From contig JAUWBF010000003.1 of the NCBI GenBank assembly GCA_030601755.1, positions 31,899 through 95,898 on the forward strand: 64,000 bases of DNA, read 5' to 3'. This document shows, piece by piece, positions 1 through 64,000 of the stretch (within the stretch, counting starts at the first letter, position 1; each line of letters begins with the position of its first letter). The position numbers and the translations under genes are program-made. A model generated the notes under the pieces. That model made no database searches. It was not told the origin of the DNA and saw nothing but the letters and a program-made list of their open reading frames with translations. Origin of the DNA: Verrucomicrobiota bacterium. GTDB lineage: Bacteria > Verrucomicrobiota > Verrucomicrobiia > Opitutales > Opitutaceae.

Positions 1-604
1 TGACGATGTCGAAGGCGATCTCGGTGGGGTGGACCTCGAGGGCGAAGTTGACGTTGTGTTTTTCAAACGTGTCGAGGATCGGGCCGAAGCGCTTGCCGAA
101 ATCGGCGTATCCGGCGTTCCAATACTCCTGCGAGGTGGGCGGGAAGGCGTAGATGGAGTGCCAGATGGAGGAGCCGGTGAAGCCGTTGACGACGGCGGGA
201 AAGTCGTCGCGTTTGCCGCGGCCGGGTTTGGCGTCGAAGAAGGCGCGGGCGGCCTTGGCGGCGAGGGCGAGTTTCTTGGCGGCGCGCTTGCGCACGCCCT
301 CGGGCTTGCCGTCGCCCCAGACGTCGGGCGGGAGGATGGCTTTGTGGCGCTCGTCGATGAGGTCGCACACGGCCTGGCCGACGAGGTGGCTGGAGATGGC
401 GAAGCAGGTGAGGCCGTGGTCGGCGAGCAGTTCCCACTTGGCCTTCACGTAGGCCTTGGAGCGGGCGGCCTGGTCGACGTCGAAGTGGTCGCCCCAGCAG
501 GCGAGCTCAAGGCCGTCGTAGCCCATGGACTTGGCGAGGGGGGCAAGTTTTTCGAGGGGAAGGTCGGCCCATTGGCCGGTGAAGAGGGTGACGGGTCGTG
601 GCAT
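1..604 (-). CDS. sugar phosphate isomerase/epimerase (xylose-isomerase-like TIM barrel), C-terminus cut by window edge
   Basis: Own minus-strand translation from ATG (CAT at 602-604): [65 protein letters not shown]... The frame stays open to position 1. It is absent from the ORF track because it has no in-window stop. Confidence 0.7.
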
Positions 605-760
605 GGTGTTTGGGTGGGGATACGGGGTTTAACGCAAGGCAAGGCCTTGAGTTCCGCAAGGCCTTCAAATGCCATACACTTATTTTTTGCCCGGACGGTC
701 CCAAGTTTCTTGCGTGAAAAGGCTGTGAACGGCAGGTTGGCGACAACCCCCCTTTACCCC

Positions 761-1558
761 ATGATGATGCACTCGTTTTCGACGTTGGGCTGTCCGGAGC
801 TGGATTTGGACGGCGTGGTGGCCCTGGCGGCCCGGCATGGTTTTCACACGGTGGAGCTGCGCGCGTTGTGCGGCCGGCTGGATTTGCCGGCGTTGTTCAC
901 CGAGCAGTTCGGCACGCCGGAGAAGTGGGCGGAGTATCTGAAGACGCGTCGCATCCGGGTGTGCGCGCTGGACACGTCGTTCAAGCTGATCGGCTCGACC
1001 GAGGCCGAACGCGCGGAGTTGCTCGAATACGTGCGCTGGGCCGACGCGGCCGACGTGCTTTGGCTGCGGGTGCTCGACGGCGGCACCACGGGCACGCCCG
1101 AGGAGATCGACGAGGCGGTGGCCACGATGGAGTGGTGGCGCGAGCAGCGGTTTAAAAACTTCTGGGCGGTCGACCTGCTGGTGGAGCCGTATGACGCCTT
1201 GGCGAAGCAGGCGCCGCTGAAGCAGTTTCTCGACCGCGTGCCGCACGCGACGCTCCTTTGGGACTGCCACCGCATGTGGCGGCAGGGCGGCGAGGATCCG
1301 GTGTCGACGTGGTCGCTGGTCAAGGACCGCACGGCGCACATCCATGTGAAGGACAGCGTCAACCAGCCGAGCGAAAAGCACCCGTTCACCTATGTGATGC
1401 CGGGCGAGGGCGAGTTCCCGATGCGGCCGCTGCTCGACGCGTTGAAGCAGGACAAGTTCGGCGGCGTGCTCAGCCTGGAGTGGAACCGCTTCTGGCACCC
1501 CTACCTGCCCGAGCTGGACAAGGCGCTGCACTCGGCGGCTCGCACGCGCTGGTGGTGA
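761..1558 (+). CDS. sugar phosphate isomerase/epimerase family protein (TIM barrel)
   Basis: C-terminal 265 aa of ORF 29..1558: MMMHSFSTLGCPELDLDGVVALAARHGFHTVELR...AHIHVKD...LSLEWN. Start set at ATG 761 because the upstream part of that ORF is antisense to the gene at 1..604. Confidence 0.7.
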   Translation: MMMHSFSTLGCPELDLDGVVALAARHGFHTVELRALCGRLDLPALFTEQFGTPEKWAEYLKTRRIRVCALDTSFKLIGSTEAERAELLEYVRWADAADVLWLRVLDGGTTGTPEEIDEAVATMEWWREQRFKNFWAVDLLVEPYDALAKQAPLKQFLDRVPHATLLWDCHRMWRQGGEDPVSTWSLVKDRTAHIHVKDSVNQPSEKHPFTYVMPGEGEFPMRPLLDALKQDKFGGVLSLEWNRFWHPYLPELDKALHSAARTRWW

Positions 1559-1579
1559 TGGACGGCCCAAGGAGCGCCC

Positions 1580-2932
1580 TCAGGGCGCGTAGATCCACCA
1601 GCGACGCTGGGTTTGCTGGCGGTAGACCTCGCATTGTTGGCGCCAGCGGGCCTTGAAGGCGTCGAGGTTGACCGCGGCGCCCTGGGTCGAGAGCGCCTGC
1701 CACCATTCGGTGGAGCCGACGTGGATGTTGAACGAGCGCATCTTGGTGGCGTCGAGCTTGGCGAAGGGGTTGGGCGGATCGTAGCGGCAGGCCAGGCGCA
1801 TGAGTTCGAAGCTGAGCTCGGTGGGGTTCCAGGCGTTCCAGTCGGTGACCTGCACGTAGACGGCCTGGAGCGTGTGGCCCTGGTCGTTCTTCGTGGTGAT
1901 CTTGCGGAAGGCGAGGCCGGGGAGGTTGAGCGCGTTGAGGTCGGCGATGATCTGGTCGGGCGACTTGCCGCGGAACGTGATCGCGCGGAACGGGTGGTCC
2001 TTGCCGATGCCGTGCTTGAAGCCGCTATATTCGCAACCGAGCCCGACCATGGCATAGCCGACGACCGCGGAGAAATCGCGGATCATGGGCGAGGTCGGCA
2101 CGAAGTTCAGCCCGGTCTCGGGCCAGCGCATGGAGCGTTTCCAGCCGCGCATCGGCACGATGGTGAGCCGGCCGCGCTGGCGCACGTCGTCGGGGATCGC
2201 GAGCACGCCGGGAGCGTTGGCCGCCATGCGCGCGAGCTCGCCCATGGTCAGCCCGTGCACGTAGGGAATGCGAAACGCGCCCACGCCGCTCATCCACTCG
2301 CGGTCGAGATGGGGGCCGTCGACCTTGAGGCCGCCGAGCGGGTTGGGGCGGTCGAGGAGCACGACTTCCACGCCGGCCTGGAAACACGCCTCGATGGCGT
2401 AGCGCATGGTGACGTTGTAGGTGTAGGAGCGGACGCCGATGTCCTGCAGGTCGATGACAAGGGCATCGAGACCCTTGAGCTGCTGCGGGGTGGGCCGGCG
2501 GTTCTTGCCGTGCAACGAATACACCGGCAGGCCGCTGCGCGGATCGCGGAAGTCCTCCACGTTCTTGCTGGCGGGCTCGTCGCTGTAGAGGCTGTGCTCG
2601 GGCGAGAACAACGCCACCAACCGGACGCCTGACGCGCGGCGCAGGACGTCGATGGTGCTTTGTCCGCGGCGGTTTACGCCGGCGGCGTGGGTGAGCAGGC
2701 CGACGGTCTTGCCTTGGATCGCGCGAAAGCCCGAGGCCTCGAGCACGTCGATGCCGAGCATGACGGGGTGCACGGGCACGTGGGGCAGGGCGGCGTTGGC
2801 CGGCGCGGGGCGGGCGGCCGGCTCGGTGGCGGCGGGCGCGGGCCGCGAGGCGCTGCAACCAAGAAAGCCGACGGCGATGGTGGCGAGGAGCAGGTGGCAG
2901 CGCAGAAGCGATTGGCGGAAGAGGGCGGTCAT
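1580..2932 (-). CDS. DUF1343 family protein (NamZ-like exo-beta-N-acetylmuramidase), lipoprotein signal
   Basis: Part of ORF 1580..3523. Start at ATG 2932 gives MTALFRQSLLRCHLLLATIAVGFLGCSAS (lipobox-like LGC), then VMLGIDVLEASGF...GLLTHAAGVNRRGQSTIDVL...LFSPEH...LVIDLQDIGVRSYTY, typical of DUF1343. Confidence 0.75.
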   Translation of the reverse strand: MTALFRQSLLRCHLLLATIAVGFLGCSASRPAPAATEPAARPAPANAALPHVPVHPVMLGIDVLEASGFRAIQGKTVGLLTHAAGVNRRGQSTIDVLRRASGVRLVALFSPEHSLYSDEPASKNVEDFRDPRSGLPVYSLHGKNRRPTPQQLKGLDALVIDLQDIGVRSYTYNVTMRYAIEACFQAGVEVVLLDRPNPLGGLKVDGPHLDREWMSGVGAFRIPYVHGLTMGELARMAANAPGVLAIPDDVRQRGRLTIVPMRGWKRSMRWPETGLNFVPTSPMIRDFSAVVGYAMVGLGCEYSGFKHGIGKDHPFRAITFRGKSPDQIIADLNALNLPGLAFRKITTKNDQGHTLQAVYVQVTDWNAWNPTELSFELMRLACRYDPPNPFAKLDATKMRSFNIHVGSTEWWQALSTQGAAVNLDAFKARWRQQCEVYRQQTQRRWWIYAP

Positions 2933-3684
2933 GCGGACGGGCGTGAGTCGGGTGGTGTTTTTTCGGAAGATGTCTGATCGGGAGAGGCCGTGTCGGGAGA
3001 CGCGTGGGCCATGATCGCGCGGCGCAGGCGGACCTTGCGCCGGTGCACCTCGGCCTGCCGCACGGAGATGACCCAGAGCAGGTCGATGATCGTGCCGACC
3101 ACGAGGCCGACGATCAGGCCGCCGATGATGAAGGCGTTGATCTGCGTGCCCACGCCGGAGGTCCAGCGGTGCAGGCGGCCGGTCTCCTCGGGCGAGGGCG
3201 GGGGAGTGGCTTCGCGGATCACCGGCGGGTGCAGCAACGGGTCGATGTCCTTGGCGGGCGCGAGTTCCTCGGCGGACGGCGGGCTGTGGCCGAAGCCCGA
3301 GTGGTGGATCACCGCGCTGCCCACCTGATGCGTCAGGTAAAACGACGGCACGACCGTGAACGGGTTGGTTAAAAACTGCAGGCCGACCAGCACCATGACG
3401 TTGCGCCGCAGCAGCACCGCCAGCGCGAACGACAACAGCATCTGGATGCCCAGCACCGGCAGGAACGCCAGCACCGAGCCCACGTAGATCGCCGGCCGCA
3501 CGTCCGCCGAGCGAAACGACCACAGGTAGGAACGTTTGCGCGCGAACGCCGCGAAGCGCCCGATCACCGGGTAGGTGTGAAACCGAGCCCTCCGGGGCAT
3601 GAAGCGCAGGAAAAACTTCGCGCGCCGGATGCGGGCGAATCTCTCGCGCAGATGCAGGTGGTGCTGATGCTCCTCGGAGGTCAT
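2929..3684 (-). CDS. DUF2062-like membrane protein
   Basis: ORF 2929..3726. RFMPRRARFHTYPVIGRFA...SYLWSFR followed by hydrophobic helices. Its stop overlaps the next gene's start (ATGA at 2929-2932). Start MTSEEHQ at 3684 preferred. Confidence 0.55.
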   Translation of the reverse strand: MTSEEHQHHLHLRERFARIRRAKFFLRFMPRRARFHTYPVIGRFAAFARKRSYLWSFRSADVRPAIYVGSVLAFLPVLGIQMLLSFALAVLLRRNVMVLVGLQFLTNPFTVVPSFYLTHQVGSAVIHHSGFGHSPPSAEELAPAKDIDPLLHPPVIREATPPPSPEETGRLHRWTSGVGTQINAFIIGGLIVGLVVGTIIDLLWVISVRQAEVHRRKVRLRRAIMAHASPDTASPDQTSSEKTPPDSRPSA

Positions 3685-3738
3685 GGGGCGACGCTCAGCA
3701 AACCAGCCCGCGTCCCGCGGCTGCAAACGGAAACCGGC

Positions 3739-3993
3739 TCATTCGTCGCCCACGCGCTCGAAACGCGGCCGCGTCACGCCGTCGATCTCGACCGTTTCCA
3801 AAAACATCGTGCGTGGCCGCACCCACAGGCCGTGGTCGCCGTAGAGCAGTTGATAGACGACGAGTTCCTCCTCGGTCTCGGAGTGGCGGGCGACGCCGAG
3901 GACGCGGTAGTCCTTGCCCTTGTAGTGGCGGTAGCGGCCGGGCAGGGGACCGTCGGCGGGCACGGGGATCGGCGGAAAGGCGGAGTCGGGCAT
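3739..3993 (-). CDS. DUF1653 domain protein
   Basis: Tail of ORF 3739..4371: MPDSAFPPIPVPADGPLPGRYRHYKGKDYRVLGVARHSETEEELVVYQLLYGDHGLWVRPRTMFLETVEIDG. The YRHYKG..Y.V...ARHSET.E..VVY motif matches DUF1653. Confidence 0.6.
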   Translation of the reverse strand: MPDSAFPPIPVPADGPLPGRYRHYKGKDYRVLGVARHSETEEELVVYQLLYGDHGLWVRPRTMFLETVEIDGVTRPRFERVGDE

Positions 3994-4126
3994 GGCAAAC
4001 GTCATTGAAGAGGCAACCGCGCGCGCGTCGCAACCGTCGGCGGGTGAAAAATCGCCGCCGCGCCACGGAGTCGTTGCGCGCCCGACGTTGCGGCCCCACC
4101 GACCGCCGGTCACAGTGCGTCCCATC

Positions 4127-5089
4127 ATGACAAACCTGCGCCCGAACATGCACCATCCGTGGGTGATCGGACATAGAGGAGCCTGCGGCCACTGGCCGGA
4201 GAACACGCTGCCGTCGATTCGCGGCGCGCACGTGCTCGGCGTGGACTGGGTGGAGATCGACGCGGTGCTCACGCGCGACGGGGTGGTCGCGCTCTCCCAC
4301 GATCTTTGGCTCGACGCGGTGACCGACGTGGCCGCGCGTTTCCCGGGACGCGCGCGGGCCGACGGGCGCACCTACGCGGCCGACCTCGACTGGGCCGAGG
4401 TGCAAACGCTGCGGGTCGGCGCGCGGCGCGACGAGGCGACCGGCGCGCCCGTCTTCCCCTCGCGACGGTTGGAGGGCGCGGGCGAGACCGGGCTCTGCCG
4501 GCTGCGCGACGCGGTGGCCGCGTTGCGCGAACTCAACGCCGCCGACGGGCACCGCGCCTGCCGCCGCGTCGGGCTCGTCGTCGAGGCGAAGTTTCCCGCT
4601 TGGCACGCCGCGCGCGGGTTGGACCTCGCGGCGGCGATTCGCGCCGAGCTGGCCGACGCGGGCGACCTGCCGTTGGTCATCGAGACGTTTGACCCGCACG
4701 CGTTGCGCGCCTGGTGTCAACGCGCGGACGAGTGGCCCGAGGCCGGGCGCTGGGGCTGGTGGCAATTGCTGGGCGAAAACGCCTGGGGCGAGGCCGATTG
4801 CGACTATGACGAGCTGCGCACGGCGGACGGTCTGCGGCGCATCGCGGGCTGGGCGGACGGCGTGGCGATCAACCTCGAGCGGGCCACGCCGGATTTTTCC
4901 GCGGCGGCGCGCGCGGCCGGTCTGGCCGTGTTCGCCTACACGGCGCGGGCCGAGTCGGCGGACGGCGGATTGCCCGCGGCGTTGGTGGGCGGCGGGTTGG
5001 ACGGCATTTTCGCGGACCAGCCGGAGATCGCGCTGCGTTGGCGGTCGGAGTGGGCAAACGCCAAGGGTTTGCAGGCGCGGAAAATGTAA
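4127..5089 (+). CDS. glycerophosphodiester phosphodiesterase family protein
   Basis: ORF 3992..5089. ATG at 4127 gives MTNLRPNMHHPWVIGHRGACGHWPENTLPSIRGA...VDWVEIDAVLTRDGVVALSHD, the GDPD signature HRG...PENT...E.D. Confidence 0.75.
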   Translation: MTNLRPNMHHPWVIGHRGACGHWPENTLPSIRGAHVLGVDWVEIDAVLTRDGVVALSHDLWLDAVTDVAARFPGRARADGRTYAADLDWAEVQTLRVGARRDEATGAPVFPSRRLEGAGETGLCRLRDAVAALRELNAADGHRACRRVGLVVEAKFPAWHAARGLDLAAAIRAELADAGDLPLVIETFDPHALRAWCQRADEWPEAGRWGWWQLLGENAWGEADCDYDELRTADGLRRIAGWADGVAINLERATPDFSAAARAAGLAVFAYTARAESADGGLPAALVGGGLDGIFADQPEIALRWRSEWANAKGLQARKM

Positions 5090-5160
5090 AAACCTTTCGC
5101 TTCCCCTCCGCGGACGGCTTGGCGTAAAACCAGCAGCTCCGTCTTCCTGTATAAATAACC

Positions 5161-6696
5161 ATGTCCGTCCGTCGTTTAGCCTTGGTCCGGTGTTTTCTGT
5201 GCGTGTCGCTCTTCGGCGTGTTGCCGGCGGCGGCCGCCATCGAACGCGTCGAGGTCAACTTCGACCACGTGCGCCGGCTCGCGGCGGAGCGCGCTCGGGA
5301 GCCCTACCGCTCCACGTCCGGCGACCTGCCCAAGGGGCTCGCCAAGCTCACCCGCATGGAGGAGCTGGGCATCCGCTTCCGTCCGGGCGGGGAGATCTGG
5401 GGCGGTGACGGGCTGCCCTTCAACCTCGAGCTGCTCCACCGCGGGCCGTTGCGGCCCGAGGCGATGACGGTGCGCGAGTTCAGCGCGACGCATGAGCAGA
5501 CGATCCCGTTTTCCAAAAACTTCTTCGAATACGGCGACGCCGGCCGGGTGGGGTGGCTGCGCTCCTCGCTCAATTTCGCCGGCGTGCGGGTGCGGGCGGC
5601 GATCAACCGCCCGGACGCCTACGACGAGTGGCTGACGTTTGTCGCCGGTGCCTGGCGCGCCATCGGCTCGGGTCAGGCACCCGGCGCGTGGGCCAAGGGC
5701 CTCGCGGTCGACGCCGGCGTGCCCGGCATTACCGAGGAAAGCCCGCTGTTTACCGACGTCTGGCTGGGCAAGCCCGAGCCGGGCGCGCGGCGGTTGACGG
5801 TCTACGCGTTGCTCGACACGCCGAGCCTGACCGGCGCGTATCAATTCCACGTCACCCCCGGCGCCCGCACGACCGCCGAGGTGCGCGTCGAGCTGTATTT
5901 CCGAAAAAACGTGGCGCAGGTCGGCTTCGCGCCGCTGACCACGTCCTTCTGGTATGGCGAAAACACCCCGCGCCCCCCGGGCCTGCTCTGGCCGGAGCGG
6001 CACGACTCGGACGGCCTGCTCGTGCGCACCCGCGGCCAGGCCCCGCTCTGGCGTCCGCTCGGCAACCCCGCCGGCGTGCAACGCAGCGAGTTGACCGTGC
6101 CGGCGCTGGAGGGCTTCGGGCTTTTGCAACGCGACCGCGACCCCGCGCACTATCAGGACCTCGACGTCGCCTTTCACCAAAAACCCTCGGTCTGGATCGA
6201 GCCGGTCGGGAACTGGGGCGCGGGCTCCGTCCGCCTGATCGAGTTGCCCAATCCCCGCGGCGCGGACCGCAACATCATCGCCTTCTGGGTGCCGGCCGCG
6301 CCGCCCGACATCACCCGTCCCGTGCCCATCGCCTACCGCGTGACCTGGGGCGAACCCGAGGCCGCCGCCTATGCGCGCCTCGCGCGGGTCGTTTCCACCC
6401 GCTCCGGCGTGCCGCCGGGCGCGGGCGAGGCGGGCGGACGCGTGCGGCTCTTCTGGGTGGATTTCCAAGGCGAGGCCGTGGCCGGCTTGCAAGACCCCGA
6501 GGTGACGGCGCACGTCGACGCGCGTTACGGCCGAGTGCTCGCCCACCGCCTCGTGCGCAATCCCGGCCTGCCCGGCTGGCGCGTCGAGATCGAGGTCGAG
6601 GCCGACGAGGGCGCGCGCCTGGTGGAATTGAGCTGTCAGTTGCGCCGCGGTTATGAAGCATTGAGCGAAAGCTGGACCACGCCATGGATTCCCTGA
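5161..6696 (+). CDS. opgG: periplasmic glucan biosynthesis protein, OpgG/OpgD (MdoG) family
   Basis: 511-aa ORF with a signal peptide (MSVRRLALVRCFLCVSLFGVLPAAAA). Size and sequence are typical of MdoG, and opgH lies downstream. Confidence 0.85.
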   Translation: MSVRRLALVRCFLCVSLFGVLPAAAAIERVEVNFDHVRRLAAERAREPYRSTSGDLPKGLAKLTRMEELGIRFRPGGEIWGGDGLPFNLELLHRGPLRPEAMTVREFSATHEQTIPFSKNFFEYGDAGRVGWLRSSLNFAGVRVRAAINRPDAYDEWLTFVAGAWRAIGSGQAPGAWAKGLAVDAGVPGITEESPLFTDVWLGKPEPGARRLTVYALLDTPSLTGAYQFHVTPGARTTAEVRVELYFRKNVAQVGFAPLTTSFWYGENTPRPPGLLWPERHDSDGLLVRTRGQAPLWRPLGNPAGVQRSELTVPALEGFGLLQRDRDPAHYQDLDVAFHQKPSVWIEPVGNWGAGSVRLIELPNPRGADRNIIAFWVPAAPPDITRPVPIAYRVTWGEPEAAAYARLARVVSTRSGVPPGAGEAGGRVRLFWVDFQGEAVAGLQDPEVTAHVDARYGRVLAHRLVRNPGLPGWRVEIEVEADEGARLVELSCQLRRGYEALSESWTTPWIP

Positions 6697-7277
6697 ACAC
6701 CCTGCCCGCGACGCCCTCCGCGGAGTCTCCGCTCCCGATCGACCGGGCGTGGGACGAGGCGTTTCTGCGCGTCGAGAGCTATCTGCGCTCCCACCGGCTC
6801 GAGAGCCGCATCCTCATCAGCCGCCTCACCACCGAGATCATCCGCGCCGCGCAGGCCGAGGCCGCCGCCCGGCCCGGACTCGTGCCCGTGCAGGTCGCCA
6901 TGGACGTGGCCGACCGCCGCATGAGCGCGTGGTTCATGCGCGTGCTCGGCGAGGACGTGGCGGACGAACCCCGCCTCGGCGCCCGCGGCCGGCTCGCGCT
7001 CGTGCTCGCCGACGTGCCCGGCCGCTGGCCCCAGTATTTTCTCTCCGACGAACCGCCGCCCGCCGACCTGGTCGCCGCCATGCGCAGCGCCTACGTCGAG
7101 GCCGGCCCGCAACTGCGTTTCTCCAACATGGTGCCGCGCCCCATCGACCTCGGCCCGATCGCCTCCGCCGCCGGCGAGACCTGGAGCACGCTCCGCCGCT
7201 GGCCGTTGCTTCGCGCCGTGCTCGGCTGGGTGTTGATCGTCGCCGCGCTCGCCGGCATCTGGGCGGCCACGCATTGA
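6684..7277 (+). CDS. hypothetical protein with C-terminal TM helix, between opgG and opgH
   Basis: 197-aa ORF overlapping the opgG end by 13 nt and ending 10 nt before the opgH ATG. C-terminal WPLLRAVLGWVLIVAALAGIWAA. No recognisable domain. Confidence 0.5.
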   Translation: MDSLNTLPATPSAESPLPIDRAWDEAFLRVESYLRSHRLESRILISRLTTEIIRAAQAEAAARPGLVPVQVAMDVADRRMSAWFMRVLGEDVADEPRLGARGRLALVLADVPGRWPQYFLSDEPPPADLVAAMRSAYVEAGPQLRFSNMVPRPIDLGPIASAAGETWSTLRRWPLLRAVLGWVLIVAALAGIWAATH

Positions 7278-7287
7278 TCCTCGCCCC

Positions 7288-9468
7288 ATGAGCAACCCGC
7301 CCGAAACCAACGGCCGCGCGGCCGCCTCCGCCGACCCCGCGCTGCTCGACCCCGGCCGCATCACCCGCCGCCGCACGCTCGTCGCCACCCTCGTGCTCCT
7401 GCTCACCGGACCGGCCGTGCTGCTCATGGCCGACCTGCACTGGCGCGCCGGCTTCGACGGGTGGAAGGGCGTGCACCTCGCGCTGTTCACGATCCTGTTC
7501 ACGCTGATCGCGTTTGGCGCCACGCAGGCGCTCATCGGGTTCTTCATGCGCGGCCGGCACGACCCCTGCCGCATCACCAAGACCCTCTCGCCCGAGGACG
7601 AGGCGGCCGACGTCACCGCGCCCACCGCGGTCGTCATGCCCATCTGCAACGAGGACCCCGCGCGCGTCTTCGAGGGCGTGCGCGTCATCTACGAGTCGCT
7701 CCGCGCCACCGGCCAGATCGCGTCGTTCGACTTCTTCCTGCTCAGCGACTCCGGCAATCCCAACCGCTGGATCGAGGAGGAGGCCTCCTGGCAGGCGCTC
7801 ATCCGCCAGCTCGACGCCCGCGGCCGGATTTTTTACCGCAAGCGCCGCGTCAACACCAACAAGAAGTCCGGCAACCTCGCCGACTTCTGCCGCCGCTGGG
7901 GCCGCCGCTACCGCTACATGCTCGTGCTCGACGCCGACAGCATCATGACCGGCTCCGCCATCGTGAAGCTCGTTCGCCTCATGGAGAAAAACCCCGGCAC
8001 CGGCATCATCCAGACCGTGCCGCGCCTGGTGAATGGCGAAACCGTCTTCGCCCGCCTCCAGCAATTCGCCAGCCGCCTCTACGGCCCCGTCTTCGCGCGC
8101 GGCCTCAGCTACTGGCAGCTCGGCGAGGCCAACTACTGGGGCCACAACGCCATCATCCGCCTCGCGCCCTTCATCGAGCACTGCTCGTTGCCCGACTTGC
8201 CCGGCAGCGAACCCTTCGGCGGCCGCATCCTCAGTCACGACTACGTCGAGGCCGCCCTCATGCGTCGCGCCGGCTGGGCCGTCTGGCTCGCCCCCAGTTT
8301 GGAAGGCAGCTACGAGGAATGCCCCGCCAACCTCATCGACTTCGCCAAGCGCGACCGCCGCTGGCTCCAGGGCAACCTCCAGCACGCCTGGCTGCTCGCC
8401 GCCAAGGGACTGCACGCCGTCAACCGCCTGCACCTCGCCCTCGGTATCCTCGCCTACCTCGCCTCGCCCCTCTGGCTGGCCTTCCTCGTTGTCACCACCA
8501 TCATCGCGTGGCAACTCTCCTCGACCGGCCTCGAACTCCTGCCGGTCGACAACAGCTTCGCGCGCTACCTGCCGCTCTCGTTCACCGCGCAGGCCCTCGC
8601 GCTGCTCGCCGGCACGCTCGGCCTGCTCTTCCTGCCCAAGATCCTCGCCATCCTCGACCTCACCCGCTGGCCCGGCGCGGTGCGCGCCTTCGGCGGCTGG
8701 TCGCGCGTGGTCGGCGGCGTCCTGCTCGAGACCGCCGCCTTCACCCTCATCGCCCCGGTGCTGATGCTCTTTCACACCAAGTTCATCGCGCTCACCCTGC
8801 TTGGCCGCGGCGTCGCCTGGATCACCCAGCGCCGCGGTCAGGACGGCGAGCCCGACTGGCGCGAGGTCATCCTCACCCACTCCGGGCAGACCGTCCTCGG
8901 CCTGCTCTGGGGCGGGTTCGCCGTGTGGGTCAACCCCGGCCTCGCCGTCTGGATGGCCCCCATCCTCGCCGGCCTCGCGCTCTCGATCCCCGTCTCGCTC
9001 GTCACCGGCCAGCTTGTCGCCGGAAAACGGATACAGGCCCTCGGCCTCTTCGCCACCCCCGAGGAGACCTCGCCCCCCGCCGAGCTCGTGCGCCTCGCCG
9101 ACCTCGTCGAGCGTTGCCGCCGGCACCCCGCGCCCCTCGCCGAGCTCGCCGACGACCACGGCCTCCTCCAGGCCGTGCTCGACCCCTACGTCAACGCCGT
9201 GCACGTCGCCCTCCTGCGCGAGAAGGACACCACCCCGCGCGCCAGCGAGACCCGCTTCGCCGGCCTCCGCGAAACCCTGCTGCGCAAGGGCCCCTCGGCC
9301 CTCACAACCAAGGACAAAAACGCCCTGCTCGTCGACGCCGACTCGATGGGTGAGATTCATATGGAGCTCTGGTCCACGCCCCCCTCCGAACTCGCCGAGT
9401 GGTGGCGCACCGCCATCCGCCACTACAACGTGCTCGCGCCCGTGCCGCCGACCGCGCTGCACCGCTGA
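7288..9468 (+). CDS. opgH: glucans biosynthesis glucosyltransferase H (GT2, multi-TM)
   Basis: 726 aa: VVMPICNEDP...FFLLSDS...NKKSGNLADFCRRWG..YRYMLVLDADSIM...RDRRWLQGNLQH, the classic MdoH motifs. Confidence 0.9.
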   Translation: MSNPPETNGRAAASADPALLDPGRITRRRTLVATLVLLLTGPAVLLMADLHWRAGFDGWKGVHLALFTILFTLIAFGATQALIGFFMRGRHDPCRITKTLSPEDEAADVTAPTAVVMPICNEDPARVFEGVRVIYESLRATGQIASFDFFLLSDSGNPNRWIEEEASWQALIRQLDARGRIFYRKRRVNTNKKSGNLADFCRRWGRRYRYMLVLDADSIMTGSAIVKLVRLMEKNPGTGIIQTVPRLVNGETVFARLQQFASRLYGPVFARGLSYWQLGEANYWGHNAIIRLAPFIEHCSLPDLPGSEPFGGRILSHDYVEAALMRRAGWAVWLAPSLEGSYEECPANLIDFAKRDRRWLQGNLQHAWLLAAKGLHAVNRLHLALGILAYLASPLWLAFLVVTTIIAWQLSSTGLELLPVDNSFARYLPLSFTAQALALLAGTLGLLFLPKILAILDLTRWPGAVRAFGGWSRVVGGVLLETAAFTLIAPVLMLFHTKFIALTLLGRGVAWITQRRGQDGEPDWREVILTHSGQTVLGLLWGGFAVWVNPGLAVWMAPILAGLALSIPVSLVTGQLVAGKRIQALGLFATPEETSPPAELVRLADLVERCRRHPAPLAELADDHGLLQAVLDPYVNAVHVALLREKDTTPRASETRFAGLRETLLRKGPSALTTKDKNALLVDADSMGEIHMELWSTPPSELAEWWRTAIRHYNVLAPVPPTALHR

Positions 9469-9614
9469 GAAAAAACGTCTTGTCATCGGGTGATTAAAAT
9501 CAATTCCCCCATGGTTTTTCTATTGCGACGCCCCGTTGCATGGGCTGAATTTCCGGACCCCTCGTCGCCGCCGGTTTCACTCTGGCAACGGCCCAACATC
9601 CCCTAGTTTCACCC

Positions 9615-12600
9615 GTGTCCGCAAAAATCCTCCTGGTCAAAACCGGCGGCGCCTTCCGCGCCAAAGCATTGGTCGCGGTCAAGTCCGGACTCTACAACCG
9701 CCCCCTCGCCGACGAAGCCGAGCTTGAGAAGTCCCTGAGCACCGAGCGGTTTGACCTGATTCTTCACGACGGTCGCGACCTGAAGGGCGACCTCCTGGTC
9801 ATGGCCGAGCAGATTCGCGTCCACCAGGCCACCACCCCCATCATTCTCCTCTGCGCGGTCCCCGAGCTGGACGTGGTCGTCAAAGCCATCCGCCTCGGTG
9901 TGCGCGACGTGCTCCACGCCCCCGTCAACCTCGGCGCCCTCTTCACCCGCATCGCCGAGCTCCTGCAGCCCCGCCTGCACGACGACACCAAGGCCATCGC
10001 CCAGCAATATCGCCAGGCCATCACCTTCTTCCTCGCCGGCGAGGATGCCGGCGACGCCCCGATGCCCGCCGCCCGCGCCGAAGGCGTCGACAACGCCGAG
10101 CTCGAGGCTCTCCGCGCCGAGTGCGACCGCCTCACCAAACAGTTCGAGGAAGAGTCCGAGCGCCGCCGCCAGCTCGAGAACACCACCGCCTCCAGCGGCG
10201 CCGAGATCGAGCGTCAGCGCGAGGAACTCGCCGCCGCCGAGAAGGAACTCCAGGTCGAGCTCAAGCGCATCGAGGACGAGCGCGCCGCCACCGCCGCCGT
10301 CATGGCCGGCATCGAGGCCGAGCGCGCCCGCCTCAAGCAGGAGGCCGCCGAGATCGAGGCCCACGGCAAGACCATCGAGCCCGAGCGCAAGAAACTCGAA
10401 AAACTCCGCAAGGACAGCGAGAAGCTCAAGGCCGACCTCGACGCCCAGCAGGAAGACCTCGTCGGCCGCGAGGAGGCCCTCTCCCGGCTCATGCGCTCCC
10501 TTGGCACCAAGGAGGACCGCATCGCCGCCGACAAAAAGGCCGTCGAGGAAGCCACCGCCGCCCTTGAGGCCGGCGAGGCCGAGCTCGAGGCCGCCCAAAA
10601 GGCCTTCGCCGCCGAGCAGGCCTCCTTCGCCGGCGCCCGCGAGCAGATCGCGCAGGACCGCGCCAAGCTTGAGGCCGACCTCGCCGGACTCGAAGCCGCC
10701 CAGGCCGAGCAGAAAAAAGCCCTCGACGAACTCGCCCGCCGCGAGGCCGACCTCGCCGCTGAGCAGGCCGACCTCAAGTCCCGCGAGAAAAAACTCTCCG
10801 CCGCCCAGGCCACCCTCGCCACCACCGAGAGCCGTCTCGCCAGCCTGGAGGAGGAACTCAAGACCGCCGCCGCCGCGCAGGAAAAAACCTTTGCGGAACG
10901 CGAGGCCGATCTTGCCACCCGACTCGAGGCCGCCGGCAAACTCCAGGCCGAGCTCAAGGATGCCCGCGCCGAGCACGCCGCCGCCGAAAAGGCCTTCAAG
11001 ACCGAGCGCGCCAAGCTCGACGCGGACCTCGCCGGTTTCGCCGACGAACAGGCCCGCGTCACCCGCGAGGCCGAGCAACTCGGCGCTCGCGAGGCCGAGC
11101 TGCAAAACCGCACCGCCGAGCTGGCCAAGCTCACCGCCGATTTCGAGAAACGCCAGTCCGCCCAGACCAAGCGCGAGGCCGAACTCGCCGCGATGGAGGA
11201 GGAACTCGCCGCGCAGGCCGCTCCGCTCAAGAAAGCGCAGGAAGAACTCAAGGCCGCCCAGGCCGAGCACGCCGCCGCCGAGAAAAAGTTCGCCGCCGAG
11301 CGCGCCAAGCTCGACGCCGACCTCGCCGGTTTCGCCAAGGAAAAGACCGCGCTCGACCGCGAGACCGAGCAACTCGGTGCCCGCGAGGCCGAGCTGCAAA
11401 GCCGCACCGCCGAGCTGGCCAAGCTCACCGCCGACTTCGAGAAACGTCAGGCCGCGCAGACCAAGCGCGAGGCCGAGCTCGCCGCGATGGAGGAGGAACT
11501 CGCCGCGCAGGCCGCCCCGCTCAAGAAGGCGCAGGAAGAACTCAAGGCCGCGCAAGCCGCCCATGCCGCCGCCGAGAAAGCCGTCAAGGCCGAGCGCGCC
11601 AAGCTCGACGCCGACCTCGCCGGCTTCGCCAAGGAAAAGACCGCGCTCTCCCGTGAGACCGAGCAACTTGGCGCCCGCGAGGCCGAGCTGCAGGCCCGCA
11701 CCGCCGAGCTGGTCAAGCTCACCGCCGACGTTGAGAAACGCCAGTCCGCGCAGACCAAGCGTGAGGCCGAGCTCGCCGCGATGGAGGAGGAACTCGCCGC
11801 GCAGGCCGGTCCTCTGAAAAAATCGCAGGAAGAGCTCAAGGCCGCGCAGGCCGAGCACGCCGCCGCCGAGAAAAAGTTCGCCGCCGAGCGCGCCAAACTC
11901 GATGCCGACCTCGCCGGCTTCGCCGAGGAAAGCGCCGCCATCAAAAAGCTCGCCGCCGAGAACGCCGAGCGCGAGACCCAGCTTCAGGCCAAGGCCAACG
12001 AACTCCGCAAGACCGATGTCCGCCTGCAAAACCGTGAGAAGGCCATCGCCGAGCAGGAAGCCGAGCGCGAGGCTCTCTCCAAGGAACTTGAGACCAAGCT
12101 CAAGGCCGCCGACGCCACCCTCGCCGACCTCGCCGCCCGCGAGTCCCGTCACGAAGCCGCTGTCAAGGACCTCGCCAGCCGTCAGGCCCGGCTCGAGGCC
12201 GACCTCGCCGGACTCGAGGCCGAGCAGGCCGAACTCAAGACCCAGAAGTCCGCCCTCGCCAAGAAGCAGGCCCAGATCGCCGAGCAGGACGTCGAGATCG
12301 GCAACGCCCGCTCCGCGTTGGAAAAGCGCGAGGCCGACCTTGAGGCCCGCGAAAAGAAGACCAACGCCACCCTCGAAAAACGCGAGCAGGCCGTCGCCAC
12401 CCAGGAGGCCGCGCTCGCCAAGCGCCTCAAGCCCATCGAGGAGGCCGAGGCCAAGCTCGCCGAGAAGACCGCCGCCCACGCCGCGGCCGCCAAGGCCCTC
12501 GCCGCCGCTCAGGGCAAGTTCGACGCCGAGCTCGCCGGCTTCGAGGAAGCCCAGGCCGAGGCCAAGAAACAGGCCGCCACCATCGCCCAGCGCGAGGCCA

Positions 12601-13145
12601 AGCTCGCTGACAAGGCCGCTTCCCTCAAGACCCTTGAGACCGAACTCGGCAAACGCGAGACCGAGCTCGCCAAGGCCGAGAAGCAGGCCGCCGAGTCCGC
12701 CGCCAAGCAGACCGCCGACCTCGCCGCCCGCGAGAAAAAGCTGGGCGTTCGTGAAACCACGCTCGAGGCCCGTCAAGCCGAGGTCAGCGACATCGAAGTT
12801 CAGCTCAAGGCCGAGCAAAAGAAACTCCAGTCCGACCAGGCCAAGCTCGAGGCCGAGATCGCCGGCATCGAGGCCGCCCAGGTCGAGCTCAAGGCCGAGC
12901 AAAAGAAGCTCGCCGATCTCGCCGCCAAACACGCTGCCCGCGAGAAGGAGCTCAAGAAGCTCGCCGCCGAGACCGAGGCCCAAGCCGCCGAGTTCGAAGT
13001 CGAGAAGACAATGCTCGCCAAGCAGCGCACCCTCCTCGAGGCCGACAAGGAAGGCCTCGCCGCCGAACTCGCCGACTTCGAGACGAAGAAAAAAGCGTTT
13101 GATTCGGAAAAACGCCGACTGCAAAACCTGCTCAGCGCAGGCTAA
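9615..13145 (+). CDS. pseudo-receiver domain protein with about 1050-aa coiled coil (AglZ/FrzS-like architecture)
   Basis: GTG start. The N-terminal ~120 aa has a CheY-like pattern (KILLVKTGG...FDLILHDG...PIILLCA...VRDVLHAPV). The remainder is an uninterrupted A/E/K/L/Q-rich heptad-like sequence with internal 98-aa repeats. Confidence 0.75.
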   Translation: MSAKILLVKTGGAFRAKALVAVKSGLYNRPLADEAELEKSLSTERFDLILHDGRDLKGDLLVMAEQIRVHQATTPIILLCAVPELDVVVKAIRLGVRDVLHAPVNLGALFTRIAELLQPRLHDDTKAIAQQYRQAITFFLAGEDAGDAPMPAARAEGVDNAELEALRAECDRLTKQFEEESERRRQLENTTASSGAEIERQREELAAAEKELQVELKRIEDERAATAAVMAGIEAERARLKQEAAEIEAHGKTIEPERKKLEKLRKDSEKLKADLDAQQEDLVGREEALSRLMRSLGTKEDRIAADKKAVEEATAALEAGEAELEAAQKAFAAEQASFAGAREQIAQDRAKLEADLAGLEAAQAEQKKALDELARREADLAAEQADLKSREKKLSAAQATLATTESRLASLEEELKTAAAAQEKTFAEREADLATRLEAAGKLQAELKDARAEHAAAEKAFKTERAKLDADLAGFADEQARVTREAEQLGAREAELQNRTAELAKLTADFEKRQSAQTKREAELAAMEEELAAQAAPLKKAQEELKAAQAEHAAAEKKFAAERAKLDADLAGFAKEKTALDRETEQLGAREAELQSRTAELAKLTADFEKRQAAQTKREAELAAMEEELAAQAAPLKKAQEELKAAQAAHAAAEKAVKAERAKLDADLAGFAKEKTALSRETEQLGAREAELQARTAELVKLTADVEKRQSAQTKREAELAAMEEELAAQAGPLKKSQEELKAAQAEHAAAEKKFAAERAKLDADLAGFAEESAAIKKLAAENAERETQLQAKANELRKTDVRLQNREKAIAEQEAEREALSKELETKLKAADATLADLAARESRHEAAVKDLASRQARLEADLAGLEAEQAELKTQKSALAKKQAQIAEQDVEIGNARSALEKREADLEAREKKTNATLEKREQAVATQEAALAKRLKPIEEAEAKLAEKTAAHAAAAKALAAAQGKFDAELAGFEEAQAEAKKQAATIAQREAKLADKAASLKTLETELGKRETELAKAEKQAAESAAKQTADLAAREKKLGVRETTLEARQAEVSDIEVQLKAEQKKLQSDQAKLEAEIAGIEAAQVELKAEQKKLADLAAKHAAREKELKKLAAETEAQAAEFEVEKTMLAKQRTLLEADKEGLAAELADFETKKKAFDSEKRRLQNLLSAG
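10945..11935 (+). repeat. in-frame 294-bp (98-aa) tandem repeat, three full copies plus a partial fourth
   Basis: Phase markers GCCGAGCACGCC / GCCGCCCATGCC lie at 10968, 11262, 11556 and 11850, exactly 294 nt apart. Unit: ...AEHAAAEKKFAAERAKLDADLAGFAKEKTALDRETEQLGAREAELQSRTAELAKLTADFEKRQAAQTKREAELAAMEEELAAQAAPLKKAQEELKAAQ. Confidence 0.9.
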
Positions 13146-13157
13146 TAAACCCCCTTT

Positions 13158-15362
13158 ATGGCATCACCCAACGACTCACGCCTCTATCTTGAGATAACCC
13201 CCTGTTCATCGCGAGCGGCACTGGTCTCGGGCAACAAAGTGACGGCCTACGGCGAGTTCACGCCCGACGCCAAGGACGCCCTCGCCGCGTTTGTCGCCAA
13301 GCACGGCGCCGGCTCCTCCGGGGTCGCACTGGTCGTGCCGGAGCAGTTTCACGCCCTGCTCTCCGACGCCGCCCAGGCCTCCGGCAACCGCAACCGCGCC
13401 TCCTGGGAAAAGCTCGCCGCCGGCCTGCCCCACGGTTGCGACGGCCCGCTGAAAGTCTCCGTTTGCGACGCCCACTCCGGCACCGCGCCCGCCGACTCCG
13501 GCAGTGATCCGTGGGTCATGAGCATCACCACCCAGGCCGCCCTCTCCGAGGCCGCCGAGTCCGCCGTCGAGGCCGGCCTCAAGCCCGCCGGCATCCGCCC
13601 GCTGCTCAGCGCCCAGCTCGGCGCGGTCGTGCAGACCCTCCAGCTCACCGAGAACCACGACGACGTCATCGTCTACTCGATCGGTCGCGGCTCCTCCGTG
13701 CTCGCCCGTGTCTCCGCGCAGGGCGTGCAGGCGCTGACCGTCCTGCCCGAGGCCGGCTCCGACCGCTTGTTCGAGGCCGTGCAGGCCGGTCTCGGCCTCA
13801 AGTTCAAGGCCGCCGCCGTGAAGCTCTTCTTCAACGAAGGCTACGACTTCACCGACACCGCCGAGGCCATCGCCGCCTCCCTCTCCGAAGTCGTCAAACC
13901 CGCGCTCGCCACTCTCGGCGGCTCCCCCAAGGAGCTGCAGGTCGTCAGCCTGCTCCAGCCGCAGAAGTGGCTCGAGGACGCGCTGGCCAAGGCCCTCGGA
14001 CTCGCTCCGCTCAAGGCCGATCCCACCGGCCTCGCCCACGGCAACGCGCTCATCGCCGAGGGCCTGCCCTCCGGCGCCATCGGCCTGCTGCAAGCCATCG
14101 CCGGCCACTCCACCAGCCTCTCCGCCTGGCTCCCGCCGTCGGTTGACGAGGCCCCGGCTCCCGCTCCCAAGCCCGTCGCGCCTCCGGCCCCGGCCGCGCC
14201 CGCGCCGAAGCCGGCCGAACCTGCCGCGCCCAAACCCGCGCCTGCGCCTGCGCCGGCCCCCGCCCCGAAGCCCGAGCCGAAACCGGAACCGAAGCCCGAG
14301 CCCAAGCCCGAACCCGCGCCGGCTCCCGCTCCCGCGCCCGCCCCCAAGTTCACCGCGCCTCCGCCCGCCAAGCCCAAGGCCGCGCAGCCCAAGCCGCCGG
14401 CGCCCGTGCCGCGTCCCGCCGCGCCCGCGCCGGCCCAGCCGCCCGCGCCCGCCCCGATTCCCGCGGCCGCTCCCGCGACCCCCGAGACGCAGACCGTGCA
14501 GACCGCCGTCGCCTCCGCCGCGGCCGGCACGCCCGACGCCCCCCGCAAGGGCGGTGGCAAGAAGCTCGGTCTCATCATCGGCGCCGTCGTGGCGCTCGTC
14601 GCCATCGGCATCGGCGTCAAGGTCGCTGGCGACAGCAGCAAGGCCAAGGCCGAGGCCGCCCGCATCGCCGCCGAGGAAGCCGCCAAGGAGGCCGAGGTCG
14701 CCCGTCTGCGCGAGATCCGTCTCTCCGCGTTGAACGCCGAGGTCGCCCGCGACCCGATGTCGTTCAAGAACTCCAACTACTCGTTCGAGATCACCGACAA
14801 GGGCTTCATCCGCAAGCTCGCCAACTCTTCCAACCAGGTGCTCATCGACTCGGCCGGCGCGGTCAACCTGCAGGGCAGCTACGTCACCCCCGAGGGTCGC
14901 CGCGTGTGGTTCTACGCCGGCGGAGTCGGCAACTCCACCTACACGGCCACCGTGCAGAAGGGCATCGTGGGCGCCGACATCGCGTTCAGCGTGCACATCA
15001 CCCATCCGCGCTTCGAGCTGAAGCAAGTCATCACCTGTCTGGACAAGTCCGTGAAGGTCGAGGCCGACTTCACCCCCATCAAGCTCCAGGACGAGCGCGG
15101 CTCGATCAGCGCCATCTACGCCGTGCAGCTCTGGCCCGCCGCCCTCAAGGCGCGCGAGGAGGTGCAGGTCATCAGCGGCGGCGTGCGTTATCCCACGCAG
15201 AGCGGCCCGCTGCGTTTGACCTACGACGGCGACATCTGGCAGGTCGGCGAAAAGCCCGGCAAGCAGCTGGTTAACGTCGGCGACACCGGCACGGCCTTTT
15301 ACTTCACCGACGTGCCCGAGCCCGCCCGCCGCAAGCTCAACTACGAGATCGCGCTGCCCTGA
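13158..15362 (+). CDS. PilM/GspL-like actin-fold domain, Pro-rich linker, TM helix and unknown beta-rich C-terminal domain
   Basis: Starts 12 nt after the previous stop. N-terminus: RLYLEITPCSSRAALV...AVEAGLKPAGIRPLLSA...VIVYSIGRGSSVLARVS...GSDRLFEAVQAGLGLKFKAAAVKLF...ELQVVSL, a PilM/FtsA-like pattern. Then ~110 aa PAPK/PEPK linker, TM helix LGLIIGAVVALVAIGIGV, a short coiled coil and a ~200-aa domain. Confidence 0.6.
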   Translation: MASPNDSRLYLEITPCSSRAALVSGNKVTAYGEFTPDAKDALAAFVAKHGAGSSGVALVVPEQFHALLSDAAQASGNRNRASWEKLAAGLPHGCDGPLKVSVCDAHSGTAPADSGSDPWVMSITTQAALSEAAESAVEAGLKPAGIRPLLSAQLGAVVQTLQLTENHDDVIVYSIGRGSSVLARVSAQGVQALTVLPEAGSDRLFEAVQAGLGLKFKAAAVKLFFNEGYDFTDTAEAIAASLSEVVKPALATLGGSPKELQVVSLLQPQKWLEDALAKALGLAPLKADPTGLAHGNALIAEGLPSGAIGLLQAIAGHSTSLSAWLPPSVDEAPAPAPKPVAPPAPAAPAPKPAEPAAPKPAPAPAPAPAPKPEPKPEPKPEPKPEPAPAPAPAPAPKFTAPPPAKPKAAQPKPPAPVPRPAAPAPAQPPAPAPIPAAAPATPETQTVQTAVASAAAGTPDAPRKGGGKKLGLIIGAVVALVAIGIGVKVAGDSSKAKAEAARIAAEEAAKEAEVARLREIRLSALNAEVARDPMSFKNSNYSFEITDKGFIRKLANSSNQVLIDSAGAVNLQGSYVTPEGRRVWFYAGGVGNSTYTATVQKGIVGADIAFSVHITHPRFELKQVITCLDKSVKVEADFTPIKLQDERGSISAIYAVQLWPAALKAREEVQVISGGVRYPTQSGPLRLTYDGDIWQVGEKPGKQLVNVGDTGTAFYFTDVPEPARRKLNYEIALP
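14268..14315 (+). repeat. (KPEP)4 coding microsatellite inside a Pro/Ala/Lys-rich linker (about 14140-14480)
   Basis: aag ccc gag ccg aaa ccg gaa ccg aag ccc gag ccc aag ccc gaa ccc. Confidence 0.8.
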
Positions 15363-15398
15363 GCGTCGCGGCGATCTGAACCGCGTTTGTCATTTCCA

Positions 15399-15429
15399 AG
15401 CCCGGGCGGTTTTCGCCCGGGCTTTTTTT
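15399..15429 (+). terminator. intrinsic terminator after the two-gene operon
   Basis: GCCCGGGCG-GTTTT-CGCCCGGGC followed by TTTTTTT. Confidence 0.8.
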
Positions 15430-15495
15430 GCGCGCGGACGGCAGCGTGCAAAAGCGCATTGTGCCCGGCGGCGAGGACCCCTTGTCTGCGCTGTC

Positions 15496-16401
15496 ATGAG
15501 CGACGCCCTTCAGCCCATTCATTTCTATGACCGCCACGACCGGACCGTGCGCACCGAGCGCATCTACGGCGAAAAGTGGCTGCGCTGGGCCTACGAGCAT
15601 CCGGTGGGCCGCATGAGCGTCGAGGCGCTGCTCAAGCGCGCGGTGTTTTCGAAATGGTATGGCTGGCGCATGAATCGCCCCGCGAGCGCCGCGAAGGTGC
15701 TGCCGTTCATCGTCGACTACGAGGTCGACGTGGACGAGTTCGCCAAGCCGCCGCTCAGCTACAAGACCTTCAACGAGTTCTTTTATCGCACGCTCAAGCC
15801 CGAGGCGCGTCCCATCGCGCCGGGCGCGGAGGTCGCGGTGCTGCCGGCCGACGGCCGCCACCTGGTGTTTCCCGACGTCGACGCGTGCATGGGTTTTTAT
15901 GTGAAGGGCGCGAAGTTCACGCTCGCCGAGCTGCTCGGCGACGAGGCGCTCGGCCGCGAGTTCGCGGGCGGCTCGTTGGTCATCTCGCGGCTGTGTCCGG
16001 TGGACTATCACCGCTTTCATTTCCCGGTGAACGGCACGCCCGGCGAGCCGGAGCTGATCAACGGTTGCCTCTACTCGGTGAGTCCGGTGGCGTTGCGGCG
16101 TAACGTCCGCTACCTCGTGCAAAACAAGCGCGAGCGCACGCTGGTCGACTCGCCCGAGTTTGGCCGCGTGGCGGTGCTGGAGATCGGCGCGACCTGCGTC
16201 GGGTCCATTGGTCAGGAGTTCGTGCCGGGTCGTGCGGTGGCCAAGGGCGACGCCAAGGGCTGGTTCGCGTTCGGCGGCTCGTGCGTGGCGACGGTGTTTC
16301 AGCGCGGCCGCATCCGCTTCGACGCGGACCTGGTCGAACAAAGCGCGGGCCACGTCGAGACCTACGCGAAGATGGGCGAGCGGCTGGGCGTGGCGACGTG
16401 A
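15496..16401 (+). CDS. psd: phosphatidylserine decarboxylase proenzyme
   Basis: 301 aa: FNEFFYRTLKPEARP...LCPVDYHRFHFPVNG...GWFAFGGSCV (GS cleavage motif). Confidence 0.9.
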   Translation: MSDALQPIHFYDRHDRTVRTERIYGEKWLRWAYEHPVGRMSVEALLKRAVFSKWYGWRMNRPASAAKVLPFIVDYEVDVDEFAKPPLSYKTFNEFFYRTLKPEARPIAPGAEVAVLPADGRHLVFPDVDACMGFYVKGAKFTLAELLGDEALGREFAGGSLVISRLCPVDYHRFHFPVNGTPGEPELINGCLYSVSPVALRRNVRYLVQNKRERTLVDSPEFGRVAVLEIGATCVGSIGQEFVPGRAVAKGDAKGWFAFGGSCVATVFQRGRIRFDADLVEQSAGHVETYAKMGERLGVAT

Positions 16402-17258
16402 AGCAAACCTGTTATCTCAAGCCTGTCGTGAACGCGCTCAATGCGCTGAACGACATGCTTTGGTTCAATCGTTTCAACGGCCATGAAGCTATGGGGCTGA
16501 TGATGGCAATGTCCGGGGAAAAACCTGAGGGGCTCACCGGCGAGTGTTTTCCCGGCAATCCGTTTGCGGCGCGTTTTAACGTGCGTCTCAAGGAGGTTGG
16601 ACGGCATGGTGCCATGCACGACGAAATGTTGTTCCGTGTCGTTTATGGCTGCTCCTACGAATATTTCAGCCGACATCGAAAACGAATGTTGGAGTTGCTG
16701 GAATCGTGCGGAGGCAAGCCTTGGATATCGCCGAGAAAAAGCGGATCCGAGGCACCCGAAGAACGGTTTGATCGGGCTTTGCGTTCATGCGGTTACCGGC
16801 GGATGCGTCACCGGCACAAGGTTTCGGCCGCTTACGCGCGGGTCCGCCGGAATCAGTATTTCCACGCAGCCGATGCGACGTGGGGAAAGATGGCGGGCAT
16901 ACTGGCGAGCAGCGGGGCAAGGCTTAACCAACTTTGGTCCAGACAACCGGCGGTGGATCGGGTGGATTTCACGAGTGATGGCTTGAGCGGCTGCTCCACG
17001 GAGGAGGCGATCGGGCTTTTGCGATTGCTGCTCATCCTGACCAAAGAGATCGATGCCCACACGGTGGCTTTGCTCGATCAGGACAAGCTCGTTGAGCACA
17101 GTCTTGCCCTCTGGACCGAAGAGGAAAAGTCGAGGCGGCTGGCGGGCGGGCGGGGTCGGGTGACTCGGATGGTTGTGCGGCTGCGCGACGAATTGGGAAT
17201 CCGGCGCGGTCGCGGCGATGTCGAGATGCTGCTGGTCAGGAATCGCGGCTTGCCATGA
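16398..17258 (+). CDS. hypothetical protein, AT-richer, with RNxxxH (HEPN-like) motif
   Basis: Part of ORF 16281..17258. Candidate starts are GTG 16398 (GTGA overlap with the psd stop) or ATG 16455. Contains AYARVRRNQYFHAAD, which I verified at the DNA level. Composition is visibly less GC-rich than the flanks. Confidence 0.5.
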   Translation: MKQTCYLKPVVNALNALNDMLWFNRFNGHEAMGLMMAMSGEKPEGLTGECFPGNPFAARFNVRLKEVGRHGAMHDEMLFRVVYGCSYEYFSRHRKRMLELLESCGGKPWISPRKSGSEAPEERFDRALRSCGYRRMRHRHKVSAAYARVRRNQYFHAADATWGKMAGILASSGARLNQLWSRQPAVDRVDFTSDGLSGCSTEEAIGLLRLLLILTKEIDAHTVALLDQDKLVEHSLALWTEEEKSRRLAGGRGRVTRMVVRLRDELGIRRGRGDVEMLLVRNRGLP

Positions 17259-17293
17259 CGGCTCCGGCGGTTGTCTTCATTGGCCAACCTCCC

Positions 17294-17378
17294 GCCCGGG
17301 TGGTGGAATTGGCAGACACGCCAGACTTAGGATCTGGTGCCGAAAGGCGTGCAGGTTCGACCCCTGTCCCGGGCACCA
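17294..17378 (+). tRNA. tRNA-Leu (anticodon TAG)
   Basis: GCCCGGG acceptor stem pairs with CCCGGGC, followed by A-CCA. Anticodon stem CCAGA/TCTGG with loop CTTAGGA. Long variable arm TGCCGAAAGGCGT. T-arm GCAGGTTCGACCCCTGT. Confidence 0.9.
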
Positions 17379-17444
17379 ATGTTTATCGCGTCCTTTGTCA
17401 TCGTAGGGCCGGTGACCTCGCGAGGAGAGGGCGCGAGAGACGGG

Positions 17445-17475
17445 CAAAAAACAGCGCCTCCCGTGGAACGAGAGG
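17445..17475 (-). terminator. probable intrinsic terminator downstream of xylA
   Basis: Minus strand reads CCTCTCG-TTCCA-CGGGAGG (one G-U pair), then CGCTGTTTTTTG. Confidence 0.45.
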
Positions 17476-17517
17476 TGCCGTGTGCCGACGAGAACGTGGC
17501 CTGTTTTTTCAGGCGGC

Positions 17518-18855
17518 TCAGATGTGGCGCAGGAAGATGCTCTCGTAGAGCTCCTGTTTGCCGCTGGCGGGCGTGACCTCGCCTTGGGCGTGCGCGATCT
17601 TGTGCAGGTCGGCGAGGCTGAGCTTGCCGTCCTCGTAGGCCTTGCCGTCGCCGGCGTCGAAGGAGGCGTAGCGGGCCTTGAGCATGCCGGGGAGCTCGGA
17701 CTTGGTGAGGATCTTCTCGGCGGCGATGGCGGCGCGGGCGAAGGCGTCCATGCCCTGCACATGCGCGATGAAGAGGTCGTCGAGGTCGGTGGAGTTGCGA
17801 CGGATCTTGGCGTCGAAGTTGACGCCGCCATGGGTGAAACCGCCGGCCTTGAAGATGACCATCATGGCCTCGGTCAGCTCAAGCGGATCGACGGGGAACT
17901 GGTCGGTGTCCCAGCCGTTCTGGGCGTCGCCGCGGTTGGCGTCGATGCTGCCGAGCTTGCCGGCGTCGGCCGCGAGCTGCAGCTCGTGCGGGAAGGTGTG
18001 GCCGGCGAGCGTGGCGTGGTTGACCTCGATGTTGAGCGCGAAGTCGTCGAGCAAGCCGTGCTTGCCGAGGAAGCCGAGCACGGTGGCCGCGTCGTAGTCA
18101 TATTGATGCTTGGTGGGCTCGCAGGGCTTGGGCTCGATGAAGAACTTGCCCTTGAAACCGTTGGCGCGGGCGTAGTCGCGGGCGATGGTGAGGAAGCGGG
18201 CGAGGTGCGCCTGCTCGCGCTTCATGTCGGTGTTGAGCAGGGAGAGGTAGCCCTCGCGGCCGCCCCAGAACACGTAGCCTTCACCGCCGAGCTTGATGGT
18301 GGCGTCGATGGCGCCCTTGAGCTGGCCGCCGGCGCGGGCGAGGATGGAGAACTCGGGGTTGGTGGACGCGCCGTTCATGAAGCGCGGATTGCTGAAGAGG
18401 TTGGCGGTGCCCCAGAGCAGCTTCACGCCGGAGGCCTTTTGCTTCTCGGCGAGGTAGTCGGTGATGACGGCCATGCGCGACTCGAACTCGGCGAGCGTGG
18501 TGCCGGCCTCGTCGACGATGTCGGTGTCATGGAAACAGTAATACGGGGCGCCGAGCTTGGTGATGAACTCGAAGGCGGCGTCGGCCTTGTCCTTGGCGCG
18601 TTGGATCGGGTCGGCCGCGGCGAGCCAGGGCATCGGACGGGTGGGCGCGCCGAACGGGTCGGCGCCGTTGCCACAGAAGCCGTGCCAGTAGGAGACGGCG
18701 AAGCGCATCCACTCGGCGAGTGGTTTGCCCATGACGACGCGGTTGGCGTCGTAGTAGCGGAAGGCGAGCGGGTTGGTGGAGTCGACGCCCTCGAAGGCGA
18801 TCGGGGCGACGTCGGGGAAGTAGGCCTTGGAGCCGATGGTGGGTTTGGTGGACAT
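17518..18855 (-). CDS. xylA: xylose isomerase
   Basis: 445 aa: FRYYDANRVVMGKPLAEWMRFAVSYWH...FCFHD.D...FIEPKPCEPTKHQYDYD...NIEVNHATLAGHTF. Confidence 0.95.
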   Translation of the reverse strand: MSTKPTIGSKAYFPDVAPIAFEGVDSTNPLAFRYYDANRVVMGKPLAEWMRFAVSYWHGFCGNGADPFGAPTRPMPWLAAADPIQRAKDKADAAFEFITKLGAPYYCFHDTDIVDEAGTTLAEFESRMAVITDYLAEKQKASGVKLLWGTANLFSNPRFMNGASTNPEFSILARAGGQLKGAIDATIKLGGEGYVFWGGREGYLSLLNTDMKREQAHLARFLTIARDYARANGFKGKFFIEPKPCEPTKHQYDYDAATVLGFLGKHGLLDDFALNIEVNHATLAGHTFPHELQLAADAGKLGSIDANRGDAQNGWDTDQFPVDPLELTEAMMVIFKAGGFTHGGVNFDAKIRRNSTDLDDLFIAHVQGMDAFARAAIAAEKILTKSELPGMLKARYASFDAGDGKAYEDGKLSLADLHKIAHAQGEVTPASGKQELYESIFLRHI

Positions 18856-18877
18856 GGCGGGTATGGGTTGAAAAGGA

Positions 18878-18959
18878 GAACGGACATTCCTGTCCGTTCA
18901 GTTTGGTTTGAAGTGGGGGGAGAGTTGCCGGCGTCATGAACGGACAGGAATGTCCGTTC
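18878..18959. repeat. pair of 22-nt hairpin repeats in opposite orientation (GAACGGACA-N4-TGTCCGTTC) in the xylB-xylA spacer
   Basis: 18878-18899 is GAACGGACATTCCTGTCCGTTC. 18938-18959 is GAACGGACAGGAATGTCCGTTC, its reverse complement. Confidence 0.9.
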
Positions 18960-18969
18960 TCCGTCGTCA

Positions 18970-20451
18970 TCAGGAGAGCGCCTTGGCGAGTGCGGCCTCC
19001 CAGCGGGCGGCGGCTTCGCGGCAGGGTTCGACGAGGGCGGGTTTCGGGTCGATGGTTTCAAGCACCGTCAGGCCGGCGAAGGCCTCGGCGTTGCTCTTGA
19101 AGATGCCCGCGCCGAGACCGGCTCCGCGGGCGGCGCCGGCGGCGCCGTCGGTCGAGACGAGCTCGATGCTGACGCCGAGCGTGGCCGCGAGGGTGTCGCG
19201 GAAGATCGGGCTCAAAAACAGATTGGCGTTGCCCGCGCGGATCTTGGCGGGGGAGAGACTGGTGGCCTTCATGCCGGCGATGCCGTGGCTGAAGGCGAAG
19301 GCGATGCCCTCCTGCGCGGCGCGCACGAGGTGGCCGTTGCCGTGCTGGAGGAAGTCGAGGCCGACGACCTGCGCCCCGACGCGGCGGTTGCCGAGCATGC
19401 GCTCGGCGCCGTTGCCGAAGGGGAGGATGCTCAGGCCCGCGCTGCCGGCGGGCACGGCGGTGGCCAGGTCGTTGAGTTGTGAATACGAGAGGCCGGCGCC
19501 GAGGGTGCGGCGCAGCCACGCGTAGAGGATGCCGGTGCCGTTGATGCAGAGCAGCACGCCGACGCGCGGGTCGGTCGCGGTGTGGTTGACGTGGGCGAAG
19601 CCGTTGACGCGGCTCAGCGGATCAAAGGCGAGGCGGTCGGAGACGCCGTAAACGACGCCGGAGGTGCCGCCGGTCGCGGCGATCTCGCCGGGCTGGAGGA
19701 CATTGAGCGAAAAGGCGTTGTTGGGCTGGTCGCCGGCGCGGTAGGCGACGGGGATGCCCGCGGGAAGGCCCAGCTCGGCGGCGACGGAGCCGAGGACCGC
19801 GGCCTGCCGGCCAAAGGTCGGCGTGAGCGCGGCAAGCAGAGACGGGTCGATGCCCCAGTGCCGGAGGAGAAAGTCGGCGGGCGCGTTCTTGGAAAAGTCC
19901 CACAACGTGCCTTCGGAGAGGCCCGAAGCGGTGGTCTGCGCCTCGCCCGTCAGACGCAACGCGAGGTAGTCGCCCGGCAGCATGATCTTGCGGATGCGGG
20001 CAAAGACCTCGGGTTCGTTTTGCTTCACCCAAGCGAGCTTGGACGCGGTGAAGTTGCCGGGAGAGTTGAGCAGGCGGCCGAGGCAGGTGTCGGCGCCGAG
20101 GGCGGCGAAGGCCTGCGCGCCGGTTTCGACGGCGCGGCTGTCGCACCAGATGATGGCGGGGCGCACGGGCTGCATGTTCGCGTCGAGGGTCACGAGGCCG
20201 TGCATCTGATAGGAGATGCCGATGGCGGCGACCGCCGAGCCGTCCTGCCCGGCGAGGGCGGCGCGCACGGCCTTGACGGCGTGCTCCCACCACATGGCGG
20301 GGTCTTGCTCGGCCCAGCCTGGGCGTGACGCGGCGATGGGCAGTTCCTCGCCCTGCGGAGACTGCGCGGAGGAGACGATGCGACCGGTGGAGGCGTCGAC
20401 GAGAGAGGCTTTGACGGCGGAGCTGCCGAGATCGATTCCGAGGAGGAACAT
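18970..20451 (-). CDS. xylB: xylulokinase (FGGY carbohydrate kinase)
   Basis: 493 aa: MFLLGIDLGSSAVKASLVD...GWAEQDPAMWW...GISYQMHGLV...GGTSGVVYG. Lies upstream of xylA. Confidence 0.85.
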   Translation of the reverse strand: MFLLGIDLGSSAVKASLVDASTGRIVSSAQSPQGEELPIAASRPGWAEQDPAMWWEHAVKAVRAALAGQDGSAVAAIGISYQMHGLVTLDANMQPVRPAIIWCDSRAVETGAQAFAALGADTCLGRLLNSPGNFTASKLAWVKQNEPEVFARIRKIMLPGDYLALRLTGEAQTTASGLSEGTLWDFSKNAPADFLLRHWGIDPSLLAALTPTFGRQAAVLGSVAAELGLPAGIPVAYRAGDQPNNAFSLNVLQPGEIAATGGTSGVVYGVSDRLAFDPLSRVNGFAHVNHTATDPRVGVLLCINGTGILYAWLRRTLGAGLSYSQLNDLATAVPAGSAGLSILPFGNGAERMLGNRRVGAQVVGLDFLQHGNGHLVRAAQEGIAFAFSHGIAGMKATSLSPAKIRAGNANLFLSPIFRDTLAATLGVSIELVSTDGAAGAARGAGLGAGIFKSNAEAFAGLTVLETIDPKPALVEPCREAAARWEAALAKALS

Positions 20452-20549
20452 GACGGGGTGGGAAAGCGGCTTACCCTAGCAGGAGTCGCGGGGGCGCGCC
20501 TTAACAAAAGGAACCGGATTTTGAGTCCGTTAGCACAAAAGGAATAAAA

Positions 20550-21446
20550 TCAGGTGCGGGCGCGTCGGCGATACTCGGTGGGCGTGCTGCCGGTGGTTTC
20601 GCGGAACTTGCGGGCGAAGTAGTTGCTGTCGCCGAAGCCGCAGCGCAGGGCGATGTCGGTCATGCCGAGGTCGGAGTGCCGGAGCTGGCGCTTGGCGTTT
20701 TCGACGCGCAGGCCGATCAAAAACTCGACGGGCGAGCGTCCGGTGGCCTGACGAAAGACGCGCAGCAAATTGGCGCGGGTGAGGTGGGCGAGCGCGGCCA
20801 TGGACTCGAGCGTCCATTCCTCGTCGTAGCGTTGTTCGAGCGTGCTGATGAGGCGTCCCACGCGGAGCAGGGCGCGGCTTTCGCGGGCCTCGCTGTCGCC
20901 GTAGCGACGTGAGAGAAACACCATGAGTTCGACCAGCAGGCTGAGCAGCACGGCTTCGTGTCCCGGCCGGCGGGCGGCGGCCTCCCGCTCCATTCGCTCG
21001 GCGAGGGCCTCGGCGGCGCCCAGGTCCTCGCGGTCGAGTTCGAGGCGGCTGGAGAATTTGTGCGCGCTGCGAAAGGTCGGCTCGAGCATGAAGAGCGCGC
21101 TGTAGCCGGGCAGGCGGCGCAGCAGGCCGGAGGGCAGGGACAGGCGGCCGGGGTCATACATGACGTTGACCAGCTCGAGGTCGACGCGGTCGCGGAAGCA
21201 GTGGACCTGGCTGCCTTGCACGACGAACACGTTGCCCGCGGAGACGGGGAAGGACTCGCCCTCGAGCACATGGCGGCCGCGCCCGGCGGTCACGAGCACG
21301 AGTTCGCAAAAATCGTGGTAATGGTCGATTTCGGTGACGTCGTGGGCGTGCGAGGGCCGCCCGCCCGGCTCGGTGTGCACGTGCAACGCGGTGACGGGAA
21401 AACCGTCCGCGCCAAAGTAGTCCGTGCCTTTCGCCAGAATCGGCAT
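20550..21446 (-). CDS. AraC family transcriptional regulator (cupin N-domain plus HTH)
   Basis: 298 aa. C-terminus: WTLESMAALAHLTRANLLRVFRQATGRSPVEFLIGLRVENAKRQLRHSDLGMTDIALRCGFGDSNYFARKFRETTGSTPTEYR. Confidence 0.85.
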   Translation of the reverse strand: MPILAKGTDYFGADGFPVTALHVHTEPGGRPSHAHDVTEIDHYHDFCELVLVTAGRGRHVLEGESFPVSAGNVFVVQGSQVHCFRDRVDLELVNVMYDPGRLSLPSGLLRRLPGYSALFMLEPTFRSAHKFSSRLELDREDLGAAEALAERMEREAAARRPGHEAVLLSLLVELMVFLSRRYGDSEARESRALLRVGRLISTLEQRYDEEWTLESMAALAHLTRANLLRVFRQATGRSPVEFLIGLRVENAKRQLRHSDLGMTDIALRCGFGDSNYFARKFRETTGSTPTEYRRRART

Positions 21447-21542
21447 GCGGGTATTAGCACAAAATATTTCGCCGCGGGCAAGCGAGGTCTGGCGGAGGTG
21501 TCGGGGCGTGCGCTGATCCCCATTGTGATGGGAACTGAATTT

Positions 21543-21790
21543 TTAACGCAAAGGCGCGGAGGCGCGAAGGCGTGAAGGGGCGCAAAGGGTGGGGAAATTT
21601 CTGGTCGGGTTGGTGGCACCGGCTACCAGTCTGGGACCTGCGGGCTTGGGGCCTGTGAATTGGCGGCCATCCCTCGGCTCACGCCTCGGGCCACGGTCTG
21701 TCTTTCTCGTGGCCCCGAGCGTGAGCTCGGGGATGGGGCGGCGCTACTTGTCTTCAGGCCCTTTGCGCCTCGGCGTCTTTGCGCAAAAAA
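21543..21790. repeat. MITE-like element: REP family 1 arms (TTAACGCAAAGGCGC...) in inverted orientation around an internal long hairpin
   Basis: Left arm 21543-21590: TTAACGCAAAGGCGCGGAGGCGCGAAGGCGTGAAGGGGCGCAAAGGG. Right arm 21758-21790: GGCCCTTTGCGCCTCGGCGTCTTTGCGCAAAA. Internal imperfect ~25-bp inverted repeat: CCCTCGGCTCACGCCTCGGGCCACG / CGTGGCCCCGAGCGTGAGCTCGGGG. Confidence 0.7.
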
Positions 21791-21812
21791 GCCCCCGCGC
21801 AACGGCGGGGGC
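21785..21812 (-). terminator. intrinsic terminator of mdh
   Basis: Minus strand reads GCCCCCGC-CGTTGC-GCGGGGGC followed by TTTTTT. Confidence 0.8.
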
Positions 21813-21849
21813 TTTGGGCATACAGGGGGGAATCGTATTGGCAGTCCGG

Positions 21850-22833
21850 TTACAGCATGTCGGCGACAGCGGCGCGCTCCTCGACGAGCTCCTGGTTGGT
21901 GGCGGCGAGCTTGGACTTGGCGAAGTCGCACATGTCGTAGCCTTCGATGACCTCGTAGCTGCCGGGCGTGGTGGTCTTCACCGGCATGCCGGCCCAGACG
22001 TTGGCGTCGAAGCCGTAGCGGCCCTCGCTCTTGACCGCGACGGAGTGGATCTTGCCGGGGGTCATGAGGTCGCGCACGTGGTCGACGAGGGCGTTGGCGG
22101 CCGAGGCGGCCGAGGAGAGGCCGCGGGCGGCGATGATGGCCGCGCCGCGTTTGCCGACGGTCTCGCAGAAGGGGCCGCGCAGCCAGTCCTTGTCGCCGAT
22201 GACCTCGACGGCCGGCTTGCCGCCGATGGTGGCGTGCTTGAAGGCCGGGAACATGGTCGGGCTGTGGTTGCCGTAGATGAAGATGTTGGCGACTTCGGTG
22301 AGGTCGACGCCGGCCTTCTTGGCGAGCTGGGCCTGGGCGCGGTTTTGGTCGAGGCGCACCATGGCGGTGAAGCGGTCGGCGGTGAGGCGTTTGGCCTGCG
22401 AGGCGGCGATCATGCAGTTCGTGTTGGCGGGGTTGCCGACCACGGCGACGCGGGCGTTGTCCGCGGCGACCTCGTCGATGATCTTACCCTGGGCGGTGAA
22501 GATCTTGCCGTTGTCCTTGAGCAGGTCGGCGCGCTCCATGCCGGGGCCGCGGGGCTTGGCGCCGACGAGCAGGGACCAGTTGGCGTCCTTGAAACCGACC
22601 TTGGGGTCGTCGGTGAGAACCATGCCCTTGAGCAGGGGGAAGGCGCAGTCGTCGAGTTCCATGGCGACGCCTTCGAGGGCCTTCATGGCTTTCTCGAAGG
22701 GGACCTCGATGAGTTGAAGCACGACGGGTTGGTCGGGACCAAACATCGCGCCGGAGGCGATGCGGAAGAGGAGGGAGTAGCTGATCTGACCGGCTGCACC
22801 GGTGACGGCGACACGGATGGGAGTTTTGCTCAT
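21850..22833 (-). CDS. mdh: malate dehydrogenase (NAD, 327-aa LDH-unlike type)
   Basis: [43 protein letters not shown]...[18 protein letters not shown]...IYGNHS. Confidence 0.95.
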
Positions 22834-23048
22834 ACGGGCGCCAGTCTAGCGCGTTTGGCCGCGCGGAGACACGCACCGATTGCGTTTTTCGGCGCAAAAA
22901 TCGCCGTCGCGCCACGCTCGATGCGCGTGCGGCGCATCCGGCGTTCAGGGACCTCGCCGCCGCGCGCGCGGACCCGCTTGGTCGCCTGCCCTGTGTGGCC
23001 TTCCTCCGTCGCCATCACCGACAGCCTCGTCAGTCCCCAAAAACCGAT

Positions 23049-23067
23049 TGTCACTTAATAAGTGACA
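23049..23067. promoter_or_regulatory. perfect 19-bp palindrome TGTCACTTA-A-TAAGTGACA (candidate operator)
   Basis: Read directly. An AT-rich island in a GC-rich spacer between the aroG-type gene's 3' end and the mdh upstream region. Confidence 0.4.
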
Positions 23068-23095
23068 AAATCGAGGGGCAGTTTTTCAGAGGGAA

Positions 23096-23114
23096 TGTCA
23101 CTTATTAAGTGACA
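23096..23114. promoter_or_regulatory. second copy of the palindrome, TGTCACTTA-T-TAAGTGACA
   Basis: Exact reverse complement of the 23049-23067 site, 47 bp away. Confidence 0.4.
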
Positions 23115-23163
23115 AACTGGTCGGTGCGCGGGGGCGGGCGGGCTGGGGAGCCACGCTCGGGCT

Positions 23164-24219
23164 TTAGGCGAAGCGGGGGGCGAGGGCGGCGTGGATGTCG
23201 CGCACGAGTTTTTCGGTCGTGGGCCAGTCGATGCAGCCGTCGGTGATGCTGACGCCGTATTGGAGGTTTTCCTTGGGTTGGGGGAAGGCTTGGTTGCCCG
23301 CGCCGAGGTTGCTTTCGACCATCGCGCCGATGATCGAGGTGCTGCCGGCGGCGACCTGCTGCATGATCTCGGCGACGACCTCGGGCTGGCGCTCGGGTTT
23401 TTTCGAGGAGTTGTCATGCGAGGCGTCGACCATGATGGCGGGGATGAGGCCGGCTTTCCTGAGCACGCTCTCGGTCTCGGCGATGTGGGCGGGCGAGTAG
23501 TTGGGCCCCTTGCTGCCACCGCGGAGGACGACGTGGCAGTTGGGGTTGCCACGGGTGACGACGGCGGCGGCCTGACCCTCGAGGCTGACGCCAAGGAAAG
23601 TCTGGGGCTGCGAGGCGGCCTTGATGGCGTTGATGGCGACGGTAAGGCCGCCGTCTGTGCCGTTCTTGAAGCCGAGCGGCATGGAGAGGCCGGAGGCCAT
23701 CTGGCGGTGGGTCTGCGACTCGGTGGTGCGGGCGCCGATGGCCGACCAGCAGATGAGGTCGGCGATGTATTGCGGGGTGATCGGATCGAGCAGCTCGGTG
23801 GCGGTGGGCAGGCCGAGGTCGAGCACCTGGCGCAGGAAAGTGCGGGCCAGGCGCAGGCCGCCGGCAATGTCGTGGGAGCCGTCGAGATGCGGGTCCATGA
23901 TCAGGCCTTTCCAGCCGACGGTGGTGCGGGGTTTCTCAAAATAGACGCGCATGACGATCATCACGCGGTCGGAGACCTCGGCGGCGAGCGCGGCGAGGCG
24001 GCGGGCGTAATCGAGCCCGGCCTTGGGGTCGTGGATCGAGCAGGGGCCGATCACGAGGAGCAGGCGTTTGTCGTCGGTGAAGATGATGCGGTGGATGTCC
24101 TGCCGGCTGCGGGTGATGAAGTCGCTCTGCTCCGCGCTCTTGGGCAGCTCCTCGAGGAGCTTGGCGGGGGAGGGGAGGGTGCGGGTCTCCACCACGTTGA
24201 TGTCCGAAGTCTTTTGCAT
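23164..24219 (-). CDS. aroG: 3-deoxy-7-phosphoheptulonate (DAHP) synthase, class I (AroF/G/H family)
   Basis: Part of ORF 23164..24357. ATG at 24219 gives MQKTSDINVVETRTLPSPAKLLEELP...LLLVIGPCSIHD...YFEKPRTTVGWKGLI.DP...KNGTDG...MVDASHDNS. The isoenzyme cannot be assigned. Confidence 0.9.
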   Translation of the reverse strand: MQKTSDINVVETRTLPSPAKLLEELPKSAEQSDFITRSRQDIHRIIFTDDKRLLLVIGPCSIHDPKAGLDYARRLAALAAEVSDRVMIVMRVYFEKPRTTVGWKGLIMDPHLDGSHDIAGGLRLARTFLRQVLDLGLPTATELLDPITPQYIADLICWSAIGARTTESQTHRQMASGLSMPLGFKNGTDGGLTVAINAIKAASQPQTFLGVSLEGQAAAVVTRGNPNCHVVLRGGSKGPNYSPAHIAETESVLRKAGLIPAIMVDASHDNSSKKPERQPEVVAEIMQQVAAGSTSIIGAMVESNLGAGNQAFPQPKENLQYGVSITDGCIDWPTTEKLVRDIHAALAPRFA

Positions 24220-24300
24220 GAAGGGTCCAACTTGGCCAAATCGCCGGCCACTCGGCAAGCCTGCGCATCGGAGCGTGCGGCGGGGGATGTTTGCGGGCAC

Positions 24301-24419
24301 AAAAAAACCGCGGCTTTGACCGCGGCGTCGGATTCGGAAAAGAAGTTGGCCGGTCACCTACCCCTAAGTGACCGGCCATTTGCTTTCTTAGTTACCCCAA
24401 AACTCCCGCTAGGCGGGAG
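24301..24419 (-). promoter_or_regulatory. structured 5' leader of the DAHP synthase gene with two terminator-like hairpins
   Basis: The minus strand reads in order: CTCCCGC-CTA-GCGGGAG+UUUU (24419-24399); a 10-bp stem GGCCGGTCAC...GTGACCGGCC (24377-24348); then CCGCGG-TCAAAG-CCGCGG+UUUUUUU (24325-24301). The ATG follows about 80 nt later. Confidence 0.35.
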
Positions 24420-24521
24420 AAGTGAAAAGTTGATGTTGCTAGAGATACAAACCGGCCAAGGCTGGTCAATAGAAAGTTCTCAAAATCTACCAAAATTTCC
24501 CGCAAGCCACTCTTTTTTAAA

Positions 24522-25460
24522 ATGATAGTTGATGAAGATATTTTTCCATGCGCGGCGGTCCGGCAGCCGGTTTTGACTTGGCTGCGGGTGACTGGCGAGG
24601 ATGCCCGGAGCTTCCTGCAGGGGCAATTCACGCAGGACCTGCGGGTTGCGCGAAAAGACGCGGTGGTCCACGGTCTCTGGCTCAACCAAAAGGGCAAGCT
24701 GGTGGCCGACAGCCACGCGCTGCTGGCCGGCGAAAACGAGGTGTTCCTCTGGAGCGAGGCCAGTCCGGAGGCGGTGATCGTGGAGCGGCTGGAGGCCTAC
24801 ATCATCGCCGACGACGTCGTGCTGGAGCCGCTGGCCGCGGGTTGGACGCGCACGACCATCGCGGGCCGGGGCGCGGCGGATTGGGTCAAGGCCCGCCTCG
24901 GCGAACTGCCCCCCGAGGGATGTTTCGCGCGGGTGGGGGACGCGTGGGTTTTTCGTGGCCGGCAGGGCGCGCTCGACGCATGGGAGTGGCTGGCACCGAA
25001 GGGCGGCGGGCCGGATGTCTCGGATATCCAACAACTGGATACGCAGGCGCTGGCACAGGCGCGCGTCGCCGCTGGCGTGGCCTTGATTCCGACGGAGATC
25101 GGTGCGGGCGATCTGCCCAACGAGGCGGGGCTCGACGTGACGGCGGTGTCCTACTCCAAGGGCTGCTACCTCGGGCAGGAGGTGATGGCGCGTCTGAAGT
25201 CGATGGGGCGCGTGCGCCGGCGTCTGTTGCGCGTGTCCGGCGCGGTGGCGGTGCCGCCGTCGTGCCCGGTGTCGCTCTGGCAGGGCGGCAAGGCAGTGGG
25301 TGAGCTGCGCGTGGCCGCGGTGGCGGGTGCCGACGTCGGCGCGGGCGAGGGGCGGTGCGTGGGGTTGGCGATGATCAATCTCTTCAACGTCGACGCGGGC
25401 GCGGGGTTGGCGTTGTCGGTGGACGGGTCCGCGGACTGGCGGTTGGAGGAGCAAATATGA
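24522..25460 (+). CDS. ygfZ: folate-binding YgfZ/GcvT-like protein
   Basis: 312 aa: LRVTGEDARSFLQGQFTQDL...YSKGCYLGQEVMARLKSMGRVRRRL (KGCY.GQE signature). Confidence 0.8.
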   Translation: MIVDEDIFPCAAVRQPVLTWLRVTGEDARSFLQGQFTQDLRVARKDAVVHGLWLNQKGKLVADSHALLAGENEVFLWSEASPEAVIVERLEAYIIADDVVLEPLAAGWTRTTIAGRGAADWVKARLGELPPEGCFARVGDAWVFRGRQGALDAWEWLAPKGGGPDVSDIQQLDTQALAQARVAAGVALIPTEIGAGDLPNEAGLDVTAVSYSKGCYLGQEVMARLKSMGRVRRRLLRVSGAVAVPPSCPVSLWQGGKAVGELRVAAVAGADVGAGEGRCVGLAMINLFNVDAGAGLALSVDGSADWRLEEQI

Positions 25461-25687
25461 GCGAGCGTGATCAGTTGATGAAGCTGTTCCAAAAACTGGG
25501 GGCCGGCGAGGCGCAGGCGGGCGTGATGGCTGACCAGACCATCAAGCGCTGCGATCAGCTCGTGGCCGAGCGCGGCCTGGGTCGCATGGAGGCGATGGCG
25601 CACCTGCTGCAATTGGTGACCAAGGGCAGTCAGGGCGTGGCACCGCCGGGCTTCGAGGGCGTGTCCAAACCGTCGCCGTTCAACTGA
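25457..25687 (+). CDS. small hypothetical protein (76 aa)
   Basis: The ATG overlaps the ygfZ stop (ATGA at 25457-25460). MSERDQLMKLFQKLGAGEAQAGVMADQTIKRCDQLVAERGL... No known domain recognised. Confidence 0.45.
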   Translation: MSERDQLMKLFQKLGAGEAQAGVMADQTIKRCDQLVAERGLGRMEAMAHLLQLVTKGSQGVAPPGFEGVSKPSPFN

Positions 25688-25741
25688 AATCGGCTCGCCA
25701 CGGCGCGGCGGGATGTCTGAGGGTTGGCCCTTCATTTCCGC

Positions 25742-26881
25742 ATGAAAGACCAGCTCATCGCCAGCTTCACGGCCGTCTACGGACGCGCTCCCGAGATCAT
25801 CACCCGCGCGCCGGGTCGCATCGAGTTCATCGGCAACCACACCGACTACAACGGCGGCACGGTGTTGGGAGCGGCGGTGGATCGCGGCGTCTGGGTGGCG
25901 GTGGCGGCGAACGCCGAGCCGCGCCGCCGGTTTCACAGCGCCTACAGCGGCGAGACGGTCGAGTTGCCCGTCGGTGAGCCGAAGGCGCAGGAGGGCAAGG
26001 CTTCCTGGACCAACTATCCGCAGGGCGTGCTGGCGGCGTTGCCGGCCTTCGGTCTGAAGGCGCCGCAGGGGTTCGACTACCTCGCGATGTCCGACCTGCC
26101 GGCCGGCGCCGGCCTGAGCAGCAGCGCGGCCATCGAGCTGGCCTCGGCGCTGGCTTTTCTCGGTCTCACCGGCGAGACCGCCGACCGCGAGACCGTGGTC
26201 AAGATCGGCAAGCACGCGGAGAACCACTTCGTCGGCGTGCCGTGCGGTATTCTCGACCAAGGCGTGTCTGGCTTTGGCCGGGCCGACCATCTCGTGTTCA
26301 TCGACTGTCGCGGGCCGCGTTTCGAGACCGTGCCGATGCCGACGGGCACGCACTTCTGGATATTCAACACGCACACCAAGCACGCGTTGGTCGACGGCAT
26401 GTATGCCGCGCGCAACAAGGCCTGCGTGGACGCCGCCAAGACGCTCGGCGTCTCCCTGCTGGTCGAGGCCGACGCGGACGCGCTCGAGGCCGGCCGCGCC
26501 AAGCTCAGCGACGAGAGTTACCGCCGCGCGAAGCACGTCATTGAGGAAATCGCCCGCGTGGAGAGCACCGTCGAGGCGCTCGCGGCCGGCGACCTCAAGG
26601 CTGTCGGCTCGCTGCTGACCGCCTCGCACCGCAGCTCGCAATACCTCTTTGAAAACAGCACCGAGGAGCTCGACTTGCTGGTCGACACGCTGACCGCGAC
26701 GCCCGGCGTCTATGGCGCGCGCCTGACCGGCGGCGGCTTTGGCGGCGCGGTCATGGCGCTCACCGACGGCGGTTTCAACGACGAGACCGCCGCCAAGGTC
26801 GCCGCCGCCTACCGTGCCAAATACGGTGCCTCGCCCGACGTGCTGCACATGCGCGCCGGCGACGGCGCGGCGGTGCTTTGA
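25742..26881 (+). CDS. galK: galactokinase (GHMP kinase)
   Basis: APGRIEFIGNHTDYNGG...SDLPAGAGLSSSAAIELA...GARLTGGGFGGAVMAL. Start at MKDQLIASF (25742), within ORF 25724..26881. Confidence 0.9.
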   Translation: MKDQLIASFTAVYGRAPEIITRAPGRIEFIGNHTDYNGGTVLGAAVDRGVWVAVAANAEPRRRFHSAYSGETVELPVGEPKAQEGKASWTNYPQGVLAALPAFGLKAPQGFDYLAMSDLPAGAGLSSSAAIELASALAFLGLTGETADRETVVKIGKHAENHFVGVPCGILDQGVSGFGRADHLVFIDCRGPRFETVPMPTGTHFWIFNTHTKHALVDGMYAARNKACVDAAKTLGVSLLVEADADALEAGRAKLSDESYRRAKHVIEEIARVESTVEALAAGDLKAVGSLLTASHRSSQYLFENSTEELDLLVDTLTATPGVYGARLTGGGFGGAVMALTDGGFNDETAAKVAAAYRAKYGASPDVLHMRAGDGAAVL

Positions 26882-26899
26882 GGCCACCGGCGTGGCGAC

Positions 26900-26932
26900 G
26901 CGGATCGGATTCGTCCGGTCCGCGTTTTTTTT
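26900..26932 (+). terminator. intrinsic terminator after galK
   Basis: GCGGATCGG-ATTCGT-CCGGTCCGC (one G-U pair), then G and TTTTTTTT. Confidence 0.7.
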
Positions 26933-26940
26933 GTGCCGGC

Positions 26941-27861
26941 TCAGTTGAACAGCGCGCCGAAGTCCGCGAAGTAGGCGTCGACCCAGCGGTGCGCGAAGAG
27001 GAAGTAGAGCGCGCCGGCGATGGCCAGCATCGGGCCGAAGGGCACGTGCACGCCGAAGCCGATGTTCTCGGTTTCCTCGCCTTCGCTGGTCTCGGCCTTC
27101 GGCGCGATGGGGGCCTTTTTGCCGGTGGCGAGTTGCCAGAGCTTGGCCACGGCCATCCACACGGTGCCGACGATCGCGCCGCCGAACATGGCGAACACCG
27201 CGCCCTGCCACCCGCAAAACGCACCGATGGCGCCGACGAACTTGATGTCGCCAAACCCCATCGCCTCCTTGCGCAGCAGAATCTCCGCGATCAGCACGAT
27301 CCAGAGCACCAGACCGGAGCCGATGAGCACGCCCGTCAGCGAGATGAGTCCCGAGCGCATCATCGCGACGATGCCGATCTCGTGATAAACATCGTGCAGC
27401 GCCGGCACGAAGAGCGACACCACCACGCCGATCACGGCCAGCCCGATGGTGAACACGTCCGGGATGATCATGTGGTCGAGGTCGATGAACGTCGCGCAGA
27501 CCAGGCAGCTCAAAAAGAACATGCCCGCGACCGCCTTGGCCGGCGGGAACAGCAGCCAGCACGCGAGGAACAGCAGCGCCGTCAGCAACTCGACCGCCGG
27601 GTAGCGCACGCCGTAGGCGCGGCCGCAGCAACGCGCCTTGCCGCGCAGGAGAATCCAACTGAGCACGGGGATGTTGTCATACCACGCGATGGGCCGGCCG
27701 CAGGCGCACTGGGAGCCGGGGTGCACGATGGATTTCTCGGCGGGCACGCGGTAGATGACCACGTTGAGAAAACTGCCGACCACGGCTCCGAACAGCGTGG
27801 CGCAGATGGGGAAGAACCACGGGAAGGCGGCGGCGAATTCGGCGTAGTTAAAGTCGGCCAT
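26941..27861 (-). CDS. pilD: prepilin peptidase (A24 family)
   Basis: 306 aa: GSFLNVVIYRVP...C..CGRPIAWYDNIPVLSWILLRGKARCC...FIDLDHMIIPD...GFGDIKFVGAIGAF. Confidence 0.9.
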   Translation of the reverse strand: MADFNYAEFAAAFPWFFPICATLFGAVVGSFLNVVIYRVPAEKSIVHPGSQCACGRPIAWYDNIPVLSWILLRGKARCCGRAYGVRYPAVELLTALLFLACWLLFPPAKAVAGMFFLSCLVCATFIDLDHMIIPDVFTIGLAVIGVVVSLFVPALHDVYHEIGIVAMMRSGLISLTGVLIGSGLVLWIVLIAEILLRKEAMGFGDIKFVGAIGAFCGWQGAVFAMFGGAIVGTVWMAVAKLWQLATGKKAPIAPKAETSEGEETENIGFGVHVPFGPMLAIAGALYFLFAHRWVDAYFADFGALFN

Positions 27862-27972
27862 GGATACGTCGGTTCAGGGGAAACGAGTCGGCGGGGAAAT
27901 GAAAGCCCAAGTTGCGCGGGAGGTCGGCTGAACGCGGGGGAGAGGGAAGGGGCCGGCGGCACCGGGCGGCGC

Positions 27973-28899
27973 TCAGTGCGCGGCCAGCGCGAGTTCGGCG
28001 GCGGTGCGCATGACGTTGACCGGCACACGCACGTCGGCCCGCCCGGTGGCGGCCTCGATCCAGTGCTGCAACGAGCGCGCGCCCTGGTGCACGAGCATGC
28101 CGAGGCCGTTGGCGGCGGGGATGCCGAGCGAGCGGGCCTGCGCGAGCAGGCGGGTCTCGGCTGGGTTGTAGATCATGTCGTAGACCGCGCGCGGGCCGGG
28201 CATTATCATGAGGTCGATCGGCTGGGCGTCGTCGGGCTTGAGGCCCGCGCTGGTGGCGTTGATCACGAGCAGTCCGGGCGGCAGTTGCGACGAGTCGGCC
28301 GGGTCCACGCCGATGACGGAAATGTTTTCGGCGAGCGCGCGCACCTGCGCGACGAGCGCGTCGCGGTTGGCCGCGGTGCGGTTGGCGATGCGCAGCGAGC
28401 GCACGCCGCGTTGCAAACACTCCACGGCGGCTCCGCGGGCGGCTCCGCCGGCGCCGAGCAGCAGCACGTCCGCGCCGGCGAGCTCGGCCTCGAGATCCTC
28501 GCGCAACGACGCGGAGAGACCGTGGCCGTCGGTGTTGTGTCCGTGCCAGCCGTCGGGTTGGCGCACGAGGGTGTTGACCGCCCCGATGGGACGCGCCGCG
28601 GGCGACACGCGGGCCACGCGATCAAAGGCGATGATCTTGTGCGGCACGGTGAGGTTCACCCCGAGAAAGCCGGCGGCGAACAGCTGCTCCAGTGCCTTGG
28701 GCAGATCGTCGGGGTGCACCTCGAAACGATGGTATTTCCAGTCCGCGAAGGCCTCGTCTTCCTTGGCCAGCTCGGCCAGCGCCGCGTTGTGCATGGGCGG
28801 GCTGATCGAGTGCTTGATCGGGTGGCCGAGCACGGCGAGGTGCGTGCCGGGACGGTTCCAATCGGCGAGGTCGGCGAGGGTGAGGACGGGCTCGTTCAT
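27973..28899 (-). CDS. aroE: shikimate dehydrogenase
   Basis: 308 aa: LAVLGHPIKHSISPPMHNAAL...GVNLTVPHK...VNTLV...GHNTDG...LLLGAGGAARGAA. Confidence 0.9.
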   Translation of the reverse strand: MNEPVLTLADLADWNRPGTHLAVLGHPIKHSISPPMHNAALAELAKEDEAFADWKYHRFEVHPDDLPKALEQLFAAGFLGVNLTVPHKIIAFDRVARVSPAARPIGAVNTLVRQPDGWHGHNTDGHGLSASLREDLEAELAGADVLLLGAGGAARGAAVECLQRGVRSLRIANRTAANRDALVAQVRALAENISVIGVDPADSSQLPPGLLVINATSAGLKPDDAQPIDLMIMPGPRAVYDMIYNPAETRLLAQARSLGIPAANGLGMLVHQGARSLQHWIEAATGRADVRVPVNVMRTAAELALAAH

Positions 28900-28978
28900 C
28901 GGATGAGTGCGTGGGGTTCACCCGCAGGGAGAACGAGATCGGCGCTGAGAACGAGCCGATTTATCGAAGACGAAGGCG

Positions 28979-29040
28979 GCACAGGCATTCCTACCTGTGC
29001 GATATCCGGCACCCAAACGCACAGGCAGGAAAGCCTGTGC
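28979..29040. repeat. pair of hairpin repeats in opposite orientation (GCACAGG(C)-loop-(G)CCTGTGC)
   Basis: 28979-29000 is GCACAGGCATTCCTACCTGTGC. 29019-29040 is GCACAGGCAGGAAAGCCTGTGC. Same architecture as the xylB-xylA pair. Confidence 0.8.
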
Positions 29041-29045
29041 CATCA

Positions 29046-29921
29046 TCAGGGCGTGGTGTGTCGTTCGTAGGCGGCCTCGAACTCCTCGACGAACGCGGCG
29101 AACATGCGCGCGTGGCCGTCGTTGCCCTCGATGGTGTAGTGCTCGACGAGATTGCGGCAGCAACGCGCGAGCACCTCGCGCACCGGCGTCGGGGCGAGGT
29201 CGCTGGCCTTGGGGAGAATCTTGTGCTGGCGCACGTAGGCCATGATCTCGGCCGAGGTGCGAAACACGCCCTGCTCGAAGGGGTCGATGAAGAACGGCTC
29301 GTCCTCCTGATAACAGCCGACCACGAAGTGGCCCGGCAGGCCGACGGGCTCGAGTTCGAGTCCGATGCGCTGGGCGATGAGCAGATAGATGATGCTGAGC
29401 GTGATGGGCAGGCCCTTGCGGCGCTCCAGCACCTGGGGCAGCAGGCTGTTGAAAGGGTCGGTGTAGTGCTCGCGGTTGCCACGGAAACCCTCGTCGTGGA
29501 AGAGCACGCGGTTGATCACGCGGCAGCGCTCGCGGGCGGTGGCGGGCTCGGCGATCAGCTCGCGGCAACGGGCGGCGAGGCGGTCGAGTTCGGCGCAGCA
29601 CGCGCCGGCGTCGGTGGCGGGCAGCACGGTGCGACTGAGCAGCAACGCGCCGGTCTCAAGCTCGTAGTTGAGCGAGCGGATGAAGCCCGTGAACTCGGCC
29701 ACGGGGTCGGTGAAGCGCAGCTCCTCAAGGAACCAGCGCGCGTGCCACGCGAGGGCGCGGTGATGGCCGGTGGCCACGTTTTCGAGAAACTCGCGGGCCT
29801 CCTGGCCGGCGGTGTTGAAAAAGCCCAGCAAGTGCTGGCGGACCTTGGGGCTGGGGTCGTCGAGCAGGGACTTCAAGGCGACCTGATGTTCGGGGCTGAA
29901 CAATTTGGTTTCCACGGTCAT
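29046..29921 (-). CDS. transglutaminase-like / SirB1 (YchA) family protein
   Basis: Part of ORF 29046..30026, ATG at 29921. ...NSLLPQVLERRKGLPITLSIIYLLIAQRIGLELEPVGLPGHFVVG...FIDPF..G resembles the SirB1 N-terminal transglutaminase-like domain. Confidence 0.6.
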   Translation of the reverse strand: MTVETKLFSPEHQVALKSLLDDPSPKVRQHLLGFFNTAGQEAREFLENVATGHHRALAWHARWFLEELRFTDPVAEFTGFIRSLNYELETGALLLSRTVLPATDAGACCAELDRLAARCRELIAEPATARERCRVINRVLFHDEGFRGNREHYTDPFNSLLPQVLERRKGLPITLSIIYLLIAQRIGLELEPVGLPGHFVVGCYQEDEPFFIDPFEQGVFRTSAEIMAYVRQHKILPKASDLAPTPVREVLARCCRNLVEHYTIEGNDGHARMFAAFVEEFEAAYERHTTP

Positions 29922-30126
29922 GAATGCAATGGGGTTGGCGCCGGCGGGCAATGGTATTGGCGAGATTTCGAGAGAATTTGCCCATCTAAGCACGGCGTGT
30001 GCCGCGACCTCCCTTCCTATCGGCACCGGCCGCTGGTTATGCAGCCGGTCGCGATGATTTACATGGCAACTTATCGGCCGGCGCCGGTGTCGCTGGCACC
30101 GCTTCTAAGCGGCTGGGGGGAAACCC

Positions 30127-30819
30127 TTACTCGCGTTCGCCGTAGAGTGCGGAGCCGACGCGGACACAGGTGCTGCCGGCGGCAATGGCGGCCTCGAGGT
30201 CGCCGCTCATGCCCATGGACAGTTCGGCCAGCGGCGTGCCGCAGCGCGCGGCCAGATCGTCGCGGATGGCGCGCAGGTTGGCGAACGTGCGCCCGGCCAC
30301 CGCGGGATCGTCGGAGAGCGGCGCGATGGTCATGAGCCCGTCGAGTCGCAGGTGGGGCAGGGCGAGCGCGGCTTGCACGAGGCGCTCGGCGTCCTCGGGC
30401 TCGGCGCCGAACTTGGCGGGATCGTGGCCGGCGTTGATCTGCAGGAGCACGGGTAACGTGCGCCCGAGTTCGCCGGCGGCGCGGTCGAGCAGGGTCAGCA
30501 GCTTGACGCTGTCGACGCTCTGCACGCGGTCAAAATGGGTGGCGGCGACCTTGGCCTTGTTGCTCTGCAGGTGACCGATCAATTCCCAGCGAACGGGCGC
30601 GGTGCATTCGCTTCGCTTATGCACGGCCTCTTGCACGCGATTTTCGCCCACGGCCGCGAGCCCGGCGCGGGCGGCGTATTCGACGGCGGCCGCGGGGTGT
30701 GTCTTCGTCACCGGCAGCAGGGTGACATCCGACGGTTTACGACTGGCGGAGAGGCAAGCGGCGGCGATGCGTTCGTGCAGCGAGGCGAGGCGTTTTTCGA
30801 ACAGTTCGAAGGAAATCAT
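30127..30819 (-). CDS. yggS: YggS family pyridoxal-phosphate-binding protein
   Basis: 230 aa: LLPVTKTHPAAAV...GENRVQE...WELIGHLQSNKAK...LSMGMSGDLEAAIAAGSTCVRVGSALYG. Confidence 0.9.
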   Translation of the reverse strand: MISFELFEKRLASLHERIAAACLSASRKPSDVTLLPVTKTHPAAAVEYAARAGLAAVGENRVQEAVHKRSECTAPVRWELIGHLQSNKAKVAATHFDRVQSVDSVKLLTLLDRAAGELGRTLPVLLQINAGHDPAKFGAEPEDAERLVQAALALPHLRLDGLMTIAPLSDDPAVAGRTFANLRAIRDDLAARCGTPLAELSMGMSGDLEAAIAAGSTCVRVGSALYGERE

Positions 30820-30894
30820 CGGCGAAAGGCTGATTAATAGATTGCTGTTTGATAAGAAATTTTTATACCTCGGTCATTCACCCCCAGAGGCATC

Positions 30895-31791
30895 ATGCAA
30901 ATCGAGAACTTCAAAATCTTCGCCGATCTGGTTGAAACCAAGAGTTTCTCCAAGGCTGCCAAAATCAACGGCATCACGCAATCCGCGGTGAGCCAGCAGG
31001 CGCGGGCGATGGAGCGCCACTTCAAAAACCTGCTGATCGACCGCAGTCAAAAGCAGTTCCAACTGACCCGTGAGGGCCAGCGCGTCTACGAGTCCGCCAA
31101 GGACATCCTGCACTCCTACGACAAGCTCATCTCCGAGCTGCAGGAGATGAAGAAGGTCATCAGCGGCACCATCCGCATCTCGACCATCTACTCGATCGGC
31201 CTCCACGAGCTGCCGCCCTACATCAAGCGCTTCCTGCACGACTATCCGTCGGTCAACGTGCGCGTGGAATACCGCCGCTCCAACCTCGTCTACGAGGACA
31301 TCCTGCACAACTCCGTCGACTTCGGTCTGGTGGCCTTCCCGCTCAAGCAGCGTCAGATCGAGGCCATCCCGTTTCGCAACGACCGGCTCGTGCTCATCGC
31401 CCACCCGAAGCACCCGCTGGCCAAGTCCCCCGAGGTCGACATCGCCGACCTGTCGGGGCACAAGTTCATCGGCTTCGATCCGGACATCCCGACGCGCAAG
31501 GCCGTCGACCAGATCTTCCGCGACCACAAGCTCGACATCGAGCCGGTCATGGAATTCGACAACATCGAGACGGTGAAGCGCGCGGTCGAGATCGACCACG
31601 GCATCGCCATCGTGCCGCAGGCCACCGTGCAGCAGGAGGTGCAGCAGGGCTCGCTCGTGCAACTCACGCTCAAGGGCCGCGAGTTCACCCGCCCGCTCGC
31701 CATCCTGCATCGCAAGGGCCGCGTGCTCACGCCCGCGATGAAGAAGTTCATCGACACGCTGGGCCTCGAGCTGCCGTCCGCCGCCGAATAA
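30895..31791 (+). CDS. LysR family transcriptional regulator
   Basis: MQIENFKIFADLVETKSFSKAAKINGITQSAVSQQARAMERHF.. Divergent from yggS across an AT-rich 75-bp spacer containing ATAA-N7-TTAT. Confidence 0.9.
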   Translation: MQIENFKIFADLVETKSFSKAAKINGITQSAVSQQARAMERHFKNLLIDRSQKQFQLTREGQRVYESAKDILHSYDKLISELQEMKKVISGTIRISTIYSIGLHELPPYIKRFLHDYPSVNVRVEYRRSNLVYEDILHNSVDFGLVAFPLKQRQIEAIPFRNDRLVLIAHPKHPLAKSPEVDIADLSGHKFIGFDPDIPTRKAVDQIFRDHKLDIEPVMEFDNIETVKRAVEIDHGIAIVPQATVQQEVQQGSLVQLTLKGREFTRPLAILHRKGRVLTPAMKKFIDTLGLELPSAAE

Positions 31792-31830
31792 AGCCGCCGT
31801 TCACCGCCGGTCGTTGTCCGTGCCTCCAGC

Positions 31831-31864
31831 GTCCGCCGTTCTCACCGACGGCGGACTTTCTTTG
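31831..31864 (+). terminator. intrinsic terminator after the LysR gene
   Basis: GTCCGCCGT-TCTCACCG-ACGGCGGAC followed by TTTCTTTG. Confidence 0.6.
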
Positions 31865-31967
31865 CGGCGCGCGCGGGCCGATCGACCGTTCGCGCGTCCG
31901 GCCAAGTTTAACCCGCGTCCCGTTTGACCTCGGGAACAGATCGGGCTCCTTGTGGCTCATAAATTTT

Positions 31968-32471
31968 ATGAACAAAACCTTTGTCAGTCTGCTTGGCGCC
32001 GCGGCCATCATCGGGGCCGTTTTCTTCACTTCCGGTTGCTCCAAGGCGACCGGCTCCGCCCTGGGTGCCGCGCCCGCGTGGACCCTTGCCGATCTGGAGG
32101 GACGCGAGGTGAAATCGGCGGACTTCGCCGGCAAGGTCGTCGTGGTCGATTTCTGGGCCACCTGGTGCCCGCCCTGCCGCGAGGAGATTCCCGGCTACAT
32201 TGCCCTTCAGGAAAAGTATCGGGAGCAAGGCCTCGTCATCGTGGGTGTCTCGCTCGACCAAGGCGGTCCGCGCGTCGTGAAGGACTTCGCCGAGAAAATG
32301 AAGATCAACTACCCGCTCGTCATGGGCGACGAGGCCGTCGTCGACGCCTTTGGCGGTGTCGAGGGCATCCCGACGACCTTCGTCATCGGGCGCGACGGCC
32401 AGATCGTGCACAAGAAGGTCGGCTATGCCCCCGAGGCCGAGATGGAGGCCGTCATCAAGTCAGCGCTCTGA
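31968..32471 (+). CDS. TlpA-like thiol:disulfide oxidoreductase (thioredoxin fold), lipoprotein
   Basis: MNKTFVSLLGAAAIIGAVFFTSGCSK...VVVVDFWATWCPPCREEIP. Confidence 0.8.
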   Translation: MNKTFVSLLGAAAIIGAVFFTSGCSKATGSALGAAPAWTLADLEGREVKSADFAGKVVVVDFWATWCPPCREEIPGYIALQEKYREQGLVIVGVSLDQGGPRVVKDFAEKMKINYPLVMGDEAVVDAFGGVEGIPTTFVIGRDGQIVHKKVGYAPEAEMEAVIKSAL

Positions 32472-32495
32472 GCGGTCCCGGCGTTCGACGCGCGC

Positions 32496-33446
32496 GTGCA
32501 ATTTCCCGCCCATCTGCTGCTGCCGTTGGCCAGCGGTTTCGCCTACGTGGTGGCCGTGATGCTGGTCAAGGGCTCGGCGCGGCACGGCGTCGGCCTCTGG
32601 CGAACGACCTTCGTGTCCAACGTCGCCATGGGCGCGTGCTTCGCGCCGCTCTGGCTGCTCGGCGGCGCCGCGCTCGACGCAACTGATCTGTGGCGGCCCG
32701 CGTTGGCCGCCGCGGCGTTTTTCGCGGGCCAAGTCTTCACGTTTCTCGCGCTGGCCGGCGACGTGTCGGTGGCCACGCCGGTGATGGGTCTGAAGATCGT
32801 GCTCGTCGCCCTGTTCAGCACCGTGCTGCTGGCCGGCGACGTGCCCGCCGTGTGGTGGGCGGCGGCCGTGATGAGCACGCTGGCCATCGCCCTTCTCAAC
32901 CGCGGCTCCGGTGCCGCCGCTCCTACGCCCGCTCTCACTCCGGCGTCCCCACGCACCCCGCCGTCCGCCGGCGCGCCGGCCGGGCAGGGCGTCGGTCGCA
33001 CCGTCGCCTTCGCGGCCTGCGCGGCTCTGGTCTTCGCCCTCAGCGACGTGCTCACGCAAAAGTGGGGCGCGCTCTACGGACCGGGACGTTTTCTGCCGCT
33101 GATGTTTGGTCTGCTCGCGGTGTTTTCCGCCGCGCTGATCCCGTTTTTCAACGCCCCCCTGCGCACTGTGCCGCGCGCGGCCTGGCCTTGGCTCGCGTCG
33201 GGTTCGGTGTTGCTCGCGTTGCAGGCCGCCGGCATGGCGTGGACGCTCTCGACCAAGGGCGACGCCACCGCCGCCAACGTCGTCTACAGCTCCCGCGGCC
33301 TGTGGAGCGTCGTGCTTGTCTGGCTGGTCGGCCACTGGTTCGGCAACGAGGAGGGCCGGTTGCCGCGCGCGGTGCTGCGCCGCCGACTCTTTGGCGCCGT
33401 GCTCATGCTGGCGGCGATCGGGCTGGTATTGACCGGCGCGAAGTGA
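32496..33446 (+). CDS. DMT/EamA-like multi-TM transporter
   Basis: 316 aa, about 10 hydrophobic segments in a two-half organisation. The family call is tentative. Confidence 0.6.
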   Translation: MQFPAHLLLPLASGFAYVVAVMLVKGSARHGVGLWRTTFVSNVAMGACFAPLWLLGGAALDATDLWRPALAAAAFFAGQVFTFLALAGDVSVATPVMGLKIVLVALFSTVLLAGDVPAVWWAAAVMSTLAIALLNRGSGAAAPTPALTPASPRTPPSAGAPAGQGVGRTVAFAACAALVFALSDVLTQKWGALYGPGRFLPLMFGLLAVFSAALIPFFNAPLRTVPRAAWPWLASGSVLLALQAAGMAWTLSTKGDATAANVVYSSRGLWSVVLVWLVGHWFGNEEGRLPRAVLRRRLFGAVLMLAAIGLVLTGAK

Positions 33447-33576
33447 CGACGCGGTGATTTTCTCAGCCCTGCGTGTCGGTTGGTCTGGCCAAGCCGCGCC
33501 CCGTGTTGGACAAACGATGCACAGCCCGCGTTCTTGCCCGCCAATGCGGCCTGCACTTTGCTTTAACCCGACTGCC

Positions 33577-36500
33577 ATGAAGACCAACGCCGAACACACC
33601 TCCCTCGTCCTCCCCGATCCCCTGGATCCCCGTCTGCTGGCCTACCTCAACCTCAAGTTGAGGGAAATCGGCCAGGAAGGCGTCGCTCTCCCGAAGACCG
33701 ACGACGACGGCCTGTCCGGCCTGGTCGACCACCTCCTCGCCGTCAGCCGCGAAAAGGACCGCATGCTCGCCCGACATCTGAGCCCGGTCGACCAGCGCAT
33801 CCAGAACTACCTTTACTACGCCCTCGACGAACACGCCGAGGTGCCCCGCCTGCCCGCCACCACCCTCGTGCTCGACCGCCCCGGCCTCGCCAAGGCCCTC
33901 TCCCTGCCGCCCTCGGCCGACGAGTATCGCAGCTCGATCCTCACCTCCACCCGCGTGGCCAACGGCGTCCTGCACAACCCCAAGTCCGACCGCCGCACCA
34001 CCCAGGGCATCTTCCACGTCGCCGAGGGCGGCCTGCCCATCCCCGACGACAAGAAGGCCGTGCCCGCCGCCACCTTCGCCCGCATCCTCGCCAAGGCCCT
34101 CAACCCGCCCGCCGAACTCCTGCGTCTGCCCTACACCGCGCGCGAGCACCGCCCCGCCGCCTGCTTCGTCTCCCTCTACCTGCGCCCCGTCGTCGTGCCC
34201 GCCGTGCCCGGCTTCTCGCCCAAGCGCACCATGGAGACCCGCTTCTTCATCCCCGGCAGCCTCGTGGCCAACCTCGACTTCGTCGAAAGCATCTTCGGCA
34301 ACGCCGGCGACCCCGGCCTCCCCGAGAACGACGCCGCTCTCGACCCCGAGCACTGGACCGGCCACACCGGCTGCATCATCCTCGCCCCGCACCTTAACGG
34401 CCTGACCAAGAAGGAACTCGGCCTGCCCAACATCAAGGACGCCACCGAGCGCCAGAAACGCGACGGCATGTGCTGGGCCGAGCCCGACGAACGCTACAAC
34501 GACGGCGTCGCCTTCAAGATCACCTGCCGCGACGCCCACGGCGTCGTCGTCACCGTCATCTCCGACAACTACTTCGGCTACTGCAAGAAGGAGGTGAAGA
34601 CCCAGCTCTCCTTCTCCGCCAACCTGCTCGGCCTCGCCGAGGAAGAGCACGCCGGCGGCGCCATCGCCTTCCCCAGCTACGACCTCGGCGAGGACTTCCG
34701 CCTCAACACCAACGAGCCCGGCGTCGACCACACCTTCGCCGACTCCCTCAAGCTCCTCGGCGACCGCGCCGAGCTCCAGCCCGCCGGCTGGGCCGCCGAC
34801 ACCGTGTATCCGGACATCTACTACGTCCCGGAGGACGCCTACTTCGACCTCCGCGCGCAGACCGTCACCTGGGGCTCCGGCGACAAGGCCGTGAAACTCA
34901 AGCTCCTCCCGCGCATCACCTACGTGTTGCCCTCCGGCTACAAGGTCGAGATGGTCCGCCCCGACGGCGCCACCCGTTGGAAGCTCCGCGGCACCAAGGC
35001 CGAGGGCCTCCTCTGCCACAAACCCTGCACCGTCTCCGGCGGCGGCAAGTCCGAGATCTCCAAGTCCATCGCCGACGCCACCTTCACCGGGCCGGTCTTC
35101 GTCTCCGACCTCGCCAAGGACCTCGACATCGTCGACGAGATCCTCGCCAAGGAATACGGCCAGCGATTCCGCGACCCCGCGAAAAACCGCGCCAAGGGCC
35201 GCCCCATCCTCAGCCGCGAGCGCTCGCTCGGCTCCGTCGTCAAGCTCCTCAGCCGCAGCCCCGACTACACCGAGGAATACAATGCCTGGCTCGGCTCCAT
35301 CCCGCGCTACATCCGCGACCTCGTCCTGCTGGTGAAGCGCCTCTACAAGCCCGAGTGGGGCACCGAGTGGCGCAAGCACTTCTCGGTCGACACCATCAAC
35401 GGCCGCCCCGGCAACGAGCTCAAATACCACGGCCAGAAACTCCAGGCCCAGTATCTGCGCATCGGATACACCAAGGACGGCGGCTGGCGCACCTTCAGCC
35501 TGCGCAGCGACTTCATGCCCGCGGTGAAGATCCAGGCCGAGGACGACATCACCGCCTCCACCGTCGCGCCGGCCGCCTCCGTGGTCGGCTCCTCGGCGGC
35601 CGAGCGCCCCGGCGCCTCGATCAAGGTCGTGCACAACTGCGAGACCCGCCTCTTCCAGCGCCCCGACGACGCCATCGTGCGCGGCTACGACCGCCACACC
35701 GAGCGCGACTTCAGCGCCCGCGGCAACTTCTTCTCCAACTACGAGGCGCTCACCCGCGACGAGGCCAAGGACGTCGTCGAGGACACCCTCGGCTTCGAGA
35801 GCTTCACGCCGCCCGTGCGCGACCTCTTCAAAGACTTCCTCGCCGCCGACAAACCCGACTTTGTCGTCTCGCCCGCGCACCCGCGCATCGTCGACGGCAA
35901 GCCCACCAAGAACCCGCGCTACCTCCAGGTCCGGCCCGACCTCGTCGACCCCCGCACCACCTACGTCGCCCAGAGCGCCGCCCGCCTCCTGCGCGGACTC
36001 GACGCCGCCAAGACCCCCGTCTTCCCCGTCGGCGCCGTGCTCATGGGCCGCCGCATGAACCCGCCCGAGAAGGGCGTGCGCGCGCTCTGCACCTACAGCC
36101 CGATCCACTACCAGGAGCTGCCCGAGGCCTTCATGGACCTCATCGCCTCGCTCACCGGCAAGTCGCCCTCGACCACCGGCGCCGGTTCCGAAGGCGCGCT
36201 CACCAAGGGCCCCTTCAACGCGCTGCCCCCGATCTACGACCTCAACGCCGCGCTCGTGTCCTTCCTCATCACCGATCTGCCCGCGTTCTCGTCGGCGGCC
36301 GGCTGGGTCGGCCCCAAGCTCCGCGTCGACCACGACGTCAGCCTGCTCGTCCCCGAGATCTGGTGCCGCATGAGCCGCGAGGAGCGTGATCCGAAGTTCC
36401 TCATCGCGAACGGCTATCTGGAGAAGGTCGAGGACTTCGATCACGCCGGCAAAAAGGTCCTCGCCTCGCGCCTCGGCTACCGCATCACCACGCGCTTCGT

Positions 36501-37047
36501 GCAGGCCTTCTTCGGCCGCGTGTTCAGCAACCCGTCCTCGGTCTTCGACGAGGAGATCCTCCGCCCCGAGCAGCAGGACGCGGACATCTTCGCCGACGGC
36601 ATGGACAACATCGTCACCGCCATGAAGGAGGCCGCCGAGCACTATTTCGCCGACGGCTCCGTCGAGGACGCCTGCCCGCCGCTCAAGGCCCTGCTCCACA
36701 TCATGCGCGACGGCGTGTGGGAGGGCAAGGGACCGGAGCATCCCGAGTTCCGCGCGCTCTTCGACCGCGAGCAGATGCTCAAGAGTGACTGGTATCGCGC
36801 CCGCCTCGAGGCCAAGCAGAAGCTCGACGCCATCGCCTGGGAGCAGCACGCCCGCTATCTGGAAAAATTCCTCGGCCTCGCCAACTACAGCGACGTCGCC
36901 GTGCGGCTCGACATCAAGGGCAAGCTCAAGCGCGTCGCCGAGCAGGCCCGCGCCAGCGCCGAGCCCGCCTACGCCGACACCTTCGTCGGCACCCTCGGCG
37001 CCGAGCCCGCCATCGCCGGCGCGCTTGCCAAGCTGCCTCCGCTCTGA
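33577..37047 (+). CDS. large conserved enzyme-like protein (1156 aa), possible PPi-dependent PEP carboxykinase
   Basis: Part of ORF 33454..37047, ATG at 33577. No TM segments, no low complexity, no P-loop seen. The size matches the ~130-kDa PPi-PEPCK family. The assignment is from recollection only. Confidence 0.35.
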   Translation: MKTNAEHTSLVLPDPLDPRLLAYLNLKLREIGQEGVALPKTDDDGLSGLVDHLLAVSREKDRMLARHLSPVDQRIQNYLYYALDEHAEVPRLPATTLVLDRPGLAKALSLPPSADEYRSSILTSTRVANGVLHNPKSDRRTTQGIFHVAEGGLPIPDDKKAVPAATFARILAKALNPPAELLRLPYTAREHRPAACFVSLYLRPVVVPAVPGFSPKRTMETRFFIPGSLVANLDFVESIFGNAGDPGLPENDAALDPEHWTGHTGCIILAPHLNGLTKKELGLPNIKDATERQKRDGMCWAEPDERYNDGVAFKITCRDAHGVVVTVISDNYFGYCKKEVKTQLSFSANLLGLAEEEHAGGAIAFPSYDLGEDFRLNTNEPGVDHTFADSLKLLGDRAELQPAGWAADTVYPDIYYVPEDAYFDLRAQTVTWGSGDKAVKLKLLPRITYVLPSGYKVEMVRPDGATRWKLRGTKAEGLLCHKPCTVSGGGKSEISKSIADATFTGPVFVSDLAKDLDIVDEILAKEYGQRFRDPAKNRAKGRPILSRERSLGSVVKLLSRSPDYTEEYNAWLGSIPRYIRDLVLLVKRLYKPEWGTEWRKHFSVDTINGRPGNELKYHGQKLQAQYLRIGYTKDGGWRTFSLRSDFMPAVKIQAEDDITASTVAPAASVVGSSAAERPGASIKVVHNCETRLFQRPDDAIVRGYDRHTERDFSARGNFFSNYEALTRDEAKDVVEDTLGFESFTPPVRDLFKDFLAADKPDFVVSPAHPRIVDGKPTKNPRYLQVRPDLVDPRTTYVAQSAARLLRGLDAAKTPVFPVGAVLMGRRMNPPEKGVRALCTYSPIHYQELPEAFMDLIASLTGKSPSTTGAGSEGALTKGPFNALPPIYDLNAALVSFLITDLPAFSSAAGWVGPKLRVDHDVSLLVPEIWCRMSREERDPKFLIANGYLEKVEDFDHAGKKVLASRLGYRITTRFVQAFFGRVFSNPSSVFDEEILRPEQQDADIFADGMDNIVTAMKEAAEHYFADGSVEDACPPLKALLHIMRDGVWEGKGPEHPEFRALFDREQMLKSDWYRARLEAKQKLDAIAWEQHARYLEKFLGLANYSDVAVRLDIKGKLKRVAEQARASAEPAYADTFVGTLGAEPAIAGALAKLPPL

Positions 37048-37111
37048 GAGCAGTCCGGCCCGCCGCCGCCCGCCCTCACGCGGGCGGCGTGCGGTCCTCC
37101 GGCTCGGACTG

Positions 37112-37171
37112 GTAGCGCAGGCTTCCAGCCTGCCGTCCCAAACACGATGGCAGGCTGGAAGCCTGCGCTAC
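37112..37171. repeat. REP family 2: perfect 23-bp inverted repeat GTAGCGCAGGCTTCCAGCCTGCC / GGCAGGCTGGAAGCCTGCGCTAC
   Basis: Arms at 37112-37134 and 37149-37171, between convergent genes. Each arm is also a mini-hairpin (GCAGGCT-NNN-AGCCTGC). Confidence 0.9.
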
Positions 37172-37179
37172 GTTCGATC

Positions 37180-38013
37180 TCAGCGGCGCTTCACCACCCA
37201 GAACTCCGCTCCCTGCGGGTCGGCGAGGCGGGCGCTGTCGCCGAGGCCGTCGCGCTCCGCGGGCTCGAGGATCTGCCGGCCGCCCGCGGCGACCGCGCGC
37301 GCCACCGAGCGGCGCACGTCCTCGACCTCGATGCACGGCAACCACCCGGGCGACGTATTCGCATCGGCATGACGCAGTTCGGCGACGGCGTGCTTGGCGA
37401 CCACCGCCCGCGCGTCCGGCGCGTCGGGCGCGGCGCGCTCGACCGTCCAGCCGGCCACGGTTTGGTAGAAGGCGTCGATGTTGTCGCGCGGCAGCGTCTC
37501 GCCGACGTGCCAGAGGATCGGCGGGACCGCGACGTAGGGTTGGCGGATGTGCAGTTGCACGAGGCCCAGGCGCGCCTGGCCCGGGCCGGCGACCTCGACC
37601 ACGCGGCCGATGAGGTGCTCGCGCGGGGGACGGACGACGAGGCCGCCGGTCCCCAGCGCCTGGTCGGCGACGAGGTCGGCGTCGAGCACCTGCACCCAGC
37701 ACGTCCAGCGCGCCGGACCCTCGTCGGAGGTGAAGCCGGCGAAGAGTTTTCCGCCGTGGCTGAGCATCACGTAGGGCTGCTCGCCGGGCGACGTCACGGG
37801 CGCGCGCACGATTTTCCAATCGAAGACCGAGGCGTAGAACTTCGCGGACGCCTCGGGCGCGGCCGACACGATCTCGTGCCACACGAACTGTCCCTCGGGC
37901 AGGAATTTTTGGCCGGCCTTCTGGCGAGGCGCCTCGGCTTGCAACCCCGCGGACATCGGCAGGAACAGGCAGGCGGCGAGGGCGAGGCGCGGGAAAACCG
38001 TGGAGAGAGGCAT
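37180..38013 (-). CDS. secreted two-domain VOC (glyoxalase/bleomycin-resistance fold) family protein
   Basis: ATG at 38013 gives MPLSTVFPRLALAACLFLPMSAGLQAE (signal peptide). Then FVWHEIVS...FYASVFDWKI and a second similar half (FYQTVAGWTV...LADPQGAEFWVV). Confidence 0.6.
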   Translation of the reverse strand: MPLSTVFPRLALAACLFLPMSAGLQAEAPRQKAGQKFLPEGQFVWHEIVSAAPEASAKFYASVFDWKIVRAPVTSPGEQPYVMLSHGGKLFAGFTSDEGPARWTCWVQVLDADLVADQALGTGGLVVRPPREHLIGRVVEVAGPGQARLGLVQLHIRQPYVAVPPILWHVGETLPRDNIDAFYQTVAGWTVERAAPDAPDARAVVAKHAVAELRHADANTSPGWLPCIEVEDVRRSVARAVAAGGRQILEPAERDGLGDSARLADPQGAEFWVVKRR

Positions 38014-38119
38014 GGTCGCGGAGGTTGACGCAAATCCGCGCAAAGGGAAGGCCGGTCGGCGGCTCCGGCGGCAAAACACGCTGGACCGCCGCGGGCGCGG
38101 CCCCGAAAGTGCGCGACCG

Positions 38120-38863
38120 ATGAAGCGCCCGAATTTCAGCGAACTGACCCCGTTTCAATTCGTCATCCTGGTGCTGTCGCTGTTCGTGCTCGGCGTGATC
38201 GCGCTGGAGCTGTTCGTCGACCTGCCGCCGGAGACGGTGCGGGTGTTGACGTGGATCGACAACGCGGTGTGCACGGTGTTCTTCGTGGACTTCGTGATCC
38301 GGTTTCGCGTGGCCGAATCGAAGCTGCGCTTCATGAAGTGGGGCTGGATCGACCTGCTGGCCAGCGTGCCGGCGGTGGAGGCGTTGCGCTGGGCGCGGCT
38401 TTTTCGCATCATCCGCATCCTGCGGTTGCTGCGCGCGGTGCGTTCGCTGCGGGCGTTGCTGGAGATCTTGTTTCGCAGCCGCACGGGCGGCGGCGTGGCC
38501 TCGGTGTCGATGATCACGTTCCTGGTGCTGGCCCTGAGCTCGGCGGGCATCCTGGTCGCGGAACATTCGGAGCGCTCCAACATCAAGACTGCGGAGGACG
38601 CGGTGTGGTGGAGCATCACGACGATCACCACGGTTGGTTACGGCGACCTGTATCCGGTGACGGCGTCGGGCCGCTTGATCGCCGGCGTGCTGATGTTTTG
38701 CGGCGTGGGTCTGTTCGGCACGCTCAGCGGCGTGATCGCGGGCTTTTTCCTGGGCGGCGGCAAACGCGAGCCCGACGCTGCCGAGGAACTCCGCGCCCTG
38801 CGCCAGGAGGTGGAGGCTCTGCGCGCTGAGCGCGGGAACGGCGGCCGGGCAGGGGAGGGCTGA
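38120..38863 (+). CDS. voltage-gated-type potassium channel
   Basis: S4-like RLFRIIRILRLLRAVRSLR and the selectivity filter TTVGYGD. ATG at 38120, within ORF 38000..38863. Confidence 0.85.
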   Translation: MKRPNFSELTPFQFVILVLSLFVLGVIALELFVDLPPETVRVLTWIDNAVCTVFFVDFVIRFRVAESKLRFMKWGWIDLLASVPAVEALRWARLFRIIRILRLLRAVRSLRALLEILFRSRTGGGVASVSMITFLVLALSSAGILVAEHSERSNIKTAEDAVWWSITTITTVGYGDLYPVTASGRLIAGVLMFCGVGLFGTLSGVIAGFFLGGGKREPDAAEELRALRQEVEALRAERGNGGRAGEG

Positions 38864-38901
38864 GGGTGGCGGCGTTTGGCCGTGGACGCTTGGGGTAAGA
38901 A

Positions 38902-39175
38902 TTTTAACGCGAAGCCGCGGAGGCGCAAAGCGGCGCAAGGGGGGATGGTCCGGACGAGTTGAGTAATCCGCATGGCACGCTGTATTCAGGCCTTAACCAC
39001 CGTCGACACAGACGGGCGCGGATTGACCGGCTGGTATCCGTGATAATCCGTGCGATCCGTGGTCAAAACCTTGGTTTAAAAGTCCCGGACTAAGGGGGCG
39101 GCCAAAGGAGGACCGCAACCTTCGGCTGCATCACAGGGCCAGTCTGATGATGAACCCTTTGCCTCGCGGTTCTTG
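38902..39175. repeat. REP family 1 copy with degenerate partner arm; interior carries ATCCGTG x3
   Basis: 38902-38945 is TTTTAACGCGAAGCCGCGGAGGCGCAAAGCGGCGCAAGGGG. ATCCGTG occurs at 39036, 39046 and 39055. A degenerate opposite arm, CCCTTTGCCTCGCGGTTCTTGC, lies near 39150. Confidence 0.5.
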
Positions 39176-39743
39176 CACGATGTCGCGCAGCTCTTGCACG
39201 ATGTCGCGCGGGTAATGCGCGGTGTCGTGCTGTTCGTGCATGGTATCGTGCGGTTCGTGAGCGATGTCGTGCAGTTCGTGCGCAGTGTGGTGCAGTTCGT
39301 GCACGGTATTTGCGCAGGGCGTCGAGCAGGCGTTCGCCGAATTTCTTTTGCAGGACGACGTTGGTGCGGGTGTGGGCCTTGATTTCGTCGCGCAGGAGTT
39401 TTTCGAGCAACTCCACCGCGAGGTTCTTTTGCGGCATGGCGCGCACGTCTTCCAAAAACTCTTTCGAGAGCAGGCCGATGTTGGGCTTCTTCAGGCCGGC
39501 GAGGGCGAAGATGTCTTCCACGCCTTCGGAGACGACGGCGTTGTCGAGGATGCGGCGGAGGGCGGAGTGTTTTTCGGCCTCGGTGAGTTTCTTGTCCACC
39601 GTGGTGTATTTCACGATGGCGGCTTTCACCGCGCCGAAGAAAGCGATCTCGGTGCGCAGCTCCTCCGCCTCGTCGAGCGTGCCGCAGAGGGCGAAGGCGC
39701 GGGTGATGGCGATGACGAGGTCGAGGAAACGCTGCCGCTCAGT
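39090..39743 (-). pseudogene. hsdR: type I restriction enzyme HsdR, C-terminal fragment only
   Basis: Minus frame directly after the TGA at 39744-39746: TERQRFLDLVIAITRAFALCGTLDEAEELRTEIAFFGAVKAAIVKYTTVDKKLTEAEKHSALRRILDNAVVSEGVEDIFALAGLKKPNIGLLSKEFLEDVRAMPQKNLAVELLEKLLRDEIKAHTRTNVVLQKKFGERLLDALRKY. This is the HsdR C-terminal (DUF3387-like) region. It has no helicase or nuclease part and runs into a repeat array below 39306. Confidence 0.75.
39165..39305. repeat. degenerate 21-bp tandem repeat, about 7 units
   Basis: Units include cgcgcagctcttgcacgatgt / cgcgcgggtaatgcgcggtgt / cgtgctgttcgtgcatggtat / cgtgcggttcgtgagcgatgt / cgtgcagttcgtgcgcagtgt... They translate as (ARTARHR)n in the hsdR frame. 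Confidence 0.75.
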
Positions 39744-40871
39744 TCACTTTGGGTTCAGAACCAGCATCATCTCTTTCGCATGTTGTCGCGCCGCACGCCC
39801 ACCTTCATCTGCGCGGCCATCGCCTGTTCCGCCTAGTGTGCTAAACCTGCTGGATACCTGCGTTTCGCCAACGTGGAAGTGTTTACTCGCGATCTCCCTG
39901 ACTGTGGTGCCTGAAAGGCCATTGGAGCACTCATGATCCGGAAAGGTTAGGATTGCTCGTGCACTTCGGGAAGCGACGGTCTCAAGCAGGTTATCAAGCG
40001 CGCCCGGTGATTCAGAACCAACACTATATTTTGAACGTGGACGCAGCTCCGGTGCTGGGTAGCGACCGATGCCGGAAACTTCGCCGCATGAACCTTGCGC
40101 GATCGTTTCCAAAACATGATAGAACCGGCTGTAATGAACACCCGAATACGGGGGGTCGATGAATGCAAGGTCTCCCTCCTCAAGGCGAGTTGCCGCCTCA
40201 TTCGCATCGGCAACTTCAGCTCGTCCTTGCTGCTGAGCGCATAGAATCCCGATGGATTCGAATGCGTTGTGAGTCTTCTGCACGATATCCCTGTTCCAAG
40301 CTTCGGCCAAATACCGCTTCGATGTTTTCGTCGGTTGGAATGGCTGGGCGGTATGCCCTGGAGCTGCGGCGCACTGACTTGCGGCGTGAATGACCGCGGC
40401 GAGCGCGACTGTTCGTGAAGGTTCCCTTTCAGGCAGCTTTGCGCATAACGCGTCAATCCACACAGCTTGCTTCGCGCTAAAGTAATGGCCACCGTATGCT
40501 TTCGTAATGGGTAGTTCCGACTGAGCGCTGCACCATTTGCGACACGCCGAAACGGACGCAATGGTGACCTTGGTCGTGTCCGGAACCCCGAGCCTTTTTA
40601 CAAGTGATTCAGCTCGTCTCTTCCAAGCGGGAAAGAAGGCATTTGGATCAAGCGCCTCCTGCCGGTGGATCACAGCTCCAGCAAGAACGGCACTGTAAGC
40701 TTGGAGATCAAAAGCCAATGAGGGAATATTGAATCGGCAGGCTACATGAACTGACACGGCGGCCGAACCCGCGAAGAGGTCAATGAAACGGCGGGACTTG
40801 GGAACCTCTCGGCCGAGCAATTCGCCCAGTCCGTTGCCAAGCATAGCTCGCTTTGATCCCATATACTTCAT
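39744..40871 (-). CDS. DNA methyltransferase, Dam-like (D12 class; FxGxxxV and DPPY motifs)
   Basis: MKYMGSKRAMLGNGL...RFIDLFAGSAAVSVHV...LAFIDPPYSGVHYSRFY. AT-richer than the flanks. Its ATG overlaps the upstream ORF's stop (ATGA at 40868-40871). Confidence 0.65.
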   Translation of the reverse strand: MKYMGSKRAMLGNGLGELLGREVPKSRRFIDLFAGSAAVSVHVACRFNIPSLAFDLQAYSAVLAGAVIHRQEALDPNAFFPAWKRRAESLVKRLGVPDTTKVTIASVSACRKWCSAQSELPITKAYGGHYFSAKQAVWIDALCAKLPEREPSRTVALAAVIHAASQCAAAPGHTAQPFQPTKTSKRYLAEAWNRDIVQKTHNAFESIGILCAQQQGRAEVADANEAATRLEEGDLAFIDPPYSGVHYSRFYHVLETIAQGSCGEVSGIGRYPAPELRPRSKYSVGSESPGALDNLLETVASRSARAILTFPDHECSNGLSGTTVREIASKHFHVGETQVSSRFSTLGGTGDGRADEGGRAARQHAKEMMLVLNPK

Positions 40872-41507
40872 AATCCAATCCCCCACAAACCTACGCGCTC
40901 AAGCTCGTCAATCACAGCGAGGGCTGAACTCTCACTCGTCCGAAAACTGCGTATGTGGTTCTGGTCTCCCGTTAAGACCCAAAGTTCAATGTCCTCAATG
41001 GCTTTTTCGACATCCAACCAAAGGCTTTGAGGGTCGTCTGGTTCATTACCGTCATCCCAAAGTGCGAGTTCGGCCCCAAGATTGTGCCACCAGAAATGCA
41101 ATCGTGTCTTTTCAACTCCAGAATTGATAAGGAGCTGCCGAGACGCGCCAGTCGCGAGGCGAAGAAGCATCAACGCTCTCGCTAGCATCCCGAGTTGGGG
41201 CGAAGACGCATCGGAGGTTGAATCGCTATTCACTTTGCTGATGACCAAGCTAGCCATTCCGGACATAGTCGGCGATCTCAACGGATCGCTTCTCGTCGTG
41301 CCTTCGTTGAATCCCGAACTGTCGATTGCGGGCTGAATCATTTTGGAGAGTCCGCCGATAAATACCGCAAAGCGCTCTGAGATGCTTGGCGTTCATCGTG
41401 AACATGAAAAACCGTGGTTGCGGCTTCTTCCTTCCGAGCTTAGCGTCGAACTCGACTTCATCCCATTCGGGTAACCATTGCTTTACTGGAATCGCGGGTA
41501 TTTGCAT
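40868..41507 (-). pseudogene. DndB/DGQHR-like N-terminal fragment (ORF 41250..41507) plus overlapping ORF 40868..41341: either a frameshifted gene or two small coupled genes
   Basis: ORF1: MQIPAIPVKQW...PRFFMFTMNAKHLRALCGIY...FGIQRRHDEKRSVEIADYVRNG, then TAG. ORF2, in another frame, continues ...MASLVISKVNSDS...LLINSGVE...LWVLTGDQNHIRSF. The family call is weak. Confidence 0.3.
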
Positions 41508-41520
41508 AAACGGGAGCGGG

Positions 41521-41716
41521 TTAATTCAGCGTGTAGTTGTAGAAGAGCTGGCCCGGGAGGGCGAGCATGCACTCGAGGGGGGGCGGCCTCGACGAGGGCG
41601 CCTCGGATTTCGCCTTCGCCCTTGGTGTTGGACGACATGGAGCCGTTGGCGAGCAGCAGGGCCATGGAGCTGTGCTGGGCGAGGTGCTCGTGGTTGACGA
41701 TGGTATCGGTGCGCAC
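41521..41716 (-). pseudogene. hsdM: hsdM 3' fragment (second copy), frameshifted and truncated
   Basis: ...HLAQHSSMALLLANGSMSSNTKGEGEIRGALVEA. After a run of C, a shifted frame reads LECMLALPGQLFYNYTLN, then a stop at 41521. Confidence 0.7.
41604..41686. repeat. 83-bp direct repeat, copy A (hsdM-derived)
   Basis: Matches 42871-42953 with 5 mismatches by my hand alignment. Confidence 0.85.
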
Positions 41717-41718
41717 GA

Positions 41719-42828
41719 CTAAAATTCCACGGTGATGTCGTGACCGAACTTCAGACCTGCGACTTCGGCGGCGAGCCGAATAATGGTCTTTTTGAGGACG
41801 TTATTGAGATTGGTGGCAACCAGCCAGCCGCCTAGCAGTTCGGCGCGCATCTCGCGAAGGTCTTCGCGGTCGGGATAAAGTTCTTCGGGTGTGCGTGCGA
41901 TGTAGCGCCGCTTGCGTCCCTGCGCGTCGGGATGCTGCGAGCACCGCTCGAGAAAGGTCGGGTCTAGTTTGCCGAGTTCGCGGAGAACCAAGAGCATCGC
42001 GTCCTTGGCGTTTTGGTAGGCGAAGACTTTTCCTCGGATCGTGAGATTTCCCCGGCGAGAGGTTTCTGCGATGGCACGGTCAGCAGGCATTGGGCGGGAA
42101 GGAGTTTCCCGTGAAGGCGCGGTAGATGCGGTGGGGGCGGGGCGTGAAGGCTGCAGCGGATATGATTGGCCCAATCCTGCAAGGAACTCGGCAACGTCAT
42201 CCTCGTCGGGGCGGATGCCTGCGCGTGACTCAACCGCGTTAGTTAGAATCTCAACAAGTAGCTCGTCGCCTTTTTCGACGAGATCACGCCATGCGAGAGG
42301 GATCGCCGCCTTTGCTTGCGATTGTCGATTTCGATTACGGTATTCGGCACGGGCGGTTTCGAGGGCTTGGCCCGATTGAATGCCGTGCGGGGAAAGATAA
42401 CGTTGGAGGGCGGCTGCAGCTTCGGCCGTGGGGCGTTCGTAGAGGTCGAGTTTATAGACGCGACGATCCTCATAGCTGCCTTGTTCAGCGGGAAGGTAGA
42501 AACTCCACGTTCTGCCGTCGGTGAGCACGACAAACGGAACGCCGGTGTGGAATGCGTATTCGAGCGCTTGGCGCACAGCGTCTTCGGCTTTGCCCGGCTG
42601 CTTAACCTCAAAGAAAACGGATGGCTTGGTCGGGGGATGACATAGGGCAAAATCGACGCGCCCTTCGCCGGTCTGATATTCGGGCCACACGACGTTTGTA
42701 TCCCAAGTATCCCAGCCGAGTTCTTGGAAAATACGGAGGACGATGCCCTGGGAGATCGCCTGTTCGTTGGGGAATCGGCCTTGGCGGAGACGTGCGGTGA
42801 TGTCGGCTAGAGTTGTATCTAGAGGCAT
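41719..42828 (-). CDS. PD-(D/E)xK nuclease-like protein (HsdR_N-type N-domain) with unknown C-terminal domain
   Basis: ATG at 42828: MPLDTTLADITARLRQGRFPNEQAISQGIVLRIFQELGWDTWDTNVVWPEYQTGEGRVDFALCHPPTKPSVFFEVKQPG...VVLTDGRTWSFY (D...EVK motif). The C-terminal ~130 aa has no recognised domain. Confidence 0.6.
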   Translation of the reverse strand: MPLDTTLADITARLRQGRFPNEQAISQGIVLRIFQELGWDTWDTNVVWPEYQTGEGRVDFALCHPPTKPSVFFEVKQPGKAEDAVRQALEYAFHTGVPFVVLTDGRTWSFYLPAEQGSYEDRRVYKLDLYERPTAEAAAALQRYLSPHGIQSGQALETARAEYRNRNRQSQAKAAIPLAWRDLVEKGDELLVEILTNAVESRAGIRPDEDDVAEFLAGLGQSYPLQPSRPAPTASTAPSRETPSRPMPADRAIAETSRRGNLTIRGKVFAYQNAKDAMLLVLRELGKLDPTFLERCSQHPDAQGRKRRYIARTPEELYPDREDLREMRAELLGGWLVATNLNNVLKKTIIRLAAEVAGLKFGHDITVEF

Positions 42829-42833
42829 GGCGG

Positions 42834-44213
42834 TTAGGCAGCGAGAGGGGGCTTGAGCAGAGTCGAGTTTCGGATATCGCCTTCGCCTTTGGTGTTGGAC
42901 GACATGGAGCCGTTGGCCAGCAGCAGGGCCATGGAGCCGTGCGGGGCGAGGTGGTGGAGCATGTGCTGCACCCAGGCGAAGTTGGCGTTGCTCTTGGGCG
43001 GCGTGCCGTAGGCCCAGCGCGGGTCGCCTTCCAGCCGGCCGTCCCACCATTCGCTGATGTTGAAGTGCGGATTGGCCATCAGTTGTCCTTTACTGCGCGC
43101 AGGACCCGCAAAATGCGATTTGTCGTTGGAGATCGCGCTTCCGCGCGGGGCGGTGTCGGCGTGGAGGTCGGGGTGCTGGTCGGAGAGGAAGGTGTCGGCG
43201 GGTTGTTTGCCGAAATTAAAGTCGATGCCGCGGATGGCCATGTTCATCGCGGCGAGGCGCCAGGTGGTGGGGTTGCTTTGTTTCGGCCTCGTGAAATTCG
43301 GCCTCCCCCTGCGGGCACGCTTGGCGCGACCAAACGGACGCCCGGTCCGTTTGCCCTGGCCGTAAACGGAGATCGCGCCGAGCCGGCCGCCGTGGGCCTC
43401 GATGAAGGCCTCGCTCTGGACGAAGAAGCCGCCGGAGCCCATGGCGGGGTCGTAAACCTTGCCGGAGTAGGGCTCGAGCATCTCGACGATGACGGAGACG
43501 ATGCTCTTGGGCGTGTAGTATTGGCCGCCCTTCTTGCCCTCGGCCAAGGCGAACTGGCCGAGGAAGTATTCGTAAACGTGGCCGAGGATGTCCTTGGCGT
43601 TGAGGCTGGCGTGGCGGAAGGGGATGGAGGAGACGACTTCGCTGATGAGGCCGACGAGCTTGGCGGGCTCGATCTGGAGCTGCATGTAGCGGTTTTTCTC
43701 GATGACGCCCTTTAGCCGGGGGTTTTCCTTTTCGACGGCTTCGAGGGCGTCGTCGATGAGGCGGGCGGCAGAGCGGAAGGTGTATCCCGCGCCGTCGGCG
43801 AGGGTGAGGGCGGTGTCGGGCGCGAGCGGGGCGCTGTCGCGGATGGTTTTCCAGCGGGCGAGAGGCGGGACCCAGAAGACGTTTTGCGCGGTGTAGTAGT
43901 CGCGGTCTTCGAGTTCGTCGGCGATGGCGGCGGCGTAGGCGGCGTCGGTCTTGTGGTCGGCGCGGTCGAGAAAGTAGTCGCTCTGCGGGTCGCGGAAGGC
44001 GGCTTCGAGCTCTTCGCGGCGGAGGTCGAAGGCGTCGGAGACGTATTTGAGGAAGATGAGGCCGAGGACGGCGTGCTTGTAGACGGCGGCGTCGAGATTG
44101 GAGCGGAGGCGGTCGGCGGCGTTCCAGAGCTTCTTGTCGAGGTCGGCGAGGAATTGCTGTTCCTCCTCGTTCGTGGTCGTGCGGGCGGGGGTCTGCGCTT
44201 TCGAATCAGCCAT
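42834..44213 (-). pseudogene. hsdM: type I R-M methyltransferase HsdM, C-terminally truncated, with two in-frame insertions and an altered motif IV
   Basis: N-terminus LWNAADRLRSNLDAAVYKHAVLGLIFLKYVSD, then GGQYYTPKSIV and DPAMGSGGFF. YGQ-[25 aa]-QSNPTTWRLAAMNMAIRG. HAD-[24 aa]-LMANPHFN (NPPF changed to NPHF). Ends ...GEGDIRNSTLLKPPLAA at the insertion junction. Confidence 0.7.
42871..42953. repeat. 83-bp direct repeat, copy B (inside hsdM)
   Basis: See 41604-41686. Confidence 0.85.
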
Positions 44214-44457
44214 GCGTAAAGCGTTTGTGAACAAGCGGACGCTCTTGGCAAGGGCGGAGGAGGGGACGGACTAAGTATGAAGTTTGAAGGAAGAAGGGGC
44301 GGACGAAGCGGCGGGAGGGCGGGGGAAAGTCGCAGGTCGAAGGTCTGAAGGTCGAAGGAGCGAGAGGTGGACTGAAGACCGAGGGACGGACGGAGGGCGA
44401 CGAGGGAACAAAGGCGGAGGCAGGCAGGATGCCTGCGCTACTTGGGGCGGTGTGCCT

Positions 44458-44555
44458 AGGTGGACGCGGACGTCCCCGGCCGCGTCGGTTTGGCGGTGGT
44501 TCGCGCGTTATGTGGGATGACGGGGCAGACGCGGCCCGGAGGTCCGCGTCCACCT
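44458..44555. repeat. long inverted repeat (about 28-bp arms, 41-nt loop)
   Basis: Left arm AGGTGGACGCGGACGTCCCCGGCCGCGTC (44458-44486). Right arm GACGCGGCCCGGAGGTCCGCGTCCACCT (44528-44555). A REP family 2 half-site, GGCAGGCAGGATGCCTGCGCTAC, lies at 44419-44441. Confidence 0.8.
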
Positions 44556-44720
44556 CGGGCAGGCATGTCGGATGTAAGGATCCGGGGGCGGGGTGAGGAG
44601 GTCGGGCTGGGGAGTCAACATCGGGGCGTAAAGCCCCTCCTACCGTTCGATCATCCGCGAACCTTCGTGGGATCCGCGGTGAAAAAATGTCCGTTCACCG
44701 GCGCGCCGCCCCGGCGCCCC

Positions 44721-46373
44721 TCAGCTGTCCGGCGAGAAGCGGGCGATGGCGGCGATCTGGTCGGCGATGTCGCGGTCGCCGCGGCAGCGGGGCATCTTGT
44801 TTTGACCGCCCCACTTGCCGGTCTCGCGCATCCAATGTTCGAATACACCGGGCATCACCAGGCGCACGACGGGCTCGGTGAGGCCGCCGCCCTTGCGCTT
44901 GGCCTCGTAGTCGTCGTTGAGGCGTTGCAGCTCGGCGTCGAGTTCGGCGGCGAGCACGGGACCGGTGGGCGTTTCGACCGAGAGGGGTTTGAGCTCGACC
45001 CACCATTCGTGGTGGCCGCGGCGGGCGCCGGCGATCGCGTTGACGAAGACGGGGGCGACGTGGAAGTTGACGACCTTCCACTTGTGGCGCTGGCAGACGA
45101 TGGTGAGCGCGTCGGTGAGTTCCTTCTCGATGACGTGCTCGCCGAAGGCGCTGAGCTGGAGCTTGGTGCGGCCGGCGTAGACGAGACGGGGCACGTCGGT
45201 GGAAACGAAGCGCACGATGTCGCCGATGATGTAGCGGCAGAGGCCGGCGGGCGTGCTCATGACGAGGGCGTAGTCGACGCCGGGCTTGACGCCGGCGAGG
45301 GGCACGGCGCGGGCGCCGAGCAGGCCGAGGCGGTCCTCATGGTAGTCGTCCATGGGGAGAAACTCGTAGTGAATGCCGGCGTCGCACATGAGGCGTAGGC
45401 CGAGCGCGGAGTCGGCGTCTTGCGCGGCGATGAAGCCTTCGGAGGCGGGGTAAACCTCGTGGAAGTTGACGGTGGGCCCGCAGACGGCGCGCAGTTCGTC
45501 GGCGAAGGGGGCGATGGGCACGCCGCCGTGGATGAGGCACTCGAAGTTGGGCCAGAGGGCCTGGAGGTTGACCGGGCGGTGTTTTCCCTTGGCGCCGGCC
45601 TTTAGCAACTCCTCGGCGAGGATGAGGATCCAACTGGGGATGCCGGCGAGCAGGGTGATGTCGCGCCGCAGGGTGCGTTGCACGATGGCCGCGATCTTGG
45701 CGGGCCAGTCGGTCATCTGGGCGATGTCGGAGCCGGGTTCGTAGATGTGTTTCTCGATCCAGTCGGGGAGGTTGAGGGCGGTGATGCCGCTGAGGTCGCC
45801 GGCGTAGCTCTGGTGGCCGTCGGGCGAGGGGGCCATGGGGGTGAGCGAGGTGGCGCCGCCGAGGAAGAGGTGTTTGCCGTGGAAGACGCCGGTGTGGCCG
45901 ACGCGGGCGGTGTAGTAGAGGAGGGAGTCGAGGCCGGCCTTGCGGAAGTGCTCCAGCATGGCGTCGGTGATGGGCAGGTATTTGGTGCGGCCGGCGGTGG
46001 TGCCGGACGAGACCGCGTAGAAGTTGCAACGACCGGGCCAGAGCACGTTGGCCTCGCCGGTCTTCATGCGCTCGATCCAGGGGATGTAGCCTTCGTAGGC
46101 GCGCAGGGGCACGCGTTCGCGGAACTTTTCGTAGGGCAGGTTTTTCTCAAGGCCGTTCTCGCGGCCGAAGGCGGTGTCCTGCTGGGCGGCGAGCAGGGTC
46201 TTCAGCTGCTTGTGCTGGGCGGCGTGGTCCGAGGAGCCGTTGCGCAGTCGCCGGGCGGTGCGGGTGGTGAGGAAACTCGCTCCCAGGGTGACCAGACTTT
46301 TCGGCGGCGTCAGCATCTTGCGTGGACGCTGAACAGGCAGCAACCCGACTGGCGGTGCGGCAAGTGAATTCAT
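44721..46373 (-). CDS. GH3 (auxin-responsive promoter) family acyl-adenylate-forming enzyme-like protein
   Basis: 550 aa: ...FRERVPLRAYEGYIPWIERM..GE.NVLWPG...FYAVSSGTTAGRTKYLPIT... Its ATG overlaps the stop of the upstream hydrolase gene (ATGA at 46370-46373). Confidence 0.8.
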   Translation of the reverse strand: MNSLAAPPVGLLPVQRPRKMLTPPKSLVTLGASFLTTRTARRLRNGSSDHAAQHKQLKTLLAAQQDTAFGRENGLEKNLPYEKFRERVPLRAYEGYIPWIERMKTGEANVLWPGRCNFYAVSSGTTAGRTKYLPITDAMLEHFRKAGLDSLLYYTARVGHTGVFHGKHLFLGGATSLTPMAPSPDGHQSYAGDLSGITALNLPDWIEKHIYEPGSDIAQMTDWPAKIAAIVQRTLRRDITLLAGIPSWILILAEELLKAGAKGKHRPVNLQALWPNFECLIHGGVPIAPFADELRAVCGPTVNFHEVYPASEGFIAAQDADSALGLRLMCDAGIHYEFLPMDDYHEDRLGLLGARAVPLAGVKPGVDYALVMSTPAGLCRYIIGDIVRFVSTDVPRLVYAGRTKLQLSAFGEHVIEKELTDALTIVCQRHKWKVVNFHVAPVFVNAIAGARRGHHEWWVELKPLSVETPTGPVLAAELDAELQRLNDDYEAKRKGGGLTEPVVRLVMPGVFEHWMRETGKWGGQNKMPRCRGDRDIADQIAAIARFSPDS

Positions 46374-47467
46374 GCGACTTGCAATAACTTACGACCCTTT
46401 AACCGCGCATAGAACGCCATGATGGGCGCGCGGAAATCGAAGTAGTGGAAAATGAGCGAGGCGTGCTGCACGGGGTCGCCCCGGGCGTTGGTCACGGTGA
46501 GCACCCGGCTGTCGGGGAAGAGGGCGCGGTGGGCGTTGGTGAGCACGAAGCGGCCGGGCGCGGCGGCCTGCAGCACGGCGTTCTCCTTCTCGGCGTAGAG
46601 GATGAGCACGGGAGCCTCGCACAGGGGCAGGTGGTCGCCGGCGAGCGCCGCGGTCGGCGCGGGCAGGTGGCGGAGCGCGCGGATGCGGGCGGCGGCACCG
46701 GTCTGGTCGATGCCGTTGATGGTGCCGATGACGGCGTCGCGCAGGCGCAGCAGCTCGGCGCGGGTCATGAGGGTGGCGAGGGCGGCCTTGTTCTGCGCGC
46801 CGGCCTCGAACATGCGCACAAAGATCGAGCGGGCCTTCTCGATGTGGGCGGGGTTGAACCCGTCGCCCTCGTCGGCCAGGAACGGCTGGATGGCGCGCCC
46901 GAGCAGGGTGGTGGGCTTGGCCGAGCCGGGCGCGACGAGGTCGTCGGCGCAGGTGACGGGACTGACCAACACGAGTCCGGCGACGGGCGCGGTCCGCCCG
47001 GCGGCGCGGGCACGGCGCAGCCATTCGATGGCGAGGCCGGCGCCAAAGCTGACCGCGAGCACCACCGGCGGCGTGCCGGCGCGCAGGGCGAGGTCGTGCA
47101 CGAGTTCGTCGAGCTGGGCGCAGAGCCGGTCGATGTCGAAGCCGGACTTGGGGTAGTTGAAGTAGTGCACGCTGCCGTGCCGCAGGAGGTCGCCGCGCAG
47201 CAAAAACACCTGCTCGGGCGCGTCCGGCACGAAGCCGCCCAGCACGATGGTGGGCCGGTCGCCCGGGCGCGGCTCGTGCAACAGCGTGGCGAGGTGCGCG
47301 TCGCCGTCGGCGGACGCCGCGCGGCCGGCCGTCACGTAGGGCAGGGGACGCGGCGGGCGGAGCTTGTAACCGGTGGTGCGCAGCCAGGTGCGCAACGGGC
47401 GCGTGGCCGGCACGCGACCGAAGGCGGCCAGGACGGAGAGGGCGGGGGCGATGCTGAGCGCGGGCAT
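46370..47467 (-). CDS. alpha/beta hydrolase fold protein
   Basis: 365 aa: TIVLGGFVP...VVLAVSFGAGLAIEW (GxSxG-like)...LVLVSP. Confidence 0.6.
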   Translation of the reverse strand: MPALSIAPALSVLAAFGRVPATRPLRTWLRTTGYKLRPPRPLPYVTAGRAASADGDAHLATLLHEPRPGDRPTIVLGGFVPDAPEQVFLLRGDLLRHGSVHYFNYPKSGFDIDRLCAQLDELVHDLALRAGTPPVVLAVSFGAGLAIEWLRRARAAGRTAPVAGLVLVSPVTCADDLVAPGSAKPTTLLGRAIQPFLADEGDGFNPAHIEKARSIFVRMFEAGAQNKAALATLMTRAELLRLRDAVIGTINGIDQTGAAARIRALRHLPAPTAALAGDHLPLCEAPVLILYAEKENAVLQAAAPGRFVLTNAHRALFPDSRVLTVTNARGDPVQHASLIFHYFDFRAPIMAFYARLKGRKLLQVA

Positions 47468-47626
47468 GGAGGGTTGGATCAGCGGTCATGAGCGGGCGGT
47501 TCCGCGCGGCAAAGTCCAAACCGGCGGCGTTGCCCAAACTTCACCCAACCGACGCCGTTCCGTAACGCGGTGGCGGACGCGACCGGGCTTGCGGCGTCGG
47601 CGGGGCGTTGGCTGCATGGCGGGCGC

Positions 47627-48403
47627 ATGGAGTTTCCCCCGATCCTTTTTGATGACGCGACGACGCTGGTGTTCGACAAGCCCGCGGGCCTGCCGGTGGC
47701 CCCGACCCGGGCCGGCGAGCCGAGTCTCAACGCGCTCGTGCAGGAACGGTTTGGCCGCGAGGTGAAGCCCGCCCACCGGCTCGATCCCGAGGTCGGCGGG
47801 CCGGTCGTCTATGCCCGGACCAAGCCCGCGCTGGATTTTCTCAGCGGGCAGTTTCAATCGAAGACGGTGGAGGTCGTCTGGCAGGCGCTGGTGGTGGTGG
47901 CGTCCGCCGAGGAGGCCGCGCGGCCCGACTGGGTGGTGCGCGACCCGCAGGGCCTGCCGCCCGCGGAGTGCGTGCTCGACTGGCCGCTCATGGAGGACGC
48001 GCTCAAGCCCGGCCTCTGGCGAATCGGCCGCCGACAGGAGGCGCGCGCCACCGCCACCGCCGTGCGCCGGCTGGAGTTGTTCGGCCGGTTCGCGTTGCTC
48101 GAATGCGTCGCCCCGACCGCGCCGCTGCACCAGGTGCGCGTGCACCTCCAGACCGCCGGCCTGCCCGTGCTTAACGACGCCCATTACGGCCTGCCCGGCG
48201 TCGAGCTGCGCCTCTCCAGCCTGAAGCGCGGTTACAAGGGCCGCGCCGACGAACGTCCTCTCGTGCGCGACCTCGCGCTGCACGCGGTGCGCCTGACCTT
48301 CCGCCATCCGGACACCCGCGAGCCGATGGCCGTGGAGTCGGCGCCGCCTAAGGAGTTCGCCGTGGCGCTCAAGAACCTCGCCAAGTTCTGTGCGCGGGCG
48401 TGA
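47627..48403 (+). CDS. RluA family pseudouridine synthase
   Basis: MEFPPILFDDATTLVFDKPAGLPV...KPAHRLDPEVGGPVVYARTK...HQVRVHL. ATG at 47627, within ORF 47570..48403. Confidence 0.8.
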   Translation: MEFPPILFDDATTLVFDKPAGLPVAPTRAGEPSLNALVQERFGREVKPAHRLDPEVGGPVVYARTKPALDFLSGQFQSKTVEVVWQALVVVASAEEAARPDWVVRDPQGLPPAECVLDWPLMEDALKPGLWRIGRRQEARATATAVRRLELFGRFALLECVAPTAPLHQVRVHLQTAGLPVLNDAHYGLPGVELRLSSLKRGYKGRADERPLVRDLALHAVRLTFRHPDTREPMAVESAPPKEFAVALKNLAKFCARA

Positions 48404-48426
48404 GCGCCACGAGGCAGCCCCCGCCG

Positions 48427-48529
48427 GTAGGGGCCGAGCTTGCTCGGCCCGTCGGACGCCACCCGCTAGAAACGGGAGTATCGCCGGCTCGTGCGTGCAA
48501 ACGGGCCTCGCAAGCGAAGCCCCTACGGG
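48427..48529. repeat. REP family 3 inverted pair (GTAGGGGCCGAGCTTGCTCGGCCCGT / ACGGGCCTCGCAAGCGAAGCCCCTAC)
   Basis: Arms at 48427-48458 and 48498-48529. Confidence 0.8.
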
Positions 48530-48606
48530 CCCCGTCGTTTATGCGCCTCCCGGTGCGTTCGCGGCTTGAGCCGGCGGGCCCGCGGGTCCAGCCTGCGGGC
48601 AATCGG

Positions 48607-50280
48607 ATGCACGCCGCGATGAAACCCGGAGCGTCAGTTTGGCAGCGAGCCGGCAGGATTGTCCTGTTGTGGTGCGGGTTGTTGTCGTCGCTCGCCGCCG
48701 CCGAGGAACTCCCGCTGACCGGACCCGAGCGGGCGTGGGTCAAGGCGCACCCGGTGGTGAAGTTCGGCTTCGACCCGAACTGGCTGCCCTTCAGCTACGT
48801 CGACGAGGCGGGTGACTTCGCGGGCATCGACGCGCAGTTCCTCGGGCTTCTCTCGGAGCGCACCGGGCTGACCTTCGAGGCGGTGCACGCTGAAAACTGG
48901 AATGAGGCCTACGAGCTCGCGCGCTCGGGCGGGGTAGACTTTCTTGTCAGCACGGCCGAGGACGTCTCGCGCACGCCGTATTTCAACTTTACCCGCGCCT
49001 ACCTCGACTTTCCCGTCGCCGTCATCGGGCGCGTCAACACCCCGGCCGTCACCTCCATGGACGGCCTGCACGAGCACGTGGTGGCCTCGCCGCGCGGCCA
49101 CGTGGCCACGCTCGCCCTCGCCCGCGACTATCCCGACCTCCGTATTCTGCAAATGGATACGATCGACGACGCCTTCCTCGCCGTCGCGCGCGGTGACGCG
49201 GACGTGGTGGTGGTCAACATCGCCTCGGCCAACTACCTCATCGGCAAGCTCGGCCTCGGCAACCTGCGCGTCGTGGGCACCCTGCCCAACGTCTTCCAGC
49301 TGCGCTATGCGGTGCGCCGCGACCGGCCCGAGCTGCACGCGATCCTCGACAAGGGCGTCGCCTCGATCTCCCGCGCCGAGCGGCAGCGCATCGTCGCGCC
49401 GTGGCTCAAGTTCGACTTTGTCGAGATCGTGCGCTGGGACCGCGTGCGCCGCTGGGCCGGCGGACTGCTGCTCGTGGCGACGTGCGCGGTCGGCTTCTTC
49501 GTCTGGCACAACCGCAGCCTGCGCCGCGAGCTCGAGGAACGCCTGCGCGTGCAACGCGAACTCGAGCGCGCGCACGACCGCCTCCAGGCGCTCAACGAGG
49601 AGAAGGCCGGCCTCATGCGCATGGCCGCGCACGACCTGCGCGGACCGCTCGGCGGCCTGTTGCTCAACCTCGACCTGTTGCGCATGGAGAACGTGACCGC
49701 GGAGGGCGCCCAGGCGCTCGACCGCATGATGCTGCTCTCGCACCAGATGATCCACATGGTGCGCAACCTCCTCGACGTGGAGGCGCTGGAGAACGGCAGC
49801 CGCAACTTCCGCCCCGAGCCGATCGACTTCGTCGCGGCCGTGAGCGAGTCGCTGGCCACCGCCACCGTGGTGGCCGGTCGCAAGGGCATCGCCGTCGACT
49901 TCGATCCGGCGCCCGGCCTGCCGCCGGTCATGGCCGACCGCTCGGCGCTGCGGCAGGTGACCGACAACCTGTTGTCCAACGCGATCAAATACTCCCCGAC
50001 GGGCACGACGGTGACGGTGCGCCTGGCCCGCGCGCCGGAGCATCGCCTGCGGCTGACGGTCGCCGACCAAGGGCCGGGCGTGAGCGCCGAGGATATGCCG
50101 AGGTTGTTTCAACGCTACGTCTGCCTCTCGGCGCGGCCGACGGGTGGCGAGTTGTCCACCGGCCTTGGTCTCTCCATCGTGCGCGAGCTGGTCGAGCGCA
50201 TGGAGGGTCGCGTGTGGTGCGAGAGCACGCCGGGCGAGGGCGCGTCGTTCCTGGTCGACCTGCCCGAGTCGCGCGTGTGA
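48607..50280 (+). CDS. sensor histidine kinase with periplasmic solute-binding (SBP_bac_3-like) domain
   Basis: Signal peptide, then VKFGFDPNWLPFSYVDEAGDFAGIDAQFLGLLSERTGL, a TM helix, a coiled coil, the H-box MAAHDLRGPL, and an HATPase domain (NAIKYSP...DQGPGV...GLGLSIV). The start could be ATG 48607 or 48619. Confidence 0.85.
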   Translation: MHAAMKPGASVWQRAGRIVLLWCGLLSSLAAAEELPLTGPERAWVKAHPVVKFGFDPNWLPFSYVDEAGDFAGIDAQFLGLLSERTGLTFEAVHAENWNEAYELARSGGVDFLVSTAEDVSRTPYFNFTRAYLDFPVAVIGRVNTPAVTSMDGLHEHVVASPRGHVATLALARDYPDLRILQMDTIDDAFLAVARGDADVVVVNIASANYLIGKLGLGNLRVVGTLPNVFQLRYAVRRDRPELHAILDKGVASISRAERQRIVAPWLKFDFVEIVRWDRVRRWAGGLLLVATCAVGFFVWHNRSLRRELEERLRVQRELERAHDRLQALNEEKAGLMRMAAHDLRGPLGGLLLNLDLLRMENVTAEGAQALDRMMLLSHQMIHMVRNLLDVEALENGSRNFRPEPIDFVAAVSESLATATVVAGRKGIAVDFDPAPGLPPVMADRSALRQVTDNLLSNAIKYSPTGTTVTVRLARAPEHRLRLTVADQGPGVSAEDMPRLFQRYVCLSARPTGGELSTGLGLSIVRELVERMEGRVWCESTPGEGASFLVDLPESRV

Positions 50281-50291
50281 CTTCGCGAAAA

Positions 50292-50427
50292 GTTGCGCAG
50301 GCATCCTGACTGCCTTCGTAGGGGCCACGCTCGCGAGGCCCGTTGGACGAAGGATCGTGAGTGAACGGTCTTTTCTCGTGTGCGCACAACGGGCCTCGCG
50401 AGCGAGACTCCTACGGGACTGCGCTAC
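50292..50427. repeat. composite palindromic element: REP family 2 outer ends with REP family 3 inner arms
   Basis: GTTGCGCAGGCATCCTGACTGCC (50292-50314), GTAGGGGCCACGCTCGCGAGGCCCGTTGGACG (50318-50349), CAACGGGCCTCGCGAGCGAGACTCCTACGGG (50387-50417), then ACTGCGCTAC. Confidence 0.75.
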
Positions 50428-50449
50428 GCGTCTTCAATCGGTCGCGCGT

Positions 50450-51199
50450 TCACAGCTTGGCGAGCACTTGACGGGCGCGGGCCTTGGCCTGGTCGTCGTG
50501 CTTGGCGCGCGAGGGTTGGGCGAGTCCGCTTTCGATCATCTTGCGGGCGGCGGCTTGGTCGCCCGCGCCGGCGAGGGCGATGCCCAACTCCAGGCGGTGG
50601 ACGAGGACGTCGGGCTCGAGTTCCACGGCGCGGCGCAGGTGCCGCACGGCGTCCGCGTGCGACGCGTCGGGCAGGCCACCGTAGACGAGGCGGACCAGCC
50701 AGCGCGCGACTGTGCCGAGCGAGGAGACCTCGTGATGCCAGCGTCCGAGCACGTGGTGGGCGAACGCGTAGTCGGGGTCCAGCGCGAGGGCGCGCTCGGC
50801 GTATTCCTTCACCAGGCGCGAGCGTCGGACCTTGTCGGAGGTGTCGCCATAGGCGCCGAGCGTGCCGTGGCAGATGGCCAGCGAGAGCACGTTGACGGGA
50901 TCGTCCGGCTCGAGTTCCACGGCGCGGCCGGCGTAGTCGAGGGCGAGGGTGGCGAGGCGACGTTTCTCGGCGGTGTCGGGCGTGTCGACGACCGAGTCGG
51001 AGTAGTGGCGGGCGATTTTTTGCAGCACGTCCGGGTCGTCCGGCCGAATTTGCCCAACCTCGCGGTAGAGACGCAGGGCCTCTGCGGTGTCGAGCCGCTC
51101 CTCGGCGGCGCGGGCCTCGCCCAGGAGCGCCTCGACGTCGGGCGTGGCGCCGCCCAACCAGAGCGTCGGGAAAAGCCAGAGCATCAGCAGATACCTCAT
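50450..51199 (-). CDS. secreted TPR-like repeat protein
   Basis: 249 aa. Signal-like MRYLLMLWLFPTLWLGG, then helical repeats (...ALRLYREV...; ...YAERALALDPDYAFAHHVLG...; ...RRAVELEPD...). Confidence 0.6.
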   Translation of the reverse strand: MRYLLMLWLFPTLWLGGATPDVEALLGEARAAEERLDTAEALRLYREVGQIRPDDPDVLQKIARHYSDSVVDTPDTAEKRRLATLALDYAGRAVELEPDDPVNVLSLAICHGTLGAYGDTSDKVRRSRLVKEYAERALALDPDYAFAHHVLGRWHHEVSSLGTVARWLVRLVYGGLPDASHADAVRHLRRAVELEPDVLVHRLELGIALAGAGDQAAARKMIESGLAQPSRAKHDDQAKARARQVLAKL

Positions 51200-51329
51200 G
51201 CCCCATGCTACGCGGCGGGAGGCGTCGCGGTTGCGGGGCGGCGTGTTTTTGCGCGGCCGCGGAACTTGGCATGGGCGATGCTAAATTAAGTTCCGACAGC
51301 AAACACTTCCCTGTTCGCAGGGTATATAG

Positions 51330-51415
51330 GGGTAACATGGATGGTCCGGTCGTTGACCGGACCAAGAAAAAAAGAGGCCCGCCGTTTAGGGGTAATCGGC
51401 GGGCCTCGTCTTTTT
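51330..51415 (+). ncRNA. candidate small RNA (promoter-like TATATA, two hairpins, intrinsic terminator)
   Basis: TATATA at 51323-51328. Hairpin GGTCCGGTC-GTT-GACCGGACC (51343-51363). A-run. GAGGCCCGCCG-12 nt-CGGCGGGCCTC (51374-51407), then GTCTTTTT. TAGGGGTAA occurs twice. No credible CDS. Confidence 0.3.
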
Positions 51416-51635
51416 CCCCGTCAAGCGACGTCGCCCGGCGTGATCCGACTGGTTGCACCGCGATGCCGCGCCTGCAACGAGCGATCTCAAGAGCGGCCGG
51501 TCGCGGTGCATCGGGTTTTTTCGGGCCGATTTGCGAAATTTTCGCATCATCGCCGGTTGCCTCCGGCGGTCGGGATATTCAAGGTGCGTGCGCCTCGCCG
51601 GCCAAGGCGTTTCCTTTCCTTCACCATTCGCGGTT

Positions 51636-54773
<3,138 letters not shown>

Positions 54774-54809
54774 CGGGTAGCGGTTGCTTGCGGAGCCTTG
54801 GGCACCGGG

Positions 54810-55118
54810 TTTCAACGCAAAGGCGCGAAGGTCGCAAAGGCTGGCTTATTACCGGCAGCTGCATGGACCGGGACTTTACCGAGGGTGGGGCGGGACCGCT
54901 GGGCCCGCCGTGGCGACGCGCCAAGCGCCGAGAGGCAACCGCGGACGGCCCGGCGGTCCGTCCCTACCCAAGGTTCATGACCAGTCCGCGATCGGCATTA
55001 TTACCGAGCCAAGCAAGTAGCGCCGGCTTCCAGCCGGCCGTTGACGGCGATGGCAGGCTGGAAGCCTGCGCTACCTTTCTTGGCGGCCTTCGCGCCTTGG
55101 CGTCTTTGCGTTAAGACC
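54810..55118. repeat. MITE-like composite: REP family 1 arms flanking a REP family 2 hairpin
   Basis: 54810-54844 is TTTCAACGCAAAGGCGCGAAGGTCGCAAAGGCTGG. The family 2 inverted repeat lies at 55017-55039 / 55052-55074. 55082-55118 is GGCGGCCTTCGCGCCTTGGCGTCTTTGCGTTAAGACC. Confidence 0.75.
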
Positions 55119-55179
55119 ACCTCCGCCGGGACGTTGTTAAATGTATCGATCCGGCGAATACGCGCGCCCGCGCGGCGCG

Positions 55180-56367
55180 TCAGGCGCTGGCGATCAGGCG
55201 GGGGAGGTCGACGTTGTCGGTGATCAGTTGCTTGATGATCGGGAACTTGTCGGTGTCTTGCGGCTGGGTCTTCACTGTCATGCCGGTGATTTTGGAGGTG
55301 ACCGCATAGCACTCGGCCTCGGCGGCGATCACGGGGATGTCGGTCTGCGCGAGCAGCTCGGCGAGCTTGGGGTGGGGCTTGATGTCGTTGGTGACGACGA
55401 GGCCCGCGATCGTGCTGCCGCCGGCGAGCAGCGCGCAGGAGAGCGCGGCGAGGATGATGTCGTCGCGGTCGCCGGGGGTGATGATGAGCGTGCCGGGGTG
55501 CAGGTAGTCGACGATGCCCTTGGCGGCCATGGCGCCGACGACGACCTTTTCCACGCGCTGCTTGGCGCCGCCGCGGCGGCCGTTGAGCCACTTGCCGCCG
55601 ATCTCCTCGGCGATCTGGGTAAGGTTGGGCGCGGAGAGGCGCGGCTGGATGGGGAGCACGCCGAGCAGGGGAACGCCGAGGCGGGAGAGGCCCTTGCCGG
55701 CGTATTCGCGGATGAGGTCCATCTTGTCGGGCTCGATCTTGTTGAGGATCGCGCCGGCGACCTCGACGCCGGCCTTGTCGAAGAGGGCCTTGTTGAGCGC
55801 AATCTCGTCGATGGGACGGCCGATGCCGCCGGGCGAGACGAGCACGACCTTGGCGTTGAGCAGGCGGGCGACGCGGGCGTTGGAGAGTTCGAACACGGAG
55901 CCGACGCCGGCGTGGCCGGTGCCCTCGATGATGGTGAAGTCCTTTTCCCAGGAGACGCGGTCGAAGGCGCGGCAGATGGTGTCCTCGAGCTTGGGCAGGG
56001 TGGCACCGGGGTTCTCGAGGAAGCGCCGGGTGAAGGTGGCGTCGACCGCCACGGGGCTCATGCTCTCGATGGGCACGCGCACCTGATAGATGCTTTCGAG
56101 GAGGAACGAGTCCTCGTCGATCTTGTGGCCCTGCACGTCGACGAAGCGCTGGCCCACGGGCTTGATGAAGCCGACGCGGGGGAAGAAGTTCTGCAGCGCG
56201 GCGTAGAGACCGAGGCAAGTGGTGGTCTTGCCGTCGTTCATGCGGGTGGCCGCGACGAAGATGCGCTTGGTCGTGGTGTTGGTGGGCTTGCGCAGCAGCG
56301 GCAGCGCCGGGAGCTCGAACGGATTCTGGGAGGCGTGGGTGGCGGAAGAATCGGTCGGAGCGGTCAT
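55180..56367 (-). CDS. BioD-like P-loop plus DRTGG domain protein (equivalent of the Pta N-terminal regulatory region), stand-alone
   Basis: ATG at 56367: MTAPTDSS...RIFVAATRMNDGKTTTCLGLYAAL...IIEGTGHAGVG...LIITPGDRDDIILAAL. The upstream part of ORF 55180..57336 is an out-of-frame shadow over pta. Confidence 0.75.
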   Translation of the reverse strand: MTAPTDSSATHASQNPFELPALPLLRKPTNTTTKRIFVAATRMNDGKTTTCLGLYAALQNFFPRVGFIKPVGQRFVDVQGHKIDEDSFLLESIYQVRVPIESMSPVAVDATFTRRFLENPGATLPKLEDTICRAFDRVSWEKDFTIIEGTGHAGVGSVFELSNARVARLLNAKVVLVSPGGIGRPIDEIALNKALFDKAGVEVAGAILNKIEPDKMDLIREYAGKGLSRLGVPLLGVLPIQPRLSAPNLTQIAEEIGGKWLNGRRGGAKQRVEKVVVGAMAAKGIVDYLHPGTLIITPGDRDDIILAALSCALLAGGSTIAGLVVTNDIKPHPKLAELLAQTDIPVIAAEAECYAVTSKITGMTVKTQPQDTDKFPIIKQLITDNVDLPRLIASA

Positions 56368-56399
56368 ATGTTTTTTCGGGGGGTGTCGGGAGGGGCGGC

Positions 56400-57437
56400 T
56401 TACTGTCCGCCGGTGCCGTAGAGGAGGCGTTGGTCGATGGCCTGGCAGCCGACGATGGCGGCGGCACCGAAGACGTCGTGGGCGCTGGCGCCGCGGCTGA
56501 TCTCGGCGGCGGGTTTGCTGAGGCCGGTGAGGATCTGGCCGAAGGTGTTCGCGCCGGCGAGGATCTGGATGAGCTTGAAGGCGATGTTGCCGGAGTTGAG
56601 GTCGGGGAAGACGAGCACGTTGGCGCGGCCGGCGACCGAGCTGCCGACGCCCTTGGTGGTGGCGACGGCAAGGTCGAGGGCGGCGTCGACCTGAAGTTCG
56701 CCGTCGATCTCCATCTCGAAGCCGGCGTCGCGGGCCTTGGCGCGGGCGAGCTCGGTGGCGTGGCGGACCTTGACCAGCGAGGGCTGGTTGGAGCTGCTCT
56801 TGGAGGCGTAACTGAGCATGGCGACGCGCGGGGTCTCGTTGGTGAGGTGCTTGGCGATCATCGCGGTGGAGAGGGCGATGTCGCTGAGCTGCTCGGCGGT
56901 GGGGTCGGGGATGACGCCGCAGTCCGCGAGGAAGAGCGAGCCGTCGCTGCCGACCTTCTGCTCGTCGAAGTCGAGAACCATGAGCGAGGAGATGTTTTGC
57001 ACCTCGCTGAGCTTGGGAATGATCTGGAAGATGGGGCGCAGGGCGCTGGAGGCGCTCTGGGTGGCGCCGGACACGAGGGCGTCGGCCTGGGCGGTGGCGA
57101 CCATCATGGTGGCGTAGTAGGCGGTGGTCTTCATGGCCTCGCCGGCCTCGGCGACCTTGATGCCCTTGATGCGGCGCATCTGCTCGAGGTGACCGATGAA
57201 GGTCTGGAGGTCCTCGCTGCGCTCGGGCTCGATGATGCGCATGCCCTGGAGGTTGATGTCGAGGCGGGCGGCGGCGTCCTTGATGGCGGTGCGGTCGCCG
57301 AGGAGAATCGGCACGCCCATGCGGCGGGTGACCCACTGGCGGGCGGCCTGGAGGATGCGGGGGTCGGAGCCCTCGGGGAAAACGATGCGCTTGGGGTGGC
57401 GCTGGAGACGTTCGATCAGTTTGGGGATGAGAGGCAT
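56400..57437 (-). CDS. pta: phosphate acetyltransferase, catalytic PTA_PTB domain only
   Basis: ATG at 57437: MPLIPKLIERLQRHPKRIVFPEGSDPRILQAA...ADALVSGATQSASSALRP...LSYASKSS...VLVFPDLNSGNIAFKL. Confidence 0.9.
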   Translation of the reverse strand: MPLIPKLIERLQRHPKRIVFPEGSDPRILQAARQWVTRRMGVPILLGDRTAIKDAAARLDINLQGMRIIEPERSEDLQTFIGHLEQMRRIKGIKVAEAGEAMKTTAYYATMMVATAQADALVSGATQSASSALRPIFQIIPKLSEVQNISSLMVLDFDEQKVGSDGSLFLADCGVIPDPTAEQLSDIALSTAMIAKHLTNETPRVAMLSYASKSSSNQPSLVKVRHATELARAKARDAGFEMEIDGELQVDAALDLAVATTKGVGSSVAGRANVLVFPDLNSGNIAFKLIQILAGANTFGQILTGLSKPAAEISRGASAHDVFGAAAIVGCQAIDQRLLYGTGGQ

Positions 57438-57588
57438 GGCAATTGGGTGCAAACCGTGAGCGTCGAGCGGGGGAGCGTCAATCCTGCGGGCGGGATTGCG
57501 CGGGCCGAGGTGTGATCGGGCGGGCTTTTTACTTGTTACTTGTAAGCGGGTCGCGGGCCGCGTGAGAGTGCGCGCCGTGTCGAAGCAC

Positions 57589-59172
57589 ATGCGCAACATC
57601 GGTCTGGTCTCGGTCGTGACGATGGGGTCGCGCGTGCTGGGGCTGGGACGCGACATGCTGACGACGGCGGTGTTCGGCGCGTCGGGCCTTAACTCGGCGT
57701 TTGTGACGGCGTTCACGTTGCCCAATTTGTTTCGCCGGTTGCTGGGCGAGGGGGCGTTGACGGCGGCGCTGGTGCCTACGTTGCACGAGGAGACCGAGCG
57801 CGGGCGGCGCGAGGGCGCGTATGGCTTGCTCAACCAGGTGGCGAGCTGGCTGCTGGTGGTGACGGGCGTGCTGGTGGCGCTGGCGATGGTCGGCATGGCG
57901 GCGTTGGCGGGCTCGGGCGACGCGTTGGCGGGGTGGGGTGTGTCGGCCGAGGCGGTGGCGCGGTGGGTGGCGGCCGCGGAGCTGGCGGTGGTGCTGTTTC
58001 CGTATCTGGTGCTGGTGTGTCTGGCGGCGGCGTTCAGCGCGACGTTGCAGACCTTCGGGCGGTTTCTGGAGCCGGCGTTGTCGCCGGTGTGGTTGAACCT
58101 GGCGATGATCGGCCTGCTGGGCGGCGCGGTCTGGCTGGGCTGGGCGCACGAGGAGCCGGGACGCATGCGGTGGTTGTGCGCGGGCGTGCTGCTGGGCGGA
58201 TTTTTGCAGATGCTGGTGCCGGCGCTGGCTTTGGCGCGCGAGGGCTGGCGGCCTAGGTTCGACCTGGCGCGCAGCGCGGGCGTGCGGCAGATCGCGCTGC
58301 TGATGGGGCCGACGGTGCTGGGCTCGGCGATTTACCTGGTGAACATGGCGGTGTCGCGGGCGTTCGGCCTGTCGATCAACGAGGCGGCGGCCACGGTGCT
58401 CAACCTGGCCACGCGCCTGATGGAGCTGCCGATCGGGGTGTTCGCGATCGCGATCTCGACGGTGGTTTTCCCGCAGATCGCGCGGCACGCGGCGCGCGGC
58501 GAGTCGGCGGAGCTGGCCGAGGCCTACCGGCGGGGCATGCGGCTGATCCTATTGATCAACGTGCCGGCGGCGGTGGGCATGGCGGTGCTGGCGGGGCCGG
58601 TGGTGCGGTTGTTGTTCGAGCGAGGGGCGTTCGCCGAGGGCGACCCGATGATGCCGCCGGTGGTGATGGTGTGCGCGCTGGGGTTGCCGTTTTTGTCGTT
58701 CGTCAGCCTGGCGCTGCGGGCGTTCTACGCGCGCAAGGACACCTCGACGCCGGTGCGCGCGGCGGGCTGGAGTTTCGCGGTCAACGTGGCCGCGAGCCTG
58801 GCGCTGATGGGGCCGTGGTCGACGGTGGGGCTGGCCTCGGCAGGCACGCTGGCGGTGATCGTGCAGGCGTTTTATTTGCAGCGCCGTCTGACCGCGGTGT
58901 GGCCCGAGCTGGCGTTTCGCCATCTGCTGCGGGACCTGTCCAAGGTCCTCGCGGCGAGCGCGGTCATGGGCGCGGCGGTGGCGGCGGCATGGGCCGGCTG
59001 GGCCGCGGCGACCGCGGGCGGCACGCTGATGCTGGCCGCCGGGTTGGCGGTGTGCATCGCGCTCGGCGTGGCGGTCTATGCGGCGGCGGCGTGGTTGCTG
59101 CGGGTCGAGGGCCGCGACGAGGTCGCGGCCGTGGTGCGACGCCGGCTCGGCGGCGGCTCGGTCAGCCCTTGA
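57589..59172 (+). CDS. murJ: lipid II flippase MurJ
   Basis: MRNIGLVSVVTMGSRVLGLGRDMLTTAVFGASGLNSAFVTAFTLPNLFRRLLGEGAL. Multi-TM. ATG at 57589, within ORF 57496..59172. Confidence 0.9.
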   Translation: MRNIGLVSVVTMGSRVLGLGRDMLTTAVFGASGLNSAFVTAFTLPNLFRRLLGEGALTAALVPTLHEETERGRREGAYGLLNQVASWLLVVTGVLVALAMVGMAALAGSGDALAGWGVSAEAVARWVAAAELAVVLFPYLVLVCLAAAFSATLQTFGRFLEPALSPVWLNLAMIGLLGGAVWLGWAHEEPGRMRWLCAGVLLGGFLQMLVPALALAREGWRPRFDLARSAGVRQIALLMGPTVLGSAIYLVNMAVSRAFGLSINEAAATVLNLATRLMELPIGVFAIAISTVVFPQIARHAARGESAELAEAYRRGMRLILLINVPAAVGMAVLAGPVVRLLFERGAFAEGDPMMPPVVMVCALGLPFLSFVSLALRAFYARKDTSTPVRAAGWSFAVNVAASLALMGPWSTVGLASAGTLAVIVQAFYLQRRLTAVWPELAFRHLLRDLSKVLAASAVMGAAVAAAWAGWAAATAGGTLMLAAGLAVCIALGVAVYAAAAWLLRVEGRDEVAAVVRRRLGGGSVSP

Positions 59173-60154
59173 CGGCGCCGGCGGAGAGGCCGCGCACGAA
59201 GAGCTTCATGCAGAACAGGAAGATGACGATCAGCGGGATCGAGGCGATGAAGTAGGCGGCCATGATCTGGCCCCACTGCTTCACGTATTCGCCGTCGAGG
59301 TAGATCAGGCCCACGCCGAGGGTGAACAGCTCCTTGTCGCGCAGGACGATCAGGGGCAGCAGGAAGTCGTTCCACTTGCCGAGGAAGGCGAGGATCGAGA
59401 GCGTGCCGATGATCGGACCGGACATGGGGATGACCACGTTCATGATTTGCTGGAAGTGGCTGGCACCGTCCATCTCGGCGGCCTCGAAAAGGTCCTTGGG
59501 CAGGTCCTCGATGAAGTTGCGCAGCACGAAAATGTTGAACACCTGCGCGCCGGCTATGCCGACGATGATGAGCGCCCAGAGGGTGTTGAGCAGGCTCAGG
59601 GACTTCAGCAGCGAGAACAGCGGCACGATGTTGGCCACGCCGGGCAGCAGCATCAGGATGATGAACGCCGACCAGAGCACGCTGCCGAAGGGCATCTTGT
59701 AGCGGGCGAAGAAATACGCCGCCATGATCGCAAGGAACAGGCTGACGACGGTGCCGGTCACGGCGACGAAGACGGTGTTGGCGATGTAGGGGCCGATGAG
59801 CTTGAGGCCGTAGCCCCAGTTCTCGACGCGGTAGACGCCGAGGTCGAACTGCTTGGTCGCGCCGGTCACCAGCTCGGGGTCGGAGGGCTTGGCCGCGCCG
59901 AAGACCTCGGACCAGCCGGCCACGCGGGTTTTGACCTCCTCCGTGCCGTCGGGCAGGCGCAGCGTCTCGGTGACCGAGAACGGCGGGCTCGGAGCCCACG
60001 GGTTCTGGATGAAACTCGAATTGTCCTTAAAGCTGACCTGCATCATCATGTAGAGCGGGAACAGCTCGATGAGGATGAAGAACCAGACGACGAGGTGCTT
60101 GGGCCAGTCGCGTTGCTTGTAGGAACCGACGGCATCTTTGAGGGCTCCGCTCAT
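59162..60154 (-). CDS. carbohydrate ABC transporter permease (MalG-like)
   Basis: 330 aa. EAA-like loop: RNFIEDLPKDLFEAAEMDGASHFQQIMNVVIPMSGP. The 3' end overlaps murJ convergently by 11 nt. Confidence 0.85.
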   Translation of the reverse strand: MSGALKDAVGSYKQRDWPKHLVVWFFILIELFPLYMMMQVSFKDNSSFIQNPWAPSPPFSVTETLRLPDGTEEVKTRVAGWSEVFGAAKPSDPELVTGATKQFDLGVYRVENWGYGLKLIGPYIANTVFVAVTGTVVSLFLAIMAAYFFARYKMPFGSVLWSAFIILMLLPGVANIVPLFSLLKSLSLLNTLWALIIVGIAGAQVFNIFVLRNFIEDLPKDLFEAAEMDGASHFQQIMNVVIPMSGPIIGTLSILAFLGKWNDFLLPLIVLRDKELFTLGVGLIYLDGEYVKQWGQIMAAYFIASIPLIVIFLFCMKLFVRGLSAGAVKG

Positions 60155-61098
60155 TTTTCGACGCGCACGTATTTGTTGTTGATGAAGGTCAGGGCGAGAA
60201 TGAACACGAACAGGATCATGCCGATGGAGCAGGCGTAGCCGAACTCGCCGGCGATGAACGCGCGGTTATACATCCACAGGCCGGGCACCATGCCGCGGCC
60301 GCCGGGGCCGCCGGAGTCGCCGAGCAGCAGCAGTTGCAGGCCGTAGCCCTGCAGCGTGCTGATGATCAACAGCACCAGTGAGAGGCGCACCTGGGTGAGA
60401 ATGAGCGGCAGCTCGATGTAGAGAAACTTCTTGAACGGACCCACGCCGTCCAGCTCGGCCGCCTCGTAGACTTCCTGGCCGATGGCCTGCAGGCCGGCTA
60501 AGTAGATGAGCACGCCGACCGCGCCGATCCACGGGAAGCCCCAGATGAACAGCGCGGGCAGGATCAGCTCGGGTTGCGACAGCCAGCCGATCGGCACGTC
60601 GGGCAGGAACACGCCCCAGCCGAAGAACTGGTCGATGTTGACGAGGAGGGACTTCAGCCCGGTGAAATCGAGGACGTTGTTGAGCACGCCGAGGTTGGGA
60701 TCGAAGAAGAACTTCCAGATGAAGAGCGTCACCAGGCTCGGCACGATCATCGGCACGACCAGCATCGCGCGGTAAAAATAGCCCCAGCGCTCGCTTTTGA
60801 TGCGGTGGATGAGCACGGCCATGATGATCGAGGGGATCATCTTGAAGAGGTTGAACACGATCAGCACCGACACGGTGATGAACGAGTTCCACAGCACGTC
60901 GTCGCCGAAGGCGCGCTTGAAGTTGTCCAGACCGATCAGCTGCTTGGTCTCGCCACCGGCCCAGTCGAAGAAGCTGTGGTAGATTGCGCTGATCGCGGGG
61001 AAATACGAAAACGTCAGCACCATCACCAGCGACGGGATCACGAAGAAGTAGAGCTTCCACTCGCGGAGGGCTTTTTGACGACTGATGGGAAAGGCCAT
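60151..61098 (-). CDS. carbohydrate ABC transporter permease (MalF-like)
   Basis: ATG at 61098: MAFPISRQKALREWKLYFFVIPSLVMVLTFSYFP...YEAAELDGVGPFKKFLYIELPL. 4-nt overlap with the next permease. Confidence 0.85.
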   Translation of the reverse strand: MAFPISRQKALREWKLYFFVIPSLVMVLTFSYFPAISAIYHSFFDWAGGETKQLIGLDNFKRAFGDDVLWNSFITVSVLIVFNLFKMIPSIIMAVLIHRIKSERWGYFYRAMLVVPMIVPSLVTLFIWKFFFDPNLGVLNNVLDFTGLKSLLVNIDQFFGWGVFLPDVPIGWLSQPELILPALFIWGFPWIGAVGVLIYLAGLQAIGQEVYEAAELDGVGPFKKFLYIELPLILTQVRLSLVLLIISTLQGYGLQLLLLGDSGGPGGRGMVPGLWMYNRAFIAGEFGYACSIGMILFVFILALTFINNKYVRVEK

Positions 61099-61347
61099 TG
61101 CGGAACTGGGAACGGAGGGGCGTGAACGAGGAAACGGTGCGGATTGGGGAGGGGGCTGTCCGCGCGGGTTGCCTAACGTGGCGGCGGTTGATTGCCGATG
61201 CCAAGCGGAAAGGGGCGCGGCGGACGCCAAAAGTTTCCGGCAACGTTCTCAGGCGAGCCGTGTTTCGGGCAACGCCGCATGTGTGTCTTTTCCCGTTCGC
61301 GGATGGCTCGACATCCGACCGGCCGCCCGACCACGCTGGCCGCCACG

Positions 61348-62796
61348 ATGAAGATTTATTTCATGGGCATCGCCGGCACCGCCATGGGCAACGCCGCGCT
61401 TCTTGCGCGCTCGGCCGGACATGAGGTCATCGGTGCCGACACCGGCGTCTATCCGCCGATGAGCCACGTGCTCGCTGCCGCCGGCATCGCCTATCGTGAG
61501 GGATACGACCCCGAAAAACTCCGCGCGGAGGCGCCCGATCTCGTCGTCATCGGCAACGCCCAGTCCCGCGGCAACGCCGAGGTCGAGTGGCTGCTCAACA
61601 CCCGCGCGCTGCCGTTCGTCTCGCTGCCCGCGCTGCTGCACGACGTCGTGCTCCGCCGCCGCGACAACATCGTCGTCGCCGGCACCCACGGCAAGACCAC
61701 CACCACCTCGCTCACCGCCTTCCTCCTGCGCGAGAACGGTCGCGATCCCGGCTTCCTCATCGGCGGCGTGCCCGTCGACCCGCCCGTGGGCAACCACCTC
61801 GGCGACCCCGCCGCGCCGTTCGTCATCGAGGGCGACGAATACGACAGCGCCTTCTTCGACAAGCGCAGCAAGTTCATCCACTACGCCCCGCGCATCGCCG
61901 TGCTCAACAACCTCGAGTTCGACCACGCCGACATCTTCCGCGACCTCGCCGACGTGCAGCGCACCTTCTCGCACCTTGCCCGCATCGTGCCCGCCAACGG
62001 CTGGATCGTGCTCAACGGCGACGACGACAACCTGCGCGCGCTCGGCGTCTTCCCCTGGACGCGCACCGTCCGCGTCGGCACCGGCGCGCACAACGACCTG
62101 CGCGTCGCCGACTTCGCCGAGGACGCCGCCGGCACCACCTTCACGCTGCTCTGGCGCGGAGCCGAATGGACCCGCGTGCGCCTGCAAATCCCCGGTCTCT
62201 ACAACGCCCGCAACGCCGCCATGGCCGCCGCCGCCGCCGCGCTGTCGCTCTTGCCGCGCGAGGCCGACGGCGACCTCGCCGCCTCCGGTCTCGACCTCGC
62301 GCCGCTCGCCCGTTTCCGCGGCGTGCGCCGCCGGCAGGAGGTGCGCGCCGCGCGCGAAAACCTCACCGTGATCGAGGACTTCGGCCACCATCCGACCGCC
62401 ATCGCTGGCGCGCTCGATTCGTTTCGCAACCGCTTCCCGGGCGCGCGCCTGACCGCCGTCTTCGAGCCGCGCAGCAACACCGCCCGCACCAAGGTCCTGC
62501 AGCCCGCCTTCACCGAGGCGCTCGCCCACGCCGACGAGGTGTTCGTCGGCGCCGTCAACCGCGCCGACAAGCTCCGCGCCGAGGAGCGCTTCGACGTCGC
62601 CGAGGTGCTGGTCGAGCTGGCTGCCCGCGGCGTCGACGCCTCCACCGCCTCGTCCAACGCCGGCCTGCTGGAAAAACTCACCGCGCTGGTCGCCACCGCG
62701 CCCGCCACGCCGGAGCGTCCGCGCGTCGTGGTCTTTTTCTCCAACGGCGACTTCGACGGCATCATCGCCAAGTTCGCCGCGCAGGTGTCGGGATGA
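61348..62796 (+). CDS. mpl: UDP-N-acetylmuramate:L-alanyl-gamma-D-glutamyl-meso-DAP ligase
   Basis: MKIYFMGIAGTAMGNAALLA...VVAGTHGKTTTTSL...IEGDEYDSAFFDKRSKFIHY...LNNLEFDHADIF. Confidence 0.9.
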   Translation: MKIYFMGIAGTAMGNAALLARSAGHEVIGADTGVYPPMSHVLAAAGIAYREGYDPEKLRAEAPDLVVIGNAQSRGNAEVEWLLNTRALPFVSLPALLHDVVLRRRDNIVVAGTHGKTTTTSLTAFLLRENGRDPGFLIGGVPVDPPVGNHLGDPAAPFVIEGDEYDSAFFDKRSKFIHYAPRIAVLNNLEFDHADIFRDLADVQRTFSHLARIVPANGWIVLNGDDDNLRALGVFPWTRTVRVGTGAHNDLRVADFAEDAAGTTFTLLWRGAEWTRVRLQIPGLYNARNAAMAAAAAALSLLPREADGDLAASGLDLAPLARFRGVRRRQEVRAARENLTVIEDFGHHPTAIAGALDSFRNRFPGARLTAVFEPRSNTARTKVLQPAFTEALAHADEVFVGAVNRADKLRAEERFDVAEVLVELAARGVDASTASSNAGLLEKLTALVATAPATPERPRVVVFFSNGDFDGIIAKFAAQVSG

Positions 62797-62817
62797 AGGA
62801 TCGGCGCGAGGTGGATC

Positions 62818-62913
62818 TTTAACGCAAAGACGCCAAGGCGCAAAGCTACGCAACGAATACCTGGTTCAGGAGCCCTTGCGACCTTTGCGACTTCGCGTCT
62901 TTGCGTTAAAATC
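62818..62913. repeat. REP family 1 palindromic unit (two arms, 17-bp spacer)
   Basis: 62818-62855 is TTTAACGCAAAGACGCCAAGGCGCAAAGCTACGCAACG. 62873-62913 is CCCTTGCGACCTTTGCGACTTCGCGTCTTTGCGTTAAAATC. Confidence 0.85.
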
Positions 62914-63012
62914 CGTCTTCTTTGTCCAGAGCCAACCAACCGTTGGTTATGATTTTCTGAGCGATCCTCCGAAGCCGGCGCCTTTGGCGCTGCAATCACT
63001 GATCGCGGCACG

Positions 63013-63047
63013 AAAAAACCGCGACCTTTGCGGGTCGCGGTTTTTTT
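63013..63047. terminator. bidirectional intrinsic terminator
   Basis: AAAAAA-CCGCGACC-TTTGCG-GGTCGCGG-TTTTTTT. Confidence 0.8.
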
Positions 63048-63068
63048 GGAGAGTCGGTTTGGGAAGCG

Positions 63069-63185
63069 TTACTTCTTGGCCTTGGCCGGAGCCTTCTTGG
63101 CGGCGGCGTTGACGGCGGCCTTCTTGCGCTTCTCGTAGGCCTCGCGGCGCTTCTTTTTGATGACTTTGTTGTATTGTTTTCCCAT
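63069..63185 (-). CDS. small highly basic protein (38 aa), possibly bS22-like
   Basis: Own translation: MGKQYNKVIKKKRREAYEKRKKAAVNAAAKKAPAKAKK. Too short for the ORF track. It is followed on its strand by the terminator at 63013-63047. Confidence 0.45.
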   Translation of the reverse strand: MGKQYNKVIKKKRREAYEKRKKAAVNAAAKKAPAKAKK

Positions 63186-63234
63186 GGGAGTGTTCGGAGT
63201 TGAAGGGTAGGAATCGCCAACGCGCGCCCGTGAG

Positions 63235-64000
63235 TCAAGCGTCCGCATTCGCCGGTTCCGGCGACGGCCTCGCGGGCACCAGCGCCTCGATCTCGGTGAT
63301 CCGGCCGCCCGCGTGCCGCCAGCGGTAGAGCGCGGCCGGCGGGTGTTTGTCGAGCGCCTTGACCAGCGCGCCGTCCACCCGCTTGGGCAGTTCCAGCATC
63401 GACAGGCCGGCCGCCTCGCAGCCGAGGAAGCGCGCGTAGGGCTTCATCACGTCGGGCCGGCCGATCAGGCGACCGCCGTCGGGCGGAGGCGGCGAGGCGA
63501 GCGGCGCGCGGTCCAGCACGAGAAAACTGTAGGGCAGGCTGCGCAGGTCGACGCCCGCCCGCTGCGCGAAGCGCACCCAGCGCGGATCGGCCGGCAGCGC
63601 CGGCGGCGGCGGGGCAAAAAAGTGACACCAATCACGCTCCTGCCCGTCGGCGAACAAACCACAGGGAGCCGCGTGCGGGCAGGGGGCGACCACGTTGAAG
63701 TCGCCGCGCAGTCGGTCGCGCAGCGCTGCCAAGTCGCGGCCCACCGCGTGCGTGCCGGGCTCGACCCAGATCACCGCCTCGGCGCGGGCGACCAGCGCCA
63801 GCAATTGTTCGCGCTGCTCGGCCGCCAGCTCGTTGAGCACATGGCTGATCACCAGCAGGCCCACCGGTCCGGCGTCGTCCGACGGATCGCTTTCATGAGC
63901 GACGTCGAGGCCGGGAAAAGTCTCCGCGGCGCGGCGCGCGGCGAAGGCGCGTGCCGCCGGCGAGTGGTCCCAGAGCCGCAGGCGGTCGAAGGTCGCCGCG
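63235..64000 (-). CDS. Rsm22-like SAM-dependent methyltransferase, N-terminus beyond window
   Basis: The frame is open from 64000: ...AATFDRLRLWDHSPAARAFAARRAAETFPGLDVAHESDPSDDAGPVGLLVISHVLNELAAEQREQLLALVARAEAVIWVEPGTHAVGRDLAALRDRL...VVAPCPHAAPCGL. The listed ORF 63235..63864 is only its C-terminal part. Confidence 0.6.
   Translation of the reverse strand, partial: AATFDRLRLWDHSPAARAFAARRAAETFPGLDVAHESDPSDDAGPVGLLVISHVLNELAAEQREQLLALVARAEAVIWVEPGTHAVGRDLAALRDRLRGDFNVVAPCPHAAPCGLFADGQERDWCHFFAPPPPALPADPRWVRFAQRAGVDLRSLPYSFLVLDRAPLASPPPPDGGRLIGRPDVMKPYARFLGCEAAGLSMLELPKRVDGALVKALDKHPPAALYRWRHAGGRITEIEALVPARPSPEPANADA

Follow-up and report, generated by a model that had tools for sequence, protein, structure and literature searches.

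Within the window, i.e., the complete 64,000-nucleotide stretch analyzed here, two open reading frames on the (+) strand encode a giant pseudo-receiver coiled-coil protein (gene 1) and a bitopic inner-membrane protein (gene 2). Both were found where the preliminary description had placed them, and both have a coding-type composition (GC3 = 0.87 for gene 1 and 0.91 for gene 2; Table 1). The short gap reported between them was read directly from the sequence; among 12 same-strand relatives, it measures −4 to 75 nt in all but one (L026, 219 nt). The strong terminator reported after the pair was likewise recovered, as a hairpin 3′ of gene 2 (15398–15424) whose 12-bp stem contains 9 G-C pairs and closes on a 3-nt loop, followed by a T-run. 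Terminator-like sites in the region are in total not above shuffled sequences (9 vs. 10.2), and this hairpin, right after the gene 2 stop codon, is the sole long and G-C-rich one. The sequence upstream of gene 1 yielded no sigma-70-like promoter, a result that is uninformative for this phylum.

Table 1 Features of the gene pair, in window coordinates.
Feature	Position	Strand	Description or evidence
Gene 1	9615-13145	+	Pseudo-receiver and giant coiled-coil protein, 1176 aa, GTG start
Receiver-like (pseudo-receiver) domain, residues 1 to ~125	9615-9989	+	Pfam, PDB and profile matches
Continuous heptad coiled coil, residues ~160-1170	10092-13124	+	Hydrophobic periodicity
Tandem repeat, 294 nt (98 aa), 3.3 copies, inside the coiled coil	10953-11931	+	Tandem Repeats Finder
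Conserved gene 1 C-terminal segment, last 60 aa	12963-13142	+	Alignment of 20 family members
Intergenic gap, 12 nt	13146-13157	+	TAA stop, TAAACCCCCTTT, then ATG; read directly
Gene 2	13158-15362	+	Bitopic inner-membrane protein, 734 aa, ATG start
Cytoplasmic PilM-like actin-fold domain, residues 1 to ~318	13158-14111	+	AlphaFold2, Foldseek
Pro/Ala/Lys/Glu-rich low-complexity tether, residues ~326-462, cytoplasmic side	14133-14543	+	Composition
Single TM helix, residues ~470-490, N-in	14565-14627	+	Kyte-Doolittle maximum 2.56
Periplasmic helical stalk, residues 496-531	14640-14750	+	AlphaFold2
Periplasmic all-beta domain, residues ~534-734	14757-15359	+	AlphaFold2, Foldseek
Intrinsic-terminator-like hairpin and T-run	15398-15431	+	Consensus scan and direct reading

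The pair is surrounded in the window by mdoG, mdoH, psd, xylA, and similar genes, with mdoG, a small ORF, and mdoH before it and psd after it both here and in several relatives. No pilus, T2SS, or division gene adjoins the pair in the window, and no MglA, SgmX, Frz, or Glt partner gene adjoins it in the window or in annotated related loci. The prepilin peptidase gene reported in the window is real (26941–27861, (−) strand) and sits among housekeeping genes, with the same synteny in a related MAG; at 12 kb from the pair and in this housekeeping context, it provides no evidence for a link. Histidine kinases are encoded at 48400–50280 and 51453–54773.

The head of gene 1 is clearly homologous to receiver domains at the level of sequence profiles. 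A profile of the gene 1 family (16 members) compared to solved receiver domains matched RssB best (E = 8.7e-11), with 6swl (an unnamed two-component response regulator), SenB, the CpaE pseudo-receiver (E = 6.9e-9), PmrA, and PleD among the other top PDB matches. Searches with the single sequence yielded a weak Pfam Response_reg hit to residues 32–113 (26.4 bits, under the 30.2 cut-off) and, as the best PDB match, the non-phosphorylated adaptor receiver of PleD. FrzS was absent from the best 60 of the 114 PDB matches to the family profile, and no specific sequence relationship to FrzS was seen. The initial designation of gene 1 as AglZ/FrzS-like stands for its architecture. In all 27 aligned family sequences, the receiver quintet is reduced to one Asp: Asp52 is invariant and in register with the RssB phospho-acceptor, the acidic pair is changed to K/R plus T/N, the Thr/Ser to Cys/Gly, and the Lys to Pro/Ala/Ser/Cys. 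Because only this central Asp is kept, gene 1 is a pseudo-receiver protein, in which Asp52 could still have a regulatory role. The start codon (GTG) and the N-terminal sequence “VSAKILLV” are likewise conserved among gene 1 orthologs.

The remainder of gene 1 is dominated by a coiled coil with a 3.5-residue periodicity power of 9.35, vs. 0.14 ± 0.13 in shuffles. The preliminary description gave a CheY-like domain joined to about 1050 aa of coiled coil; the head is receiver-like, and the heptads stay in phase across ~1000 residues. Six residue types (A, E, K, L, Q, and R) make up 78% of this region, which contains six prolines (residues 256–940); at 0.1485 nm per residue, the rod would measure ~150 nm if fully extended. 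Gene 1 family members adjoining gene 2 homologs range from 667 to 1803 aa, and this variable rod length fits the internal tandem repeat of the window protein (88% matches, no indels, score 1487). While the length of the mid-rod varies, the C-terminal segment aligns with few gaps in 20 complete members, across all three gene orders described below, with the pattern LKKE..N.R..LEA...ALEAE...K.FE.KR..QE.MK. Scores of gene 1 against NCBIfam models such as SMC, HmpF, and ASRP were far under their cut-offs and reflect coiled-coil composition.

For gene 2, a PilM/FtsA-like opening pattern had been noted, and all three motifs quoted for it are present. The N-terminal domain is modeled as an actin/ASKHA fold with high confidence (AlphaFold2 pLDDT 92.6, pTM 0.92), and its top 10 Foldseek matches are all PilM (E ~1e-13, TM 0.51–0.59), led by 2ych (E 9.8e-14, TM 0.59), with alignments of 333–358 columns for a 335-residue query and a probability of 1.00. 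FtsA comes next (E ~1e-10), followed by EpsL/GspL at ranks 32–40 (query TM 0.35–0.40). PilM also provided the top two matches when the gene 2 family profile was compared to PDB sequences (E 0.011 and 0.014). No Pfam or NCBIfam model, including those for PilM and GspL, matched gene 2 or any of 23 aligned members. A word-indexed homolog search with the N-domain retrieved nothing, and one with the 23-sequence profile retrieved three proteins; the family was instead recovered by exhaustive search of library representatives, of which 416 matched gene 2 at E ≤ 1e-3. The N-domain was present in ~105 of the best 150 listed 50%-identity cluster representatives, and the exact gene 2 protein was also found in two Logan assemblies.

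Residue conservation within this domain is highest in the motif LGLKF.AA.KLFFN..YDF, around predicted helices 201–212 and 217–224. In the window protein, nucleotide-binding motifs are degenerate, with Ser264 in place of the adenosine-loop Gly and Ser174 in place of the phosphate-2 acidic residue, two residues that are otherwise common in the family; the phosphate-1 loop has no Gly. Family-wide, the adenosine-loop GGG is cut to a single Gly, and this reduction speaks against a conserved ATPase role. Most family members have the phosphate-2 consensus (D/E)-x-G-x-x-x-S, so that nucleotide binding is possible in relatives.

The actin-fold domain is followed by a low-complexity tether (P 37%, A 29%, and K 10% across residues 326–470) that includes short tandem repeats at 14265–14314 and 14395–14477. 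A Pro/Ala/Lys/Glu spacer is thus present as first described, with a length of ~137 aa rather than ~110 aa, and this length is variable, since the TM helix of homologs lies at residues ~390–720 (mostly 410–560). The one TM helix predicted initially was recovered, preceded by RKGGGKK. Beyond it, the segment first taken for a short coiled coil is modeled as a single continuous helix of 36 residues (model residues 2–37, pLDDT ~90), and the outer domain is, as proposed, beta-rich and without a recognizable family: its AlphaFold2 model is all-beta (pLDDT 94.4), and no Pfam or NCBIfam model matched the C-terminal part of gene 2. Foldseek matches to this domain were of moderate score (E 8.5e-6 to 1e-3, TM 0.4–0.5) and included GH38, GH63 YgjK, 1,2-beta-oligoglucan phosphorylase, cellobiose phosphorylase, cyclic glucan synthase, and mutarotase-like proteins. 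The modeled domain hence resembles carbohydrate-binding beta-sandwiches of the galactose-mutarotase-like or glycoside-hydrolase type.

An N-in orientation of gene 2 is supported by the TM helix itself and by the domains found beyond it. The C-domain occurs elsewhere behind cleavable signal peptides, in stand-alone exported paralogs that are 46–59% identical (P0002–P0009), and PEGA and TonB_C were found in all 10 distant gene 2 relatives tested, with TonB_C at the C-terminus. PEGA repeats plus TonB_C replace the beta-sandwich in most relatives, and neither the window protein nor the rest of its clade carries TonB_C. Several candidate relationships were discarded. Profile comparison of the C-domain to MdoG returned a probability of 0.07%, PDB sequence matches to gene 2 were all to Pro-rich linkers, including weak matches to TonB spacers, and the matches listed for a spacer pattern in a contig scan (L003–L006) were spurious Pro-rich sequences.

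Metagenomes were scanned with a 7-sequence alignment, and co-conservation of the two genes was evaluated across related loci from Verrucomicrobiota, retaining non-redundant ones flanked by at least 1.5 kb on each side. The two families were directly adjacent in 20 of these 22 loci and in three gene orders: in 11 loci gene 1 lies upstream of gene 2 on the same strand, in 7 the two diverge, and in 2 gene 1 lies downstream on the same strand. This adjacency persists at only 25–40% identity. The preliminary description had named two outcomes that would refute it, a gene 2 N-domain without an actin/HSP70 fold and a lack of co-conservation in related genomes; both were checked, and neither was observed. 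Adjacency is not obligatory, since two loci (L029, and L062 from an Opitutaceae MAG) have a gene 2 homolog with no gene 1 homolog within 10 kb. In an all-against-all clustering of neighbors aimed at a third conserved partner gene, the recurring ones were clade-specific housekeeping genes (psd, rpiB) and antisense shadow ORFs; no pilus or secretion gene was found beside the pair in any locus examined, and no ExbB/ExbD/TolQ/TolR gene was adjacent in loci with annotated neighbors. NCBI labels, available for a few clusters and used for the taxonomy of the relatives, describe gene 2 relatives as “TonB family”, “PEGA domain-containing”, or “hypothetical”. Searching the literature for a PilM-like/coiled-coil system already described in Verrucomicrobia returned nothing relevant.

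The closest functional analog of the pair is AglZ-GltJ, from the Agl-Glt gliding system of Myxococcus xanthus. There, GltJ binds AglZ directly through its cytosolic domain, thereby connecting it to both a TM helix and a periplasmic TonB-C domain (PMC11135422, PMC11761067). In both systems, a cytoplasmic protein made of a receiver domain and a long coiled coil is paired with a single-pass inner-membrane protein, which contains long disordered or Pro-rich segments and a cytosolic adaptor region (PMC11135422, PMC11761067). Both also include a periplasmic TonB_C, here in most gene 2 relatives, and an actin-fold protein on the cytosolic platform, i.e., MreB in Myxococcus and the fused PilM-like domain here. 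However, on its cytosolic side GltJ has a zinc finger and a GYF domain rather than an actin fold, Pro-rich sequence is found in AglZ rather than, as here, in the membrane protein, the AglRQS motor, MglA, and other glt genes are not near the pair, and the window gene 2 has a beta-sandwich instead of TonB_C. Sequence homology is apparent only at the level of shared superfamilies, and the host phylum is different (Verrucomicrobiota). FrzS, which is about half as long as gene 1, lacks the phospho-acceptor Asp, whereas the gene 1 family keeps this Asp and loses the other four residues. It similarly has an N-terminal pseudo-receiver followed by a coiled coil predicted to dimerize, and its pseudo-receiver serves as a protein-binding surface (PMC1974792, PMC9811614, PMC12632262).

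PilM is the best structural match across nearly the whole gene 2 N-domain and the top PDB profile match, and its phosphate-2 strand aligns in register with the gene 2 family. Unlike PilM, which binds the PilN N-terminus, the gene 2 domain is covalently continuous with a TM helix of the same protein, has degenerate nucleotide motifs, and lacks both a Pfam/NCBIfam PilM match and pilNOPQ neighbors. GspL/EpsL share the bitopic layout of gene 2, in which a single TM helix joins a cytoplasmic actin-like domain to a periplasmic one, with the cytoplasmic domain acting as a non-enzymatic adaptor, but are a weaker structural match with another periplasmic fold, and gene 2 has no gsp context. TonB family proteins likewise have a single TM helix, a Pro-rich spacer, and a C-terminal TonB_C, the latter in most gene 2 family members; in gene 2, however, the TM helix is at residue ~470, after a 320-aa actin-fold domain and a cytoplasmic spacer.

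Taken together, a scaffold coupled to the envelope is the best reading of the pair, and we give about even chances to gene 1 and gene 2 forming one functional unit that tethers a cytoplasmic scaffold to the cell envelope. This is suggested by the operon structure (short gap and terminator after gene 2) and by an adjacency conserved without other third genes than the clade-specific psd and rpiB. Gene 1 would form a long, probably dimeric, cytoplasmic coiled-coil rod of ~150 nm, with its pseudo-receiver head as a protein-binding rather than a phosphorylation module. The PilM-like domain of gene 2 may be a docking adaptor for this rod, most likely not an enzyme; its best matches, PilM and FtsA, are peptide-binding membrane-proximal adaptors. 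The flexible Pro-rich tether and TM helix would then connect it to the periplasmic stalk, whose glycan-binding-type beta-sandwich may grip an envelope component. The analysis itself establishes the folds of the domains, the topology, the missing receiver catalytic residues, and the conserved adjacency of both families, and from these the physical interaction between the two proteins, the target of the periplasmic domain, and the role of the pair in the cell are inferred; candidate roles include polarity, shape, adhesion, or motility. The logic would be that of Myxococcus AglZ-GltJ, with different parts. A role in polarity or gliding would not be obvious in cocci, the shape of most described Opitutaceae.

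A more specific version of this proposal, which we consider rather unlikely, is that Opitutaceae and related Verrucomicrobiota independently evolved a minimal two-protein link between cytoskeleton and envelope, in which a PilM-like actin-fold domain clamps a receiver-headed coiled-coil filament of 100–270 nm. This domain would have been joined to a trans-envelope tether of TonB-like or glycan-binding type, and the pair would perform the job shared by AglZ, MreB, and GltJ in Myxococcus focal adhesions. Position or force could then be passed between the cytoplasm and outer envelope layers, for adhesion, surface movement, or the control of shape and polarity.

Other readings of the same locus were considered. 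Gene 2 could be the PilM-PilN or GspL equivalent of a T4P/T2SS-like machine and gene 1 a FrzS-like polar regulator, as the best fold match to PilM, the additional matches to EpsL/GspL, the GspL-like bitopic topology, the prepilin peptidase in the window, and the regulation of type IV pili by FrzS in Myxococcus (PMC9811614) would suggest. We regard this as improbable: pilN/O/P/Q, pilB/C, gspE/F/M, and pilin genes adjoin the pair neither in the window nor in any examined locus, PilM/GspL models match 0 of 23 members, and the peptidase is distant and in housekeeping synteny. In addition, the periplasmic beta-sandwich, or PEGA and TonB_C in relatives, is not the ferredoxin-like fold of PilN/GspL, and the PilM-PilN fusion or GspL reading of the preliminary description is therefore restricted to topology. 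Polymerization of the PilM/FtsA-like domain on the membrane in the manner of FtsA, forming a division or cell-shape cytoskeleton with gene 1, has a similarly small chance. FtsA is the second-best fold class, and the most conserved motif of the domain lies around two predicted helices, but no division gene is adjacent to the pair, the window protein has degenerate nucleotide-binding motifs, and the ~137-aa tether between domain and membrane is unlike FtsA. Comparably doubtful is a role in organizing envelope biogenesis, with the beta-sandwich binding periplasmic beta-glucans or peptidoglycan and positioning the OPG (mdoG/mdoH) and phospholipid (psd) machinery. The flanking mdoG, small ORF, mdoH, and psd genes and the beta-1,2-glucan enzymes among the C-domain fold matches (5h3z, 8rfe) are consistent with this role; this synteny is however limited to one sub-clade, with rpiB or unrelated neighbors in other clades, a terminator separates gene 2 from psd, the C-domain has no profile similarity to MdoG, and most of the family has PEGA/TonB_C instead of the beta-sandwich.

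Two further alternatives appear very improbable. If the gene 2 family were TonB-type energy transducers for outer-membrane transport or signaling, with gene 1 as an accessory regulator, this would account for the TonB_C of the 10 distant relatives, their “TonB family protein” label, and a Pro-rich spacer also typical of TonB. Yet the clade of the window protein, including that protein itself, lacks TonB_C, the spacer precedes the TM helix on its cytoplasmic face, opposite to the arrangement in TonB, none of the annotated loci has an adjacent ExbB/ExbD/TolQ/TolR gene, and neither the 320-aa actin-fold domain nor the 670–1800 aa partner has a counterpart in TonB systems. The least probable reading is that gene 1 is a working response regulator in which phosphorylation of Asp52 alters coiled-coil assembly. 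The invariance of Asp52, its alignment with the RssB phospho-acceptor, and the histidine kinases in the window argue for it, while the Mg-binding acidic pair, Thr/Ser, and Lys are missing in every member, the best single-sequence PDB match is a non-phosphorylated adaptor receiver, and no kinase gene is conserved beside the pair.

The N-domain of gene 2 represents an unannotated PilM-like actin-fold sequence family without Pfam or NCBIfam model match, and its periplasmic beta-sandwich a second unannotated family. Opitutaceae proteins labeled “TonB family”, “PEGA domain-containing”, or “hypothetical” are thereby identified as belonging to a conserved module of two genes, in which they are partnered by a giant pseudo-receiver coiled-coil protein. 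We read the pair as undescribed, i.e., as not previously described or annotated as a scaffold-to-envelope tether. If the two proteins bind each other, they would represent a second, independently assembled instance of the AglZ-GltJ principle, with a cytoplasmic coiled-coil scaffold wired through the inner membrane to the outer envelope, as well as a new use of the PilM/FtsA fold. Since the cell biology of the PVC superphylum is poorly known, such binding, if true, would provide a concrete and testable handle on it.

Comparative analysis provides strong evidence that gene 1, predicted to encode a receiver-like head followed by a giant coiled coil, and gene 2, predicted to encode a PilM-like domain joined by a transmembrane (TM) helix to a periplasmic domain, form a functional pair, because their adjacency survives three rearrangements at 25-40 % identity. 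In the window, the ORFs are separated by 12 nt and followed by a terminator-like hairpin, as first described from the sequence, and their GC3 (0.87 for gene 1, 0.91 for gene 2) is that of real genes in this window of 68 % G+C. Two short Logan assemblies carry an identical gene 2 protein with neighbours likewise unchanged. Among related loci, a coiled-coil gene lies directly upstream of the gene 2 homologue in L009, L010, L011 and L012 and is divergent in L014; where its N-terminus is on the contig (L011, L012, L014), it has the same receiver-like head as gene 1. A metagenome scan yielded 47 further loci, and HMMs of both N-terminal domains were run across all loci. When only non-redundant loci with both flanks of 1.5 kb or more were counted, the receiver/coiled-coil gene was immediately adjacent in 20 of 21, being upstream on the same strand in 11, divergent in 7 (~200-415 nt between genes) and downstream on the same strand in 2 (54-68 nt). 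Same-strand upstream gaps measured -4 to 75 nt in 11/12 non-redundant loci, and 219 nt in L026, a locus with short flanks. Two gene 2 homologues had no receiver/coiled-coil gene within 10 kb (L029 9992-11995; L062 10001-12823, Opitutaceae bacterium GCA_019694415.1); with L062 added, adjacency stands at 20/22 across the three gene orders, and the expected co-conservation in related genomes is thus borne out. In short-flank loci scored as lacking the partner, the contig mostly ends inside a coiled-coil ORF.

Features of the gene pair (nucleotide positions in the window; residue numbers for protein segments)
Feature	Position	Strand	Remarks
Gene 1	9615-13145	+	ORF, GTG start, 1176 aa
Tandem repeat inside gene 1 coiled coil	10953-11931	+	294-nt unit, 3.3 copies
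Gene 2	13158-15362	+	ORF, 734 aa
Gene 2 folded domain	residues 1 to ~318		
Gene 2 spacer	residues 326-462		segment 326-470: P 37 %, A 29 %, K 10 %
Gene 2 TM helix, single	residues 470-490		preceded by RKGGGKK
Gene 2 C-terminal part	after TM helix		
Hairpin after gene 2	15398-15424		terminator-like; 12-bp stem, 9 G-C pairs, T-run

Clustering of all neighbours revealed no third conserved gene. The only neighbours to recur were psd, at 10 loci of the window clade, joined in a subset by mdoG, mdoH and a small ORF, and rpiB, in another clade. In the clade of gene 2 relatives with PEGA/TonB_C domains, rpiB (LacAB_rpiB) recurs downstream of the pair, at a distance of a few kb, in L012, L014, L033, L035, L036, L043, L045, L047 and L062, which, parallel to psd in the window clade, probably reflects inherited synteny. 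In the window, the pair is surrounded by housekeeping genes (GDPD, mdoG, mdoH, psd, tRNA-Leu, xylA, xylB, araC-type, mdh, DAHP synthase, galK, prepilin peptidase, aroE). Between mdoG, whose end it overlaps, and the mdoH-like glycosyltransferase lies a 197-aa ORF without Pfam match (6684-7277, +); its position is kept in L011, L019, L021 and L030 (E 1e-65 to 1e-70), and it may be an undescribed component of the OPG cluster. Straight after psd, and overlapping its stop codon, lies a conserved ORF of ~285 aa without Pfam match (16398-17258, +; L001 4532-5392; L007 1971-2822), confined to close relatives. Elsewhere in the window, a 1197-aa ORF without Pfam match (33454-37047, +) is a PPi-dependent phosphoenolpyruvate carboxykinase, with near full-length PDB matches to 6k31 and 8e1u (E = 0). 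The region 40000-44234, where G+C falls to 0.556 at 40-42 kb beside the gene for the type I restriction-modification methylase HsdM (42834-44234, minus strand), may be an acquired island. Two sensor kinases are encoded at 51453-54773 (+) and 48400-50280 (+); one is a hybrid histidine kinase of MASE1-CHASE type that includes a receiver domain, and the other is fused to a periplasmic solute-binding domain; no conserved context ties either to the gene pair.

The head of gene 1 falls below the Pfam cut-off for Response_reg (residues 32-113, 26.4 bits against 30.2). Its top PDB match in a single-sequence search was the non-phosphorylated adaptor receiver of PleD, and a 16-member family profile convincingly matched solved receivers (RssB, 8.7e-11; CpaE pseudo-receiver, 6.9e-9). 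Alignments to RssB and PleD, together with 27 family sequences, indicate that Asp52 is the sole survivor of the receiver quintet: K/R plus T/N stand in for the acidic pair that follows strand 1, Cys or Gly for the Thr/Ser, and Pro, Ala, Ser or Cys for the Lys. Because only this residue is left, the CheY-like head recognized initially qualifies, judged from its alignment, as a pseudo-receiver by the usual definition (PMC12632262). Its conserved surface is AIRLGVRD. Beyond the head, A/E/K/L/Q/R make up 78 % of residues ~160-1170, and hydrophobic 3.5-residue periodicity is pronounced (power 9.35, versus 0.14 +/- 0.13 in shuffles); the heptad phase is therefore held over ~1000 residues, in agreement with the long continuous coiled coil first proposed, and the stretch would correspond to a rod of roughly 150 nm. 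Within it, three near-identical units of 98 aa (88 % nucleotide matches, no indels) point to recent lengthening through tandem duplication. With proteins of 667-1803 aa in the family, rod length is evolutionarily plastic; the C-terminal 60 residues show few gaps in the family alignment.

Neither Pfam nor NCBIfam matched gene 2, as a whole protein or in parts, and its PDB sequence matches, all to Pro-rich linkers, were rejected. A search through all 1.84 billion cluster representatives recovered 416 relatives (E <= 1e-3), with the N-domain common to ~105 of the best 150. This domain carries the conserved motif LGLKF.AA.KLFFN..YDF. The AlphaFold2 model of residues 1-335 (23-sequence alignment; pLDDT 92.6, pTM 0.92) supports the PilM/FtsA-type actin fold suggested earlier: the top ten Foldseek matches in the PDB were all PilM, from Thermus, Pseudomonas and Myxococcus (E 9.8e-14 to 4e-11, TM 0.51-0.59, almost full-length), followed by FtsA (~1e-10), with EpsL/GspL not before ranks 32-40. 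Independently of the model, PilM gave the top two PDB matches to the sequence profile (E 0.011 and 0.014), with phosphate-2 strands in register. The motif (D/E)-x-G-x-x-x-S is present in most of 75 family members. In the window protein, Ser174 occupies the acidic-residue position and Ser264 the adenosine-loop Gly position, and a single Gly is left of the GGG loop family-wide, which makes it unlikely that the family has kept an ATPase role.

For residues 495-734 of gene 2, AlphaFold2 (pLDDT 94.4) predicts a helix of 36 residues and, after it, an all-beta domain. The fold matches of this domain (E 8.5e-6 to 1e-3) were the beta-sandwiches of GH38, GH63 YgjK, 1,2-beta-oligoglucan and cellobiose phosphorylases, cyclic glucan synthase and mutarotase-like proteins; at TM 0.4-0.5, they moderately support a predicted carbohydrate-enzyme-associated fold, unlike PilN/GspL. 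The same domain occurs at 46-59 % identity in proteins of 300-325 aa (P0002-P0009), where a cleavable signal peptide or a TM anchor precedes it; this confirms an extracytoplasmic C-domain and an N-in, C-out topology. In these stand-alone proteins, including L008 8001-8930 and L009 3680-4582, a Pro/Glu-rich or coiled-coil linker follows the signal peptide or TM helix; in L009, the gene for P0007 directly follows the gene 2 homologue. All ten distant gene 2 relatives tested have a PilM-like domain, spacer and TM helix, then 2-3 PEGA repeats, and end in TonB_C; in the window clade, the beta-sandwich has taken the place of PEGA/TonB_C. NCBI/JGI list these relatives under 'TonB family protein', 'PEGA domain-containing protein' or 'hypothetical protein', and the handful of labelled clusters are assigned to Opitutaceae bacterium or Verrucomicrobiota bacterium. 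A Verrucomicrobiota MAG is the window's nearest relative (C-domain 87 % identity, full synteny).

The analysis demonstrates the two folds, the topology, the inactive receiver head, the uninterrupted coiled coil and the conservation of the two genes as a pair that lacks any further dedicated partner. The most economical mechanism is a cytoplasm-to-envelope tether, a function we infer at about even odds. The cytoplasmic rod of gene 1 would dock on the PilM-like domain of gene 2, through either the conserved head surface or the conserved tail as candidate sites. PilM and FtsA are themselves adaptors, binding short peptides from partner proteins at the membrane. From there, the flexible spacer and TM helix would lead on to a periplasmic stalk, whose end domain would grip an envelope component. 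In the window clade this would be a glycan; in relatives with TonB_C, it would be a partner of TonB-box type or one associated with peptidoglycan. In its logic, the closest described system is AglZ-GltJ of Myxococcus, in which AglZ (a receiver, Pro-rich sequence and long coiled coil) recruits actin-like MreB and binds GltJ at its cytosolic GYF domain, and single-pass GltJ combines a periplasmic region that is disordered with a TonB-C domain (PMC11135422; PMC11761067). Here the TonB-like protein itself carries the actin-fold module as a fusion, and the adaptor domains are not alike, so the pair is best viewed as an analogue and not a member; the AglZ/FrzS likeness drawn in the preliminary description holds for the architecture of gene 1.

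Other readings carry smaller weight than the tether. Gene 2 had been compared with GspL or a PilM-PilN fusion; the TM-joined cytoplasmic/periplasmic topology stands, but the periplasmic fold differs, which speaks against a pilus or secretion role. The prepilin peptidase is indeed present, but it lies 12 kb from the pair, with gene order identical in the related MAG, and gives no evidence of a pilus link. Gene 2 might instead be a TonB-type transducer, a role to be set beside both the TonB_C of distant relatives and the beta-sandwich of the window clade, or its N-domain an FtsA-like polymer, FtsA ranking after PilM among its structural matches. Likewise less probable than the tether are genuine phospho-signalling through gene 1, with Asp52 retained and the rest of the quintet lost, and a role of the pair in positioning envelope biogenesis, psd and mdoG/mdoH being recurrent neighbours and no third gene being conserved.

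The component folds are all known already; their combination, the conserved pairing and the two sequence families, one PilM-like and the other a periplasmic beta-sandwich, are absent from Pfam, NCBIfam and the searched literature. With its function inferred as a tether, the pair would belong among trans-envelope scaffolding modules.

Follow-up and report, generated by a model that had tools for sequence, protein, structure and literature searches.

Type I R-M operons often carry embedded genes, with foreign defence-type genes lying between or inside hsdM, hsdS and hsdR (PMC11411939; bioRxiv 10.1101/2024.01.29.577857); examples are PrrC, TgvAB of Vibrio cholerae VPI-2 and the "guilt-by-embedding" candidates (Payne et al., 2024). 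In these operons the type I system is functional and the cargo lies between intact genes. Rickettsia palindromic elements (RPEs), short palindromic sequences inserted in frame in protein genes, were reportedly described by Ogata and co-workers in 2000, and homology-facilitated illegitimate recombination in naturally transformable bacteria is said to have been treated by de Vries and Wackernagel in 2002.

Here we describe a 5.9-kb island of an Opitutaceae bacterium, in a 64-kb stretch of DNA (the window), that likewise holds foreign defence-type genes among type I genes. Unlike in the embedded-gene operons, the insertions run through hsdM and hsdR, no hsdS is left and the type I host system no longer works. 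In all likelihood, what remains is the wreck of an hsdM-hsdS-(embedded genes)-hsdR operon that was acquired horizontally and then dismantled by recombination, with loss of the R-M function. Decay of this kind is ordinary in defence islands; a few of its details here are unusual.

An Island With Pieces of a Type I Operon

The island (38864-44720, minus strand) lies between a convergent pair of genes, a K+ channel gene on the plus strand that ends at 38863 and a GH3-like gene on the minus strand with its stop codon at 44721-44723. The first-pass annotation had placed it between these genes, and the placement is exact, from stop to stop. Its GC content is 53-66%, against 66-75% in the flanks and background. 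In L001, an Opitutaceae relative with 80% (GH3) and 75% (K+ channel) amino acid identity to the window, the two stop codons are only ~10 nt apart; the junction there is empty, and 38864-44720 is therefore an insertion. No tRNA gene lies within or adjoining the island (the sole one in the window is at 17294-17378), and there is no Rfam match across 38000-45500. By tblastn across the 64 kb, we found no hsdS, no other hsdR parts, no integrase and no relaxase, and the whole window is free of transposases and other mobility genes, all in keeping with the earlier description.

What is left of the type I system is broken pieces of hsdM and hsdR, which bears out the earlier reading of a decayed type I R-M locus. 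PADLOC, a check that the first-pass annotation had proposed, gave MTase_I and REase_I matches at the hsdM, hsdM' and hsdR pieces. An intact relative operon in L175 and L176 encodes HsdM (579 aa), HsdS (474 aa), an AAA_13 protein (773 aa), a Lactamase_B protein (453 aa) and HsdR (1049 aa), adjoins an integrase, a MobA relaxase and TrbI, and resembles the embedded-gene operons in having the AAA_13 and Lactamase_B pair between hsdS and hsdR. What survives of hsdM and hsdR in the window shares ~92% nucleotide identity with L175.

Damage and In-Frame Inserts in hsdM

The 5' part of hsdM (42871-44234, minus strand) is a pseudogene that covers codons 1 to ~397 of a ~556-codon gene. It matches Pfam HsdM_N and N6_Mtase (E 1.7e-58), PADLOC MTase_I (E 1.3e-96) and PDB 3KHK (E 1e-135), and its nucleotide identity is 94.7-96.7% to L174 and 90-97% (~92% overall) to L175. 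The earlier claim that the gene is damaged holds, since its catalytic NPPF motif is changed to NPHF and it carries two extra in-frame segments (ins1 and ins2), all of which are private to the window in an alignment with 13 close homologs. The hsdM coding sequence stops at codon ~397, then a second time at ~413 following a frameshift, and ~160 codons of the C-terminal part have been either displaced or lost. The dN/dS of hsdM is 0.37 to the nearest relative, compared to 0.24 between two intact relatives.

Both inserts are also absent from hsdM of L174 and L175. The first, ins1 (78 nt, 43278-43355, minus strand), lies between YGQ and SNPTTW, can form hairpins (predicted fold -29.9 kcal/mol) and has no further copy in the window or the ~170 loci compared. 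The second, ins2 (75 nt, 43080-43154, minus strand), lies between DLHAD and MANPHF and has a homologue in L108, a 72-nt in-frame insert elsewhere in the hsdM of that contig (5432-5503; alignment z = 9.7, with 0 of 5000 shuffles reaching the score). This homology places ins2 in a small insertion-element family. The inserts resemble RPEs in being ~75-nt, hairpin-forming and frame-keeping, with the relative of ins2 at another site of another hsdM; they differ in that only two related copies were found in ~1.8 Mb of related DNA and the host gene here is a pseudogene. REP-like in-frame inserts also occur in apparently intact HsdM homologs.

A second piece, hsdM' (41536-41708, minus strand), had been described as a second 3' fragment of hsdM. 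A second fragment does exist, but it comes from the middle of the gene (codons ~363-413 of 556) and carries a +1 frameshift within a run of C. It matches PADLOC MTase_I positions 313-346, is 87% identical to L175 at the nucleotide level and forms a direct repeat of 84 nt (94% identity) with the first hsdM piece; once aligned with the intact genes of L174 and L175, the duplicated segment (42871-42987) comes to ~117 nt.

An Intact Nuclease Gene Between hsdM Pieces

The duplicated hsdM segments flank nuc (41719-42828, minus strand), which encodes an intact 369-aa protein in which a disordered linker joins an N-terminal PD-(D/E)xK nuclease domain to a C-terminal domain of predicted SeqA-like fold. 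The nuclease residues D59, E74 and K76 are invariant, and Pfam gave HSDR_N (30.7 bits), HSDR_N_2 (25.2 bits) and a match to PDDEXK_9. With a dN/dS of 0.05-0.08, nuc is under purifying selection, and its earlier description as an intact nuclease-like gene is correct. Homologs are numerous (>1500 at E<=0.001), and the best 120 of them are 70-91% identical; the JGI annotation of homologs reads "predicted type IV restriction endonuclease".

In the AF2 model (pLDDT 73.5, overall pTM 0.47), the N-terminal domain matches the nuclease domains of type II/IIG enzymes and HsdR, and Foldseek also retrieved a phage "HsdR N-terminal domain" protein (E 6e-7). The C-terminal domain matched the SeqA C-domain (Foldseek prob 1.0, E 9e-3), with no match at sequence level; the SeqA-like assignment suggested by this model is weak. 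Overall, nuc is probably a solitary modification-dependent (type IV-like) nuclease that joins a PD-(D/E)xK domain to a SeqA-like DNA-reading domain. Like type IV enzymes (Mrr, DpnI-like logic), it combines an N-terminal PD-(D/E)xK domain (D...ExK invariant) with a separate C-terminal domain of DNA-binding type, but its reader resembles SeqA at fold level only and has no assigned sequence family.

A short leader (42829-42870, minus strand) closes the truncated hsdM frame with PPLAA and a stop codon, and the ATG of nuc follows 6 nt after that stop. Homologous leaders (ALAA, stop, 6 nt, ATG) occur in L081, L096, L097, L103, L105, L106, L108, L135 and L172, relative to which the window's leader has a 60-nt deletion. 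The arrangement hsdM-nuc-hsdM' recurs in L172, an independent contig from another sample, with a more decayed hsdM' copy at the same place, and in L096 a KilA-N gene is cargo between duplicated hsdM pieces in a similar pattern.

We also considered that the mosaic is partly an assembly artefact, made by chimeric joins of metagenome reads from different type I loci. The source is a 98-kb contig of a metagenome or draft assembly, members of the hsdM family from different organisms are highly conserved and the 84-117-nt repeat could mislead an assembler. Nevertheless, the chance of this is slim: the hsdM and hsdR pieces are collinear with the intact operon order, L172 reproduces the nuc junctions (hsdM-nuc-hsdM' being the one arrangement with such independent support), the remaining junctions lack shared repeats able to cause a mis-join, and ins1, ins2 and the point changes are unlike assembly-type errors.

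Alternatively, nuc could be a selfish, homing-like or "compatibility-selected" gene that lands inside R-M genes, especially those for DNA methyltransferases; its insertion would then have killed the type I system, with the remaining damage being later decay. Homology at the DNA level between the very different contexts of nuc is limited exactly to the ORF, plus the ~40-nt leader closing the upstream frame. The gene follows a truncated hsdM in 10 loci, a fragment of hsdR in L088 and, in L130, a helicase that is cut off after motif VI (Helicase_C, E 1.4e-6). Short remnants of another, unrelated type of methyltransferase flank it in L112, L126 and L162, with DPPF upstream and ERIIK.SS.EG.LV.DF.CGS downstream (PF01555, E 0.0026, below cut-off). 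If the SeqA-like domain reads m6A, insertions inactivating a resident m6A methylase would survive. We nonetheless regard this explanation as unlikely. Most contexts of nuc are free of R-M remnants (fumarase genes, OTCase, YceI, PIN, KilA-N), and the R-M-associated cases fall in ~3 clades and therefore document ~3 independent events. Furthermore, the short methyltransferase remnants fall below Pfam thresholds, no empty/filled allele pair was found among the loci compared, duplication of hsdM is atypical of homing, and an intact D12 m6A methylase stands beside nuc in the window.

A Methyltransferase With Deleted Partner Genes

This methylase is a D12-class N6-adenine DNA methyltransferase of 375 aa (39744-40871, minus strand; PF02086, 51.2 bits against a cut-off of 22), with DPPY and SAM-binding FAGSAAV motifs. 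It is full length against 375-376-aa homologs and shares 87% amino acid identity with the protein of L090. Its dN/dS is 0.086, so the gene is under purifying selection, and the AT-richer methyltransferase cassette with an intact Dam-like gene that the first-pass annotation had recognised is confirmed.

The small ORFs upstream had likewise been called intact but are gene stumps. One is the start of a DGQHR (DndB/DpdB-like) gene (41253-41507, minus strand; codons 1-85 of ~509), with 88% amino acid identity to L090 codons 1-85 and a TIGR03187 DGQHR match below cut-off (E 1.5e-6). The other (40871-41251, minus strand) retains 127 of the 444 codons of the middle gene, those at its 3' end, with 78% amino acid identity to L090 residues 318-444 and no match in Pfam, PADLOC or NCBIfam. 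Relative to the intact three-gene form (DGQHR, 444-aa protein, methyltransferase), found in L090, L091 and L177-L180, a deletion with its junction at ~41250 removed 2.2 kb internally and fused DGQHR codons 1-85 to the last 127 codons of the 444-aa gene. Alignment to the intact L090 genes also ruled out the small ORFs as candidate new genes. The edges of the cassette are tight, its homology stopping at the methyltransferase stop codon, and PADLOC 2.0 has no model for the three-gene operon. By comparison with these cassettes, the methyltransferase is the survivor of a conserved three-gene operon rather than an isolated novelty. As with orphan methyltransferases from decayed R-M systems, it is an intact methyltransferase under purifying selection with deleted partner genes; it differs in that the lost partners are the DGQHR and 444-aa proteins and not a classical restriction endonuclease.

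Directly after the methyltransferase stop codon begins the hsdR fragment (39297-39743, minus strand). The first-pass annotation took it for the last ~145 codons of hsdR; it is instead an internal part of the C-terminal region (codons ~778-922 of 1049), and the last ~127 codons are missing. It matches T1RH-like_C (E 6e-51, positions 63-210 of 329), PADLOC REase_I (positions 759-904 of 1029) and, by tblastn, residues 780-926, with 91.7% nucleotide identity to L175 positions 19225-19636.

A 21-nt tandem array, correctly noted before, adjoins the hsdR break (39169-39307, no strand; 6.6 copies, 76% matches; TRF and a repeat finder). Read in another frame it gives a heptad peptide, for which an exhaustive HMMER search returned only low-identity repeat proteins. 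REP elements had been reported beyond the array, which is borne out only in part. The non-coding left flank (38864-39168, no strand) has three CACGGAT motifs (39036-39061), a triplet found once in the window and in 2 of the 173 loci compared. Recurrence in relatives is seen only for a REP-like palindromic core, and it lies on the GH3 side, in the non-coding right flank (44235-44720, no strand), together with an inverted repeat (44455-44475 / 44538-44558) and a 7-nt microrepeat (44325-44358). This core, GTAGGAG(C/G)GGCTTTACGCC(C/G)CGAT (44620-44643), occurs once in the window, ~100 nt downstream of GH3 in L036, and in L050 and L060. The part right of ~44600 is probably native intergenic DNA, and the right flank does not resemble what lies upstream of hsdM in L174 or L175.

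Proposed Origin and Remaining Functions

The first-pass annotation described the island as layered, as an insertion sink and as a hotspot. Layering is evident, with at least seven separate rearrangements countable. Were the GH3/K+ channel site a recurrent integration hotspot, successive defence genes would have been swapped in place there, and the location between convergent gene ends (a common island location), several foreign layers of differing GC content and the adjoining REP-like element fit this. We consider it very unlikely, as L001, the only relative with the same junction, is simply empty there, none of the island's genes occurs at any of the 80 GH3 loci examined, the hsdM-nuc-hsdM' layer also exists in L172, and most breakpoints fall within type I genes rather than at the chromosomal borders. 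Synteny provided an empty site, but no close relative with the same island among the loci compared; the nearest relative, L002, ends inside GH3. Given the arrangement in L172 and the like pattern in L096, the sink is therefore conserved type I gene sequence and not the chromosomal site.

The following events are not a chronology, and each can be placed in this genome or before arrival. A type I R-M operon would have landed between the two convergent core genes. In most of the recombination events that followed, one end would have lain within a type I gene. A single-gene nuclease module (leader and nuc) may have inserted into hsdM, duplicating ~117 nt of it, and ~8 kb, comprising the 3' end of hsdM, the whole of hsdS, whatever genes were embedded and hsdR up to codon ~778, may have been swapped for the three-gene cassette, which would subsequently have lost its 2.2 kb. 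A second cut in hsdR, at Tyr922, the two ~75-nt mini-insertions and catalytic-motif mutation of hsdM, and the 60-nt deletion and frameshift would have added to the decay.

None of these steps would need an integrase or transposase. In this family, hsdM and hsdR share 92-95% nucleotide identity between unrelated contigs (for hsdM, between the window copy and those of L174 and L175), and both are therefore usable as homology anchors. We infer that incoming DNA recombined at such anchors, either by homology-facilitated illegitimate recombination or by single crossovers with circular intermediates. The former process is matched by cargo sharing sequence with the recipient on one side and by a partly duplicated anchor without mobility genes; the difference is that here it is deduced from the junctions alone.

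Two putative functional units, nuc and the methyltransferase, would thus remain, and no promoter-like site was found for either. Having lost its partner genes, the methyltransferase would, if expressed, act as an orphan methylase. If nuc does read m6A, its position 1 kb from an intact m6A methyltransferase would put the two in conflict, unless they differ in specificity.

Genomic setting and borders of the island

The island occupies positions 38864-44720, with its genes in order on the minus strand between the stop codons of a K+ channel gene (38863, plus strand) and a GH3-like gene (44721, minus strand), and its GC content is 53-66% compared to 66-75% on either side. The window derives from an Opitutaceae bacterium (Verrucomicrobiota), and the adjoining GH3-like protein shares 80-86% identity with Opitutaceae MAG proteins. 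In L001, the sole fetched relative with both genes, the GH3 and K+ channel stop codons lie ~10 nt apart, and none of 80 GH3 loci carries any of the island genes; thus, the region represents an insertion of ~5.8 kb. The closest GH3 relative (L002, 86%) is uninformative for the junction because its contig stops inside the GH3 gene. A first-pass annotation of this DNA had described the chromosomal site as a hotspot for repeated replacement of defence genes, which the empty junction in L001 and the 80 GH3 loci argue against. Its idea of an insertion sink is retained here, but the sink would be the type I genes rather than the chromosomal site.

No direct repeats beyond chance flank the island, a tRNA scan found no tRNA gene in or close to it, and an Rfam search (E ≤ 1) of positions 38000-45500 returned nothing in or near it. 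Promoter-like sites are absent from the island and terminator-like sites are rarer than in shuffled sequences. About 100 nt downstream of the GH3 gene, the window (44620-44643) and the related locus L036 (6383-6407) share a REP-like core, GTAGGAG(C/G)GGCTTTACGCC(C/G)CGAT, which also recurs in L050 and L060 and is single copy within the window. This common position behind GH3 puts the probable right-hand border of the island at ~44600 rather than 44720, and the core is probably native DNA on the GH3 side.

The left side ends in a 21-nt tandem array (39169-39307; 6.6 copies, 76% matches) followed by 305 nt of non-coding DNA. Of the REP elements previously proposed to follow the array, the CACGGAT triplet beyond it occurs once in the window; the only REP-like element confirmed to recur in relatives is the core on the GH3 side. 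One frame across the array (39131-39304, minus strand) reads as His/Glu-rich heptads (HELHDIA HEPHDTM HEQHDTA ...) ending in GKGFIIRLAL*. An exhaustive HMMER search with the 57-aa heptad ORF recovered only repeat proteins at 22-50% identity, and we rejected the array as a conserved gene.

Remnants of a type I operon

The first hsdM piece (42871-44234, minus strand) encodes HsdM_N and N6_Mtase domains above their Pfam cut-offs (PF12161, 75.5 bits; PF02384, 198.8 bits) and matches the PADLOC MTase_I model (E 1.3e-96) and the M subunit structure 3KHK (E 1e-135). It is 80-92% identical to HsdM proteins of 556-600 aa and, at the nucleotide level, 94.7-96.7% identical to L174 and ~92% to L175, a locus with an intact type I system. 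The ORF stops at codon ~397 of ~556, so that the C-terminal region is missing. A second piece, hsdM' (41536-41708, minus strand), repeats ~117 nt of the first, including an 84-nt core at 94% identity, and runs on to ...PGQLFYNYT with a +1 frameshift.

The hsdR piece (39297-39743, minus strand) follows directly after the stop codon of a methyltransferase gene and is 91.7% identical to L175 in nucleotides. It had been read as the last ~145 codons of the gene; instead, it corresponds to codons ~778-922 of 1049. HsdR is represented in the window by residues about 778-926 of 1049 only, its nuclease and SF2 helicase domains are missing, and tblastn found no further hsdR sequence in the 64-kb window. 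HsdS proteins of L175 and L174, used as tblastn queries, likewise had no match there, in agreement with the earlier view that hsdS and the hsdR helicase/nuclease part are gone; the island DNA is accounted for by its other parts. The island therefore encodes no functional type I R-M system, as an intact HsdM, HsdS and the HsdR nuclease and helicase are all lacking.

Relative to the intact hsdR of L175 (19636-19649), the window retains the gene to Tyr922 (39297-39322) and L172, a locus from another sample, retains the rest (1571-1709), with breakpoints within ~4 nt of each other. This shared breakpoint hints at an ancestral insertion common to both. In L172, a 72-codon N-terminal gene fragment with a GYLYQ motif precedes the hsdR break.

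The intact operon of L175 and L176 consists of hsdM, hsdS, an AAA_13 ATPase gene, a Lactamase_B protein gene and hsdR, and adjoins genes for a tyrosine recombinase, a MobA/MobL relaxase and TrbI (L175 1-9711). L175 therefore belongs to an integrative mobilisable or conjugative element, suggesting a route by which the type I system entered the genome represented by the window. Thus, integrative or mobilisable elements are the usual vehicles of this family, which already tolerates embedded genes. Published cases of genes embedded in type I R-M operons match L175 and L176 (PMC11411939; bioRxiv 10.1101/2024.01.29.577857).

The hsdM and hsdR pieces of the window are collinear with the L175 operon, of which ~8 kb (L175 11245-19225) is replaced by a 1.8-kb cassette remnant. 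The island differs from the intact operon by at least seven changes: two in-frame insertions in hsdM (ins1 and ins2), insertion of a nuclease-like gene (nuc) with hsdM duplication, a 60-nt leader deletion (relative to L108), the cassette replacement, a 2.2-kb deletion within the cassette, and the cut in hsdR at Tyr922 with the array. The frameshift and an NPPF to NPHF substitution in the catalytic motif of HsdM are further differences. Not all of these changes need have occurred in this genome, and some could predate it. The first-pass description of the locus as a type I system that is decayed, layered and free of mobility genes is thus borne out, and the L175 integrase and relaxase had no tblastn match in the 64-kb window.

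In-frame elements in hsdM

The two hsdM inserts are 78 nt (ins1, 43278-43355) and 75 nt (ins2, 43080-43154) long on the minus strand and, together with NPHF, are found only in the window gene when compared with 13 close homologs (469-636 aa). The ins2 sequence has a homolog in the decayed hsdM of L108, namely an in-frame insert of 72 nt at 5432-5503 (z = 9.7, 0 of 5000 shuffles). The two copies occupy differing hsdM positions in the same orientation and frame (TAPRGSA... and TALRGSA...). Both hsdM genes with an element of this type adjoin nuc. No further ins2 copies were detected in ~1.8 Mb of related DNA, and when the window, ~170 loci and 119 HsdM homologs were searched for further occurrences of ins1, ins2, the array and flanking sequence, nothing was recovered beyond the L108 counterpart of ins2 and the REP-like core. 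A relationship of ins1 to ins2 was rejected in both orientations (z about -1).

Two apparently full-length HsdM homologs also carry in-frame inserts (alignment A5, columns 165-205 and 550-592), which read ...SPSGRGVGGEGAAG... and ...PLGEGLGVRA in P0345 and ...SPTGRGAGGEGAAG.... in P0244. As these resemble translated REP-type palindromes, palindromic in-frame insertions may be tolerated in the HsdM family.

A widespread nuclease-like family with a member inserted in hsdM

Between the hsdM pieces lies nuc (41719-42828, minus strand), an intact gene of 369 aa. Its ~40-nt leader (42829-42870, minus strand) ends the hsdM frame as ...PPLAA*, with 6 nt between this stop and the nuc ATG. More than 1500 proteins are homologous at E ≤ 0.001, and among the 120 matches listed identity is 70-91% and length almost always ~365 aa. 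The PD-(D/E)xK assignment is supported by HSDR_N and HSDR_N_2 matches above cut-off, with D59, E74 and K76 invariant in 32 sequences. The gene was previously noted as intact, as was the island methyltransferase; both are full length, and nuc has a dN/dS of 0.05-0.08. PADLOC, NCBIfam and PDB sequence searches gave no match.

The AlphaFold model of Nuc (pLDDT 73.5 overall, 85-94 in the C-terminal domain) has an N-terminal domain like the nuclease domains of type IIG enzymes and HsdR. The C-terminal domain is best matched by the DNA-binding domain of SeqA (prob 1.0, E 9e-3, rmsd 2.1 Å over 88 columns), a link that sequence-level searches did not support. A phage protein of similar size also matches the model (E 6e-7). 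Based on the predicted fold, our leading interpretation is that nuc encodes a solitary, putative modification-dependent nuclease.

The neighbours of nuc are diverse and include fumarase subunit genes, OTCase, YceI, PIN, KilA-N, and a RecQ-like helicase with a DprA-like protein. Neighbour clusters mostly arise from repeated sampling of the same species, and only the RecQ-like helicase, the DprA-like protein, KilA-N and hsdM remnants recur as partners. In L088 (10001-14518), L096 (6001-10497) and L108 (6001-10497), nuc is followed by genes for the RecQ-like helicase (~705 aa) and the DprA-like protein (434 aa), and in L108 this trio has the decayed hsdM on one side and the 3' part of hsdR on the other. 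The three genes may constitute a system.

The DNA similarity of nuc between contexts corresponds exactly to the ORF. In the clade nearest to the window gene, the leader always follows an hsdM cut at ...PGQLF (eight loci), and L088 is an hsdR-fused derivative. In a second clade (L112, 372-1750; L126; L162, 5412-6700; L119), nuc is bordered on both sides by short remnants of another methyltransferase type, with DPPF... upstream and ERIIK.SS.EG.LV.DF.CGS downstream, the latter matching PF01555 below cut-off (E 0.0026). In L130 (about 4060-5890), nuc follows a helicase cut past motif VI. These five loci resemble the window in that the leader terminates the reading frame upstream of it as ...(I/L)(A/G)A*, leaving ~6 nt to the nuc ATG. 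It is conceivable, if improbable in our judgement, that nuc is a mobile methylation-reading module, consisting of the ORF and its 40-nt leader, that establishes preferentially by inserting into and inactivating R-M genes. The ORF-precise limits and the recurrence of insertion into R-M genes in about three clades argue for this reading; however, those clades are also the only independent events of this kind documented, and most nuc contexts lack R-M remnants. If the reading were correct, at least two insertions would have struck DNA methyltransferase genes from families unrelated to one another, nuc would have killed the type I system rather than being a bystander, and the ~75-nt mini-elements of the two nuc-associated hsdM genes would belong to the same process. 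Compared with the profile of a free-standing homing endonuclease gene, nuc shows ORF-precise limits and recurs within R-M genes in about three clades, but most of its contexts are unrelated.

Remnant of a three-gene methyltransferase operon

A further part of the island (about 39744-41530, minus strand) has a lower GC content and is the remnant of a cassette found intact in L090 (257-4246), L091 (4908-9128), L177 (3123-7137) and L178-L180. The intact cassette encodes a DGQHR protein (DndB/DpdB-like, 509-585 aa), a protein of 438-444 aa without family assignment, and a D12-class methyltransferase (372-378 aa), with gene ends that touch or overlap. The compact operon is conserved across phyla, including in a Baltobacteraceae MAG. 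Homology of the window to L090 extends from ~25 nt before the first ATG to the methyltransferase stop codon. The small ORFs upstream of the methyltransferase, previously taken to be intact, are two gene stumps, as the 2.2-kb deletion has fused codons 1-85 of the first gene, at ~41250, with the 3'-terminal 127 codons of the second.

The stump of the first gene, which comprises those 85 codons only, scores 28.1 bits against TIGR03187 (cut-off 58.85). Its intact homologs contain VIDGQHRLWAF and score 18.5-20.6 bits against PF14072 (cut-off 29.1), with a PADLOC DpdB match at E 7.7e-5. Beyond this weak DpdB match, PADLOC 2.0 has no model for the three-gene operon, and we consider the intact operon a candidate uncharacterised R-M-like system. 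In L090, an hsdM-like stretch upstream of the cassette (alignment A1) was judged a chance MAFFT match on reading the sequence.

The methyltransferase gene itself (39744-40871, minus strand) is complete, with DPPY and SAM-binding motifs. It belongs to the D12 class (PF02086, 51.2 bits, cut-off 22; FIDPPYSG and DLFAGSAAV are readable) and falls below the cut-off as a Dam orthologue (TIGR00571, 22.6 bits, cut-off 114.85), so that the label "Dam-like" holds at class level only. Its dN/dS relative to L090 is 0.086. Because both partner genes are destroyed, it is an orphan.

Proposed recombination at conserved hsd sequence and implications

Cargo between duplicated hsdM segments is a recurring outcome, as it is also seen in two other loci. 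L172, whose nuc protein is 91% identical, has the same hsdM-leader-nuc-hsdM' order with a more decayed second hsdM copy, and L096 (4022-5995) has a KilA-N gene between two overlapping hsdM pieces immediately upstream of nuc. The hsd sequence is unusually conserved, with 92-95% nucleotide identity between unrelated contigs. The simplest cause of such duplications with cargo would be recombination anchored in this conserved sequence, possibly by homology-facilitated illegitimate recombination or by single crossovers with circular intermediates.

Overall, the island documents the decay and overwriting of a type I R-M operon. This helps to annotate defence islands of Verrucomicrobiota but comes as no surprise. 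The potentially weightier by-products are the in-frame hsdM elements, the three-gene operon, and the nuc family, which is very widespread and highly conserved, has a possible SeqA-like reader domain and lacks a defence-database model; of the operon and the nuc family, the window holds only a remnant and nuc itself. More generally, the landing pad for new cargo may be conserved hsd sequence and not a chromosomal att site.

Follow-up and report, generated by a model that had tools for sequence, protein, structure and literature searches.

A 2,226-bp deletion joins two gene remnants next to an intact D12-class methyltransferase in a Verrucomicrobiota type I restriction-modification locus

What stands in the place of hsdS and most of hsdR in a type I restriction-modification (R-M) locus of a Verrucomicrobiota bacterium? 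We analysed a stretch of 64,000 nucleotides (the window), which comes from a 3.55 Mb draft genome of 152 contigs. The original prediction, made from the letters of this DNA, placed here a Dam-like methyltransferase coupled to DndB/DGQHR-like ORFs. It left two readings, namely a frameshift-inactivated partner with an orphan methyltransferase, or three genes that form a compact module of unknown type. Our analysis indicates that positions 39744-41507 (reverse strand) are very probably a decayed copy of a horizontally acquired operon, composed of genes A, B and a methyltransferase, with a deletion of 2,226 bp and an orphan methylase.

The ORFs, the boundaries, the lower G+C and the ATGA overlap described before are all present in the sequence (Table 1). 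G+C content is 0.53-0.56 over positions 40000-41400 and 0.60-0.75 in the flanks, with the cassette 10-15 points lower. The left flank, the hsdM fragment, ends in ...LPGQLFYNYTLN*, with its TAA at 41523-41521. A spacer of 13 nt (14 by coordinate difference) separates this stop from the ATG of ORF1 at 41507. ORF2, as listed, is the B remnant plus an out-of-frame leader that overlaps ORF1. Its TGA overlaps the ATG of the methyltransferase as ATGA at 40871-40868, and the GTG found upstream of this start, at 40886, is an extension by the ORF finder. After the methyltransferase TGA (39744-39746), the HsdR C-terminal remnant runs on in frame. No sigma-70-like promoter was found in 38900-44500.

Table 1. 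Features of the cassette and its flanks, in window coordinates.
Feature	Position	Strand	Details and evidence
3' fragment of hsdM (second, frameshifted copy)	41521..41700	-	HsdM motifs ANGSMSSNTKGEGEIR
ORF1	41250-41507	-	85 aa, ending at TAG 41252-41250
Gene A remnant (DGQHR/DndB-like, ParB superfamily), codons 1-85 of 509	41253..41507	-	TIGR03187; identity to relatives
Deletion junction	41250..41252, between 41251 and 41250	-	Window aligned with both sides of L001
Gene B remnant (uncharacterised all-alpha partner), codons about 318-444 plus stop	40868..41250	-	78% aa identity to residues 318-444 of B in L001
ORF2	40868-41341	-	157 aa, in a frame other than that of ORF1
D12-class N6-adenine DNA methyltransferase, intact	39744..40871	-	375 aa from MKYMGSK
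HsdR C-terminal-domain remnant, right flank of cassette	39306..39743	-	PF11867 positions 63-206 of 329, E 6e-50

The operon is intact in the two closest relatives. The first, L007, is a Limisphaerales MAG with genes of 509, 449 and 375 aa. The second, L001, has 509, 444 and 375 aa, with gene junctions of 1 nt and 4 nt. ORF1 aligns to the N-terminal part of TIGR03187, the DGQHR domain model (E 1.5e-6 over profile positions 6-58), and is 98% identical in amino acids to the N-terminus of A in L007 and 88% to A in L001, as expected of the DGQHR/DndB-type N-terminus that had been proposed. Its score of 28.1 bits is under the cut-off of 58.85 because only a fragment is present; the window holds a fragment of a TIGR03187 member, not a member. 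In intact relatives, A is over this cut-off (70.7 bits for P0123 and 80.5 bits for P0121), and the type-2 A passes PF14072 with 44.6 bits (cut-off 29.1).

Alignment to L001 yields two collinear BLAST blocks, with window 41509-41251 corresponding to L001 255-513 and window 41197-39743 to L001 2793-4247. The 2,226 bp absent from the window are L001 positions 514-2739. The TAG of ORF1 was made at the junction, with TA from codon 86 of gene A (TAT) and G from gene B, and the microhomology is 1 nt. ORF1 and ORF2 are thus ends of A (509 aa) and B (444-449 aa), and not parts of a compact module of a new type. Of the other reading, the inactivated partner and the orphan methyltransferase stand, but the frameshift does not, since a deletion joins two genes.

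We considered it extremely improbable that a 1-nt error or mutation divides a single gene into ORF1 and ORF2, and that its correction would give a known DGQHR enzyme. The two do overlap in different frames, and the assembly is a 152-contig draft. However, in L001 and L007 they align to two separate genes, and 2,226 bp lie between the aligned parts. Correcting a 1-nt error, which had been suspected at 41240-41350, would restore no gene. A frameshift repair was also tried, and the deletion was preferred, as the joined ORFs gain no DGQHR score (27.5 bits on TIGR03187, against 28.1 for ORF1 alone). Logan contigs from two separate runs, which may share their sampling series with the MAG, are 100% identical to the window across the junction (SRR14872663 to 43451-38758 and SRR14872665 to 43454-39280). 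This argues against an artefact of a single assembly as the source of the structure, and the split-gene explanation is refuted at the contig level. A minority intact allele may exist within the population. The whole genome contains a single A fragment and a single B fragment, with no second copy of either gene.

The lost segment holds the most conserved parts of both proteins. The motif VIDGQHRLWAF lies at residues about 169-179 of A in L001 and L007; this region falls inside the deletion, and the window has no DGQHR motif. LTGDQNHIR, noted earlier at the place where this motif might be expected, has its counterpart in STGVNGHIR, close to the C-terminal end of L001 B, and was ruled out as a degenerate DGQHR motif. 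The invariant residues at 79-247 of B (H79, E110, R112, H149, D207, D214, R218, N219 and others) are all in the deleted part, and R347 is the only invariant residue in the B stub. The A remnant has a dN/dS of 0.013 at dS 0.78 when compared to L007, which suggests that function was lost after nearly all of this divergence and that the deletion is recent. In the proposed history, a single illegitimate deletion came later, in the window lineage only. It joined A at codon 86 with B at codon 318 in different frames, and took from A the catalytic DGQHR core and from B all clusters of conserved residues. ORF1 and ORF2 would then be non-functional leftovers, and ORF2 may at most be translated, thereby aiding translational coupling.

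It seems very unlikely that the shortened cassette is itself functional, as a streamlined module for modification only. In this case the methyltransferase would have accessory or regulatory subunits, namely the C-terminal domain that ORF2 keeps from B (about 127 homologous residues) and perhaps also the A stub of 85 aa. ORF2 is still open (132-157 aa) and still coupled through ATGA, and what is left of B forms a discrete helical region at the C-terminus, missing from the short B2 variants (about 285 aa). The remnants also have low dN/dS, but this is expected from a recent deletion alone. The architecture of the window was seen in no other locus among 82, the A stub has no motif, the B stub has almost none of its invariant residues, and the B frame is entered only via the out-of-frame leader.

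A different picture is seen with the methyltransferase. Its Shine-Dalgarno-like GGGGGA and its coupling to the B remnant were untouched by the deletion. The protein passes PF02086 with 51.1 bits (cut-off 22), contains the AdoMet motif DLFAGSAAV (FxGxG-like) and the catalytic FIDPPYSG (DPPY), as in the D12 class, and matches MTase_II of PADLOC at E 1e-19. This agrees with the proposal of a Dam-like (D12-class) enzyme coupled to the upstream ORF. It is 90% identical to the protein of L007 and 87% to that of L001, with no deviations at 146 near-invariant columns (agreement in at least 18 of 19 homologues), and a dN/dS of 0.09. The Dam model TIGR00571 aligns over the N-terminal 48 residues only, with 23.9 bits (cut-off 114.85); as the protein is not a Dam orthologue, GATC specificity is not to be assumed. 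The predicted methyltransferase is now an orphan, and probably still methylates the chromosome. None of 60 genomes from the genus, family and order of this bacterium had the gene, which, together with the lower G+C, points to horizontal acquisition.

As for the flanks, the cassette does replace hsdS and most of hsdR, as originally predicted: there is no hsdS ORF between hsdM and hsdR, and HsdR is reduced to a part of its C-terminal domain. This is not a complete type I R-M system, and the hsdM copy beside the cassette is frameshifted and cut short at ...FYNYTLN*. Identity between window 41653-41245 and L007 2978-3387 is 83.5%. In L007, a truncated hsdM ends in ...FNYTLN*, 14 nt ahead of the ATG of gene A, and the methyltransferase stop is followed at once by the first ~30 nt of the hsdR remnant, as in the window. 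L001 has a more decayed version of the junction between hsdM and gene A. Both junctions are common to the window and L007, which indicates that the type I core had been replaced before the two lineages parted. The operon would have taken the place of the hsdM 3' end, all of hsdS and most of hsdR in an ancestor common with L007. The neighbours of the module in L007 are hsdR plus McrBC, a defence island. A general association between the module and type I loci was not seen beyond L007 and the decayed trace in L001.

The methyltransferase homologues are not always solitary, a possibility raised earlier, as a DGQHR gene is directly upstream in 78 of the 82 relative loci. A and B are both full length in 61 of these loci, one or the other is broken by a frameshift in only 4, and a deletion of the window type is present in none. 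No conserved fourth gene (nuclease or helicase) was found around the module in the relative loci. There are at least 418 relatives of the methyltransferase, across many phyla, and the module moves horizontally over them as a self-contained unit. In PADLOC-DB v2.0, ORF1, ORF2, P0123, P0124 and P0122 have no match, P0121 has only a weak DndB match (E 1.6e-4), and the methyltransferase matches generic MTase_II models. We found no description of a system with a DGQHR protein, a partner and a D12 methylase in the literature searched. The trio is an uncharacterised but widespread cassette.

In terms of structure, the AlphaFold2 model of B is confident (pLDDT 93.9, pTM 0.94) and all-alpha. Foldseek with this model found nothing in the PDB (best E 0.18, TM<0.2) or in BFVD (best E 0.036, TM 0.09). 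No Pfam family matched the 97 members of the B1 family, none of which has a HEPN Pfam match, including PF18737, at E<=0.05. P0122 and P0124 also have no Pfam match. For A, the model reached pLDDT 85, with no PDB match for the full-length query. Profiles of A, B and the methyltransferase gave nothing significant against the PDB (E<=0.001 for the methyltransferase), and prion matches in these searches were discarded as chance (E>0.1). The comparison between B1 (about 445 aa) and B2 with hhalign was weak (E 0.049, probability about 1%). The motifs that align in this match, GYYAELRA/GYYSSHY, GTH..W/REH.FYW and RN..SY/RN.ANY, are suggestive.

Gene linkage is consistent with an R-M-like role of A and B. 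In intact copies, the methyltransferase would mark host DNA, and A and B would be the restriction or sensing half, acting on unmarked DNA. It is quite possible, and we propose it tentatively, that the intact trio is an undescribed family of R-M-like immunity, where a DGQHR ParB-fold protein and a novel all-alpha protein replace the restriction endonuclease. If so, the window is a natural “restriction-minus, modification-plus” derivative, which fits an A and B pair that is toxic without the methylase and whose loss is possible only as long as the methylase is kept.

A doubtful, though not negligible, alternative is that A and B control the methyltransferase or direct it to its targets, in the way of DndB in dnd, so that their loss would deregulate methylation and the trio never had a role in defence. 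Negative regulation of transcription, modulated by ATP, was reported for DndB (PMC4507180; see also PMC10853773, where it is discussed), and PDB searches gave no recognisable nuclease fold for A or B. Against this, the module spreads over many phyla as a self-contained unit and lies in defence islands (the type I locus in the window, hsdR plus McrBC in L007). Keeping two large conserved proteins would also be costly for a mere regulator, and R-M operons repeatedly contain a ParB-superfamily protein paired with a helical one (PMC3710099, PMC3632139). Returning to the R-M-like reading, the restriction or sensing half would be dead in the window and the methyltransferase, the gene that could not go first, would persist.

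The locus is an ordinary decay of a putative R-M-like system, and it offers a dated natural experiment on this cassette. Two non-methylase genes were gone in one step and the methylase is perfectly conserved, an asymmetry expected of an R-M-like pair. In terms of annotation, ORF1 and ORF2 become pseudogene fragments and the methyltransferase an orphan D12 m6A enzyme within a decayed defence island. The window copy, dead and with an orphan methylase, cannot show the mechanism of the trio. It is a ready negative control (a methylase-only allele) beside the intact L007 allele with identical flanks.

Lastly, we compared the trio to known systems. Among DGQHR proteins, DndB is the best studied, and it has been described as a regulator and not as a nuclease (PMC4507180, PMC10853773). 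The A proteins of relatives pass the models of this group (TIGR03187, PF14072; ParB/Srx superfamily), VIDGQHR is present in L001 and L007, and ORF1 aligns to the N-terminal, QR-containing part. On the contrary, the DndB model TIGR03233 gives 15.5 bits (cut-off 328), no dndCDE is near the cassette, the partner is a D12 methyltransferase and not phosphorothioation machinery, and the window copy keeps 85 of 509 residues with no DGQHR motif. The DUF262 defence proteins GmrSD, SspE and BrxU also have a ParB/Srx-superfamily N-terminal domain in modification-linked defence (PMC4619093, PMC3632139). These are modification-dependent single proteins fused to DUF1524/HNH nucleases, whereas gene A belongs to the DGQHR branch, has no fused nuclease, and has a separate partner B and a protective methyltransferase (predicted). 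Foldseek and HMM searches against solved structures of the three gave no match.

A closer layout is that of the HEPN(MAE_28990)-ParB-DNA methylase operons, a prediction of Anantharaman et al. 2013 (PMC3710099, Table 1; Pfam PF18737), with a ParB-superfamily gene, a 4-nt overlap, a helical partner and linked DNA methyltransferases, inside R-M loci. In L091, such a pair is located between type I hsdS and hsdR, the same slot as the window cassette. Their ParB protein, however, is of DUF262 type (about 365 aa), their partner is a 220-aa HEPN protein, and profiles of A, B1, B2 and the methyltransferase had no match to three PF18737 loci, even at E 10. From these profiles, the two appear analogous, with no demonstrable homology. 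Finally, in the decay of a type II R-M system to an orphan Dam-class methyltransferase, the lost partner would be a recognisable restriction endonuclease, and here it is a DGQHR protein plus an uncharacterised one. The likeness is in the outcome: an intact alpha-group D12 enzyme (N-terminal DLFAGSAAV, C-terminal DPPY) next to destroyed non-methylase genes, horizontal acquisition with low G+C, and the order of loss expected if the partner is toxic without methylation.

The cassette in this decayed type I locus is a copy, recently inactivated by a deletion, of a DGQHR-partner-methyltransferase module that is widespread but uncharacterised. The original prediction described the region accurately, and its ORFs, boundaries, ATGA overlap and drop in G+C (0.53-0.56 in the cassette, 0.60-0.75 outside) were all recovered. 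Its interpretation stood in part: an orphan methyltransferase survives, but alignments to L001 (a relative contig with an intact operon) and L007 (a Limisphaerales MAG) give a deletion as the cause.

Features of the inactivated cassette and its borders in the window
Feature	Position	Strand	Description
hsdM fragment	TAA at 41523-41521	minus	ends ...LPGQLFYNYTLN; 13-nt spacer before ORF1
ORF1	41507-41250	minus	85 aa, TAG stop
ORF2	41341-40868	minus	157 aa, frame other than that of ORF1
Methyltransferase	ATG overlaps ORF2 TGA (ATGA, 40871-40868); TGA stop 39746-39744	minus	
HsdR C-terminal remnant		minus	in methyltransferase frame, after its stop; PF11867 positions 63-206 of 329, E 6e-50

The intact operon of L001 encodes A, a DGQHR/DndB-like protein (509 aa), B, its all-alpha partner (444 aa), and a methyltransferase (375 aa, 87% identical to that of the window), with junctions of 1 nt (A-B) and 4 nt (B-methyltransferase). 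The L007 proteins have 509, 449 and 375 aa, the last 90% identical. ORF1 is DGQHR-like as proposed: it matches the start of the domain model TIGR03187 (the first 50-odd positions, E 1.5e-6), and it shares 98% identity with L007 A over residues 1-85. ORF2 has no family match in Pfam, NCBIfam or PADLOC; from "SLVISKVNSD..." onward it shares 78% identity with L001 B (residues 318-444). The string LTGDQNHIR, noted where a DGQHR motif might be expected, was rejected as such a motif, since it belongs to B and aligns with "STGVNGHIR".

The two ORFs are thus not one frameshifted gene, as had been suggested, and represent the ends of A and B with the sequence between them missing. Window 41509-41251 aligns with L001 255-513 and window 41197-39743 with L001 2793-4247, and B homology at the protein level restarts directly at 41250. 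Relative to L001, 2,226 bp (positions 514-2739) are absent, with one A nucleotide common to both sides of the joint. The joint itself builds the TAG of ORF1, with TA from the Tyr86 codon (TAT) of A and G from B. Lost are the DGQHR motif (VIDGQHRLWAF, around residue 172) with the remainder of A, and the N-terminal 317 codons of B with all invariant family residues except R347.

Two per-run Logan assemblies (SRR14872663 and SRR14872665) contain the exact methyltransferase protein. The contigs concerned match the window at 100% identity for 4.7 and 4.2 kb, from the two hsdM pieces through the junction and the methyltransferase to the hsdR remnant. A and B have no second copy elsewhere in the genome (3.55 Mb, 96% complete). 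Compared with L007 A, the A remnant has changed at 2 of 85 residues (dS 0.78, dN/dS 0.013), and the B remnant has a dN/dS of 0.16 against L001. Nearly all divergence therefore built up before selection on the two genes was lost, which makes the deletion a recent event.

As for the flanks, the truncated hsdM of L007 ends in ...FNYTLN and a stop 14 nt before the A ATG, the same outer junction as in the window, and about 30 nt of hsdR-remnant sequence follow its methyltransferase stop, again as in the window. In L001 the same hsdM end survives as a heavily decayed trace. Replacement of the hsdM 3' end, hsdS and most of hsdR by the cassette is thus ancestral to this sub-lineage, and the internal deletion alone is peculiar to the window. 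The association with type I loci is not general, as L007 alone among the 82 relative loci has an hsdM neighbour.

Further observations concern the flanks and the mosaic make-up of the locus. A direct repeat of 84 nt, made up of hsdM sequence (41603-41686 and 42870-42953, 94% identical), brackets an intact gene of 443 aa as listed, or 369 aa from a later start, with an HSDR_N / PD-(D/E)xK-like core (PF04313, E 6e-7). The upstream window copy of hsdM is only 74-79% identical to that of L007 and the downstream fragment 83.5%, which suggests two sources joined by recombination. The alignment breaks exactly at two short in-frame insertions (43275-43354 and 43083-43154) that L007 lacks, and NPHF replaces NPPF; the window hsdM looks like a decaying pseudogene, still open. 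L007 hsdM (2117-3109) has its own internal deletion (…ADYVLAN/GSMSS…) that removes the NPPF catalytic motif, so its type I system is also dead. On the opposite strand, L007 has an hsdR of full length (1006 aa), and McrBC-like genes lie downstream. Past the final codons still recognisable as hsdR in the window (…LDALRKY), positions 39160-39305 hold a degenerate tandem array with a 21-bp period, where a repeat search found two adjoining 21-nt units (39160-39201). Within the cassette, the A N-terminus and methyltransferase are closest to L007 (98% and 90% aa), whereas the B remnant (40871-41250) is 78% identical to L001 B (1788-3122) and only 50% to L007 B (4655-6004). At 40915, some 44 nt upstream of the methyltransferase start, the nucleotide match to L007 resumes. 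Cassettes seem to swap B alleles.

The remaining gene encodes a D12-class methyltransferase (PF02086, 51 bits, cut-off 22; PADLOC MTase_II, E 1e-19). Its dN/dS is 0.09, and it keeps all 146 conserved columns (at least 18 of 19 homologues agreeing), where the homologues themselves deviate at 0-10. It survives as an orphan. Thousands of relatives exist. The methyltransferase is missing from 60 genomes that belong to its genus, family and order, which, with the low G+C, points to horizontal acquisition.

In our genome collection, 418 stretches encode a methyltransferase relative. These are not solitary: a DGQHR gene lies directly upstream on the same strand at 78 of the 82 loci examined. Full-length A and B occur together at 61. 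B has a long form (~430-455 aa, 44 loci) and a short form (~280-290 aa, 29 loci). About eight (L011, L014, L024, L027, L031, L050, L073 and L075) have a two-gene variant, in which the immediate neighbour of a methyltransferase of this family is a different DGQHR-core protein (~370-790 aa), and no B can be recognised. A or B is frameshift-broken beside an open methyltransferase ORF at four loci; none of the 82 has a large deletion in A/B, and the survey found no further conserved gene around the module. The A proteins of relatives pass TIGR03187, and an A model (pLDDT 85), searched as a whole chain, had no PDB match. B matched nothing in Pfam, NCBIfam or PADLOC, and its profile found no relative in PDB. 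Its AlphaFold2 model is confidently all-alpha (pLDDT 93.9), with no Foldseek match in PDB or BFVD.

Tight translational coupling, patchy phylum distribution and a defence-island location (L007, with hsdR and McrBC-like genes) are typical features of a mobile module that is complete in itself and linked to modification. Most economically, the methyltransferase would protect host DNA, and A (of a ParB-fold, NTP-binding or nuclease superfamily) and B may act on unmodified DNA. Loss of the partner genes with the methyltransferase kept would be the sole tolerated order if the partner were harmful without methylation. A regulatory role for A and B, as reported for DndB itself (PMC4507180, PMC10853773), is a less probable alternative. 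The window fits the protection/restriction reading, as one case and short of proof. In itself the locus is an ordinary case of genome decay, of modest value as a naturally occurring methylase-only allele of a system still uncharacterised.

Lastly, our literature search found no description of a DGQHR-partner-D12 methylase trio. Operons that combine HEPN (MAE_28990), ParB and DNA methylase genes were predicted by Anantharaman et al. 2013 (PMC3710099). ParB-like COG1479 proteins are reported within type I loci, and DndB is described as ParB-like plus HEPN (Makarova et al. 2013, PMC3632139). Against three bona fide PF18737 (HEPN_MAE_28990) loci, profiles of A, both forms of B and the methyltransferase gave no match, nor did B members match PF18737; membership of that family is thus not demonstrable for the cassette. 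The architecture is analogous: in these three loci a DUF262-type ParB (~365 aa) precedes a 220-aa HEPN, and the pair adjoins a gamma-class, type I or C5 methylase. At one of them (L091, G113:C29:47500-57000), an apparently intact type I operon carries, between hsdS and hsdR, a DUF262 ParB-like gene of 367 aa that overlaps a 227-aa HEPN_MAE_28990 gene by 4 nt; the cassette of the window occupies this same slot.
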